DNA from: Lytechinus pictus | Taxonomy: Eukaryota | Assembly (NCBI RefSeq): GCF_037042905.1 | Contig: NC_087247.1 | Span: 26,164,001-26,228,000 of the forward strand | Direction: 5' to 3' | DNA length: 64,000 bases | Notes under the pieces: model-generated | What the model saw: the letters and a program-made list of their open reading frames with translations, nothing else | The model's database searches: none | What the model was told of the DNA's origin: nothing | Part shown: one piece after another, positions 1 to 64,000 of the stretch | Layout of the letters: every line of letters starts with the position of its first letter | How positions within the stretch are numbered: the stretch's first letter is position 1 | Position numbers and translations under genes: made by a program

Positions 1-1055
1 GGAAAATATATTTCATGACAATTGACGCCAGGTGAATTGCTTTTTGAAAGGAAACATTTTCCTCCAGTTTCTTAAACACCTTATTTTCTTTATAAGCATA
101 AGACACACCTCGTGTATCCAGTTGGACATTTTGAACGCAGTTCCAATCTCCGCCTAACACTAATGAATCGTTGACTTGTATCACTTTTCATAACCATTTT
201 GTTAAATTACTATAAAAGATTTCTTTTTCATTATTTTTTGTTGGTGCGTAGACATTTACAACAAGATAAGAGTTTTTATCATCTTTCAATCTTATCGCAA
301 GAACACGACCATCAAGGTGTACAAACTGTTCGATCTGTTCAGAATAACATTTACGCACAAAAATAGCCACACCTTTAGAGTGGTTTGTGCCATGATTGAA
401 GAAACATTGGTAATCTAATTCTAGACTCACTATTGATTCCATTTCAAAGGTCAAAAAAGTTTCTTGTAACATTATTACATCTGTTTTCTGTTTAATTATC
501 CACGACATAATTTTGCTTCGTTTCAGTTTATTTCTGATCCCTCTTACATTGAGGGATAAAAAAGACGTATTCTGTTTTCGTTCACTTGTACCGAGGATAT
601 ATTTTTTTCCATGTCCATGTTTTGTGATCTGAGTTTCAGTTTACTCACTTTGCTTTGGTCACTTTCTTTCTTTCCGATTTCCTCTTTTGAACTTTCTGCT
701 GGGGTGTGCTTTTTTGTGGAGAAGTTATCCGTACTTCCAGGCTATTCTGAGCTGACGAGAGTGTGCTGGAGTCATCGGTGGCGTAGTCGGAGCTTGATGG
801 GGACGTTGATTTTGGCCGTAGAAATTGTGACAGAATCGGTTGGCGAGTAATCTTCTGTCGAACAGTAGTTGCGTCATCGCTACGATGAGTCATCACCTCT
901 GGTATCACGGGGATTTCCCGCTCATCCGTTTTGTTTTGTGTTGCGTGCTCTGTTGATGTGCTTACGTGTGATGATTGCTTGAAGTGGTTGATATCTTGTG
1001 TTGGTCTGAGCATCGTTTGATGTAGCTTCGTTGTTAGCATCGACGGTGTGACAGC
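1..1055 (-). mobile_element. Decayed Tx1/L1-like non-LTR retrotransposon fragment (end of ORF1 and endonuclease part of ORF2), running out of the window
   Basis: The minus strand reads SFLSLNVRGIRNKLKR..IMLQET..HSKGVAI..VNVYAP, then an in-frame TGA at 188-190, then LVLGGDWN, and QFTWR in a shifted frame. These are APE endonuclease motifs of the L1/Tx1 type. ORF 645-1040 is a Ser/Lys-rich ORF1-like tail. Confidence 0.8.
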
Positions 1056-1061
1056 TAGTGC

Positions 1062-1539
1062 TCTTATGATAACCCTTATGTCTATGTTTCATGAACTACA
1101 TGAGTAGATCCATAAACTTTCTAAGTCATGATGCCAATTCAACAAATACCCACAACACGACCAAAGACCTTAAATGACCTTTGATCTTGGTCATGTGACC
1201 TGAAACATACACAAAATATTCAGAAATACATGTTTACTCTTATATGTCCCAAGTTTCATGAACTAGATATGATGACATTTCAAAAACTTAACCTTGGTTA
1301 AGATTTTGATATTGATTCATTGACCCTAAATGACCTTGGCCATGTGACCTTAAACTCAGGCAGGATATTCAGTAATACTTGATTACCATTATGTCCAAGT
1401 TTCATGAACTAGGTCCATATACTTTTTAAGCTATGATGACATTTCAAAAACTTAACCTTGGTTAAGATTTCAATGTTGACGATGCCACCGCCGTCGGAAA
1501 AGCGGTGCTACAGTCTCGCCTATGCAGGCGAGACAAAAA
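1062..1539 (-). mobile_element. Partial Helentron-associated (HINE/DINE-1-like) element, same family as 6237-7529
   Basis: Shares the internal unit (tgaccttggtcatgtgacctgaaa...aagtttcatgaactag) and the terminal hairpin gtctcgcctatgcaggcgagacaaaaa with 6237-7529. The other end abuts the Tx1-like LINE. Confidence 0.7.
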
Positions 1540-1798
1540 TGAAGATACTTATCAAATAAAGAATATACCTATTAAAAATAGAAGCTTGGAACATTTAATA
1601 CAAAAACATGTGATATCATACAGACTGTGTCGATATCAATTACAAATTGGTTCTATCGACATCTCATGAATAGAGTAGCAAGTGATCAACACTAGTATGG
1701 ATTTGAATTTTTATTTCAAATAGACTTGTCAGCTTTGAAGAATGATGTTCCATTTTTTGTTTCTAAATATTACTGCTGTTTTCTTTCTTCATATTTAC

Positions 1799-2204
1799 AG
1801 GCCTGAATTCAGAAAGGTGGTTTTGAAAACCATAGGTTGAACCCGTGATTTATGCAAAATTCCAGGTATAAATTACGCTTAAATATGCAGTATAAAAAAA
1901 ATGCCCAATGCTGATGCATGCTTTGTCAGTGCGCCAAAATGACGCCTGTTGCCATTTTATTAATGAGTTCACTGTTCTGAAGAGTGGACTCATTACTTCA
2001 AAACAGGAGACTCATTAATAAATAGCATGCTTAACCATGGCAAAAGGTGTCAATTTGGCGCACTGTGATAAAAGCGTGCATCAGCATTAAACATTTTTTT
2101 AAAATTATATGTGGTAAATAAGCATAATTCATACAGGAAATCTGCATAAACCATGGGTTTAACCGATGGTTTTAAAAACAAAACCACCTTTGTGAATTTG
2201 GACC
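1799..2204. mobile_element. MITE with imperfect terminal inverted repeats
   Basis: aggcctgaattcagaaaggtggtttt ... aaaaccacctttgtgaatttggacct, with mirrored internal arms. A more decayed relative lies at about 30833-31085. Confidence 0.65.
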
Positions 2205-2238
2205 TCAATGTCCAACAGAGGTAAATCAGAGTACATAC

Positions 2239-5200
2239 CTTAACATTGTTTGGTACAGAAAAGGGATGATTTTAGAAGAAACCCGGGCAGTTTCTCTCAA
2301 GTCTATGATAGCTAGTCTCTGTGATTTTCCACAATAATCTAGAGGGTCTTTGGGAACTGGTGCTTCCTCAGAGCCAATCGCTATTTCTACACTGCTGACT
2401 GGTGCCACTCCATAGATATGCAACAGTTCTGCTAGAGGAACTAGGTGGCTGTGCCTACGTATGATACGATCTGCTTTCTGTGATCAAGGTAGTAATACAA
2501 ATCATTCAGTTTCCTATTGCTGTCATCTGACCAAAACATTTCGCAATCACCATAACCCCCCTGCTAAGCCTCCTACTGGTATTGCGCAATACATGTGCTC
2601 ATATACTAATACATTCAGTATTCCACTCCTCTTCCATCATTCCATGTATATTGCCTGTTGAGATGTATTTTAGGTAAGTTCAGGCAGATTTATAAAGAAG
2701 TATTGAACATTTTGCTTGGAATGGAAACCAGGGTCCCATTTCATAAAAGTTGCTATGATAGCAACTCTTGCTTGAATGTCAACTTTCATTGGAATAGCCA
2801 ATCAGGAAGCAGCATTTTCACTGTCATGATAATTGAGATTCTAGTAATAGTTGCTCTCATAGCAACTTTTTATGACATGAGTTCCAGATCTCAATTAATC
2901 AAGTGACAGTTTAGAGGACCTTGGAGTAATCCAACAACTGATCAATTATCCTTCCTAAGAGCAATTTCAGGGCTCTTCATTAGTCCTTGCATTGATAGTA
3001 ATATAGGGAATGGTGATTCCAAAACAATGGGAAATGCCACTAAAAAGATATATTTACCGGTAACATGATTCTTGCTAAAAGACATATCTCAGACTATGGT
3101 TAGGGGTTTTAATTACAGTATCACTTCATTTTTGTAATTTCAATGTTCAGGTAGTAGTGTGATATAATTCTCATTATCAAGTCTTTACAATTATTGTGAT
3201 CGACTCTAAAGGGATAAACTTTTGAAATTTTTTTGGATAGAATGAGAGGTGCACTGTGTCTCTTCATCATGTGAAATCAACAGTACCTGCAATTTTAGAT
3301 GAAAGGGAAGACATAGACTATCTTTTAAAAGACATAAAAACATTCCAGCTTCACCATACACCGTGCCTGGGAGCATCCAGCGTTAAAGAGCTCTGGTGAT
3401 TTCTTTATGACCTACAAGATTGGAACTACGATTGAATTATCGGCTGAATTCTTGATTTTATTTCCAATCTTGGGGACAAAAAAAACAATCAAGTTAACAC
3501 TCAGTGGATGCTTCTGGCTGGACTGGATCAAAGTCCCCCAAAACTGGGTTCAATAAGCAGATGCTGCATCACATGTTACATGTCATATAAGATTTTACTT
3601 ACCAAGACATCAAAGACTCGAACAATCTTCAAACCAGCACTTTTTCCAAGCTCATGAGACAGCAATTCAGCATCATACACAACCTGCATATTGGAAAAGT
3701 AAGGCCAACTTCAATCAGACTTGTGCAATATCAGTGCCTAGAAACTTTTGAAATATGATGTTTATAAAAATACATATTATTAATCATATTCTTTTCAAGA
3801 TATAAATGTTAAATGCATGCCACAAAAAGGTCAAATTTTAACAAATTGATAAAGATTAAAAGTTAACTTTAAATAACATTATGGTAGTTTTGATGAAAAA
3901 CTTGATTTTGATTGACTCAGTGTTGAATCATGTTTCTATTACCCAAAGTGGTAAGGTTACTATTAATGCCTCAATGGTAAGGAAAAGTACATGTAAATTT
4001 ACGATAAATTGATCATGCAAATAAACTTGGAGTAAAAAAAACCTACCTCTTCTGCATTAAACAAGTGAAGTATTTTTTTAAAGAGTGTTATCTGTAAAAG
4101 CTGCAGTCATGAAGCCAAACAAACAGCAAAAGGAACAAGAGTTTACGCAATCATCAGCTTAAATTACTGTCTCATAATGAAGAGCTAGCTGTCGCTATTT
4201 ACCTTTAGAATTGAGTCATTATTAAGAAACTGTCCAACAGAGTTAATAATGGCCCACTTGTGAATGTTATCTGGTATCCCACCAGCTATCTTCGTTCCAG
4301 AAGGTACTGCCCGGTCAGACCTATTGGAGAGAGCATCCACGTCAATGGCATAGGTTTCTCCTTCCCAGAAGTGAACCAGAAGCCAGCCATTTAAGCTAGA
4401 GATGCCAATGATTGGTCGCATGTAACCCGAGAGTTTTCCCATCAAGAGCTTGTCAAAGAAACCACACTCCTAGAAAAGAATAACAGCATGTTTACAAATC
4501 TGTAATTCACAATAGTTTTAGCAATGGGACAAACATTACACGATTGATTAAATGAAAATAATGTATGAATCAATTCATTCAATAGGATAGGATAGAGGGA
4601 AGTTTTATTTCAAAATCTTGATACAAGAAAGGGCACAAACTGCTACCATTATGATTAGTTATGATCACAATAGCCTAACCTTACTTTATTGATCTTAATT
4701 ATTTTTTTTAACTTTCCAATGGACTTTACTACTCCTTTATATCAATAAATCACTGTTTTCGCTCTATATTTTGTATGATGAAATGTCTCTTGCATTTATT
4801 TTTATAAACATGTAGATAACACAATTTCTGTATTGTGACATTTGACGAGATTTAAAACAAAGATTGTATACTCTTATTGTTTGATTTCATCAGCTTATCT
4901 TCATAGAGCAATTATGGAAATAAAAAAGTTATAAACATACAACAAAAACCTGTGTTCTACATAGTGAAAGTAATCATAACATCCTGTACTGATCATGGAG
5001 CCATAGTATTACCTTTACAATTGTCACCAGGCAATGTGTTGGTTCACTTTTCACGGACGTCACACCTTCCAGTGATGATACTCTAGGAAGCTGATGTTCA
5101 TATACTCTGTTTGCTAGTCTACTCTCCAAAGTCCAGGAACCACCAACCTCTTGATCTACTGATGACTGTGTGCAAGATGCCAGTTCCTGAGTTGATGAAT

Positions 5201-5987
5201 GTCTATCACTGATCGCTGGTGAACTGCAACCAGCTGAAGATGAAGATACATTCTCAGTGATGTCCAAAGGTGATGCAGTAGCACCCAGAACTTCAGAATC
5301 AACAAGGTTTTCTGCACTAAGCTGACCTTGATATCCTGAAGGGTTCACACTAGTTGTAGAGGATGTTTTACTCAAACCAATGTCATGTTTCTCCGTTTCA
5401 GAATGGATACACTCAGAGGCTGGTTCCAGTGATGAATGTTCCACATCACTATGCAGAGCTTCATCTTCTACTAAGGACACACAGTTCCCTGTTATGTTAA
5501 AAACATCCTTCTGGCTGTGAAGAGAAGCCATGAATTCTTCAAAGTTGTGACCCAGAGTGACAAAAACAGGGTTCTCTAAAGTGTTGATCTTAGAATGGAG
5601 CTCACGTCCGTCATTGATACCTCCATACACAAGCAAAGCTACATCAGCAATAGCTGAATAAAAGAAATCTACAACAACCTCCTGAGCAGTTCTGGTTCTG
5701 TCTGATTTTAGTTCAGTCTTTGTAAAAGTGACCGTAAAAAGAGACTCAAATTTGTGGAGGAATCTTTTCAAGTTTGCGTCTTTCTCTGATGGTTTTGCAT
5801 CATTAGGACCCAAGCACACAATATTTGTTCCTTGGCAGCAGGTCTTCTCTATCACCTCGACTAGCTTACTCAATGCCCTCCTTTCTTCAGGTATTTTTTT
5901 CAAATCCTTAATGATGCTATCAAGACCACTAATGATAAACTGAATATGGTTAGGTAGATTGTCTTGGGTATTTTGGTACCCATCCAT
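2239..5987 (-). CDS. Gene A (3'-partial): Egalitarian/EXD1-like protein with winged-helix-like repeats and a degenerate DEDDy 3'-5' exonuclease domain; paralog of gene B
   Basis: GT-AG exons 5987-5013 (ATG at 5987; acceptor tattcctatacag puts the exon start at 6129), 4469-4203, 3683-3603 and 2477-2239, with phases 0,0,0,2, join into one open frame. Motifs GWLLVHFWEG, FLNNDSILK/VVYD, VRVFDVL and LRETAR..IPFLYQTML align with gene B exons 2-4. No further exon was found inside the window. Confidence 0.85.
2731..2885. mobile_element. Short (~150 bp) MITE of a family repeated at about 21228-21377, 28675-28831, 33870-34012, 34288-34428 and 62187-62325
   Basis: TIR-like ends gggtcccatttcataaaagttgctatga / tcatagcaactttttatgacatgagttcc and a central ccaatca. 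Confidence 0.6.
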
Positions 5988-6236
5988 TATAAATGACACC
6001 TAGATCTATGTCTCAAAGGCTAAATTAAAGCTTCAAAGCACTGGATGTACCATGTAACGTTAGATTTCTGTTTGTCTTTCCATTAATTATTTGTCTACAT
6101 CCGGTATCTGCTCAAACTTTTTTTTGGTCCTGTATAGGAATAAACAATAGAAAATCAAAATTCTGAATTGATTATTGATGCTACAAGTTAAAACTTTGAA
6201 AGACTTCCATATGTCCCCTCTAGGCCTACTAATTGA

Positions 6237-7529
6237 AACAAGTGGAATGCCTCTGGCGGTCTCACCTGCATCACGCGATTCAATATAGCAGCAGTGCTGA
6301 CTTTGAAAACTACTATAAAATAATTATTCACAAAAAACACCATTCATATAATGATACAATACTACGTTCATTGATATTTGACCTTGATCATGTGACCTAA
6401 AACTCGTCAGTGATACTTGATTACCCCTATATCCACATTTTATACACTATATCTATAAACTTTGAAAATTGTGAATTAAATGACCTTTGACTTTGGTCAT
6501 GTGACCTGAAATTCGCATGAGATGTTCAGTGATACTTGACGACTCTTATGTCCAAGTTTTATGAACTAGACCAATATACTTACATAGTTATGACGGTAAT
6601 TCAACAAATACCTCCAACATGGCCAATGTCCATTGACCTTTGACCTTGGTCATGTGACCTGAAACTCGCACAAGATGTTCAGTGATACTTGGTTACTCTT
6701 ATGTCCACGTTTTATGAACTAGACCAATACACTTACAGAGATATGATGGTAATTCAACAAATACCCCCAACATGGCCAAAGTTCATTGACCCTAAATAAC
6801 TTTTGACCTTGGTCATGTTACGTGAAACTCATGCAGGATGTTCAGTAATACTTGATTAACCTTATGTCCAAGTTTCATGAACTAGGTCCATATATTTTCT
6901 AAGTTATGATGACATTTAAAAAACTTAACCTTAGGTTAAGATTTTGATATTGATTCCCCCAACATGGTCTAAGTTCATTGACCCTAAATGACCTTGGTCA
7001 TGTGACCTGAAATGTGCACAGGATGTTTAGTGATACTTGATTACTCTTATGTAGACCAATATACTTTCAAAGTTATGATGGTAATTCAACAAATACCCCC
7101 AATTTCGACAAAGTTCATTGACCCTAAATGACCTTGGTCATGTGACCTGAAATGTGCACAGGATGTTCAGTAACATACTTGATTAACCTTATGTTCAAGT
7201 TTCATGAACTAGGTCCATATATTTTCTAAGTTATGATGACATTTCAAAAACTTAACCTTAGGTTAAGATTTTGATGTTGATATCCCCCAACATGGTCTAA
7301 GTTCATTGACCCTAAATGACCTTTGACCTTGGTCATGTGACATGAAACTCAGGCAGGATGTTTAGTAATACTTGATCAACCTTATGGCCAAGTTTCATGA
7401 ACTAGGTCCATATACTTTCTAAGTTATGCTGTCATTTCAAAAACTTAACCTTCGGTTAAGATTTGGTGTTGACGCCGCCGCTGGAAAAGCGGCGCCTAGT
7501 CTCACTCTGCTATGCAGGTGAGACAAAAA
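6237..7529 (-). mobile_element. Helentron-associated non-autonomous element (HINE/DINE-1-like) with an internal tandem array
   Basis: Subterminal inverted repeats gtctcacctgcat (6259-6271) and atgcaggtgagac (7512-7524), a terminal hairpin, T-rich ends on the minus strand, no TSD, and about 7 internal 150-190 bp subunits. Confidence 0.7.
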
Positions 7530-7617
7530 TTCTATAACAAATCCCCCTAAATTTTCATATTTTTTTTTCCACTTTGAGGGTCTACTTCTGGTTGGCCTAG
7601 GATTCAAACCTCTGTTT

Positions 7618-8884
7618 CCCAGGGGGGGGGGGGGGGTTACCATTGACGAGTGGATACCATGCGTGACAAAAAAAAACATGTAAAAAGGATCTCTTTTTTA
7701 AGATAGGGCACGTTACGTATGTAACATAATAAGGGTGTCAAAAACACTAAAATATTGAAGGGTATATATTTCGCTAGGAAACTATACATGTTTACGGTTC
7801 AAATTGCGAGGGTATAAAAAAGACTAAAATACTCCGGGGGGGGGGGGGGGGGCAGTCTAATGTATTGCTGTACACATACATGACCAAATTATTTCCAAAC
7901 ACCCCCTAAACAAGTTTTTGTTTTTAGTGGGCTTTATTTACACATTTTGGCCCCTAAACAAGTTGTCGCCAGAATATGACCCTGGGGAAAAAGCTTGGTG
8001 AAAAAACATACCCTAAAATATTGAAAAAAGGGTATATATTTCACTAGGAAACTATACATGTTTACGGTTTAATTTGCGAGGGTATAAAAAAGACTAAAAT
8101 ACTTTAGGGGGGGGGCCAGTCAAATGTATTGCTGTACACATGCGTGACCAAATTATTTCCAAACACCCCCTAAACAAGTTTTTTCTCTGTGTGTTTTTCA
8201 GCAAAATAACACCCTAAACAAGTTTTTCGTGGGCTTTATTTACACATATTGGCCCTTAAACAAGTTGTTGCCAGAATATGACCCTGGGCAAAAAGCTTGG
8301 TGAAAAAACATATCCTAAACACGTTTGGCCAATCCTTAAAAAAACATACCCTAAATACGTTTTACCCCGCGATTGACCATTGATCAGTCTTTCAAAACCA
8401 CCCTTTTTCTTGAAAATCTGTTTATTTATACCCTTAACGAGTGCACGCACGGCCCGCATCCAAAACTGAAAACACACCCCTTTAAACACATTTTTTTGGG
8501 GGTCACACATGTGTACAGCAATATATTTGACTGGCCCCCCCCCCCCCCCCGGGAAAATACTTTATAAAGAATGTACTTTTTGCCCCAACACACCGTGTGT
8601 TTAGGGTCCGATTTGAGCGAGGTGTGTGGGCCGTGTAAAGCCGACGTCCATGATCTCGTCCGTAACGTACAATTAAAATATCGTACTTGTTTAGGGGGTC
8701 AATTCAAGGAATACTCGGGTAGGCCAACCGTTTTGTTTCCAATTCTTGTAAAGGGTAGGGTTTCACTCTCCAATACTTGTTAAGGGGTGAATTTTCAGAA
8801 CAATGAAAATACTTGTTTAGGGTGCTTTTCGAAACCCCATGGTCACGCATGGTATCCACTCGTCAATGGAGGTGGTCCCCCGGA
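7618..8884. mobile_element. Non-autonomous DNA transposon with CCCGG/poly-G termini, containing a nested related element
   Basis: Outer TIRs ccattgacgagtggataccatgcgtgac / gtcacgcatggtatccactcgtcaatgg. The inner element 7834-8553 has its own TIRs and is flanked by aaaatact on both sides. Confidence 0.75.
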
Positions 8885-9377
8885 CTCTTACCCTTACTCA
8901 CCGAGCTAGCCGAAATTGTTGAAAGCCATACGTGGGTTTCACAGTGATTAGCCCATATTATTACGACATAGTCATGATAGTCTCTAGTCTAGTCTCCAAC
9001 ATGTCCAAGAGTGTATGTAGGGGATTTACTTTTTTGACTAAATAAACCAAGGCCATTGGGAATCGCACACACTCAATAATTTGACTGAATAAAATATTGG
9101 TATGTATCCACTTTTCCTTCCTAAATCAATTCACAAATAACCGTCTCAATATTTTTGTTTTCAATTTTAGTGGAGGATGGACATATGGAAGTCTTGCCTG
9201 TAATAAAAAAAAGGTTCCTTCACTCAGTTCACTACTACTCACTACCACTGCCAGGGGAATTATATAGGCCTACATACTATAACTTATAAGCTATTATAAA
9301 TTGAACAGACTTTGATTTAAAGTTTGAACCACAATGACAAGGCACATTGCAACAAAGTTACAAACATTAAACATCAC

Positions 9378-10441
9378 CTGGTTCATCTGTTCATGTGATT
9401 GGCTGGTTCTAAATCTAAGTGAATTTTATCTTCGCTGACTTTACTCCAGCCTGGTACTAACTGGTGGAACTGCTGCTGGTTGTGTTTGACAATCTTCTTC
9501 GCTACCCAAAGCTTAAATTAAAGTTCGAAGTTGAACATACCGTATCGTATTTATGTTTACATGATCATTGCATTGATCATGCACACACCGTGCAAAAACA
9601 AAATGTTCCGTGTAGACTGTAGTATCTTCTTTGGCACCAGCGCAAGTAGACTGACCCATTATAAAATACAAGGTAATATTCGGAGTTCTAAAAGACTCAT
9701 AAGTTATTTTTTTTTAACCAAAATGTATGCTTGATTGAAAATTTATATCAAATAATTGTGCCCATAATTATAAAACAATAATACTTATATAATTAAAAAA
9801 TAAGCAAGCATTTTTTTAAATATAAAATACCTTCTACCCCGGCTTCTACCTAAAGTAAAAATGAATTCGTCCGGGGATTCCCCACAAAACATATGGGCCC
9901 GTATTCTGATAGCAGGTTTAACTTAAACTCGGGTTTAAAGTTGTGGTTTAAGTATGGGAAGCCAAAAGTATCAAAATTTTTATTAAGTTGTATGTTTCTT
10001 ATGTTTACTGTGCTCTTTCCTGATTCATCAATGGTGAAGACAATCATCTATTTATACTTCCTAGACAATTATGAATGATTTGAGATCCAAATGAGCTAAA
10101 GTATAATATCTCTACTGTCAGTGATTTATGTAACAATTGGCCTCCCATACTTAAACCACAACTTTAAACCTGAGTTTAAGTTAAACCTGCTATCAGAATA
10201 CGGGCCATGGTATTTTTCTCGTATTCGGCGCGCTCAACTTGAATACAACGTGCGTGAGAGTCGAGGCGGCTGCTCTAGCTGATCAACGATATGATAGGCC
10301 TGCGCTGCCTGCGTAGGCCTTAATTTAGGTCAATTTTGCATTGTAGTCGGATCTGTGATTGTTTTGAAGCACGGTCGTACTCATTGTGATTTGTGGTCCT
10401 AAGTTGAAGAGACAGCAACTGCAGAAAGCAACTGATTTCAG
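9378..10441. promoter_or_regulatory. Candidate bidirectional promoter region and non-coding first exons of genes A and B
   Basis: Both first coding exons start at splice acceptors (6129 minus, 14142 plus), so upstream UTR exons must lie between them. Candidate donors are cag/gtgatg at 9378 (minus) and cag/gtttgt at 10441 (plus). CpG-richer patches lie near 9500-9660 and 10220-10400. Confidence 0.35.
9896..10206. mobile_element. Young MITE (PIF/Harbinger-like) with ~64 bp TIRs
   Basis: 9896-9959 is a near-perfect inverted copy of 10143-10206 (ggcccgtattctgatagcaggtttaacttaaactc...). It is flanked by atg on both sides, a possible 3 bp TSD. Confidence 0.85.
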
Positions 10442-10978
10442 GTTTGTCATGACTTTACTGCTACATACCACTGAGCTGAGCTGAAGTCAAGATCAGGATT
10501 AGATTAAAAATGGTATAAAAAAATGAATCTAGATACTTGGCTTTGCCTTGCCTTGGCTTTGGCAGCATACAGTCAGCTGAGGAAGCTATTTTACTTTTAC
10601 TTTAGAATCAACTGGGATGATGAATAAAGTAATAAAGTAATTAAGTTCTGTATTTTATAATATTGTTTTTGATTAATGTCAACAACAAATAGATCTATTC
10701 TGACACTGCTTATCATTTGCAGTGCCAGCTAGATATACTGATTACTGGGTATGGTGAGTGCAGAGAGGCTGAGACTTGAGAATGACATTGTCAGTGATGG
10801 TTGCATTGCATTGTTGAAATAATATTTTGAATTTATGTCTCATGCCCTCTTAGTAACACTGAAGCAGAACTGAGACCCCAAAATGATGGGCTTATTAGGA
10901 ATGGGGAGTTGTTGATTGCCTTTTTAATCGCGCTCTTTGGATCTGGATGTATAGGCCTACGTTACCTACACCACTCAC

Positions 10979-11712
10979 CAGTGTTGAGTCTGCATGGGCC
11001 GGCTCACCCGAGGACAAGGCGGACCCATGAGGACAAGGCCGGAAGGGTTGAGGCCAGACCGAGGCCGAATATTTCAATACAACAAATGTGCATAAATAAA
11101 TTGCATGCGCGCAGCTCACGTTATTGTTGTTGATTGTGTGGTGTTGCCAAATTATCGTTGCAACAATTACCAGGGGATTGTTATTTAAATTTTTTAATTT
11201 CACAATAAACAAATAAGAATAAAATAAAACTAAATGTTGATAAATCTATTTACACTGGTTACAAAAAATGTTGAACGTAAATCTTAAAATGAGAATACCA
11301 AGAATTTGACGTAATGGCGCATGTGCAAAACTTTTTTTTTTACAGTACTAGTAAGCGCACGTGCATTGCAAAGTCCAGTCGCCGTCACATCAATGTCAGT
11401 GCAGCATGCATGCAGTGCAGCTGCGCTGCAGCCTGCATGAATTGGCTTTGACATCAAGAACAAAATAGAATGACAAAAATAAGAAAGATAGGCGTACTCA
11501 TACAGGTGGATGGGCAAACTCGACAGTCGACTCTCTCTCTGTCAGTTTCAATAATATTTTAGAGAAACTGACAACAGTCAGCATTTGCACACCCTAAAAT
11601 TCTCCCAGCCTTGACCCGGCCTCGACGGGCCTTGACCCGAGGACGATGCCGGGCGTTAACCTCCATCCTCGAGGCCCAAGACGATTTTGCGGCCTCGAGA
11701 CCCACAACACTG
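10979..11712. mobile_element. hAT-like non-autonomous element
   Basis: Termini cagtgttg ... caacactg with GC-rich subterminal repeats (gaggcc/ggcctc). The TSD is not cleanly preserved. Confidence 0.55.
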
Positions 11713-13475
11713 GTATACACTACGTGCTGGACCGATAGGTGTAAGTGCAGCGGCTGCCTATATTATAATTAAATCTTATTAAAAAAGAAATATATGCGCC
11801 AATCAAAATGATCTTATCATATCATGGAAAGACTTCCATATGACCCGTCCACTTTCTAACAAAATTCTACGAAAACCCCCCTATGTTTAATGTTTTTAGG
11901 ATTTTCAGTCGTGAAGGGCATACATGGGCGGAAATCTGTCCCCAAAGGTAGGGGGGACCAGGGACTGGAAACTTTGACAAGCAAAAAAAAAATTAAGCTG
12001 AGAATGATCGACAGACAAAAAAAAAAGTTGCCAATGATTTCCATGCAAAAGGAAGGTAGAAAGAATTTTGATCTTTCATATAACTTTTGGAAAAAAATAA
12101 TTAGAATTGGTACAGTGAGAATCTCCCATCCACCCCCCTCCAAAAAATGAATTATCTGATGACCATGCCAATATTGAAATTGCATCCATTCCATCTATTA
12201 TGTTGCTTCTTTTGGGTTGTTCATCACATAATAAACTTTTTTCTCTCTCTCTCCCGAGCTACTTTTGTCTTATGCCCCTTTACCTCACCCCTTCCTAGAT
12301 ATCCCACTACATATATGATACTATATAGTACAGTAGTCTTTAAAATTTATCAGAATAAAAGTGATTACAAAATTGTATGATAATCATAATAATAAATGAT
12401 AAAATAATAATAATATCTTATTTTACCCAGGGTGGCCACTTAAGTTCCTAAAACTATTCTCCCATTTGGTCCTGCTGAACATGATAATTTTGTTATCCCT
12501 TCAGCATTATTCATCATAACATTCTCCCACCAGAAAATATAAGTTACCATGCATGAGTGTTTCCAAAAGAAAACAAGATGCAAAGGAATTGATACAGGAT
12601 AGATTAGAGTAATTTTGAAATGTTTTTTTTTAACCTTTAATTTGTGCTTGGCAGTGTTCACCTTAAATTCATGCATTTTGACAATATCCTTCAAATATTT
12701 TACACATGGTGGCTTGTCTCATGTAAAGGCGAGAAAAGTGCATGAAATTTTGTGTGTATGAAGCTCTGTCAGAAACAGGCATTTAGGTCATTTAGGTTTC
12801 AGTCACAACTCAGAGCGGCGACCGACCAATTAGTAGCCTGCTCGGGTGGTGCTGGAATTTAGGTATCACCCAACGATTTTGTAGAAGCCGAGCGGCTGTG
12901 AAGACCAGTGTCTGAGTAGTGCCCTATCTATTATCCATTACTCAAGGCCAAATCTGGGTCAAATCAGGGGAACTTTTCTGTTTTGCATCCGAGTAGTGAT
13001 CGGCTGACGACCCATCGATTCCTGGGCGGTCTCCCACCGGCCACCAGCCTATTTTTAAGTAATTGCCCAACCAATCTTGAATTCGACACTGGCGACCAGT
13101 CGGTGACCGCTCGACAGCTTTGATCCAACAATTGACCTACTTCGTTCGACGACCAACTGGGCACCGAGCATGAAAAGTGAGCAGGCACCGCCAGAATTTT
13201 AACTCACGGTGATGCAGTATATGCAGACACTCAGTACATTTGTTATGCACTTTTGCTTTTGATACAAGTCATTGAATTATAATGACAAATGCTCAACTGG
13301 GAAATTTGTGTTGGTTTTAGCAAAATCATATTTGGATTGGGGAAATTGAAATTTGAAGATGGTGGACAGAGCCTTTCTCATGTACATGTAGGTACAATGT
13401 TTATTTCATCTTTTCTTCCCTTTTCCGTAGGTTTTATTTGGTATTTCCATACATGTACCAAAGCAAGGATGTTTC

Positions 13476-13950
13476 TACAGTTCGAGTAAAAAAAAATTGA
13501 CACCTCACAAATCCTAATTTAAGGAAAAGGTCATGAACGCATAATCATTATATATGGCTGGAAAGAGTATCTTCTCTAAAATAGTTTTATACCATATTTA
13601 TGTGGTATGTCTTCACACTTGGATAATCAGTAGGTATTGTTTGCGCCAAAGTAAGTTATGACTGCAAATCTGCAATGAATGAATCCAGATGTCAATGGTG
13701 TCATAATCTTGCCTGAAGGAAGTTCAGCAGAGACCTTGTTTCCTGTTGATCTGTTATGCGTAAGTCACACGGCCACTTACGGTAGCTGTAGATGCTTATG
13801 GATATAAAATTATTATTATTATCTATAAAATTATATTATTATGAAATTATTTTGGAGAAGATACTCTTTCAGGCCACATATATGTTCATGACATATTTTT
13901 CCATATTAGGGATTTGTGAGGTGTCAAGTTTATTTTTGACTCAAACGTTA
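13476..13950. mobile_element. Tc1/mariner-like non-autonomous element
   Basis: Inverted ends tacagttcgagtaaaaaaaaattgacacctcacaaatcctaat / attagggatttgtgaggtgtcaagtttatttttgactcaaacgtta. Confidence 0.55.
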
Positions 13951-14190
13951 GGGGAGATCGGTGTTGTATTATTAATAGCAATAAATTGAGGGCAGTATTG
14001 CATAAATTTTTTTTACAGGCGTTAAAGAAAATTACAATGTTTCAACTTACCCCGATCTCCCCTATAATGAATTGCAGAATGTAGGACAGGCTGCCATGAG
14101 CATTCCACCTGTTATAACAATCTACTTTATCTTATTCACAGATCTGATGTGTTTGCTGTAAAGTGTATTTGAAGAATTTCATCACACAAC

Positions 14191-16788
14191 ATGGAAGTTG
14201 CAGACTACCAGTCAGCCTTTGAAGATTACCTGCGCAACAAGGAGACCTTCAAGTGCTCCAAGAAAGAAATGGATTCCTTCCTGCTAACTCTACCCATTAC
14301 TAAAGAGATCAGGAATCATTTGAAGAAAACCACTTTGGAAAATCCTCCTACAACTCTTGAGGTTCTTGGCCAGACAGTATCTCTTTCCAGTAGCTATATC
14401 AAGGGTATAAAAGCAATACAGAACATTCTGAAGAAAGACAAGAGTGAGAATATAAAGTTGAGCTGTATCATCCAGCGTATTCGTGACTTGATGGGCAGTA
14501 CCCATAACAAGCTGGTTTGGGAGATTTCAACGATTCTTGACATTTCAGGTGAAAAGAAGGTTTCTCTAGGGATTTGTAAGAAGAAGCAACGCTTATGTGA
14601 TGCAAAAGTGAAGATGCATCATTATCTCCTGATGGAAGGATTGCAAGATGTTATTGCCAGTCTTACAGAAAATGGACCAAATTCTGTAGAGGAACTGTGG
14701 AAATCTTGTAAAAGCTCATCTGCTCCACTTGCTATGTCAAAAGTGGGCATGAGTCACAGAAGATTTGAGGCGACACTGATGAGCTATCCTGAAGCTTTCC
14801 AAGTTGAAGATGGTAAAATGTTCTTAAATGAAAACCCGCAAATCACATACTCTGTGATCCTTAGCCATATGCAGTCAGGTAAACTTAAGCTCAGAGATCA
14901 CCTGTATAACCAAGGTGCACTTCTGAAGAATGAGCTGTTCCATTCAGCCCCACATCTCCTTAATAGAGCAGAAATGCTTGCAATGGGAGAAGGCATGGAA
15001 ATGTTCAACTTTACTCTGCAGTCGCTGAGTAATGACTTTCTTATCATAATTCCTCACATGCTAGTTGTTGTCAAAGGAACATCCCAGATACAGGACAACC
15101 CCTTTGTAAGTGCCATCTCCAAGATCAAAGGTTTCATCAGAATTGCCCAAGGTTCATCTCAAGCTCAGAATAATCCTTTGGTGAGTGCGGTGTCCAGGTT
15201 CAAAGATTTTGTCAGAGGCAAAAATACTGGAGACATCCCTACAATGAGTCAACTTTTGGTATTCGTCAATGATACACTGAATCCGAGAGAGCAAGCAGCT
15301 GTTGGAAGCACTAGCCACAAGCTCAGAGAAACAATCACTGCATATCCAGACCACTTTGCCGTGAATAATGACAGGGTGTTTGTCAAGTCGGATGATGTCA
15401 TTCTTCCAGATATGAATTCAAAAGTTGCACATAATACTTCAGTTACCATAGAAGATCAAGCAGGTGATAGAAATGGATGTTTGCCAGATCAGTGCACTGA
15501 ATCCTCTGAAGCTCTGGCACACTCTAATGCTCTTGATCAAGAAATAGAGTCACTTCAAATTGGTATTGATGTTAGTAGCTCTGTTCTAAGTACTGAAGAT
15601 TCTGAATTGTCCCCAAACTCTGATGATTCTAGTCTGGATGCTGGTTCTCTTGGCACAGAAAATGTATGTACACTATGTACAAGCACTTTAAGCAGCTCCA
15701 TCCACAACACTGAAAAACCAGGATGCTCAGAAAACTTAGGTTCTGTTGATGATCATGAAACAAATTTGCCACATTCAGATAACATAGAATGCAGCTCAGT
15801 GCAGTATGCTGAAGATAGTAGAGACACTCCTGATCGAGACCATGGTTCACTGATCACGGATGATGCTGTATCTAGCACTGGACAACTGGAAGGCACATCA
15901 AACTCTGATGCCCTTGATCAGAAGACAGGATCACCTTGCACTGATGATGGTGTTTATAGCTCTGTTCAAAATGTTGAACTTCCTGAAGACTCGGCAGACT
16001 CTGACCTGTGTGATCAAGAAACTGATTCATCCCATACTAATAATGAGGCATGTACATGTAGCTCTGTCCAAAACGTGGAACTCCCTGGCGGCATGCAAGT
16101 CTCTGAAACTTCTGATGGAGATACTGATTTGTTGTGCAATGATGATAGTTTTCATACTCAGATCACAGACCAACGTGAAGACTCTGTAAACTCTGCCTCT
16201 CTTGATAAAGAAAAACATGTTCCAGAAAATGATAATGATGTCTCCAACTCTATTCAGTCCACTGGTCAGTCTTCTGCAGACCTCAGACCCTCAGACCTTG
16301 TTGATCATGGCCCAGCATCACCTAGAAGAGGTAACAATCAATGTAGCACTGATCATATCACTGGCCATCCTCTAAACTTGGTAAATTCCAATGGCAATAA
16401 AGACTTACCATGCCCCAGCAATGATGTAAGTAGCTTTGTTAAAAAGACTGAATGTTCTGATGATGTCCCAAACTTGGACACTCTTGATATTGACACTGAT
16501 GTAACATACTCTGCTCATGATATTGCACGCTACTCTCAGAAGACCAAAGATTTTGAAGATTTCTCATTTTCAAATAAGAGATCTTCACTTCAGACCATTA
16601 ATGACGAACTTGATGGTAGCTTGGATCAGTCTATGTCTTTAGGGCAAGATGAAGTTGAATCTCTTGGGAGTGACATCATATCAGACTCCGAGTCTCTTCA
16701 TTCTGGGATGAGTAATGAAATAGGGAACCTGGAACCAGCTAGTGCACCTGCAGAAACAGAAGGTCAGGATACAGTTACTGTTCTTCAG
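14191..16788 (+). CDS. Gene B first coding exon: winged-helix-like repeats (aa ~1-400) and acidic Ser/Asp-rich repeat region
   Basis: 869 aa ORF preceded by the acceptor cttattcacag (exon start 14142) and ending at the donor cag/gtgagc (16788). Recurrent G-x-S/T-x3-L/F-x3-L-x2-YP-x2-F-x-V pattern. Confidence 0.9.
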
Positions 16789-19700
16789 GTGAGCCACTGA
16801 TGAATCTATTCCCAAACTTCATCATAAATATATATGTTTTTGTTTGTTCAATACTTCCGCAACTACCTTTATTATGCTCCATTACTGTAGAGTGCTTAGA
16901 GATTCCTGATATAGTATTAAAGTGTTAAGTGCTATATAAGCAAGTATATTTATTATTATCATTATTAAAGTTACATTTAAGCTCCTCATGGATGTAATGA
17001 CAAAGAGCAAGTTGAAGGAGCTTTGGCTCTTAAGCAAATTATTATTTGACAGAGAATGGGAGGTTTATTATAATCTTTTTTAATCCTGTCCTGAAGTGAG
17101 ACAATTTAATGTATTCTATTGCATTTTGGTAATGTGTACAATCATTTTTGTATGTTCTCTCACACATTCTGCAGGACTTCAACTATTTTGGTGAACTGAT
17201 CAAAGATTTTCTAAGCAAGTCAATCTATCCGATACTTTCTGTGTCTTTATTTGATGGTTGGTTGATTGTTGGTCTCTGGGATGGCCCTACGTTTGCTATC
17301 TCCTTCACCTTGACATCTGGTGATCAGAAGAAGGTGCTTGGACCGTCAAAAAGGACCGCATTGGATTTCTTGACCAGTGGGTCAATCTTGAAGGTACTTT
17401 GTGTTCTCAATTGTGAACATGTGTAATTTTGAAATGTAAAATGTAAGATTGTCATTAACTCCATCGGGTATGTTTGCCAGTCAGTTAACTTTAAGTGTTT
17501 TATGTCTATCTTGTGAGGGCAATCTCCTATTCTTGGTAGCCACTGGTTGTACTTGAACATTTTGAGCTAGGATGTAGGACGCTACCAGTGAGAGAGAGAT
17601 ATCTCTGGTTGCCAGAATGTAAGAGGAGGAAGCTATCAGTATAATGGGTTCTCATTTCTGACATATCAAAAAAATAGAAATGTACAATCATGGAACGGGT
17701 AAAGAGATATGCAAGTAGTAATAATTTCATGCTTATGTTTCTTAATTGTAGGAAGATCTCTACCTGTTTTCCTTCTGTTGCATTTGAACTTCCTCTTTGA
17801 TTCCTCATTTTTACTGTAGGTTGTGTTTGGTAAGAAGCTTCTTACAGAGGTCAGTGATACTATGGGAATCAAGATGATCAATGTGTTTGATTTGCAGGTA
17901 AGTTTGTAAATAATATAATGTAGTAAGAGTATAAGAGACAGAAAAATCGCATTATCATAAAAGCATAAAAGGTAAGGAATCATTTTTGCAGCAGCAAAAA
18001 GGTTATAAAAGCTGAAATGTTTGTGGTAATTTTACTAGCTGATACCACGAGAATATCCACTTCTGTATAATGGTGCTGTACCGAAAACAATTGGAATCCC
18101 AAATTTAATCAAGAACTGCAGGTGAACGGAAGCTAAGTAGAAATTTGTATTAAAAATCATCTAGGCTCTTGTGTTGAATAAGCATGATATATTCTGTCTA
18201 AATAAGACTAAAATAGCCATGGATCAGTAAATTGCAATCTCAGTATACACATTTTTTCCTTATTTTGCAGGAGGCAGAACGTCTCATAAAAAACAATGCC
18301 AAGAAATCCCAGACATTGCCGGAGTCTCTGAATTTTTTTGGCATCGATCCTTGTCCTGTTGTGGAGGTGTGCATAGGAACCATTCAAGCTCCTAGCTCTG
18401 GTGAGGTATACAGCAAGGAAGCTATCCTCAAGCTCAAGGAAACAGCAAGATGGACCATGAAGCAAGTCCCATATCTCTATCAAAAGATGTTAGGGTGAGT
18501 CCAGATCTGTGGTCTAAGTTTTTGTACATTTTGATGCCATTCAAACAAGTACTCAAAATGATACTAGAACTCATGCAACTGAAGATGGAACTGCCATAAA
18601 TCAACAACTACATATGTGACCAGCCACCCCCGAACCAACAATAAGTCACCAAGGAATTACTATTCGGTCATCAAAAAGCAAAAATAAGAAAATTAGCTTA
18701 TAAATCTGAAAGAGTAATTCTTTATACTGTCGAAATGTGAAGTTGTAAATTTGAATAAAATACAAGATAAAAGGTTTTTTTTTGACAGTTGACACCTTTT
18801 TTTTTTCCGGACAACTGGGAAGTGTCACCGAGATTGCACATCTCATGATTGATTAAACCCGAGACTTCAAACAATCTTTTACCTTATTCATGAAGCACTC
18901 ACTGAATTTCTTCTCCATTCAATAAAGTACTCGAGTTGGTTATTATTGATCAATTATTGACAAGTCATATATCATGTTAACCCTTGGGATGGGTTTTTTA
19001 AAACTTGATGAAATATCTCAAAATTCATTTTGGCCGATTAATTGTTGGTTTTGGGGTGGCTGTTTATATTTGTTTAGATAAGTACATGAAAATGAATAAT
19101 TTCCCTTTCCTAACACTAAAGCAGATCACATACATTGTGTCCCTTGAACATGGTCTTACCAGTGCTCAAAGGTGATGTTATTAACCAGCTTGTCAGTCTT
19201 CATTGGCTGTTAATTCCATATTGTCACAGAATGATGTTGCCACATCAGATCACCGATGTGAGCCAACTATACTGTAGAGAAGTTGAAGATCTACCTTCAA
19301 CATCAAGCAAGACAAAAGAACCTCCCTACGGTACTACAATATCTGGGACCAGTAGCCAGAATCCCTCTGCATCTTCAGCATCAGTGAGTGTTTCTCAAGA
19401 TTATTCCCTTGTGACATCATCTACAACATCGCAGAAGCTTGATCCAGTATCGTCAGCGAAAGAAAAGGCCACTTCTGAGAAGCCTGTGTCGGTTCATAGA
19501 GTGTCATCCACTTCTGATGACTTAGTTGAACCTGAAACTGTGAGTCAAGCCCGGCCGACTAATGGCCTAGTTGATATGGAGGTAACTAGAAAAAAAATTA
19601 TGTTCATGAATAGGACAGTAAAACTTGCATGAGTCAAGTCAGTTTGTCCTGATAAATGGCATTGAATTATGAAAAGAGTGGCTTATTCAAGTTTCACTGT

Positions 19701-22700
19701 ATCATTATACCCCCGCCAAATGAAGTTTGAAGGGGGTATATATGAATCATGGTAGGTCGGTCGGTCGGTTACAAATCTTGCGCATTGAACTACTTCCTCA
19801 TTTTTTAATCAATTCTCATGAAATACATATTGGTGTTGGGGTGAAGATGTGCAAGACACAATTTTCGCATGTGTCTGATATTGTGTTGCCATGGTAGTAG
19901 TATAATTTGGCAAAAATAAGGTAAAGAATTTGCAGCCCAACCTACTTCCTCAGTTTTTTACCATTTTTTTTTTTTTTTTGGCAAACACATTGGTATTAAT
20001 GTAAAGATGTGCAAAACATATTTTTTGTATGTGATAGAAATCATGTTGCCATGGTGGTAACAACACATTTGGCAAAAATTAAGTAAAAAAGTTGCAGTTT
20101 TAATTACTTCATCAATTTTCAACCAATTCTCTTGAAATTTGGCTCACACATTGGTCTTGAGGTAAAATATGTTCAGGACATATTTTTGCATGTGTCAGAA
20201 ATCATGTTTCCATTGTAACAATATATTATATGTCAAAAATTAGGCAAAAATCTTCCGGTTTGAACTAATTCATCACTTTTAAACAGTTCTCATGATATAT
20301 TGTTCACACATAGGTATTGGGGTAAAGATGGGCAAAATATAGTATTGTCAATGTGTTGGAAAGTTTTTTCATGGTTATGGCGTGGGTAGGGGTATTAATC
20401 ACCTTCAGTGATATTTCTAGTTAAAAAAGTTAGTCAGTCATATTTTTTTTCAGATAAAGAGAGGGAAATAGGTCACATGTTCTAGACCACCATCACTTCA
20501 TTAATATATTTTGCTTTACATTGATTAGATATGAGCTTGCTGAAGGGGAATTCATTTTGATTGATCGAAGCCAAAGCTTTTTTTCACTGAAATGCACTTT
20601 AGTTATTCCCTCATTTGTCTCGAGAATGATATCTTGGAAGCTGCATATGATATGAAAAAAAAAACATTAAAGGCCAATGTCTAATGACTCTAAATAACAC
20701 AGCAGTAAATTCATGAAATCCAGTATCATCCTGTGAAGGTCTCTGCCTTGTAACACTGTTCATTACTTTTCTGTTCCCAGGAAAACCTTCATCCTGATCT
20801 ACTGACAGGGCCTGGGCCGGATTCCATCCTACCTGCCAAAGACAAGGAATCCAGGCCAATCAGCTCCATTACCACATCTCGTAGATCAGAAAAGAAACAC
20901 ATAACAATGCCGCAAGAAAAAGCCACTGATAAGGTCCCCAAAGGATCGGGAAGTACCACCCCACAGACGGCTAGTGAACAAGAGATGTCTCAGCAGTCGT
21001 CACCAATGGCCAATGACAAAGTGATCCACTACGATGATGCAGGAAAACCAACTCTCGTTCCTTTTACAAGCAAGGTAGGTACTGTTTGAAAGACTTATTT
21101 AAGGGATCTGAAATGTGGAAAATTACCAAATCATTTGTCCCCAGCAGGCACCATCATTCTTCAGGTATTTATTTGTTGTGTTTTCCTCTTCTGAGAATAG
21201 GTAGTCGCCTGGGGCATTATGTTTTCAGGGGACCGTTTCATGGAAGTTGTCATCACCGGCAAGTTGTCTTCCTCCGACAGTTACCATAGCTACAGTCAGA
21301 GGCCAGAGCTTCTGAGTCAATCAGAGCCAAGGATTTCACTGAAATTGTCAGTGCTGACAACTTTCATGATACACCCCCGGTTCCTCTGTCTGTCTTGTTA
21401 TTTTCTAATGCCATAATTAAAAAACAATGTAATAAAATTCTAATTTGGCTCATTTCAATTCAATTCAATTTCAATTCAATTCAATTCAATTCAATTCAAT
21501 TTCAATTTTATTTCAATCATAAAATCATAAAATATATACAAAGTAACATGCAACAATCGAGATTTAATCTAATGAATGAAATTGGAGACTAATATGAAAG
21601 TTTAAAAAACTTGTGAGTCATAGTCCCCCAAAACAGGGAAAAGAAACACATGTTACGATATAATATAAACACACACACACCATCACACACACACACACAC
21701 CATCACACGCATGATACATAGGTACTTAAAATAGAGTTACAAGGAATAGGAAGAGACGAGCTGTCTCTTCAATAAGACCTTAAAAGATGACAATGTAGTG
21801 CATGACATAAAATTATTAGGTAAATTGTTCCAAATACGGGGACCGTTGTGTCTAAGAGAGTTGAGTAAGGACTGAGACGAAACCTTTGGGTAATGGTATT
21901 TTATACATGAGCGGGTATTATGGGAATGGATAGATTTATTAAGAGTAAACATTTGACAAATTATTTTAGGTGCAATACTATTATTAACATTAAACATCAT
22001 TATGGCAATTTGGAATGTATATATATCATAAATCGTAAGTGTTTGTAACCTAAAAAATAAAGGACGAGAGTGAGCTTGAAAATGAGAATTCGTACATATT
22101 CTAAGAGCTTTCTTTTGGAGTTTGTATAAAGATTCTAATTTAGTTTTACCCACTGCTGCCCAGGTAATGGTACAATAATATAAGTATGGTAAAATTAAAC
22201 AGTTATACAACATCAATAATACATTTTGAGGTAGGGATATACGTAATTTACGGAGGATACCAATGTTTTTAGATATTTTGTTTGCAATATATTGACGATG
22301 GTCCTGGAAAGATAAAGTATCATCAAGAATTATTCCTAAAAATTTAACTGAAGTACACACATTCAAATTAACATGGTTTATAAGTATTCTAATATCCTTA
22401 CAATTATATGGGTGGGATTTTCTATTAAAATATAATACACACGTTTTGTCATTGTTTATGATTAATTCATTAGCATCAAACCATTGTATAACATTTTCTA
22501 ATTCTCTATTTACCTGTAATATTAATCTATTGAAATCTTTATGACATGCAATTAAGTTGGTATCGTCGGCAAACAGTATAAAACGAAAAAAGGATGAAGA
22601 AGAGCTCAGATCATTTATATAGATCAAGAAAAGGAGAGGACCCAGTATAGAGCCCTGTGGGACTCCACACTGGATCCTCTTTCTATCGGAAACAAAATTA

Positions 22701-25700
22701 TTATAACATGTGAAATGGAAACGATTACTCAAATAATTCTTAAACCACTGTAGGGCTACACCACGTATACCAAAAAACTGTAATTTACAGAGGAGAATAT
22801 CATGGTTGATGACATCAAACGCTTTAGATAGATCAAGAAATAAGCCTAATGTATGAACTTTGTTTGTTAATTTATTTTGGGTGTAATCATGAAGGTCAAT
22901 TAAAGCATGTGCACAGGAGGATTGTTTTCTAAAACCGTACTGAGAGTCATCAAGGAGATTATATTTATTTATATGATTAAAAACCCTATTGTAAATCAAT
23001 TTTTCTAATATCTTAGAAAAACAAGGGAGCAAAGTTATAGGGCGATAGTTAGAAAATATATGGGGATCCCCTTTCTTAAATATGGGTATAATTTTTCCTA
23101 CTTTGAAGTTCATAGGAACCTTACCAGATAAAAAGGACAGATTACAAATATGTACAATGGGTTTAACAATAAAATGGATAACATGTTTAATAGTATATTG
23201 CGTAAGTCCTTCGAAATCTTGGCTTTTGGAAGAATTTATACATTTAACTATATTTAAAACCTCTGATTCATTGGTTGGGTGAAAAAATATGGAATTATTG
23301 CAAGGGACTTTTAAAAAGGAACTAAAATGGCACTTAGGGTTTTTAATATGTTGAGATTTAAGTTTGACAGCAATGCTAGAAAAATATAAATTAAATTCAT
23401 TTACTATCGATTGAGGATCTGTTAACTTTCTTTCTTCTTTAAAAAAATAACTAGGATATTGACATTTTCTTTTCTTTCCTAATAGATTATTAATAACTTC
23501 CCAGGTTTTAGACATCTTGTTTCTATTCTTTTGTAATAAATCACTAAAATAGGTTTTCCTCGCAGACTGTAAAATGGAGTTCAATTTATTTCTATAATGT
23601 TTATATTTATTTTCACTGATATTATTTCTTTTTTTGCAAAATATTTTATATAATCTATGCCTTTTATTTATACATTTTAGAAGTGAAGGCGTAACCCAAG
23701 GTTTTCGTGGGGTATTCTTTCTCTTTATTTTACGGGGAGCAAAATTATGTTTATACGTAGTTTTAAATAAATTTATAAAGGAGTTATATGCATTATCTAC
23801 ATCACATGCTGAGAATACTTCGTTCCATTCTAAAGTAGCTAAATCTTTCTTAAATGAACTTAAACTTGATGGATCTGTAAGTTTTACATAAAATAAAGAC
23901 GTTGGTTCTTTGTATAATTTAATAGAAAGGTTGGTTATTTGGAAAATGGGTAAATGATCAGTTATTCCACTATAAAAAACACCAGAATGAATATCTTTGT
24001 CGACTACATTTGTGAATATGTTATCAATCAATGTTACAGACCGTTTACAAATTCTTGTTGGTTTGTCAATTAATGGACGAAGAGAATTATTATACATAAT
24101 GTTTACAAAATCATTAATGTGTTGACAAGTATTATATTTAAGAAGATCTACATTATAATCACCCATTAAAAAAATAGATTTATTTTCTGTGGATATTGTT
24201 CCAAGACAACTATTGAAATTTTCATTAAATTCAAGAATGGGTTTATTAGGGTTTCTATATATAATACCAACAATAATATTTTTTGAACTATCCGAAATAA
24301 TTTCAATAAAAAGAGATTCACAAATGGTTTCTGGTAAAGATATATCCTCCCTTACTTTAACATTAAGTGAATTATTAACCAAAAGTGCAACACCCCCACC
24401 TTTCCTACCTTGTCTGTCATGATAAAAAGTATAATTATCTCTATTAAATAATAACGGGATATTTTCATTAATCCAGGTTTCACTAAAACCATATATAGAA
24501 AATTTTAACTTAATTTGATTAAGAAATTGATCAATAGCGAAATAATTTTTATTAAGACTTCTGGAATTAAAATGGAGAATACTAAAGTTATGTTTGTCAT
24601 CAGTGGTAAAATCTGAATTATCATTGAAATCAATAGGGAGCCAGTACTTAACAGGTTTATCAAATGTAAAAAAATTATTATCTGGATCAATATCATCAAG
24701 TATTCCACTTTCATCAGAATCAATATATGTCGAGAACATATCAAAATTATCATTATCAACGGTATCATATTGCACTTCAGAAAATATACATTTAAACTCT
24801 TCATCATTTACTTCATTGAAAGGAAAAATATATTGGAGAATATCCATACAGTTGTATTTGCATGTTCACATTCACACTTCAATCAACATTCAAAGCATAC
24901 ACAGCAAAAATAAAAATAACAATTAGGAAATCATTTCTGCAGTCATAATATTTTACTTATCTTTTAAAAATAAAAGAAGAACACTTATTACCTGCAAAGT
25001 GGCCATTCAGTAATGGGTTTATGTTGAGGTCAGCAGCCTGTTACCTCAAATACATCTTAGGCCCAATATACACGTGTGCAGGTTTTGAAACCACCTCCAA
25101 TGCCCTGCAATTTGGTGCATAGACACATACACTGGAAGTAGAGTGAAACCGCATCAATCTACTTTATCGATGACTATTTAAGTAACAAGTGTGCCTTTCT
25201 TTTCACGCCAGCATTTTCTATTGTTCATGAGCAATAACTATTAGCTATTAACCTATTTCTAGTTCAGTGGTCAAGCCGCCTTTAAGGTGTACTCGGTGCA
25301 TTCCAGCAGTCAAAAATTATGAGGTGATACACATACGTCGAACCGCTTTGGGCCGGCCTCAGTCCACCTTTCGACGTATGTGTATCTCCGGCCTAAGATA
25401 ATAGTGCCTCAGATACATCTCTATCAATGGGTATTTTTTATTTTGTGAATAGTTTATTTTTCTTCATCTTTCAAGGTGCATGTGATTCTGGTGTATTTTT
25501 TATAATCCATTTACTTACTTCAGCTAGCTAACGAAGCCATCAATCCATGCCAGATCACCCATGAATTAGCTGAAGAGTTTGGTGAGATCGTGAAGCGTGA
25601 CCAGGAGAAGTTTGTTGAAGCCTTCGGTATCTGCATCAAGTATAGTTTGAAGAAGCTTGCAGAGACAGATGAATCCCTTTCCCTTGACCAACTTACAGAG

Positions 25701-28700
25701 GTTGTCATGGATTTAGGGAGAAAACCAAGCGCAAGGTATATTGTAAACATGATTTCTTTAATTTTTGTGGAGGGGTCACCTTTCTTTTGTGTGATTTTGG
25801 GCCTCAAATTTACAGAGTAAATTGCTTGGTTACAGTTGATATGCAATGACCTGCATTACATACCTTGAAATAAATTGTGTTTATGCCAAACTTAGAGCAG
25901 AAATATGTATGGAGCATGATCACATGATTTTTTTACACTTTTGAATATCATTTAGCTCTCGTTTGTGTGTTCTTCCTCATCTAAAAAGGTAATGCAAGTC
26001 AAATTTCATACTTACGAGATGAAGAACTCACCGTAGATTTTAGCAGGAATAATGTTTAAATGTCCATATAAAACAAGTGATTGAAAAGGAAAATAAATTC
26101 TTTGAGTTTGCTTGCATTGTGAAATTATTTGTGCTCTTATATAATTTATCATCCCACTTTTTGGTAAAGGTGTAAATCTCAACTGCATGCATTCAAGAAT
26201 CCATCTAGTCTTTACCTTTGCTCTCATTAGAGCAGCATTAGTAATATAAGTAAACAATATTAAATGAAAAAAATACAGTAAATTGATTGAATCATACAAG
26301 TACGTAAGCAGTTTAATATTTTTACCCAAAATTGTTTCATTCTTTGGATGGACATTTCTGTATGAAGTAGGGTTTAATTTTCTTGTTCTTGCCTGTTTTC
26401 TTTTGAAGGTTTTATTGTGGGCTTTTTACTCTTACTCCTTCTTTATGCAGGTATTACCAACCAGAGCACGCGGGTCAGCTGAAAATAAAGACTCTTACCG
26501 ACAAACAACCAACAAAGCAAGATGTGAAAGATTTTGTGAAAAAACACTGTTCACCTGTATCAGGTGATCGTAAAACTTCAATCAAAGATACACTCCACAG
26601 AGTAGGGTAGGTAGTCATGCACTGCATCACCATCTTAAATTTCATTTATTTTAATTTAATTCTTCAAATACTAATTGGAGTACCAAAGTGTAACATCAAT
26701 TTTCCATTTTTGCATGTCAACATTTTTGATACCATATGTTGGTAGAACATAATGAAAACCCCCCACAACCCAAATTTGGTGGGAATCGGTCCATGGGGGC
26801 CCAAGATATGACCTCCTAAATACATATCTAGCCCCCATTGAAGTCAATGTATTACTGGCCTGGTTCTAAATGTTAGGACACATGCCAATAATACACTAAC
26901 TTCAGTGGGACTAATTATGTATTCAAGAGGTCGTATCTTGGGGCCCCATGGACCGATTCCCACCAAATTTGAGTAATGGGGGTTTTTCATCATGTTCTAC
27001 CAAAATATGGTATAAAAAACGCTGACATGCAAAACTTTGGCACTCAATGGCAACATATGCAAATATGCAGTTCAAATTAAATTTGTTGAATTATCCCATT
27101 TATGTCACTGTTCCTCATCAGATAGGCTTTTAGTGATTGGTACCGACATCATTACTAGATATTAGGGTGATGGTATTTTGTGATTTGTATTAGGCGCATA
27201 TGCGCATAGGATTATCCGTACTTCGTGATGATAACATTGAGTAATGTCATAGTTCTGTTAATAGTGCACATTGTTATCTGTGCATGTTGTATGCACTGTA
27301 CATTGGTTATGTCATAATGGATGAACAGCTGATTGATCATCTGAAAGTATCAATATTTCTGTGGCTTTCTAATGCCTTCATTCTGACTACAAACATAATA
27401 TATTAGGATATGATAAAGTTGATCAGTGGAATCAAGTGTGTGACCCCCCCCCCCCTTTTTTCTGCAAATCTAAAAGGTATGAATGATAAGACATGTAATT
27501 GGAATGTGTAGGAGAGTGATTTTTGCATTCATCCAGATCCAGTGAGGAGAACTTCAAAATCGTATGAAATATGAGCACAGGGATTCGTATGAGTTTTTGA
27601 GTATTTGCCACTAAATTGACTTGGTTCAAAGTTTGATGAAAATGACAGACTTTGTGTTAACTTTGGAACAGCCTTGACTCACATAAAACTTACAAGGACA
27701 TTTCTGTAAAAAAATCAAATTAATTAGATTCTGTTATTCATGGTCTTGTGGAAATAAATAAATGATGAGGTGTCCTGTCTCATTTTCATAAATAAATTAA
27801 AATGTCACAAGAAATAAATAAAATATATTATGTTTTTGCTTTGCAGGATTATATGCAATCGTAGGAAAGAACCAATAGGACTTACAGCATTGACAAGGCA
27901 TGCAGTCCTAGGATGTGTAACCCCTCTCTTTGACCTCATGAACCAGGGACAGTCCGTTCTGATCATAGGGAATCCTGGTGTTGGAAAAAGTACCATATTT
28001 AGGGAAGCAGCCAGGGTGATAAATGATGTTGCAATGAGGCGTGTGGTCGTTGTTGACACATACAATGAGGTTACTTTATTTTCATGTTTTTTTTTTCTTT
28101 CACCTTTCCTGAGCTTTCATCCCTCTTTAATCACAGAGGCATTTCAAGTTGTTGCTTTATTTAAGTTGATCAAAATGAAAGCTTAATGCACAATTATAAG
28201 AAAATAAAGAAGAAAAAAAAATGCTCTCATTGCAAGTCTTGAAATGTAGACATTCATATGTAGAAATGTAGACATTCATATGTATGCCTCATACTTCATG
28301 TAGCAATTTATAAGCCAACATTAATTTCTTTATTTCATTTTTTATTATTGTCAATTACAGTAAACAGATGAAATATCGCAAACTTATACAAAATTTTAGT
28401 TTGTATTCTTAGTCTTATGCTTAATGTTTTACCTGTTAAATGAGGTAGACTTACAGTGTTTGTCAAAAAGACTGACGAGGTGAGTGACTGACAATTCTTA
28501 TCCCTACTTCTTTGGTGCAGATTACTGGTGATGGGGATGTGCCACATCCAGCTATAGGTGGGGCTAGGCGTGTTCAGGTAAGTCCGACTGCATTAATTTG
28601 GGAGAACAGTCTTGAATAAACTAGATTAGAGGACATTTAATATGCATGTGCTATTTCATCAAAGAATAGTCCTGGGGAGCGTTTTATGAAAGGACTTGTC

Positions 28701-29577
28701 GGACGCTTTATCCGACAAGTCCAATTTTATCCGACAGTTACCATAGTAACAGTGCCTCTCAGCCAATCAGACTCAAGGAAAGATGTCAGATCTGACAACT
28801 TGTCGGATAAAAATGTTGATGAAACGCCCCCCTGGTTTACATGTATGTCAAAATGGTACCTGATTTTTTCTTACTGCTGAATATTTCCTTTATGATCTTA
28901 GCAAGATTTTGTTTGTAACGTTTTAAAAACATAACTTAATTCATTAAATGATACAGTTAACGGCAGTTCTTTTGTCAAGTTGTATGTGAACCAACATAAA
29001 TACCATTTGCTTAATTATCAAAAGTCTTTCAGAATTAATAACAAATGGCAGATAACCTTATTTTGGTAATATTGCATATGCATAGATTCCAGGCCGGGGT
29101 TCACAGTCGGACATGATAAAGGAAGTAGTGCGGAACCACAGCCCTCTGACCCTTGTCATTGATGAAGTCGCGACTGAAGCGGATGCTGCAGCGGTCCTTG
29201 CCACCAGACAGAGGGGTATCCAAGTGATTGCTGCAGTACCTGGACAGACCCTCCAGGATGTCATCCTCAACCCCAATCTGAAGCACCTCTCTGGAGCAAT
29301 TCAGAACATGGTCTTTGGCCATCCCGGTCAGCAGGTTGTCGCAGGACGCACTGCGATGCAGAGGACACAGCCAGCAGCCTTTGACATCCTGGTGGAAATG
29401 TATGATCGATACCGCTGGATTGTGCATACGGACTTCACTCGAGCCATTGACCTCTGCCTTCAGAGAGTACCAGTTGGTGTCCAGGAGAGAAGAGTGTTCA
29501 TGAAAAAAATATCAGAAGATACCAAAGGAGTTCCTCAAGTGGTAGTGAAAAACCTTGTGGTTACCTATCCCCTATAG
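14191..29577 (+). CDS. Gene B: ~1634 aa multidomain protein with Egalitarian-like winged-helix repeats, acidic repeat linker, degenerate DEDDy/EXD1-like exonuclease and Ycf45/SpoIIIAA-family AAA ATPase
   Basis: Eleven GT-AG coding exons with compatible phases: 14191-16788, 17175-17393, 17820-17897, 18271-18494, 19230-19581, 20781-21074, 25524-25735, 26451-26606, 27847-28069, 28521-28577 and 29086-29577. Total 4905 nt, open throughout. Motifs include SILK/[73 protein letters not shown] and NHSPLTLVIDE. Confidence 0.88.
17175..18494 (+). CDS. Gene B exons 2-4: degenerate DEDDy (EXD1/Egalitarian-type) 3'-5' exonuclease-like domain
   Basis: FLTSGSILKVVFG...[17 protein letters not shown]...LPESLNFFG...YLYQKM parallels the EXD1/Egl pattern LE....ILKVIHD...G..L.NVFDTQVA...L..LL......LY..L. 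Confidence 0.65.
19705..20422 (+). mobile_element. Second HINE/DINE-1-like family element
   Basis: 5' ttatacccccgcc...gggggtata hairpin, (gtcg)n microsatellite, four ~155-160 bp internal repeats, and a 3' ggggtattaatcaccttcagtgatatttctagtt end. Confidence 0.7.
21453..24930 (-). mobile_element. CR1/L2-group LINE with an intact ORF2, antisense in intron 6 of gene B
   Basis: Contains the 1036 aa EN-RT ORF. Its 3' UTR has a (TG)n tract, a stem-loop, AATAAA and an (ATTGA)n tail at 21453-21505. No ORF1 is visible. Confidence 0.9.
21737..24847 (-). CDS. LINE ORF2: APE endonuclease plus reverse transcriptase
   Basis: HFNSRSL, SETW, GGGVA, MGDYN, IDNIF, TDHLP; NYRPI, QYGFR, FLDLSKAFD, GVPQGSILGPLLF, LFADDTN, KFLG. 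Confidence 0.95.
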   Translation of the reverse strand: MDILQYIFPFNEVNDEEFKCIFSEVQYDTVDNDNFDMFSTYIDSDESGILDDIDPDNNFFTFDKPVKYWLPIDFNDNSDFTTDDKHNFSILHFNSRSLNKNYFAIDQFLNQIKLKFSIYGFSETWINENIPLLFNRDNYTFYHDRQGRKGGGVALLVNNSLNVKVREDISLPETICESLFIEIISDSSKNIIVGIIYRNPNKPILEFNENFNSCLGTISTENKSIFLMGDYNVDLLKYNTCQHINDFVNIMYNNSLRPLIDKPTRICKRSVTLIDNIFTNVVDKDIHSGVFYSGITDHLPIFQITNLSIKLYKEPTSLFYVKLTDPSSLSSFKKDLATLEWNEVFSACDVDNAYNSFINLFKTTYKHNFAPRKIKRKNTPRKPWVTPSLLKCINKRHRLYKIFCKKRNNISENKYKHYRNKLNSILQSARKTYFSDLLQKNRNKMSKTWEVINNLLGKKRKCQYPSYFFKEERKLTDPQSIVNEFNLYFSSIAVKLKSQHIKNPKCHFSSFLKVPCNNSIFFHPTNESEVLNIVKCINSSKSQDFEGLTQYTIKHVIHFIVKPIVHICNLSFLSGKVPMNFKVGKIIPIFKKGDPHIFSNYRPITLLPCFSKILEKLIYNRVFNHINKYNLLDDSQYGFRKQSSCAHALIDLHDYTQNKLTNKVHTLGLFLDLSKAFDVINHDILLCKLQFFGIRGVALQWFKNYLSNRFHFTCYNNFVSDRKRIQCGVPQGSILGPLLFLIYINDLSSSSSFFRFILFADDTNLIACHKDFNRLILQVNRELENVIQWFDANELIINNDKTCVLYFNRKSHPYNCKDIRILINHVNLNVCTSVKFLGIILDDTLSFQDHRQYIANKISKNIGILRKLRISLPQNVLLMLYNCLILPYLYYCTITWAAVGKTKLESLYKLQKKALRICTNSHFQAHSRPLFFRLQTLTIYDIYTFQIAIMMFNVNNSIAPKIICQMFTLNKSIHSHNTRSCIKYHYPKVSSQSLLNSLRHNGPRIWNNLPNNFMSCTTLSSFKVLLKRQLVSSYSL
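25057..25396. mobile_element. Probable MITE with a 17 bp subterminal hairpin
   Basis: ttaggcccaatatacac ... gtgtatctccggcctaa ends, and a perfect inverted repeat at 25326-25342 / 25370-25386. Confidence 0.45.
25524..29577 (+). CDS. Gene B exons 7-11: Ycf45/SpoIIIAA-family P-loop ATPase domain
   Basis: Colinear Ycf45 motifs: [15 protein letters not shown].NR...IGLT, Walker A [9 protein letters not shown] (27968-27994), [27 protein letters not shown].P...IDE (Walker B 29152-29166), QRGIQ, NP.L..L.G.I and F...VEM. Confidence 0.92.
26705..27034. mobile_element. Foldback-type palindromic element
   Basis: The arm accatatgttggtagaacataatgaaaacccc...aaatttggtgggaatcggtccatggggg is mirrored by ccccatggaccgattcccaccaaattt...gggggtttttcatcatgttctaccaaaatatggt. 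Confidence 0.75.
28675..28831. mobile_element. Short MITE, a well-preserved member of the ~150 bp family
   Basis: gggagcgttttatgaa ... ttgatgaaacgccccc flanked by ctg on both sides. Internal tccgaca repeats. Confidence 0.7.
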
Positions 29578-31519
29578 TCAGAGAATTTACTACACTGTTT
29601 CATGAACCATTTTTATTACACTATTCTGCTCAGTTTGAGTTGATTGAATAGGAGATAAAGGTTATTTTTCTAGTGGGAAGAAATTAAAATCACATGAATT
29701 TTGAAGTAGTAGACAAGCAATGAACTTTTAAATAGACCTTTAGCAAATGTTTAACTTATGTGAAGTTTATGAATGCAGAATTTACTGAATTGAATTCCTT
29801 GGTATTCAATCATTCCATTATTATTAGTAGAATTAGTATTAGTATTGGTATTAGATCTAATTCTTTATCTGCAAATTTCCTTCCTGTGCTTTCCAGTCAT
29901 GTCTTTTATGATAAGATTATCAAGAGGGTACCCAATAGCATAGAATCGTAAGAACAATAACATTGACAATAAGACTATGCAGTGTTTGTGTACATAATTG
30001 TGGTTATTTCATCTCATGAACAGTTCACCGAGAAAGGTCCAACAATGAATGTGCAGTGAAGTTGGTTTCACGGTACACCTTTTCTCTTTCGTGGGCAATT
30101 GTTGGTCCTGAATAATACCACCAAACTTGACATTTCGACAAGTGTGTTCTTGTCATCTTCATGAGAATGTACACTTTTGGCACTCAATTCATGATTATAC
30201 AAGAAATCTGCACAGTCCATAGTTTTTATACTCCCACTTTTAACTTCTTTTGTAGATTCAGACTTATAAGCTTTGGTTATTGTGTATGAGGAATCGTGAT
30301 TGTCCCAATTTTGTTTTCTTCTTATTTTGTGCATATGTGTATTTATATTAATGTGATGGCATGTGTGAGTTGGTAACATATTTGTGGTATGGTTACTGTC
30401 AAGATTAGCAGACAAGTTTGTTCAATCATTCCATTGTACATTGAAGTGAGACTGGTCAAATTTTTTGGTGTGGAATTCACTGTCCAAGACTGATTAATAA
30501 GTTCTGGATTTTAAAGGTGATACAATTATAGGGTGTCATGGCAGTGCATGGGCACTTATGCATGACTGTAAGCCCAACTTAACTCCTTGTGAAACACACT
30601 TGCCAGTATTTTGACAATGTATGTGACATCCTCCATTTCCATCTTATTGTCATATAATAAGAAATATGGATACAAAGCTCTGTGTCATTCTTTTCACTTG
30701 TATACTGGGCAACCCTCTGCTGTACAATGGAAGCACATTTCCTGTGAAATTGAAAATAATCTACCTAACATTTATTGCCAAACTTATCTCTTAGTGCTAG
30801 GGTGGTTATTCATTCATGAAATATCAACTCAAAGGCCCAAATTCTCAAAAGGGATTTTGAATGCATGATTTATAGCATAAAATTAATAAACAAAAACAGT
30901 GGACTAATCAATAAAAACAGGATTCATTGAAACTGTAACCTTAGTAACAACGTCAAATTAGCATGCTGTGATTAAAGCATGTATCATTGTTGGACGCATT
31001 CTCAATATATGCACTGAATTAAGCATAATCAATTCAACAAATCTGCATAAACCATGGATTCAAAAGCACTTTTGTATTCTGGCTTTTTTTATGTGCATGT
31101 CATTTCAGTTTTGATAATGATCTCAGAATGAGTCATAACATTATCTAATGTAATGACCATCCAAATATTTGTATTTGTGAATAGAAATTATGTGTCAGAT
31201 GATTCTGGTAGTAAATGCTTTTAATTCTGAGAAATTGACAGAATTCGAGAAAATAACCTCGGTAATTCTGCCAGGTTACTTGTCTTTTTTCAAGCAATAA
31301 TAGTGCATGTTCTCAGATGTACTTATTGTTAATATCTGTGTTGTCAACCAACAGCGTGCCCATCTTTCAGCTTAGATTTTATAATTTCTCAGAGTGAGTT
31401 CTAGATATGTGGTGATATGGCAGCAATAAATTTAATGACTCTGTAATTAATTTCTTGCTTCAAATTCTTGATATTAGTTCAGTTTTGATGTTTCTCGTTG
31501 TTCCTGTTGCCATTGTTTG

Positions 31520-31925
31520 GGTAAATTGCAATTTCGTCTATTGCCAACTCATTCACTCATCACATCTATATATCTATGGTCTATCTTCATTTAGTATAAT
31601 GCCATTCTGTCCATCAACATTTTGTCTATCAACCATTTAGTCCATTAACCATTTGGTCCAATAATCACTTTGTCTAATCACCAGTTCATCTATGACCATT
31701 TCATCTCATAACCAGTTGGTCTAATACCCATTTTCATGTCATTCATTTTGCCAATTAGTCGGATTAGGCCAAATGGTATATGGACTAAATAGCTATTGGA
31801 CCAAGTGGTTATTAGAAGAGATGGTGAGTGGACGAAATGGCAATTAGACCATATAGATAGTGGACTGATGGTAGACCAAATGATAATAGACGAGTTGGTA
31901 ATGGACGAATTGGGATTAGAAATTA
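31520..31925. repeat. Element built of short (~17-18 bp) tandem units arranged as two inverted arms
   Basis: Left units of the ccatttggtctaat type and right units of the attagaccaaatgg type. Confidence 0.6.
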
Positions 31926-34761
31926 ATTATGTAGGGCACCAGCTTGCACAACTCATATCCATCATACAGTGCCACCTTAAATGTTATGACAAAAAGTGAA
32001 GCCAAAGAAGAGGTGATACTGACCCATTTTATTGTAGAATATATCATCTTGTGATAGAAAGTGACAATATGTGTTACCTATGAGTTATCAAGTTTTAATG
32101 CTTTGTGTGTTTCTGTATATATACATATTTTGGTTTATACGTGTATGTACTTATCATGTATTTACATCTAAAAATATCTTCCACTGCCAATATTCCAACC
32201 ATGGAATATTGTAAATTCAGGTATTGATATGATTTGTTATGGGCTAGTGTGTAAAAAAATCAAGTATTTCAAATAATCATGAAAGTTATACTAAATGTAA
32301 TTGGACATATATTTTTGATAACCACGGTGTGCCTAACTGCATTATGATAATCAGTATTAAATAGAATAACTGAACACAGAGTTCAGCCTTTATATCACTC
32401 AGTTATGTTAAGAATTAAACAAATATATGATTGACATTCAGTATGCAGAGATTGATAATACTGTTCAGGTGAATATATGAGTTTATTTTGTGAAGTATGT
32501 TTGATGGTTAAATGGGTTTGTCTGGTTATCAGCACTTTTGTAGGACATGTGCATTCTCTCAATATTTGTTTGATATTTTTGTTCATTCATGCTGTGAAGT
32601 TTCTTCTTTGGTGTCTGGTTTAAGGTTTAGATTTGTTGTCATTTTTTTTCTTCATTTATTTCATTGATTTATTTAATTATTCATGAAATATAAAAATACA
32701 AAAGTCTCATGTGAGTACCTCATACCCCCCTCTAAATATCTAAGAACAAACCTTACATTACACACAAGTGTCACTAGAATAGGATTCTTTGGGATAAAAA
32801 TAATTTTGGGAAATGTTAGTAATGGTTAATGACGATTTGGGGTTCTTATAATCATGGAAACTAGAGTTAAAAAGAAAATTTGAAATTTTATGGCCAGGTT
32901 GGCAAATTACACTCAAACAAATAAACAAAATAAGCAATATTAGAAATATTCACAGTATATTCATTTATGATCTTAATGACTGAAGAATAGTGAAATGTGG
33001 AGTAATTGACTCTTTCATGCATTATCATGACATAAAAATGATTTAAGTAAATTTCCCATTGAGATGCATTTGTTTTGATATCTTAGAATAGTGAATGTTC
33101 TTTGTTATTCCATAGATTATCATGTAACAAACAGCATATGATTTTATGATTCAATGAATTTTCAGAATGGCTTTGGATGGTTTTCACTTCAACAAGTTAC
33201 AAAAAGGATATTTTTTATTTTTCATTTAAGTGGCAACTGGTCGTTGGAAACTTGAAACATCAGATATTTCAAAGAATACCATTATGAAGTTGAGGGTTTC
33301 ATCATAACAGATGTACTGGATATCAAATTATTTTCTGGAATTTCCAAAAGCTCATTCCCCCAGTTTATTGATGAAGCAGCTCATTCACCCACCAGAGATG
33401 TGGAAATGGGACCCCACCTATCCAAGAAGAGGGTCCTTTTTAAGGGGTGTGGATATATTGAGGGTTTAATATGCTTTTAGCATTACTTACATGGAAATTG
33501 AGTTTTAATATTTTGAATTTATAATGTACATTCATTCTCCATCTATGTTCATCATTATATGTCTAGTTGTATGTAAGTCTTCCATTCTAATTAATGTACA
33601 CTGTCTTTCGGCAGCTAAGGTGTCAAGTATGAAATGATTGTGATATATTTTGTCAAAGGGTATAGTTTAAGTCTTCTGTAAGGTCATATGTTTAGGCACG
33701 TGAAATAAATGAGGTAGGGAAAATATTTGATTGCTCAGAATTTTTCATTGGGTGTTGTGATAGCGTTAAAGTTATTAGCGCATACATGCGTGTCGAGCAG
33801 TGTGCTTACACACATTGCTTTGTGTTGCCAATGGAGAGTTTGATTAATTCTGCTATTTAAATAGAAATTGGTCCCGTTTCTTAAAACTTGTTACAAAAAA
33901 TTTTCATTAACGTTTAAAGCTACAGAAATCTTTCAGTTTGATTGGCTGATATTAAACTTGTTAAAGAAATTGTGCAATTGTTATTATAAAAATTCTTCAT
34001 GAAACCAGACCCTGATATTTGAAGATTGAAATTGGAAGATATCATAGCAAGACAAAATTTAACAGATTTCCATATATGTCTAATGATTTAGGTTGTGACT
34101 TTCATGTTTTCCTCTCATGTCTTCCGCTCCACCAAACAAAATAATATGGTAATGAAAAATATGACAGAGGCCTTATTTTTCCAATTCATATTGTATTGAT
34201 ATTGTTTTCAAAATCATCAAAATGTCAGGAGCCTGACATTTGAAGTGCACTTAATAGCAAAAAACAAATTGAAATAAATATCCATCTAGGGTCTGTTTCA
34301 TAAAGACTTATGACTATTGTAACTTTCATGGAATCCTTTATTGTGATTGGCCATTGAGCCCTGTTTCCATGGTAGTTGCTTTAATGTCAAAGTTTACACA
34401 GTTTTCACTCTTTATGGAATGGGCCCCTGGCCTTTGGTTTTCCTCTTCCGCATTTCTTGACTCTCGTGTTGATGTGAAAAAAAAATGAATTCAATAGTAA
34501 TGTGCTTGTGATTTCATGCTGGTCAGTCTCATGCTATTCATTCTTATACGTTGCATTCTACATTGTTCAAAGTGGTGATGGGGGGGGGGGGGTGGGTCTT
34601 AATCCTTTTTGGACACATACACACAGCACCAAGGTTATGGAATAATTGTTATTATTTTTATCTGCAGTGTAATTTTTTGGTAATAAATAAAACATTTACT
34701 TTTACAAGAAATGCATTTTGTTCTGATTTCTGCTTGCATTAACTTATCAGGGGGTATTAGC

Positions 34762-34957
34762 CGGTTCCAAGACATTTGCTCCGGCGACAATTGCTCCACT
34801 GTATGCCTAACACTAATGGAATGACCAAATTAAATCTTAGACCTAACAATATACCCTATCCTAAACCCAACACAAAGCCATATTGCAACCCTAACCCTAT
34901 ATCTCAGACAAAATAAAGCCTGGAGCAATTGTCGCCAGAGCAAATGTTGTATCACCA
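34762..34957. mobile_element. Short TIR element with internal cctaac-like repeats
   Basis: gacatttgctccggcgacaattgctcc / ggagcaattgtcgccagagcaaatgtt inverted ends. Confidence 0.65.
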
Positions 34958-35355
34958 TTTTCTCCACCGGGGGGGGGGGGGGGGGATTATCCATTATTTG
35001 TCTGCAGAGGGTATCTGTCCAAGGGAACTTGTCTGAGGTTACCTGTCCAAGGGGTACTTGATCTTGAGAGTACTTGTCCTGGGGCATCCTGGAAGGTAGT
35101 TGTTCAAGGGGATGATTAGCTGTATGGGGGGGGGGGGGGTGATAGTGATCCTTGAGGATAATAATTACAAGGGTGTTTGATACTGTCCTCTAGTGGGTAT
35201 TATATACAGTATGACATTTTTTTTGCAAATGAGATAGTCAATGACATGAAGTTGAATGAATGATTCTTTATTTCGTTTCAATTCCGATATCAAACAACAA
35301 TAATAACAACAGCAAATTATTGGGATACAAGTAAATAGCAAAGAACAAAGTCAAA

Positions 35356-37000
35356 TGTATCCAGAATCATTATGTCTTCGGCTACTAAATCCTCCCGACT
35401 TGACCCCATTCCTACATGGTTTTTTAAAGAAAACATTGTTCATTTATTACCATTGCTCACAAATGTAATCAATCAATCTCTTTCTACAGGTATTTTCCCT
35501 GATCAAGCACATTCAGCAATCATCAAACCTTTTTTGAAGAAATCAGGGTTGGATGTAAATGACATCAGTAATTATAGACCGGTCTCAAACTTAACATTTC
35601 TAGGTAAACTCATCGAGAAGGCGGCATGTACTCAACTAGCTGATCATATTGAATCTAATAATATTTTTGATCCTCTCCAATCTGCCTATAGGCCAGGTCA
35701 CAGCACCGAGTCAGCTCTGATCAAAGTAAAAAATGATATCATGTTTTCTCTCGACTCAAATAATGTAGTTTTTATGGTGCTGTTAGATTTATCTGCCGCG
35801 TTTGATACAATAGATCATAACATTTTCATATCTCGGTTATTCAATAGAATAGGCGTTAGGTCCAAAGTCTTATCCTGGTTCCAATCATACCTGTCTGGAT
35901 GGACTTCGCAAGTTGATATTGATGGCACATTGTCAAATCCCATAACTCTAGAATTTGGACTCCCTCAGGGGTCAATAGTCGGACCCATAGGCTACTCAAT
36001 ATATACTCTTCCAGTTGGTGATATCATCCGAAATCACTGTATCAATTATCATTTTTATGCTGACGACATACAATTATACGTTTCTTTTGATCCGAAGACC
36101 CCTGGAGCTCTCAATAATGCACTGGTTAAACTCCAGAATTGTATATCAGATATAAGACAGTGGATGATAGTGAATAAGCTAAAATTAAATGAAAAAAAAA
36201 CTGAATTTTTTGTTGCGGCCTCTACTTATAACTTGCGCAATCTTCCAAATGTTCAACTTGATGTTGATGGTACACTCTTAAGACCATCAGAAAAAATAAG
36301 AAACCTTGGTGTCATATTTGATTCCCGCATGTCAATGTCGTACCATATCTCTCATATCTGTAGCACAGTCACTTTTTATTTAAGGGACATTTCTAGAACC
36401 AGAAGGTTCATTGACCAGTCTGCCTGTCACAATGCTGTTCGTTCATTGGTTCTGTCTCGTATTGATTATTGCAATGGGCTCCTTTCTACAATTCCCTCTA
36501 ATCAATTAATTCGTATTCAACGACTACAAAATTGGGCAGCACGATTAATTTTACAGGTTTCCCGAGATCATCCTTCCCAACCACTCTTTAATTCTCTTCA
36601 CTGGCTTCCTTTTAAACAGAGAATTACGTTCAAATTACTCTTGATTGTCTACAAAACACTGAATAAACAGGCTCCACAGTATTTAAGTAACTGCTTGAAT
36701 CTGTATACACCAACTAGAGCACTTAGGTCGGCCAGTGATCACCTTCGCCTCACATATTCATTAACTCGTACATTAGCTGGTGACAGAACTTTTACAGTAT
36801 CGGCTTCAAAATCCTGGAACGACCTGCCACTTATAATTAGACAGTCTCCAACATTAGCAATTTTCAAAAAGTCATTAAAAACTCATCTCTTTCGTACTTT
36901 GTAGTTTTTAAAATATTACATTTAATTAATTCATTGTAAGCGCTTTGGGCCTAATGGGAAAAGCGCAGTACAAATAATAAGTAATAATAATAATAATAAC
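35356..37000 (+). mobile_element. 5'-truncated L2-clade LINE; the reverse transcriptase ORF 35372-36904 is still open
   Basis: NYRPVSNL, QSAYRPGHSTE, LLDLSAAFDTIDH, GLPQGSIVGP, HFYADDIQLY, LHWLP. Short 3' UTR with an aagcgcttt...aaaagcgc stem and a (TAA)n tail. Confidence 0.92.
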
Positions 37001-37847
37001 AATAGTAAATAATTTCAGGATATTTACAGGATAATATACATAATACATGCATTACTTTTTATGGAACATTAGTAACACCCATGAGAAGAGATGGAAATGA
37101 AACGTGGTGACCTACTAAGAAGCTTAGCTTGTGGGCCATAGGCCACCAGAATGTTAAAAACTTACATTAGCAATCATTTTAAAACATCATAGAACAAGCA
37201 AACAAAAAATTGGAGTAAATAACCAAAGTACAGATATACATATTTACAAAAGATACACTAAAAAGTAACAAAAAGGTGAAATGCAGAATGCAAGCATACT
37301 ATTAGACCTAAAGTATAAGAATCTGAAATTCGAAAAGAAGAAAGAAAGAAAAGAGGAAAAATAAAGAAAATAGGCAGAGCTCTATTTTTGCATAGATAAT
37401 TGTGGGAAGAATACAATTTATAAAGTTAGACGAGATATAACAAGCAGGCATTTGTTTACTGATCTAAGTATTTCTTCAGTAAATCGGTCTTTAACTTGTT
37501 TCTAAAAACACTAAGGCTAACTGATTGCTTCAATGAAGAAGGAAGGGAGTTCCATAATTTTGGCCCTGTATAAACAAATGTATTTAGCCGAAAACTAGTT
37601 TTGACCAATGGCAAGTGGAGAAAAGAAACTTGTCTTGTATAGTAAGAATGGATTTGGTCATTTCTAACACATAATGAATCAAGGGCAAGTGGAAGTTCTC
37701 TTTTATTTAATTGATACATAATGCAACCAAGGTTGAGATAAAATATGTCATGTAAATTAAGGAACTTGTTTTCATAAAACAAAATATTAGCGTGAGATCG
37801 TGAACTTACTCCACATACTAGTCTAAGTACCCTTTTCTGGACTTTAA

Positions 37848-38780
37848 GGACGTTCCACAGTTATGTTTGTGCGCATTATGATCTGCGCATAGTTTACACT
37901 GCGCGCTGACGTCACAATGGATGAACAGGTGATTAATTAGCTGCGGGTATGTGCTGATTTTTCTCATCTTCTGCTCTTTAACTGCAGATTCGATGCGTTA
38001 TTTCATGAAGCTAAAAATTGAATTATTCCATGGACCATTCAAAAAAAGATTCTCTCCAATTTAAAAATACTTTACTCTGCAGTGCTGCCAAGAATCACGA
38101 ATATTACCCCGAGTTTGAATAAATGGTAGAGTGGTTTTGATTTTTTCTTCACATAGATACAAAGCATTCGGCGCATTTTTGGTGTTTTAAAAAGCACATT
38201 TGCTCTAATAAAAATACTGATAGTTTAAAAACAAGCACATGAACCCCTAATTTTTAATGTTTGTTCCTCTTAGGTTTACCTTCCTCTACAACTCTACAAA
38301 TTTTGGTGAAAATGACATGGATTTTGAATAAAGTGCAGCATTTATTGTACTTTTGTAGTTTGTTACTGAAATTTCACATTTTTTAGATTGGGATTTTGTT
38401 ATCTTTTACGCCATTTTTAAGAACTGACAGTGCTGTTAAACTTAAAATTGCAAACGAATAGCACTATAAACATATTCTCCATTCTAACGATACAATTATT
38501 AACTCTCTTGCGAAATTTGATGACTTTTTCATGTATTTTGACAGAGTAATAGAGGTCTAAACTCATTGTAGTAATCTTGGGCGGTCTAAAAATGTCAAAT
38601 TCTTTTGAATGCGCAATTCTTAAGAACATCAATTTGGGTGAACTTTGAAGTTCTATAGCAAAAAATCAAGCACATGGACCTATGTTAATTTTTGTATATT
38701 TCGAATATTAAGGTTCTAAAGTATCTATGTGCAAAGTGTGGTGAAAATGACATGGATTTCACTTTAACTGTGGAACGTCC
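37848..38780. mobile_element. Non-autonomous TTAA-target DNA transposon (Kolobok-like)
   Basis: Perfect 16 bp TIRs ggacgttccacagtta / taactgtggaacgtcc, with TTAA on both sides (37844-37847 and 38781-38784). Removing it restores the LINE frame HLDGLFKVQKRVLRL. Confidence 0.88.
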
Positions 38781-39704
38781 TTAAATAACCCATCTAAATG
38801 AACTTTAGCAGCGTTACCCCAGGCAAGGATGCAATAATTCAAGTAAGGCAAAATGAGAGTTGTGTACAACATGCATAAAATATTTTTGGGAATATACTCT
38901 TCAATGAATTAATGACTCCTGAATTTCTGGAAAGAAGTTTACATAAATAGGATATGTGAACTTTCCAGTTCAGTATCAATGTGTACCCCAAGGAATTTTG
39001 TACTCAAGATTTCAGTAATCTGAATATCACTGATTGTAATATTATCTGGCAATGTTGCTAGGGTGTTGCTGAATAACATGTAGTTTGTTTTATCTGAATT
39101 GATAGTTTGCAATAAATTGCAGGGGTTCTTTTCAGAAAAAAATATGCTTGAGTCATCTGCAAACAGCATAAATGAAAGGAATTTTGATGACTGAGGGAAA
39201 TCATTAATATATATGAGAAATAAGATAGGTCCAAGGAGTGAACCTTGTGGCACTCCACATGTAATTGACTGCAAGGGAGACTTAACACCATTTAAAAATA
39301 CAAACTGTTTTCTATAAGAGAGGTAGCTCTTGAACCACTCCAAAGCCTTACCCCGGAATCCATAGAAAGAGTTCTCGATTGAATCAATGATTACAGTAAT
39401 AGCAATAATGTATGTACATAGCAGTCAACCTCATTTCATATTATTAAAAGAAAAAAATGACACTGCTATATTTCATTATGAAATACACAGGGGCAGCACC
39501 ATAGTAGAGGAAATTTCTTTTTCTCAAAGTAATGATAGGGGTGTACAGAGTGCACAATCCAGACCTCTCTTTTAAATTTGTTAATTTTCCTTCCTCTTTT
39601 TTTGTGTGCCCCTTCCTATTTGTTCCTCTTTTTACTTCTCCTTCTCACTACTATAACGAAAAGAATGTAGGGGCTATTTCCCCAATCCCGTAGCACTGCA
39701 TGCC

Positions 39705-40237
39705 CCCGGAGGGGGGGGGGGGCACTTCCATTGACGAGTGAATACCATGAGATCTCAAAAAGCACCCTAAACACGTATTTACCATATTCTGAAATGCACC
39801 CCTTAAATTGGCGTGTGTACCCTACCCTTGATAAGTATTGGAAACAAAACGATACTGCAAGTATTCCCTGAATTGAACCCCTAAACAAGTTCAGCGATAT
39901 TTCAATTATGTCTCGGTCGTCGGTTTTACCTTTACCTACTACATCATTGGGTTTAATACAGCCCCAATTGCGCCAATCGTAGTGTTGACTCTTGGGCAAA
40001 AAATACATCCTTTATAAAACATTTGACTTGATTTTTTATACCCTCGCAAATTTGACCCTAAACACGTAGCTTTCCTATCGAAAATAGATACCCTTTTTTC
40101 ATTATTTTAGTGCTTTTGACACTCTTATTACGTTACGTACGTAACGTGCCCTATCTTGAAAAAGACATCCTTTTTACGTGCTTTTTTTTGGTCGCGCATG
40201 GTATCCACCCGTCAATGTAAGTGCCCCCACCCCCGGG
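39705..40237. mobile_element. CCCGG-terminus non-autonomous DNA transposon related to 7618-8884, in the opposite orientation
   Basis: TIRs with ccattgacgagtgaataccatg / catggtatccacccgtcaatg, and an 8 bp TSD tgcatgcc (39697-39704 and 40238-40245). Confidence 0.85.
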
Positions 40238-41059
40238 TGCATGCCCCTAAAAATGTAGAATGACATCATCATTATTGACATCATCGGCTTCTAATTTGCA
40301 TAGTCCCAATGTAGCCATATCGATATTATGTGAAATTACTCAATGCTTCAAAATATTATTACTTTCTCATTTTATGACTGTTTTTGATGAAACTTGCAAT
40401 GAAATATGCTTGTTTTCTAATCTTCCAATCTTTCATGACAATACTGAGTTTGGATAATGACTGTTTTGTGAGTCATTCAGCTCAAAATAGGAATAAATCT
40501 TTTGAGCCGTTGTTTGACAACTAGTCTTGTCATAATGATCATAACCAATCTGCCCTGATTAATTAAACTACTGTACTATCGAAAGAAATACTCTCATAAA
40601 TGAAACGTAATAAATTATGTCTTACCGAACACTTCCTAGGGGCTTTCATTCACCTATATAGGTATGTTTGTTTTCAACATATAGGTATGTTTGTTTTCAA
40701 CTTCATGCACTCTATTACCATAAGTTTAATTTACAACCCGCATTCAGTACAAGTATACGGAATGGAAACATTTTTTCAGGAAATCGAGACTTATACAGCT
40801 GTAAGCCTGTCGATCCCGCTAAGCAGGAATTCATGTTTCTATAGTATTAATTTTCTTGTGTGTATATTTCGGTAAAACATCCCTTATTTCATAAGGAGTG
40901 GGAAGAGCCTAGGATGAATACTAGTAATGCTGTAGTATTGAAAGAAGAAATGATGTATTATGGCAATAATGCATGAATTGTTAAGATAGTAATAGTAGTG
41001 TAGTAGTATAGTGGTAGTAGTAGTAGTAGTATTGGCATTATTTTAATTGTCTTTTCTCT

Positions 41060-41436
41060 ATGCATGATAATCGGAAGCAATTTCTGATCATGAAATTGTA
41101 TTAAACGAGCCTGAGCAGATCGCTAATTGTTTCTCTGATTATTTTGTATCTGTTTTTTTTAATCAATCTGGTATTGTTCCCGACTTGCCTATAGTGTTTG
41201 TGATCTTCCTATTGATGCCTTGAATAATCTTGATTTCCCTATTGACGAGATTATGAATCACATTAATAATTTACTTTTGAATAAGGTAAAAAAAAATGTA
41301 CTTCTGTCGAAACTTTCAAAAATCTTCTAAAAAACTTTTTTTTATTTATCTCTTAGCTCTTTATGCGCCTTGAGCACTCTACAGAGTGGATTTGGCGCTT
41401 TATAAGTCACATTATTATAAGTATTAGTATTATTAC

Positions 41437-41467
<31 letters not shown>

Positions 41468-41930
41468 GATGGGATAACTGCTGTTATCCTTAAGAAAGTG
41501 AAAGAGCCAATTTCCATGGTACTTCAACGCCTATTCCAAATTTCACTTTCTAAAGGTGAGCTACCCAGGGCAGACAATGGAAATAATCAATTGTGATTCC
41601 TGTGATTTTTGGAATTATCGCCCAGTGGCGCTTACTTCGATTATTTGCAAAATAATGGAAACTTTTGTTGATATAGTGAAGTATATTGACTCATATGGTG
41701 TACTTTTGGGAAAATGCAGTTGCCATTTTAATACTTGTGTTCTTATATCAGTGGAAGATATTCTGTATTCTATTGAATAGGAAAATTAAGAAAGTTCCTA
41801 TTTCTGGAACTTTCTTATCAATTTGTTCCAATAATTTTTTGATGTCTGGCAGGTATGATATAGGCCAACATTATTTGCATGATCTGGTTATGAAAAATTG
41901 CTTCGACATGATTCAAATGTCAACTTAATA
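41060..41930 (+). pseudogene. Highly decayed CR1-like reverse transcriptase remnant, interrupted by an L2-type 3' tail (~41345-41468)
   Basis: Fragments IANCFSDYFVSVF, DGITAVILKK..EPISMVL..LFQISLSKGELP and NYRPVALTSIICKIME in shifting frames. The inserted gcgccttgag...ggcgctttataag(tta)n is tail-like. Confidence 0.65.
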
Positions 41931-43189
41931 GAGAAAGTCAACGTATGTAAGTTTACCTCCATAAATGAGTCTGATTTACTGGTGTCTTAATGCCACTGCT
42001 GATCGGGAGTAGACTTTTGCGAATAAGCGACCATTTAGATCATGCACCTCACCCCTCAAACGAGGAAATCTTGATTTGAAACTAAAACAATCATTAATAT
42101 ATAACTCAAGTACAGGTCTATACTATATTATTCTGAAATTAGAAAATAAAATCTGCTTTTCAAAATGCGAGAAATGCCTTTCCTCATGACTTGAATACTC
42201 ATTTTGGTGATTCTCATAAATGGAGACACACTATGTAGGTTTCATATTGAAGAAATTTATCTTTTAGGACAGGTATACTATAAAAATAGATGAATATTTA
42301 GGCCTACATGAGAATAAACCCTTGGACTAATACGACTGGGTATGATATTCATACCTGCTTCTACTTTATTTTATTTTTAGTCTTGCGCCAAATCCTTAAC
42401 GTGAAAACCTCGCGCTGTACCTGATCCTGTATTAAAGTCTCACACAACTTATGAGACCAAATTTGGGGCGACGCGGTTCCGGAGAGCGTAACGTTTTTTA
42501 AAAGTGGATATCAGACCCAAGACTGCTGTTTAAAAATGTGATGCATTATAGATCCAATTCAAGTTGCATTTTAGCTTTACCTGTATGACTTAACCTAATA
42601 ATTTTAATGTTGTTTTATATCGGGATAACCTCGCCAATGATTTCCAAAAGCAATAAAACAAAAAGTCTAAAAACAAAGAAATATCAAAGCCTACATAGGA
42701 CAAAAAATATGTTAAAATGATTGTTTAAACCCAATTGAAATGTACAGTATTAATATACTCACTTTAATACAAAGAAGAAGTTTCGTATAGAGGCAAGCTA
42801 ATTTGTACACGTACAATAGCATGCATGAAACGTGTTTAATTTTTTAGGGGGTATTTTTTTATATTTGAATCGGAAAATAAATAATACTACTGGTATCCAA
42901 GAACATTTCGATGTATTCAGTCATACTCTCAATAACTTGAAATCGGATTTTTTTTTCGTAGAATAAAATTCTTTAAGTTTTTGTAAACAACCATTGTTTT
43001 GAGTGCAAAGTTTGTTGTCAAGATCTGATGAGGATTCAAGCGTTTACTCCTATTGTGTTAAATCATTGAAAATCTGGGACAACTTTTTTAGCACAAGAAT
43101 TAAGGAGCTGCACTCGCGCATAAATCTCGAAAGAGCGGATTAAGAAAAGTGCTGAAAATGTTTATCTTCTTCTTTTGTTAGAATTACTC

Positions 43190-43460
43190 AGGGCCTTTTC
43201 ACACGTGAATCTTGAATCATCGCAAGAATCATCGTTATAATGATGATTGTAATTCGTTTTTAGAATCGTACCTTTCACACGCTCTTTCGAAAACTGCATG
43301 TGATCTGAGTGAAACTTAAATGGAAGTCACATCCGAAGGTGAGAATTTGAATTCGTGATTCTGGTTTGGTTTCACACGTGCTAAAAAAAATCGTCATTAG
43401 CCTTATTTTTTTTACTGGAATCATCATTTAAATTAACGATTTTTTACCGTGTGAAAGGGC
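43190..43460. mobile_element. Harbinger-like MITE
   Basis: gggccttttcacacg ... cgtgtgaaagggc termini with internal ttcacac repeats. Confidence 0.55.
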
Positions 43461-44382
43461 GGATAAAGAAATCCCTGACTTGGAATATAATTGTGTGCAA
43501 TTACCTCAGTCGGCTAATCAAACATAATCATGTATATAGCATTTTGTTCCTCACTTTGTTGTGGGGCCCTTTTTTCAGCGGTGGCTGTGACATATTATGT
43601 ATAATAAAGCTGCGTTTTAACCGTGCGCATGTAATCGAGGGGGGGGGGGCACTAATATGAGGACGTTTGGGATCAGGGGCCCATCAGGGGGCAACTTGGG
43701 CTATATTGTGTGCAAGCTAGCCCTATTCTCTGAAGGCTCGGTAAAGTATTTCGGGAATAAAATTCTGTGGGCAGAGAGCTTGGAGTTGAAAAATGCAAGC
43801 GGCTCCCACATTACTTTCATGCTATATCTTATTCAGATCCACGTTCGAAAAAAAGCAATCACACACCCTCGTGTGAAAAATACCCTTCCCTCGACTTTCA
43901 AGAGCGAAAGAATAACCTTAAATGAAGGAAAGTTAACTGCAATCAATTCAGTGGATTCAGAAAATGGAAGTTCTAGTATAAAACGTTGGAGTGTAACTGG
44001 TTGTACATATATAGATTCAGTTACAATATGAGGGACAGACACGACCCCAAAAGTCACGTTTTGGGCTTGCCTTTCTTCCCCCTTTTCTTATCTTTTCTCC
44101 TTGTTTTCACTAGCCACAGCAAAATCGTAGGCGTGAGCCCCTTTATGCGGCGCCGGATTGTAACGTTTGTCATTGTTCACCGCGTCCAGATTTGACGCTT
44201 GGTTGTACAATTGCGTATACATGAAACGATTCAATACGAAATCAATGCCATTCACTGAATTTCTTTATAGCTTTCTATTGTACTTCAACTGTGTCTTATT
44301 CTAGCAGCTATTCTGAAGAAAAAAACCCATGCAGTCTCAATAACATAACCATTCAAGTTACTCTCCGTCTTCACTTGAAACG

Positions 44383-47300
44383 ATGGTAAGTAAAAATCTA
44401 AGTGATTTTATGTTTGGTCTGATTGTGAAGTAAGATTATTATGTATTGTCTTAAACAGTGGCGTAATTACGGGGGGGGGGGCATGGGGGGCACGTGCCCC
44501 CCCCCCATCGACTGGGGAAAAAAAACGGGGGGAAAGGAAGAGAAACGTAGTGGGATAGAAGAAATTATTGCCATTATGATATGTTATATTATATTATATT
44601 ATATATAACATGATACATTACATAAGAAATATTTTTTCATAACTTTATGAAACATAATTTGCTCAGGGACTGAATGTGTTCATCGTTCCTGGTGCTCGCA
44701 TTGTCCGTTTAACGAGATTATAATCTTGCATTGCTGTACTAAAACATCCCGTTTTCAAGTCAATATACACATAAATATATTTCCACTTTGAGTAATCATT
44801 GTTTTATGTAGTGACATATGCTTCTTTTTCATGACTACTTAAAGTGATTGCCCCATTTTAAAGAGTTGATGTCTGAATATAAAATATTTCCAGTCCTTGC
44901 TACGTTCGCATTGGTGGATTGGTGAGATAATAATTATGTCTGCCCCTCATGAATTCCTAAAATCGTTCCTTAAAATATCCCTTTTTCTGATCTGAATATA
45001 AAAATGCTTCAGCTCGCGCTTCGCACTCGCGTCATTTGGTTAGTGAAATATGTATGGTATTAGTGAATTCCTACAAACAAGCCTTAGAATGCCCATCTTC
45101 AGGTATGAATATCCTTTAAATTTCAGCTCGATCGCGCTTCGCGCTCGCACTATTTGATTAGTGAGATGCGTATGATAATCATGATTACAATATGACTTTT
45201 AAAAATGCTTCATTATTGTGTTTAGATGTAAGTCTAATAAAATCAGCAAGCGCTTGGCAATCGCATTAGATATAGTGAGATATGTATACACTTAATAGAT
45301 TCCTAAATAATAGTCCTTAAAATGTCCCTGTTTGGATCAATATATACAAAAATTTCAGCTCGCACTTTAGCAAGACAGGTACGTATCATGATTATAAAAA
45401 TTTGCTTATAATGTCCCTATTTAGGTCTGAATATCAAACATTCTTAGCTCGCGCTTCCCGCTTGCATTATTTGATCAGTGAGATACATATCCGTTTAGTG
45501 ACACAGTCCTTTAAATGTCTTTTAGATTAGTATACCTGGCAATTGAGCGCGCTTCGTGTGCCCACTAAGTGACTCAACATTTTTGCTGGTGCCCCCCCCC
45601 CAATGCCATGACCCACGGTACGCCACTGGTCTTAAAGCAAGAGTGAGCGGATGTTACCATTGACTGTTTGCTGTCAATAATGGCATAATGAGCCTACATA
45701 ATTTGGCACCACAATTAATAAAACACAGTACAAATTAGCTTGTAGGGAAACTGAAATATTCTAAAAAGAAAGGTGCTTTTTATCTTTGCTAAAATGATTA
45801 TTGCACAATGTATGCATGGTATGTATAGAGGCGAATTACTGTATTAAAATTCAAATGGACCTGAACTATCTATTAGACTATATATATATTTAATATATAT
45901 ATATATAGTCTGCTACTTAGGAATACAATAGATCCTACTAAAAATTGGTAATAGAGTACAATTTAATAATATATCAATATTATACAATATACAATTTTCT
46001 ATTTACATTTTTATGTGAAATATTTAAATATTGAAGCGTCGAATTGGTTGATTGACATTTTACATGTTCACTCTGCCATTACGAATCACTATAGACACAA
46101 GACTTTGAATCACACACTATCAAAAAAATTGAACAAATTAATACCTACAAAATTAATAAATGGCTGACAAAGATAGGAAAGAAAATCAATGCTCTACGCT
46201 CTTTGTAATACGACACCTGAGACATTATTGATTTTTTTTGCACGCCCTAAAATAACATCCTTTTGGAACGCATTGCGTATGAGAGTGACTGATTTTTATC
46301 CTATTCATTTCCCTTCATGCGAAACTATTTTATTTGGATTATTTGAACCATTAAGTTCAGCCATTTCAGCCATGTCAGCATTTGATTTTCTTTTTTTTAC
46401 TTGGTTAATAATTCATGTTACGTTGGAAATACAAAGAGAATCGATCAGCCTAGTTTGAAACAATTTATTGTTGTTGTTGTTGTTGTTATTATTATCAATT
46501 TCAGGATTTTCCATCTGTTGAGAGGGCAGTGAATGTGTACAGAGAATGTGCTAGTGCTCCTACTCTCTCATCTGCTTCCATACAAAAGACTGGAGATTGT
46601 TTAGTTAGTGTACATTCAACATGGAGTCAGAGAGATTTGGAAAGAGAAACTACAGTCAAGTTTAGAAAGACACATATTGTGACCATAGACAGCAAAGGAC
46701 AAGTAGGAAACGTCTTTGATCCAGCGACCAGCACTGAACTTAATTCCGAGTAAGATGAATTCCTAATTTTTACCATCGTAAAGAGAAATCTTAGTCTAAG
46801 TGTAATTCAGTCTTAGGAGGTGTTGCAAGAGAATATTTGCAATCAATCGCAAATTTTCTGTTGCAATTTCAAAATCAATATATCCATTTTAGCTGTATCA
46901 AATCACTCCTTGTTTCAAGGAGCAGATTAATCAGTCACAAAGTTACAATTAATTGCAAGAAATTTGATATATTTAGGGACCGAAAATAGACTTGCGATTG
47001 ATCGCAAGTTTCTTGCAACGCCCCATTAATCTAAATTTAGTTATTCCGTTTAACTTTGGATCATTTTCATGAAAAGCTGCTGAATATGTATTTTTTCTCC
47101 TTTAAATTCTTTAGGCAACGGGTTCGATCGTCACCATCTGGAAAACTAAAGGCTGTGTTGAGGAAAGTCAAGGATAGGAAAGGAGATGAAATACAATACT
47201 TAGAGGTATCATTTTATTTTCCCTCATCACATTTATCATTAAGATCAATTATGAACAAAGTAGAAAATGTGTTTACTACAAGTAGATGCTGAAACAGTGT

Positions 47301-50300
47301 TCACCAGCAGCATTCGTGCAAATAAAGTCTCCGCTCTGGGAACTCATCATTGTATGAAATAAATCTTTGCTACCATGTTCTTTCTTTGATAATTCACGAG
47401 AAGATATATAGAAAACACGAAAAAAAAATAAAAGTCATCTATATCAACATGCTCTCGCCATTCTTGAATACGAAATCTTGATGCCATTTTTAACTTGGGT
47501 ATTTGCAGGTGTGAAACAATATTCGAAGCATTAATTAACACTGATATGCCTGCTCTTTAAGACCATAATACAATATACTATTCTACTATAGCTAGCAGGC
47601 TGTAACCTTTATTCCGAATGAAAATGACTCAGATTTCGAACAAAATTATGCGGATTCGCTATGAGTTGCAACAATAAAGCTGTAATTACACCCCTCTACT
47701 TTATCTGTAAAATGTCTCAAAAGCCAAAACTTGATGCCATTTTACATCTTGTGTTTTCAGGTGTGGAACGATATTGGAAAGATTCATAACAACAATTTGA
47801 CTGCTCTTGGTAAACATGGCAACGTGTATGATGATGGTAGGTCATATGATATAGTAATTCAATGTCCAAAACCAAAGAAACAAACATAACCTTACTGTAT
47901 ATGGAGTGAAGATAAAAATAATATTAACAGCATTGTGATCAATTGATCGTTTAATAATTCAAAAAAAAATCGAGGGGGAGGGGCACATCCGGCCCGTCCC
48001 CCCCCCCCCATTGAGAGTCATATCAAATTTATCGTGACGTAAATTGCCATCATTTGGAAGTAAAGACTTATTATCAGTCACGTTATTAGGTAAATTTAAA
48101 AATGGTGGAAGGAAAACATGGAGAAAGACAAAAAAAATGGAGCGGTGTCTGTGGTCTTGGAACTATTACTTCACTGAGAAAAGCATTGCACTAGCTTTAA
48201 TTCGTCTTGCTACCCCCCCCCCAAAAAAAAAAATAATAATGGACCATGGGATCACCTGAGATAATTAAACTGCATCTTACATATTACACTAGGAAAATTG
48301 ACATTATTCAATAAAAATATTTATATCTAATATGTACCAAAATTTATCTTTCCACAATTTCTTTTTTTTTAAATTTCCATCATGAGATGAATTTGGATGT
48401 TTGGAGTGGTCTCGAAGTGAATCTCAGCTATTGTATGTGGCAGAGAAGAAGCAACCAAAATCTGCCTCCTATTTTGACAAGTCCATTGATATGAGCTCGG
48501 ATGAGTGTTCTGAAGAGGATTCTAAAACCAGGGATACAGCAATAAAGGTGATGATTCGATATTTTTGTCAAATTTAAAATTCAAGGATACATATTATTAT
48601 TTGATCTCTTATCAGTGGACCTTATTCTCTCAAGATATACTTTTCCAATTAATTCCAAACTCACATAGTATGTTCACAGTTTGGACTATTTTAAGATTTT
48701 ATTTACAGTATAGTATGCACAGAAACAACAACAACAACAGCCAATCAAAGTCCATGTTTCATGGTATTAAAAATATTTTCAAATATAAATTTATATGGTG
48801 AAAGAACCCATGAACCTAATTTTTTTCTACTTCTTCTTCTTTTCTTTCTTTCTTTTATTCTTTCTTTCTTTCTTTCTTTCTTTCTTTAAATAAATAAATA
48901 AACAAATTAATAAATAAATAAATCTGCCATCAGTTGATCCAATTTTTTGCTCACAGGCATAATCAAGTTCTATCTACTCTGTCTACTACAGGGAGACCAG
49001 TTTCTCTACCGCCAAGATTGGGGTGAGATGTTAGTTGGAAAGCATTCTCCAGTTCCTTGCATCTTGAACCTTCAGACTGGTCAAGTGACCATGCCAGAGG
49101 GTCTGCCCAAGGATGTCTCTATCGGTCAAGCAGTCTGGACTCCTGATGATAGCGGGATAGTGTTCGTTGGATGGGAGAACGAGCCCTATAGACTAGGAAT
49201 GGTCTATTGTGCAAATAGAAGGTATATAGAGCAATCACTCCTATTGGCTATTTAAGACAAGAATTCGTAATTTCAAAATTACTTTCTTCAATTATTCAGT
49301 TGCAATATCTATTTAATAAGGGGACATTCACCCTGAGGAAAGTTTGTTGTAGATATCAGAAAATGTATAAATAAATACCGGTGAAGGTGTGAGCAAAGCC
49401 CATCAAAGATTAAGATAGTTATTAATGTTTTTTTAGGTATTTGATTTGTGACGTCATACACGAGCAGGTGCCCCATGTGTTATATAATATAAAATGCATA
49501 AATTGCAATTTTTTAATGGTTCATGATGATTATACATTTTTTCTTTCAGAAGCGGGTGCAAAAAAAAATGTTGATATACTAAAGGTATAATAAAAACAAT
49601 TTTCAATTTGTTGAAAAAATGACATCTCATTGGCTTTTTACTTCACAAAATAAATTGTGAAGAAACTGATCACATATGACGTCAAAAAACTCTCATAACT
49701 TTTTAAATCTTTGATTTATTTTCCTGAAACCTTAACCAATATTTTTATTTGTATTTTTCTGCTATTTTACAATGAACTTTTCTTTAGGGTGAACTCCCCC
49801 TTGAAGTCAGAGAGCAAGAATATTATAAATCAGTTATTGTAAGCATGGACACTAGTGTATTCTCCTGAGATTATCACAGTTTTATAATAGAACTTGGGAT
49901 TTAATCATTCCGCTGACACTGTATTATGTTTGCGTGTGATGACCATTGGGATATTGAAACATTTCCTGTCAAGAATATTCGATTTATTGATTGATTTTAC
50001 TCATGGCTAAACAAATCCAACAACTTTGCCATACAAACTATGCTTTGTTTATATTCATCATCACCCGCTATTTTGACCATTATGTAAATTGATGGCCAAC
50101 TTTGGTTAAAGAAAAACGGCTTTGTAAAATGTAATGACTTTGAACGACTGGTATTTACTAAATTCACTCAACAGGAGTTCCATTTATCATCTGGATCTGT
50201 CAAGTAAAATCTGCAGTAAGTATTACATGAACATCATGTTGTTTATAGAAAGTATAGAAGACGGAAGAATCTCTCTCTACGCATGCTCAAATAAAGATAA

Positions 50301-53300
50301 ATAGGGGGGCTGATCTCGCGCAGATCATAAAATAATGGTGAAAATATTTCGCCCTTTTTTACCTTTCGTCTTGTTTTTAAAAGCTTAACATTATTACATA
50401 AAAAATAACATATCTGGATTTTTATACGAATTTAAGTCAATGAACTGTCCCTCAAGGCTCTATTTTATTACCAATCGTATTTTTCAGAATGGATACCAAC
50501 GATATTGCGGCCCTGTCAACCTTTGTTGATTGTCATTGTTTTAATTTGCAGATGCCGTCAGCGCCACAGACGAGTCTGTTAGGTCACCAAGTTTTAGCCC
50601 AGATGGTTCTAAACTGATATATCTTCAAAATTCTTGTCATGGACCTCCCATGAAATGTGCCCAATTAAAAGTGGTAAAGCTGTTCATGGACTTACTATTT
50701 CAACCCTTTTAACTCGTATAAAAATGTGCATTGGTATTGAATTATCAAACAGGTAAAAGGAATCTTTGACTTCACGGTGAAAAAAAAAGAGTCTACGTAG
50801 AATGTAAACCTAGGAGACTTTTCTTGATATCTGTGTCCATTGCCAGGATTTAGAAAGGATCAAAGCAGTAAAATATCCTGTTGTAAAAGAAATAATTTGA
50901 TAAACAATGCAATTTCTAGTTAAAAAATGTCCGGTCATCCTGATGGTACATCTTCTTGAAAAACTGCTGTAAAGAATTGTGATTGTAAATGGTTATTATC
51001 AACGTATTTGAGCCCAAAAATATAGAAATTAAACGAAAATTGAAATACAGAGTCCGCTGGAAAAAAACTTCCTTTCATACATACCTTCTACATTTGACTC
51101 ACCCTGGGGTCACCAAGGCTGGTAAAATGTACGTCCGAGATCGGCCTTGAACCCATCCTTTATGATACAAAGTTCTGCATGCATTTCTTTTACAGTATAT
51201 ATTTCCTTTTCTGTATTTTTTCCATGCAGTGTGAGTGGGAGAGTAAGGAGACACATGTTGCAGTCGATATAGTCCAATGCCCCACAGGTATTAAAGAAAT
51301 TGTCAGTTTGAAGAATGTGTTGTTGAGTAAAGATTATAATACATCTCTTTGGTTGTTTTCTTATTCATTATCTCCCATATTCGACTTCGCTATATTCGGT
51401 GGCAATAGATCCACAACTCCCCGAAATTAAAACAATATCACGCAATTTGCTTTTGTGACCAAATGAGCATTTTTGCATCACCAAAATTTACAGAAAATTA
51501 GGAAATTTCGGAAAATTATCCTCTTTTGGATGCTTGTAAATAGATTGTAAACTTATGATATATATTTTGTGGGTTTTTTTGTCTAAAACAGAAGAAAGTC
51601 CCTTTCCTGGTTTATACATTGGTCGTTTTCAGCCGCAATGTTGGTTGGATAATACGACTATTCTTGCCAGTACTCCATGGAGAAGTAGCCGGGTAAGTCC
51701 TACATTTTTATATTTCAGTCTCTTTTTCATTCATCACCAAATCGAGTGGGAATGTATTTTAAGATACAAAGGAATATGAAAATGCACTCTTTTCAGACCG
51801 CCTTTTTGTCGTATTTTTCTTCCGAATTAGTTATGCTCTGCGACTCTACGACACTCTTAAAAAGTATTGGTCAAAATAACCAATGTGGTGCCTATATCCT
51901 ACCGACAAAATGGTCAAAATTAACCAATTCTTTAATTACAATCTACCAGATTTTTTGTCGATATGGCCTTGTGAGCATTTTTATTAGAAAGGACGCATGT
52001 ATGTTCACCAAAAGATCAGTTACTTTGATCAGTCTTTTATAAAAGTGTTTCACATCTACCATAGATATCATTGAGCAAATCCGGAGGGGAAATGGGAATA
52101 AATATAGTGCCTAATAAAAAGATGAATGGTCCAAAATAACGTTTTGAGTGGGAAAACCTTAGCTCAGCCGGTAATTTTTTAGAAAGAGAAAGAGGGAATG
52201 TAAGGAACAAAAGAAAGAAAGAAAAGAAAAAATAAAGAAAGTAAGAAAAAAAAAGGGGGGAGGAGGAGAAGAAGAAGAACAACAACAAATTTAACCCAAA
52301 ATCTTGGGGTGGGGAAATTTCAGGAGGACTGACGCCCAGGAGTGCCTTTTCAATCCCTTGCCAAAACGAACTTATCGTCCTTTTTTCACAACTCTCCATT
52401 CTTCAATCATGTTATTTTCTTTTGTAGGCAATCATTTCAATAAACATCTGTACAGGGGAAGTTATAAGACTTACTGACTGCTCAGAATATGGGAGTTGGC
52501 TTTTCTGTGACATCAAAGAGAGAATGATTCTAGCATACAGATCGTCACCAACTAATTCAGGTCAACTGGTAAGAAAATATTTTTCATATTTCACATTTAT
52601 AATATATCTTATTTCATTCGCACTTTTAAGGCTTATTTCAAATTTTTGTAAATTTGAATTAAATTATTTTAATTCAGTTTATCTTAGAAATTGTGAAATA
52701 ATTTAGAAGTAAAGAATGAAGAGCAAATAATTATTCAGATTAAGTATTTCAAGATTTTAAAAGACATCTCCAATGAGAACTTTAAGTGCATGTTAGCATT
52801 GTGAAACTTTTCTGGTTGGTTTTGTAAATATCACATTTATTATACAATCTTTCATATTTTGTTTATATCTGAATTTGTTTTATTGAGTGGATCATGAATC
52901 TCTGATGTACAATTATCTGTGAAACTTAGAAACAAGAATAAAGCTACTCTGAGTAAACTTAATATCTCTCTCGTATTTTATGAAAATGTATTATAATAGG
53001 AATTCAATATTATTTTATAAAACAAATAATTTTGTATCTTCGAACAAATGCAAAAATGACTAATTTCCATTAAACTCATTCAAATTAATGCTAAATCTAT
53101 CGCTCTGTTGAACATTTTATTTGCGTTTAAATATTTTTTTTTAATTATTTTTCTTATTCCTTTCATAGAAAGATTTTATTCAAAATCAAACACAAAAACC
53201 CCCGAATTTATTAATTCCACAGAAATATCAAGAAGCAAACATGCTTACAACAGCTGTACAGGCGTACATTTTTCTAATGATGAAACCAACTTCTGATATA

Positions 53301-56300
53301 TTTTTTACTAAGAACCCGCTCAATTGCATGTTTCGATACATTTTTAAAAGAACTGAAATATGCCTTTTCTTTTACAACGTGTCGAGAATATAAAATATTT
53401 AGCGTGTAAAATAAAACGATTTACATTATATTGAGCATCTGGGCAACCAAACAAAAACAAATTCTTATTTAAATTCATGCAATTATTACCAAAAAAAAAG
53501 AAATTTGGAAGTTCTGAATATATTGGTGAGATCTTATTGGTATTATTATGTGATAGCAGGTAGAAGAGCATTATTATATTGTTTGTGTGTGTGTGTGTTT
53601 TCATTATTAATTCATGTTACATTATTTTTGAAATTATTTTGAAAAAGCAAATAAAAATGTGGTGTTAATCGCTTTATATAGAGGACTACACCAATAATTT
53701 TGCTCTGGAGTTGAGTTTACAGTGTTAGTACAACACCTACATGGGCATCATTACAGCGCCTTTGGTTGTTACTTAACAATCTTTGGTGTCAAGTCCAAAC
53801 TTCTAGGGCGTAATTTAAAGACATCAAGGTGTGTTCCTCTATAGGGACATCAAAGGGTGTCTGTTTTAACACCTTTTACAATCTTAGAAAAAAGGGTGCC
53901 GGTATGAACTTTTCTTTGTCCCGTATTTGGAACCTTAAAAGGTTCTCCAAAGAAACATAAAAGTCCTTTATACTGTATAACCATTTTGGGGGCTCTACAA
54001 GAAACCGTTTAATGTTCTTTAGATTAACAACATAGCTTTTCAATAACCCTATTAGAATTGGTGAGGTTTCTCACACCATCAGGAGCCCTATAAGATGTAT
54101 AAAGGGCATACATTCGTAATTCCGAAGCTTCGTTATTCCGAAGGTTCGGATATTCCGAAGGTTCGTTATTCCGAAGGTTCGTATTTCCGAAGGTTCGTAA
54201 TTCCGAAGGTTCGTTAGTCCGAAAACGAAATGAGGTGCGTAATTCCGAAGGTTCGTTAGTCCGAAAACGACGTGAGGTTCGTAATTCCGAATGTTCGTTA
54301 ATCCGAAAACGAAATGAGGTTCGTAATTCCGAAGGTTCGTTAGTCCGAAAACGAAATCATTAACGAACCTTATTTCGTTTTCGGACTAACGAACCTTCGG
54401 AACAACGAACCTTATTTCGTTTTCGGATGAACGAAACTTCGGAATATCGAACCTCATTTCGTATTCGGATTATCGAACCTTCGGAATAACGAACCTTCGG
54501 AATAACGCCACAAATGTTCGGATTAACGAACCCTTTTACGTTTTCGGATTAACGAACATCGAGGTATAGGCAATTCACGTGTTTCGGAAATACGAACCTT
54601 CGGAAATACGAACCTTCGGAATTATGAAGTGTAACCGTAACCTTAAAAGTTCCTTATACATGTAGAACCGAAAACGGCTCTAAAAAAAACTGTTAATTCT
54701 TTTCCATTTCTTTGAAGAAGGTTCCAAGGACGGGACAAGGTTCTAAAATTTCTAAGAGTGTGCAATGAATAATGATTTTTTTTTAAATTTAATTTTACTT
54801 ATTTGCATCAGGTAGTTGGTATTATACCTGAGGAGGGTGATATTTCAGACATCAGATGGACCCCATTGAACAAACCTAGTCTGACCTTGCCTGACGTATC
54901 ATGGTCTGTTATTACTCTCAAACCTGAGCCTCAGCAAGGTTGGTATGATTAAATATAATATGACTGTAATATGCTAATAATTATAAATATTATTGTGATC
55001 ATAAATTGCGATGATGGTGATGACAATAATATTAGTGGTGACAATTTACCATTATCATTTTATCATTATTATATTATTTTATCAACATTACTATCAATCT
55101 TATTTGTTATTGTCATTGATATAACCAATAGTGATACAAATATTTTATTTATCATTATCACCATTATTCTCCTTCTTCCTCTTCTTACTATTATCATTAT
55201 TATTATCAATATCATTAATTTTGTTGTTGTGCTGCTGCTTTTGCTGTTATCACGTTGAAGTCCGATGGTTGTTATATTTATGGTTTGGAGGCGAACAACA
55301 AATACAAATCACAAACTCTATATATTTCTTATTCTTCAAGTTTGTGCATCACTCAGTGATTGCTGGCTATATCCATGATATTAGGTACCAAACTGGTATA
55401 AATATCCCTTAATCTATAATGTTTTCGTTTCATTTGATTTATCATTTTTAGGAAGCAATATTGATTTTGAAACCATCATCTTGAAACCAACTAGAGATTC
55501 ACTCAGACCAGAGAGGAAGCTTCCTCTCTTAGTGATGCCCCATGGTATGAAGTCATAATTTTTATCATCAAATAAAAAAAATAACAAAAGAAGATAAGCC
55601 CTATTGTAACCTGGGTCCCGTCTTACATAGAGTTGTGATTGATCCGATCAATCTCATATGGATGACCATCAATGTCATAGTTTTCCCAAAGAAAAAACTG
55701 GCAGGGTGTCCGTTTGTAAACAAAGAGGAACATACTGAATTGTCTAGATAATAATAATACTGTAGTTTTTTTTTTACATAATAATATGTTGAACAAACAT
55801 GCAGTTTATATGTTGACGTTGCTGGCTTTCCATATAGTTGTCACGGTGGTTGATAGGATCAATCATATATCGTTGTAAGAGGGTAATCCAGAACTGCTTT
55901 CGGCGGGTTTTAATCTCGGGATCGCGTGTCTCCTCCTCATCCTCTGGCCCAAATTTGGCAATTTCATTGAAAGAGCAAAGCGAGACTAAAGGCGCCACTT
56001 TCCCGACTGCGGTTGGGGCTGGCGAAAGCTGGATACGCCCCTGGAAGTACGAAGCCGAACATAGATACGGAACTGATCAGTAGAAAGGTCCCCTTGTTAT
56101 AACTCAACCCCCTCTCTATAAAAGAAACCCTAGCTAAGGGCCTGAGATCAAATGCCTTGAAGGCTAATAGGAATTTATCCCTCTCAGAACCTTTTTCTAT
56201 TTGGAGTAACATCTAAAGGGTATTATTGATTCTATTATATAACACTATCGAAACAACCAACAATGGGGCCCGTATGTCTTCGAATTCGTCTCAAAATTGA

Positions 56301-59300
56301 GTGAAAGAGGTCGAATTACTTCCATTACTTCTCAATAAGTGAATCTAGGTAGAATGATGGACACATCAATCCATTTTTTAAAAACATGACTGTGTAGAAA
56401 CATCTCGGTTGGAAATCCTGTATTCATTTTCTTTATGTACATTTTCTCTCTTAATCTTCGCAGGGGGTCCTCATTCAATATTCTGTGCAGATTATCTCAT
56501 GTTTGCTGGAGCGTTCTGTCGACTTGGATTCGTTGTCACTTGTGGTAATTTGTTATAGCGTATTATACAGTTAAATATCTTATTTTGGATTATAAAGAGT
56601 TCAGATTAATATTTGCATTTCGATAGTCTGCAAAAAGGAAAAGAGAAAAATAATCTAATCTACTAATGACCATATCCTATATTTTTATATTTCTTTAATC
56701 TCATTTTGATCGAATTATCTATTTTAAAATTCTAATTTATGTATCAATATATTCACTTGCTTGTTAATTCGTGCATCTTTCGCTCTGTCTACTTATGGTT
56801 CTTTTTGTAAAAAATATGATAAAAAATAATGCTACGATTGTACTCGTAAGAAACTCCCTGAAAATACTCTACATAATACTGATATAAAAGTGGGCTTGAT
56901 AAAAATCTACACTTTTCAAAATCTGCCATAATTACATATAAATACGAAAAGTGTCTTCTTCAGACATTAAGAGACGTCGTTATGTTCTCGTCTATTCATG
57001 CTATAAATATACAAGTGTTATCAACAACTTATAGCGAACACTATAGCACTATTTTGTCAAGAGCGTAAAAATTGCCATAATTGAAAGCAGTTGGGAAAAC
57101 AAATCAACACTTATAATTGTCTAAATACTTTTAATTAAATCAATTCCTCTATTGTCTTATACATATGTTCAATTAATTATATTAGAATGTTTTTTACAAT
57201 TGTTTTACAAAACAGTTACAGTTTTAGATCTCCTCCAAAAAGTATTGACATTCAATAATTTCAATGGTTGTATTTGCTAATGCTTAGCGACAAAAATAAC
57301 ATTTACTGGTTGGCAAATAAATGCAATGATGTGACATATGAAGAAACCATTAGAAACATAACTTGTCGAACATATAGCTTGTGGAGAAGTAAGTTCCTAT
57401 TTTGAAAATCAGCTTAGAAAAAAATAGAACGCGAGTGGTATATTAGCTTCGAAGCAAATTATAACGTGCACTCGTGTCATGAATAACCATTTTAAAAATA
57501 TATTTTATGTGAATGTATCATGCTCACTTTTTGCTTTATTATTATTATTATTATTACTCTTTTGCAGTCAATTTCCGAGGTTCATTAGGTTTTGGACAAG
57601 CTTCCATCTATTCGATTCCTGGCCATTTAGGAACAAATGACGTACAAGATGTTCAGGTACGATAAATTTTGATATTTTTCATTCTGGCGGGTATATGCGA
57701 CATAGTAGGCCTAAACGATAGTAGGGCCTAATAATGAATGGGATTTTTGTTTTGTAGGACCATACCGTCTGCACTATTTTGACGTTATAATATACTGCAA
57801 ACCAAAATGTACCTCATTTGGATGACATATTTAATGATGAAGTATTTGCCCCCCAGAGCAAATATTACACTGCTAAAGAATTTATTTCAGCTTTTAATAC
57901 TAAAAATCGAAACGATAAACCAAATCACTTTAGCTTAATGCACATAAACATTCGAAGCTTACAAAAGAACTTTGAAACTTTCAGTGAATTCTTAAATGTA
58001 TTGAATAAATTTCCATTCTCTATTATAGGTATGACCGAGACGTGGTTACACTCAACAACCCCTCCCATATTCAAAATTGATAATTATACATTTAACCATA
58101 TAGATCGTAAACAAGGTAAGGGAGGTGGGGTCGCTTTTTATATTCACAATGATATGCATTATAAAATAAGGGACGATATTCAACTTGACGGGTTAGAAAC
58201 TTTATTCATAGAAATTATCGATGATAAACATAAAAATAAAATAGTCGGTGTAATATATAGGCCACCAAACAGCGTTGTTGATATATTCCTAGATAGATTA
58301 GAATTATGTCTCGAAACTGTATCTCGTGAAAATAAGGACATCTACATCATGGGCGATTTTAATATAGATCTCTCAATACCTTATACTGCCCTCGGCCAAC
58401 ACATGATCACTTTGATGTCATCATTTTCTTTTAAACCTCTCATTGATAAACCTACGAGGATAACAAATGCGACACATACAATTATTGACAATATTTTTAC
58501 AAATGTATTTAATACCAATAATAATGGAATAATATATTATGATATCTCTGATCATTTACCTATTTTCACGATATGTTCAAGCACCTATCGCTTACATAAA
58601 CAATGCAACACAGAACACACTACTCGACGAAAAGAGACCAAGCGCAACATAGATTCCCTAAAAACAGACCTGTTTACAGAAACATGGCAAGATGTTTTTC
58701 AAGAGCAGGATGTTAACAATTCATATGAAATATTCATAAACAAACTTCTTCATTATTACAACAAAAACGTACCTTTGACAAAAATAACTTCAAACAAAAA
58801 GAAGAATAAACAACCATGGATCACTCAAGGAATAATTAAATCTATATTTACTCGTAATAGATTGTATAAGATATCACTTAAATCACCTACAATAGAACAT
58901 CAAAATAAATACAAAAAATATCGTAATAAATTAACATCTGTAATCCGTTTAGCACGAAAATCTTACTTCTCAGACAAAATTGAAAACAATAAAGACAATA
59001 ACAAAACTTTATGGCATACAATAAATGACATTCTAGGTAAGAAAAAAGATGATCGAGACAATGATGAATTTTTAGAAAATGGTGACCACATCAGAGACCC
59101 CAGTGTTATTGCAAACGCATTCAATTCATTTTTTACTAATGTTGGTCCAAACCTAGCTTCGAAAATTGTTACCAATGACCATGATTTTTCACAATATTTA
59201 GATAACCATAACGAACACTCCTTATTTTTCAACCCTACAAATATTCAGGAAATGTTAGAAATTGTTCGATCCTTAAAACCCAGCAAATCATGTGGCCATG

Positions 59301-62300
59301 ATGGGATAAGTGTATATCTACTTAAACAAATAATTTTTTTCCTGGCTTCTCCACTTGTACATATTTTCAATCTGTCTCTCTCTCAAGGTGTTTTTCCTGA
59401 ATCGCTAAAACTTGCCAAAATTATTCCAATATATAAAAAAGATGACCCATGTCGGATTGTAAACTACCGCCCTATTTCACTGTTACCAAGCATTTCCAAA
59501 ATACTTGAAAAAATTGTTTACAATCGTTTATACTCATTTTTGGACACTAATAAATTATTAATCCCCAATCAATATGGTTTCAGAAAAAACCATTCAACCG
59601 ATTATGCAATTTTACAATTATATGATAAAATAACTGATTCACTTTCAAAAAAGGAGCACACTATTGGGGTTTTTATGGATTTATCGAAGGCGTTCGATAC
59701 AATGGACCATCGCATATTACTGAGTAAACTAAAGACATATGGAATCAGAGGGATCGTACTATCTTGGTTTAAAGATTATTTAGCTAATAGACGCCAATAT
59801 GTTAATTTTAAATCCAAATCATCTAATATATGCCCCGTAATATGTGGAGTACCACAGGGTTCAATCCTGGGACCTTTATTATTTTTAATATATATGAACG
59901 ACATTGTGAACACATCACCCTTACTTACATATGTTTTATTTGCAGATGACACCAACATATTTTATTCACACCACAACTTAAACATACTTGTTGCAACTCT
60001 CAATCAAGAATTAAAGAAATTATCAATATGGTTTAAATCAAACAAACTTTCACTTAACATAGATAAAACAAATTTCATGTACTTCAAACACATTAATTCT
60101 AAACATATATTTCGCGATAATATTTATATCAATGATATACCCATTAATGAAAAACAAGAAACTAAATTTTTAGGTGTAGTGATCGATGCTAACATAACTT
60201 GGAGTAGTCACATTCGTAATATAAGCATGATGGCAGGAAGAGGCATAGGCATTTTGTATAAATTAAAATATTATATCTCTCAAAGATCGTTACTTATGCT
60301 CTATAACTCATTTATCTTATCGTATATATCTTATTGTAATATTGTATGGGGAAATAGTAACAAAATCAAAATCGATTCAATATTGCGCCTTCAGAAGAAA
60401 GCACTTCGCATTTGTCATCACTCCCATTATCTCGCTCATACTGATCCTATATTTCATGATTTTAAAACATTGAAGATCTACGATATTCACACTTATCAAA
60501 CTGCTATTTTTATGTACAAATTTTCCACCAACACTATACCAACACCCTTTCGAAATATTTTTGTCTATAATAGAGACATCCATTCATACCCTACTCGACA
60601 TTCATCTGACTTTCATTTAACAAACCCAAAACTAATAATTGCTCACAAAACAATACGGCATCACGGCCCGGATGTTTGGAACAACCTTCCGAATGATATC
60701 AAACAAGCTGCATCTCTTATATCATTTAAAGCTTCACTAAAGAGGTACCTTTTATCTAAATACTTATAAATTCTCACCTGCACTCGCACTCACTTGCACA
60801 CACTTCATCTTGCCCCTCCCCCCCTTTCCTTTTATTATACTTTAAGCAATATAAGTGACATCACTTTTAAATAATAAAGACCCGGTATTTTTATTATGGT
60901 TTCCATGTAGCCTCTTTTCCCCTGGCTGCTATTATTTCAAGCTTTCAGCTTACGATAGCTGGCCTCTGCATTTAAATTCATTTGTTATTGTTTACATGAA
61001 TATTATGTCTATATATCTACTTAACTACTATACAATTGTCACCTTTGTAACTTGATCAGTATGTATGTTTGATTTTATATCATGGTTATAAATTTGTAAT
61101 TTTGATTTATTAATAAATGCAGAAATACTGCTTTAAAAAAAAGGTTCAAGGTTTTATTCATATCAACATTTCACATTTTCAACAAAATCAACAACTCAGT
61201 ACAAACAATAATATACAATACAAACAATATTATACAATACAAACAATGATATTAGATAATACAAATTATCATAGATAAGCATAAATAAATATCGTAAAAT
61301 ATGAAATGTATACTTAATATAACAATAGAAAAAAGTACTATAATGTATTCTTGTAATTGGTTGCAATATAATGACAAAGAAAGAAAGAAAATGAGAGGTG
61401 TGGATATGAGGAGCCAAAGGTAAAAGCAGAGCTTGCTTATCGCCATGATCACCATCAAAATAACCGTTACTTAAAAATAAAATTCAGACTCAAAGTACGT
61501 AAGGCAAATATCCTGACCCCACTGGCGATCCAGGGGGAGGGGCACAGACGGCCCGTGCCCCCCCCCTTGAGAGGCACAATTAAAATTTGTAATGTAAAAA
61601 AAGCCGTTAAAACACAATTGCACCCCCTCCCTTCGAAAGTGAAGATTTTTTTTTTCTTTTTTTTTTGCTTGTCAAATTTTTCATCGGGAAATGGCCCCCT
61701 TGAAAATCCTGGATCCGCTCCTGCCTAACCCCCAACATAATCTTGCCCCTCCCCCTCCCCCTCCCCCCCCCCGTCAAAGTATCCCGTTGTCCCCTCAATA
61801 TATCCCGGTGCTTCCCTCAAAAAATATTATCCTGGTGCTCTTCTCAAATTATCTTGGCTCGTCCCCTCAAACATATCCTGGACGCGACTCTAATGATGTT
61901 CATTTCAATACAGACATACTTACAACTATGCTGTATCTGAAACAATCATACATAAGATATGGAAGTTTGATTCAAAATTATTATATTTTGTTTGTTTTAT
62001 CAACAGACCACAGTGAAAACAGTAATAAGGCAAGGTCTTGTTGATTCAGAGAGAATCGCCATTTCGGGTGGCTCGCATGCTGGTTTCATTGCTACACACA
62101 TGATTGCGCAGTATCCAGTAAGTACATGTATAGATTCGAATTCAAAGTGGAAAATACATTTGTAAGGTTGCCATTGCCGAACTTTGGAGGATTGCATGAA
62201 AGAACTTGTCAGAAGTTTTATCCGATAAAAGTATGTTTTATCCGACAGTTATCACTTAGTGCTTCTCAACCAATCATAATCAAGGAAAGTTGTCGGTCCG

Positions 62301-63419
62301 ATCCGACAACTGGGGACGAAAATGTTGATGATAATAGTGATGATGCTGAACATGCTGAAGATGATGATGATGCTGATACTGCTGATGATGCTGTCGCTGC
62401 TGCTGCTGCTGATGATGGTGGTGATAATGATTGTGATAGTGCTGCTTCTGATGGTGATTGTGATGACGATCACGGTGACGATGCTGCTGCTGCTTCTGAT
62501 GTTGATTATATTGATGGTATTGGTGGTGGCTGTGAGGATAATGCTGTGGATTATGAGAGTGGTAATGACGATGTCATTGATGATGATCTTGCTGCTGCTG
62601 ATGATGATGTTGGTGTTCGTAAGGCTCATGCTTTTGGAATTTCTTTCTGTATATAGTTCAATTATGTGTCAATTAAAAACGTTATTTTTTCTTATGTATT
62701 CTACCAAAGGAAATGTACAAAGTTTGTGTCACAAGGAATCCAGTCACTGATATTGCAGGTAAATAATTAGGCCTATAGACTAACAACATTGGTTTAAGAA
62801 GAAAAAAAAAGAAATTTGCTTTTGTTTCAGCCTTTGGACTTTTGTGGAGAAACTACATCTCTATGTTAGTCTAAACATGCCACTGGATTTTGTGAACACC
62901 CATTTCTGTTCGATAACGATGGTTATTGATCAATTTTAAACAAAGTCTGTAGTAGAATAGGCATATCATTGATCATAAGGTTATATTAAGTTTGATTCCC
63001 AGTACTGATAGTGAGAGTTCATTAAATATTTATTCATAAAATGACTAGCAACTTTATACGTTTGACAAATGTGATTCCCGTTTGAGTATGTCAGCTTTTT
63101 TATCAGTATTTGTTTGTTTGTTTGAATTTATTTTTATGATTAAAAGCTATAAAAAGGTGCACGATACGAAAAAGATAACCTTTTTTTCATTTAATTCTAA
63201 AAGTTTGGAACTTCCTTGCTTGATATTGTTTAAGATGGGTGAATAAGCTGTCTTTATTTAAAAAAAAAAATGGAGGCCTCAGCAATCCAATATCATGTGA
63301 ACTTGTCGGTCCAACGTTTTTTGTTTCGTTATTCTGTTATAACAATTAAATTGTGTTGTTTGTTTGCCCCCCCCCCTTTTCGTTGCAGCCATGCTTGCGG
63401 GTACAGATATGCCACCTTG
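44383..63419 (+). CDS. APEH: Acylamino-acid-releasing enzyme (acylpeptide hydrolase, peptidase S9C), 3'-partial
   Basis: Phase-compatible exons: 44383-44385 (ATG, least certain), 46505-46749, 47115-47205, 47761-47836, 48387-48547, 48992-49221, 50175-50215, 50552-50673, 51230-51287, 51592-51692, 52428-52568, 54812-54938, 55452-55544, 56464-56544, 57568-57656, 62007-62117, 62710-62758 and 63389-63419. Motifs WSQRDLER, SPSG, FGCLEWS..E..LLYVAEKK, DWGE, PHGGPHS, VNFRGSLGFGQ, GGSHAGF and RNPV. The catalytic Asp/His exons lie beyond the window. Confidence 0.93.
44456..45628. mobile_element. hAT-type non-autonomous transposon in APEH intron 1
   Basis: TIRs cagtggcgta / tacgccactg, a perfect 8 bp TSD gtcttaaa (44448-44455 and 45629-45636), and internal ~120 bp repeats with a cagctcgcgcttcgc core. 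Confidence 0.9.
46816..47024. mobile_element. MITE
   Basis: ggaggtgttgcaagaga..ttgcaatcaatcgcaa / ttgcgattgatcgcaagtttcttgcaacgcccc. Confidence 0.65.
47478..47565 (+). pseudogene. Decayed duplicate of APEH exon 4 with its acceptor
   Basis: cttgatgccattttt..ttgggtatttgcag/gtgtgaaacaatattcgaa...ctgctctt parallels cttgatgccatttt..ttgtgttttcag/gtgtggaacgatattggaa...ctgctctt at 47730-47808. TGG has become TGA. Confidence 0.65.
49318..49802. mobile_element. Older Kolobok-like non-autonomous element
   Basis: aaggggacattcaccctgaggaaagtttgttgta / acaatgaactttt..tagggtgaactccccctt inverted ends. Confidence 0.55.
53878..54761. mobile_element. TIR element (acactcttagaaa-type ends) hosting the palindromic 15-mer array
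   Basis: acaatcttagaaa at 53878 and tttctaagagtgt at 54749-54761. gaacc/ggttc subterminal motifs on both sides of the insert. Confidence 0.5.
54108..54637. repeat. Palindromic array of a 15 bp unit (attccgaaggttcgt), two inverted arms; likely a foldback MITE
   Basis: Direct copies of ttccgaaggttcg in 54115-54355, then reverse-complement copies (cgaaccttcggaa) in 54360-54625. Confidence 0.85.
54960..55250. repeat. Degenerate (ATT/ATC)n low-complexity tract
   Basis: Trinucleotide-derived sequence that yields spurious Ile/Leu-rich ORFs. Confidence 0.7.
57790..61143 (+). mobile_element. CR1/L2-group LINE with an uninterrupted EN-RT frame, sense orientation in APEH intron 15
   Basis: The 983 aa ORF is followed by a ~370 bp 3' UTR with a stem-loop, AATAAA near 61112 and a short A run. 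The boundaries are approximate. Confidence 0.88.
57818..60769 (+). CDS. LINE ORF2: APE endonuclease plus reverse transcriptase (slightly 5'-truncated, no ATG at the ORF start)
   Basis: HINIRSL, TETW, GGGVA, YRPP, MGDFN, IDNIF, SDHLP; NYRPIS, QYGFR, MDLSKAFD, GVPQGSILGPLLF, LFADDTN, KFLGV. Confidence 0.95.
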   Translation: MDDIFNDEVFAPQSKYYTAKEFISAFNTKNRNDKPNHFSLMHINIRSLQKNFETFSEFLNVLNKFPFSIIGMTETWLHSTTPPIFKIDNYTFNHIDRKQGKGGGVAFYIHNDMHYKIRDDIQLDGLETLFIEIIDDKHKNKIVGVIYRPPNSVVDIFLDRLELCLETVSRENKDIYIMGDFNIDLSIPYTALGQHMITLMSSFSFKPLIDKPTRITNATHTIIDNIFTNVFNTNNNGIIYYDISDHLPIFTICSSTYRLHKQCNTEHTTRRKETKRNIDSLKTDLFTETWQDVFQEQDVNNSYEIFINKLLHYYNKNVPLTKITSNKKKNKQPWITQGIIKSIFTRNRLYKISLKSPTIEHQNKYKKYRNKLTSVIRLARKSYFSDKIENNKDNNKTLWHTINDILGKKKDDRDNDEFLENGDHIRDPSVIANAFNSFFTNVGPNLASKIVTNDHDFSQYLDNHNEHSLFFNPTNIQEMLEIVRSLKPSKSCGHDGISVYLLKQIIFFLASPLVHIFNLSLSQGVFPESLKLAKIIPIYKKDDPCRIVNYRPISLLPSISKILEKIVYNRLYSFLDTNKLLIPNQYGFRKNHSTDYAILQLYDKITDSLSKKEHTIGVFMDLSKAFDTMDHRILLSKLKTYGIRGIVLSWFKDYLANRRQYVNFKSKSSNICPVICGVPQGSILGPLLFLIYMNDIVNTSPLLTYVLFADDTNIFYSHHNLNILVATLNQELKKLSIWFKSNKLSLNIDKTNFMYFKHINSKHIFRDNIYINDIPINEKQETKFLGVVIDANITWSSHIRNISMMAGRGIGILYKLKYYISQRSLLMLYNSFILSYISYCNIVWGNSNKIKIDSILRLQKKALRICHHSHYLAHTDPIFHDFKTLKIYDIHTYQTAIFMYKFSTNTIPTPFRNIFVYNRDIHSYPTRHSSDFHLTNPKLIIAHKTIRHHGPDVWNNLPNDIKQAASLISFKASLKRYLLSKYL
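61144..61500 (-). mobile_element. 3' UTR remnant of another LINE, tail-to-tail with the preceding element
   Basis: The minus strand has a caagctctgctt hairpin, a TG-rich tract, and AATAAA followed by an accttgaacctt tail. Confidence 0.5.
62320..62615. repeat. Degenerate (GAT/GCT/GGT)n trinucleotide tract
   Basis: Low-complexity sequence giving overlapping ORFs in three frames. Confidence 0.85.
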
Positions 63420-64000
63420 GTATGCTTATTTTTCTTTTCAATATAATTAGTTTTGATTTAATTTTAGGATAAAGTTGCCCTGGCATGTGTCTCTATCCCG
63501 GGTTGGGACACATCACCACGAAGGGCCGTCGCTAAGGGGGAGGGGGGGGGGGGGCTGCGACACCCCTCCCACTAAGCCTTCTAGGATATCATTGGTAAAT
63601 CTGCGCTCCCGTCGGAAAAATGAAGAAAAGGGGCGAGAGGGTAAAAAAAAGGAAGGGAAAAGTGGGGGGAGAGGGAAAGGAGCAATAAGAAAAAAGAAGA
63701 AGAAATGCCCGAAATAGAGGAAAACAAAAGGAAAGAGAAAACAAGACATGCAGAAGGGGGTGAAGTAGGCGAGGTTTTGAGGTAAACCTGTAAATGTGTA
63801 TCTGAATTATAGATGCGTAGTCTGAGATATCAGTTGGGAAAAATCACAAATTCGTCTGTTGCGCAGGCGCAGGACTGTTGGACTGACGCCTGTCGGAAAT
63901 ATCATTAACTGTCAGGTCACGGATAGGATTGGAAAATATCTTTTTTTTCCTAAAAAAGGGAAGATGTTTTAGTAGAATGTAGGCATGACAGGGGCGACAC

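What the first reader, a model, noticed from the sequence alone, without database searches (positions are those of the whole stretch)
2239..18494. Head-to-head pair of anciently duplicated Egl/EXD1-like paralogs
Seen: gene A (minus) and gene B (plus) diverge from an ~8 kb spacer and match exon for exon. Each has a large first coding exon ending VTIVK or VTVLQ (phase 0). Next come PIIGISSLNGWLLVHFWEGETYAI..SILK vs PILSVSLFDGWLIVGLWDGPTFAI..SILK (phase 0), VVYD..VRVFDVL vs VVFG..INVFDLQ (phase 0), and LRETAR..IPFLYQTML vs LKETAR..VPYLYQKML (phase 2). Both frames are intact despite strong divergence, implying long-term selection on both. Inference: a co-regulated two-component module, possibly a heterodimer, since related pseudo-nucleases such as EXD1 and Exuperantia dimerise. 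Whether gene A also ends in a Ycf45 ATPase cannot be seen because it leaves the window.
Basis: partly seen in the sequence, partly recalled or inferred. Interest (0 to 1): 0.78.

Follow-up and report, generated by a model that had tools for sequence, protein, structure and literature searches.

The report
Diverged head-to-head Egl-like ATPase paralogs
Two neighbouring sea-urchin genes pointing away from each other are old, still-functional duplicates of one uncharacterised gene (Egalitarian-type RNA-binding parts plus a bacterial-type ATPase), but nothing yet shows that they work as a pair.

Summary
The window is Lytechinus pictus chromosome DNA. Gene A (minus strand) is LOC129257539 and gene B (plus strand) is LOC129257538, both "uncharacterized" in RefSeq. 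Their start codons are 8,203 bp apart.

The two genes match exon for exon, with the same phase at all eight shared introns. A and B are 32% identical over the nuclease-like domain (E 2e-28) and 40% over the ATPase (E 6e-84). They are the only two such ATPase loci in the genome.

Four weak but concordant tests place the exon 2-4 domain in the EXD1/Egalitarian/RRP6 exonuclease fold. The catalytic residues are lost.

Gene A is spliced and transcribed as modelled. Its two domains are under purifying selection (dN/dS 0.2-0.3).

The head-to-head order is kept in L. variegatus and S. purpuratus. Diadema has a single, B-like gene with a different neighbour.

The "co-regulated heterodimer" idea is unsupported. 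The spacer is 8-14 kb, full of repeats and poorly conserved, and the complex prediction gave no verdict. The best reading is an old inverted duplication followed by asymmetric divergence, with A changing faster. The scan had already noted B's architecture on this same window.

The parts
5013..5987 (-). Gene A (LOC129257539) coding exon 1, 975 nt, ends ...VTIVK in phase 0. Isoform X2 starts at the internal ATG at 5531.
   Evidence: Exact threading of P0127 (XP_063952780.1) on the genome. RNA contigs cover 5012-6132. Winged-helix signal is weak only: Pfam E 0.0048 and Atlas 0.85.
5988..6132 (-). Gene A 5' untranslated leader, at least 145 nt.
   Evidence: An RNA contig of run X1 runs unbroken over 5555-6132, and stranded reads fall in the 6000-6199 bin.
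4203..4469 (-). Gene A exon 2, 267 nt, phase 0/0. Start of the exonuclease-like domain (PIIGISS...SILK).
   Evidence: splice joint seen in an RNA contig. 30.5% identical to B exon 2. 74-76% aa identity to S. purpuratus.
3603..3683 (-). Gene A exon 3, 81 nt, phase 0/0 (VVYD...VFDVL).
   Evidence: 42% identical to B exon 3.
2239..2477 (-). Gene A exon 4, 239 nt, ends in phase 2 (...IPFLYQTML). End of the exonuclease-like domain.
   Evidence: 58% identical to B over the last 24 aa.
1..2238 (-). Start of gene A intron 4, which runs on to 5,204 bases before the window's first base. It holds a LINE endonuclease fragment at 188-508. A's remaining six exons lie at G000:C3:26158795-26156095, 26155702-26155494, 26154204-26154049, 26153694-26153472, 26152645-26152589 and 26151215-26150721.
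5988..14190 (.). Spacer of 8,203 bp between the two start codons. Mostly dispersed repeats, with no Rfam family.
   Evidence: Only 14064-14190, just before B's ATG, is well conserved with L. variegatus (95%).
6236..7530 (.). Dispersed repeat of about 1.3 kb inside the spacer, heavily transcribed genome-wide.
   Evidence: 8,454 first-look candidates in the genome at 77-89% identity. RNA depth is 100-1900x against 3-13x on gene A exons.
14191..16788 (+). Gene B (LOC129257538) coding exon 1, 2598 nt. Egalitarian-type winged helices in the first 420 aa or so, then a Ser/Asp-rich stretch. Ends ...VTVLQ in phase 0.
   Evidence: Pfam WH_Egal E 2.8e-9 / 2.2e-10, above the cut-off. Model.
17175..17393 (+). 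Gene B exon 2, 219 nt, phase 0/0 (PILSVS...SILK).
17820..17897 (+). Gene B exon 3, 78 nt, phase 0/0 (VVFG...VFDLQ).
18271..18494 (+). Gene B exon 4, 224 nt, ends in phase 2 (...VPYLYQKML).
19230..19581 (+). Gene B exon 5, 352 nt, Ser/Thr-rich linker.
20781..21074 (+). Gene B exon 6, 294 nt, linker. A has one giant exon (2701 nt) in place of B's exons 5 and 6.
21737..24847 (-). Intact 1036-aa non-LTR retrotransposon ORF (reverse transcriptase) inside gene B intron 6. Not part of the gene.
   Evidence: Pfam RVT_1 E 3.6e-36.
25524..25735 (+). Gene B exon 7, 212 nt. Start of the ATPase module (the matching A exon is 209 nt).
26451..26606 (+). Gene B exon 8, 156 nt (A: 156 nt).
27847..28069 (+). 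Gene B exon 9, 223 nt, Walker A P-loop (A: 223 nt, 47% identical).
28521..28577 (+). Gene B exon 10, 57 nt (A: 57 nt, 62% identical).
29086..29577 (+). Gene B exon 11, 489 nt plus stop. Walker B and the C-terminal part of the SpoIIIAA-like domain (A: 495 nt).
   Evidence: Pfam Spore_III_AA. Model.

Best explanation
A and B are the two products of an old inverted (head-to-head) duplication of a single echinoid gene.

The ancestral gene encoded four parts in order: (i) Egalitarian-type winged-helix modules; (ii) a DEDDy-fold 3'-5' exonuclease-like domain that has lost its catalytic residues, as in EXD1; (iii) a long disordered linker; and (iv) a SpoIIIAA/Ycf45-type P-loop ATPase.

Both copies have stayed functional for at least the age of the Lytechinus-Strongylocentrotus split, and probably since before the Diadema split. 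They have diverged asymmetrically. B keeps the ancestral plan that the single Diadema gene also has. A evolves faster, has a short and poorly conserved N-terminus, and has a 900-aa Lys/Gln/Ser-rich linker with basic clusters.

Shown here: paralogy, identical intron phases, intact frames, purifying selection on both folded domains, transcription and splicing of A, conserved gene order, and only two copies in the genome.

Inferred: each protein acts as an ATP-driven RNA- or RNP-binding factor, with the dead nuclease domain holding RNA as in Egl, EXD1 and Exu, and the ATPase doing the work. The relatives of this ATPase are fused to other nucleic-acid-binding modules: R3H in bacteria and a true exonuclease in one other protein of unknown organism. 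Also inferred: the two copies have split or changed roles rather than forming an obligate pair, and the head-to-head order is a relic of how the duplication happened.
For: Paralogy:
- E 1.7e-28 and 6e-84 between A and B.
- Colinear exon matches inside and beyond the window.
- Exon sizes are A [975, 267, 81, 239, 2701, 209, 156, 223, 57, 495] and B [2598, 219, 78, 224, 352, 294, 212, 156, 223, 57, 489], with identical phases at the eight shared introns.
- These are the only two loci of this ATPase in the genome.

Domains:
- WH_Egal and Spore_III_AA score above the Pfam cut-offs in B. Spore_III_AA and T2SSE score above cut-off in A.
- The exonuclease-like fold is supported by a PDB profile search whose 8 hits are all EXD1, EXOSC10 or Egalitarian. 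It is also supported by the Atlas best hit, 'Exd1 homolog', at 0.91 with 66 of 100 hits in PF01612.
- In Foldseek, the 50 listed best hits are all DEDDy exonuclease domains, with EXD1 first at E 8.9e-4.
- The catalytic positions are replaced.
- All 44 family-invariant ATPase columns, including Walker A and B, are kept in both A and B.

Selection:
- L. pictus against L. variegatus: dN/dS for A is 0.29 (exonuclease-like), 0.30 (ATPase) and 0.70 (N-terminus). For B it is 0.55, 0.21 and 0.38.
- A in L. pictus against S. purpuratus: 0.20 and 0.29.

Expression:
- One RNA contig joins A's exons 4, 3, 2 and 1 at the modelled splice sites with no mismatch. Stranded reads fall on exons only.

Conserved order:
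- L. variegatus spacer is 14.4 kb. S. purpuratus spacer is about 8.5 kb.

Age and asymmetry:
- In the ATPase tree the echinoid clade has 100/100 support and (Diadema+B) has 99/93 and 99/96. A's stem branch is 1.1-1.2 against 0.37 for B. The AU test rejects A+B without Diadema at p 0.031 and 0.024.
- The Diadema gene has B's 11-exon plan and a different upstream neighbour.
- A's N-terminus is not found in S. purpuratus.
Against: - Head-to-head order kept in three species for tens of millions of years could reflect shared regulation rather than inertia. I could not compare expression of the two genes.
- Transcription of B was not tested here.
- The tree that dates the duplication before the Diadema split has A on a long branch next to a long outgroup branch. 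This is the classic setting for long-branch attraction. A later duplication in the camarodont stem would need no loss in Diadema.
- The model of the exonuclease-like domain is weak (pLDDT 54, TM about 0.3), so the fold assignment rests on agreement among weak tests.
- The complex score of 0.44 exceeded the 0.34 mark but failed the control margin, so binding is not excluded.
- No biochemical function is known for any member of the family.
Confidence: 0.85

Rival explanations
1. A and B form a co-regulated two-component module, for example a hetero-oligomeric ATPase ring or a heterodimer through the pseudo-nuclease domains, transcribed divergently from a shared control region.
For: - The divergent order is conserved in L. 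pictus, L. variegatus and S. purpuratus.
- Both copies are kept under purifying selection.
- The ATPase matches the Pfam T2SSE family. From general knowledge, members of that family act as oligomers.
- From the literature, EXD1 and Exu dimerise, and Egl is dimerised on BicD (paper 10.1101/2025.08.03.668247).
Against: - The spacer is 8.2, 14.4 and about 8.5 kb, and is mostly dispersed repeats. Only 127 bp next to B's ATG is well conserved between the two Lytechinus species, and nothing aligns to S. purpuratus.
- Neither ATPase has lost catalytic residues, which often happens to one member of an obligate paralog pair.
- Diadema has one gene only.
- A's N-terminus and linker drift nearly neutrally (dN/dS 0.7) and differ sharply in composition from B's.
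- The complex prediction gave no verdict, so it counts neither way.
Confidence: 0.12
2. Gene A is a decaying duplicate, an expressed pseudogene in the making, and only B is functional.
For: - A has the longer branch.
- A has a higher overall dN/dS, 0.51 against 0.39 for B.
- Its N-terminal winged-helix region is only marginally recognisable and is absent or unrecognisable in S. purpuratus.
- The S. purpuratus RefSeq models omit its first four exons.
Against: - A has an intact 1801-aa frame in L. pictus and an intact 1662-aa frame in L. variegatus. In S. purpuratus the recognisable parts of exons 2-10 are open.
- dN/dS is 0.20-0.30 on its two folded domains over dS up to 0.8.
- All invariant ATPase residues are kept.
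- The mRNA is correctly spliced.
Confidence: 0.03

Closest known systems
Egalitarian (Drosophila Egl / C. elegans EGAL-1), dynein-BicD RNA adaptor
   Same: B carries the Pfam Egalitarian winged-helix domain (PF23713) upstream of a DEDDy-fold exonuclease-like domain. Solved Egl chains are among the sequence and fold matches.
   Different: - Egl keeps the DEDDy catalytic residues. A and B have lost them.
- Egl has no ATPase. A and B end in a SpoIIIAA/Ycf45 ATPase.
- No conserved LC8-type TQT motif was found in A or B.
- A's winged-helix signal is below threshold.
- The urchin genome has a separate Egl-like gene without the ATPase, at C3:19.30 Mb. It looks closer to canonical Egl.
EXD1 (inactive 3'-5' exonuclease-like piRNA factor; PDB 5fiq/5fis)
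   Same: EXD1 is the best hit for the exon 2-4 domain in all three tests: the PDB profile search (E 0.017), Foldseek (E 8.9e-4, probability 0.99) and the protein-language-model search (0.91). It is also catalytically dead, with Leu at the motif II Asp position just as in A and B.
   Different: Identity is about 14% and all the scores are marginal. EXD1 is a small protein of about 240-570 aa with no winged helices and no ATPase. Its Lsm-like N-terminal module (from my own knowledge) was not looked for here.
SpoIIIAA / Ycf45 / R3H-domain ATPases of bacteria, cyanobacteria, algae and plastids (PF19568)
   Same: The C-terminal 380 aa of A and B are 33-40% identical to these proteins. They score above the PF19568 cut-off and share 44 invariant columns, including Walker A and B.
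   Different: - Most of the bacterial hits carry a C-terminal R3H domain (PF01424). A and B have none.
- A and B carry spliceosomal introns and are fused downstream of the Egl-like parts.
- The echinoid clade sits on a very long branch.
P0108, an 897-aa protein from an NCBI contig (organism not given) with a true PF01612 exonuclease domain plus a Spore_III_AA ATPase
   Same: It has the same order of an exonuclease-fold domain followed by the same ATPase family. Its ATPase is 33% identical to those of A and B.
   Different: Its exonuclease domain scores E 2.5e-22 and shows apparent DxE, HD..D and Y...D motifs (by eye). It has no WH_Egal hit. It does not group specifically with the echinoid genes in the tree, so common descent of the fusion is not shown.

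Membership tests
Egalitarian family | Egalitarian winged-helix domain (Pfam PF23713) above the gathering score | tested here: met
   For B: 37.8-41.3 bits against a cut-off of 27, and the own-genome scan hits B exon 1. For A the feature is not met. Exon 1 alone scores 17.8 bits (E 0.0048), the full protein gives no hit, and only an Atlas lead at 0.85 remains.
Egalitarian family | DEDDy 3'-5' exonuclease domain with the five catalytic residues conserved | tested here: not met
   The fold is supported but Pfam PF01612 gives no hit. In alignments with a true exonuclease, motifs I, II and III are replaced: Ser/Gly-x-Ser for DxE, Leu for the motif II Asp, and Glu...Trp/Val for Y...D. The motif I assignment is by eye.
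Egalitarian family | Dynein light chain (LC8) binding motif near the C-terminus, and an N-terminal BicD-binding region | tested here: inconclusive
   No [TVI]Q[TV] motif is conserved across species in A or B. BicD binding cannot be tested from sequence.
EXD1-like inactive exonucleases | DEDDy fold with degenerate catalytic motifs | tested here: met
   EXD1 is the top hit, and the catalytic positions are lost. All scores are weak (E 1e-3 to 2e-2, model pLDDT 54).
EXD1-like inactive exonucleases | Orthology or overall architecture of EXD1 | not tested
   A and B are 1634-1801 aa with extra winged-helix and ATPase modules. No tree against EXD1 was made.
SpoIIIAA/Ycf45 ATPases (PF19568) | Pfam Spore_III_AA above the cut-off, with intact Walker A and Walker B | tested here: met
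   A scores 34.5-38.4 bits and B 35.7 bits against a cut-off of 27. The invariant G-K-T and D(E) columns are shared with 19 bacterial, algal and other homologs.
SpoIIIAA/Ycf45 ATPases (PF19568) | C-terminal R3H nucleic-acid-binding domain, as in most of the bacterial homologs | tested here: not met
   PF01424 is listed for most bacterial hits but is absent from A and B.
Bidirectional-promoter gene pair | Divergent start sites within about 1 kb that share a conserved promoter | tested here: not met
   The ATGs are 8.2 kb apart. A's leader reaches only to about 6132. The spacer varies from 8 to 14 kb, is repeat-rich and is poorly conserved. B's transcription start was not mapped.

The most novel reading that the evidence does not exclude
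A and B assemble into one mixed ATPase ring or dimer that carries two different RNA-binding arms. One arm would be B's Egalitarian-type winged helices and the other A's basic, possibly nuclear, linker. The conserved head-to-head order would then reflect a need for balanced dosage. The pair would be an animal ATP-driven RNP machine built from an Egl-like adaptor and a bacterial-type SpoIIIAA ATPase.
Probability: 0.12. Interest if true: 0.65.

Novelty: new variant of a known kind. Interest (0 to 1): 0.4.

Why it matters
The pair itself is an ordinary outcome of gene duplication. It is nonetheless useful in three ways.

First, it shows that the unusual animal architecture has been kept in two diverging copies under selection. 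The architecture joins Egalitarian/EXD1-like RNA-binding parts to a SpoIIIAA/Ycf45 ATPase. This argues that the fusion is functional and not an annotation chimera.

Second, the two copies give a natural experiment. Comparing what A lost (winged helices) and gained (a basic linker) with B should indicate which parts serve which role.

Third, it corrects the S. purpuratus models of gene A. They start inside exon 5 and are named "myb-like protein Q" or "split ends-like" because of low-complexity sequence.

No paper in the searchable library mentions these loci or the domain combination.

Tried and rejected
- **Complex prediction of the two ATPase domains.** Score 0.44 in all three runs, against controls of 0.26, 0.00 and 0.00. 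The tool's verdict is "no answer", so this is not evidence for or against binding. The alignments I supplied were not used.
- **First AlphaFold model of B's exon 2-4 domain, from 7 sequences.** pLDDT was 36, so it was unusable and was not searched.
- **Second model, of A's domain, from 12 sequences.** pLDDT 54 and pTM 0.47. I used it only for the family identity of the Foldseek hits, not for any structural detail.
- **hhalign of the echinoid domain against P0108's true exonuclease.** Only the motif II region aligned (E 0.0019, probability 14%).
- **hhalign of A's N-terminus against B's.** E 0.0065, probability 6%. It aligns on B's winged helix but is not significant.
- **Pfam on single exons 2-4.** No hit.
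- **Search for A's N-terminal 300 aa in the S. purpuratus spacer.** Nothing beyond the last 54 aa or so of exon 1.
- **Search for an A-type gene in Diadema.** None among annotated proteins and none in the 10-kb flanks of the Diadema gene. The Diadema genomes themselves could not be searched.
- **Rfam on the spacer.** Nothing.
- **Literature.** Nothing on these loci or this fusion.
- **Rejected readings.** An assembly artefact or recent duplication is ruled out by the 32-40% identity. Pseudogenisation of A is ruled out by the intact frames, the low dN/dS on its domains and the spliced RNA.

Full report
**Where we are.** The window is G000:C3:26164001-26228000. The contig length of 82,431,108 bp is the one recorded for the Lytechinus pictus RefSeq protein XP_063952781.1, so the organism is the sea urchin L. 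pictus. Gene A of the finding is LOC129257539 and gene B is LOC129257538. Both are named "uncharacterized protein".

I read both regions and threaded the RefSeq proteins onto the genome to get exact exon limits.
- Gene A is on the minus strand. Its exons in the window are 5987-5013, 4469-4203, 3683-3603 and 2477-2239.
- Gene B is on the plus strand. Its exons are 14191-16788, 17175-17393, 17820-17897, 18271-18494, 19230-19581, 20781-21074, 25524-25735, 26451-26606, 27847-28069, 28521-28577 and 29086-29574, followed by the stop.
- The two start codons are 8,203 bp apart.
- The first exons do not resemble each other detectably, so the exon-for-exon match begins at exon 2.

**Gene A beyond the window.** I fetched 40 kb upstream. 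tblastx against B's downstream exons gave a colinear series of matches. The RefSeq isoform X1 (P0127, 1801 aa) threads exactly onto ten exons. The last six lie at G000:C3:26158795-26156095, 26155702-26155494, 26154204-26154049, 26153694-26153472, 26152645-26152589 and 26151215-26150721.
- These six are a 2701-nt low-complexity exon followed by five exons of a P-loop ATPase. Pfam calls the ATPase Spore_III_AA, T2SSE and AAA.
- Exon sizes are A [975, 267, 81, 239, 2701, 209, 156, 223, 57, 495] and B [2598, 219, 78, 224, 352, 294, 212, 156, 223, 57, 489]. All eight shared introns have the same phase. B has one extra phase-0 intron in the linker.
- BLASTP of A against B gives 32% over 206 aa (E 1.7e-28) for the exon 2-4 domain and 40.5% over 370 aa (E 6e-84) for the ATPase.
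- A six-frame search of the whole genome with B's ATPase finds only these two loci.

**What the domains are.**
- B's first 420 residues hold an Egalitarian winged helix above Pfam's cut-off.
- A's exon 1 gives only sub-threshold signals. Pfam scores E 0.0048. A weak profile alignment falls on B's winged helix. The protein-language-model best hit is a WHD_Egal cluster at 0.85.
- The exon 2-4 domain has no Pfam hit, but four weak tests agree on its fold.
  - A profile of seven echinoid sequences against PDB sequences returns only EXD1, EXOSC10/RRP6 and Egalitarian (E 0.017-0.43).
  - The Atlas search puts "Exd1 homolog" first at 0.91, with 66 of 100 hits in PF01612.
  - An AlphaFold model of A's domain (pLDDT 54) returns DEDDy exonuclease domains for all 50 listed best PDB matches by Foldseek. 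EXD1 is first, followed by EXD2, RRP6, Nibbler, Egalitarian, RNase D and WRN.
  - The motif II region aligns with a true exonuclease.
- In those alignments the catalytic positions are replaced in A, B and the Diadema genes. The domain is therefore EXD1-like, meaning dead, rather than Egl-like. According to the 2026 structure paper, Drosophila Egl keeps all five DEDDy residues.
- The ATPase is 33-40% identical to bacterial R3H/SpoIIIAA proteins and to algal homologs. A and B keep all 44 columns that are invariant across 27 sequences, including Walker A and B.

**Is gene A alive?** Yes.
- In run X1 a 1289-nt contig joins 2239-2477, 3603-3681, 4201-4468 and 5012-5562 without a mismatch. This is the spliced mRNA across exons 4 to 1.
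- Two stranded RNA-seq runs of the same species put reads on the exons only, all in one orientation, at depth 3-13. The introns have depth 0.
- A's frame is intact in L. pictus (1801 aa) and in L. variegatus (1662 aa).
- dN/dS between the two Lytechinus species is as follows:

| Gene | Region | dN/dS |
|---|---|---|
| A | overall | 0.51 |
| A | exonuclease-like domain | 0.29 |
| A | ATPase | 0.30 |
| A | N-terminus | 0.70 |
| A | linker | 0.68 |
| B | overall | 0.39 |
| B | winged helices | 0.38 |
| B | exonuclease-like domain | 0.55 |
| B | ATPase | 0.21 |

- Against S. purpuratus, where dS is 0.5-0.8, A's exonuclease-like exons give 0.20 and its ATPase 0.29.
- Both folded domains of both genes are therefore under purifying selection. 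The N-terminus and linker of A drift almost freely.

**Synteny.**
- In L. variegatus, A (LOC121411387) and B (LOC121411388) are head to head with 14.4 kb between their ATGs.
- In S. purpuratus, B (LOC579939) and A lie head to head on the same record. About 8.5 kb separates B's ATG from the upstream limit of A's recognisable exon 1.
- The S. purpuratus RefSeq models of A start inside exon 5 and are misnamed "myb-like protein Q" and "split ends-like". Conserved exons 2-4 lie upstream of them.
- Only the last 54 aa or so of A's exon 1 are recognisable in S. purpuratus.
- Diadema antillarum and D. setosum each have one annotated gene of this family. It has B's 11-exon plan and a DUF498 gene as its upstream neighbour. 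In L. pictus the DUF498 gene sits 17 Mb away on the same chromosome.

**Age of the duplication.**
- A maximum-likelihood tree of the ATPase domain, rooted with bacterial and algal homologs, gives one echinoid clade (100/100). Within it A is sister to (Diadema + B), with support of 99/93.
- Dropping the longest outgroups gives 99/96.
- The AU test rejects A+B to the exclusion of Diadema at p 0.031 and 0.024.
- Taken at face value, the duplication predates the Diadema-camarodont split and Diadema lost A.
- The caveat is real. A's stem branch is three times B's and sits next to the long outgroup branch, which is the textbook case of long-branch attraction. A duplication in the camarodont stem needs no loss.
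- Either way the duplication is older than the Lytechinus-Strongylocentrotus split.

**Co-regulation and heterodimer.**
- The spacer is not a bidirectional promoter. It is 8-14 kb long and contains a dispersed repeat of about 1.3 kb (6236-7530) with thousands of genomic relatives and very high RNA depth.
- It has no Rfam family.
- It aligns with L. variegatus only in patches of 68-88% identity. The exception is 127 bp just before B's ATG at 95%. Nothing aligns to S. purpuratus.
- The complex prediction for the two ATPase domains returned no verdict and is not used as evidence.
The anatomy does not favour it.

**Context.**
- The urchin genome holds a third Egl-like gene at C3:19.30 Mb (L014:3168-5897). 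It has a strong WH_Egal hit (E 4.6e-14). Its first exon ends at the same "...ILK|V" position as exon 2 of A and B. No ATPase lies within 15 kb downstream.
- A and B are thus a separate, ATPase-bearing branch of the Egl-like genes. In the databases searched it is found only in echinoids.
- Outside animals, one 897-aa protein (P0108) combines a true PF01612 exonuclease with the same ATPase family. The bacterial homologs carry an R3H domain instead.
- This ATPase is therefore repeatedly joined to nucleic-acid-binding modules. That is the basis for inferring an RNA-directed, ATP-driven role.

**Verdict.** This is a real, conserved pair of old paralogs that are both alive, with asymmetric divergence. 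The pairing as a functional module is unproven. The scan had already noted B's architecture (s1-323333, s1-323436) on this same window.

Noticed in passing
window 6236-7530: A dispersed repeat of about 1.3 kb with 8,454 first-look candidates in the genome (copies 77-89% identical). RNA depth is 100-1900x in stranded runs, almost all in one orientation. It has no Rfam family and no long ORF. It looks like a highly transcribed non-coding repeat family.
   Followed up: partly
window 21737-24847 (-): An intact 1036-aa non-LTR retrotransposon ORF (Pfam RVT_1, E 3.6e-36) inside intron 6 of gene B. A LINE endonuclease fragment (Exo_endo_phos) lies at 188-508 (-) in intron 4 of gene A.
   Followed up: partly
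L014:3168-5897 (G000:C3:19304168-19306897, +): A third Egalitarian-like gene. Its first exon is a 909-aa open frame with WH_Egal (E 4.6e-14) and several winged-helix-like repeats. It ends with the start of an exonuclease-like domain at the same '...ILK|V' intron position as A and B. No Ycf45 ATPase was found within 15 kb downstream. It is probably the urchin's canonical Egl-like gene.
   Followed up: partly
L009:1234-9014 (S. purpuratus, AAGJ06000006.1 around 23.861-23.869 Mb): The S. purpuratus RefSeq models of gene A (XP_030828292.1 'split ends-like' and XP_030828293.1 'myb-like protein Q') start inside exon 5. They omit exons 2-4, which lie upstream and are conserved (69-76% aa identity, dN/dS 0.20). 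The N-terminal 270 aa or so seen in Lytechinus could not be found there.
   Followed up: yes
P0108 (897 aa, NCBI contig of 5,306 bp) and P0137 (1230 aa, Logan contig): P0108 joins a bona fide 3'-5' exonuclease domain (PF01612, E 2.5e-22) to the same SpoIIIAA/Ycf45 ATPase family. P0137 has the ATPase and, by eye only, an exonuclease-like stretch. The organisms are unknown. The exonuclease+ATPase fusion may therefore be older than echinoids.
   Followed up: partly
window 14191-29574 vs P0001: The RefSeq protein XP_054751864.1 of gene B, from an earlier L. pictus annotation, differs from this assembly's gene B at 2.2% of residues. This is probably allelic polymorphism between individuals.
   Followed up: no
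S. purpuratus LOC115918221 (P0128/P0130, on a 3.04-Mb contig): A second S. purpuratus locus encodes a protein at least 90% identical to B (LOC579939). It is likely an unmerged haplotype scaffold rather than a further paralog.
   Followed up: no
window 54100-54650 and about 2.6-3.0 kb before the window's start: Related tandem-repeat arrays of short units lie on both sides of the gene pair (tblastx). They have the look of a dispersed minisatellite family.
   Followed up: no
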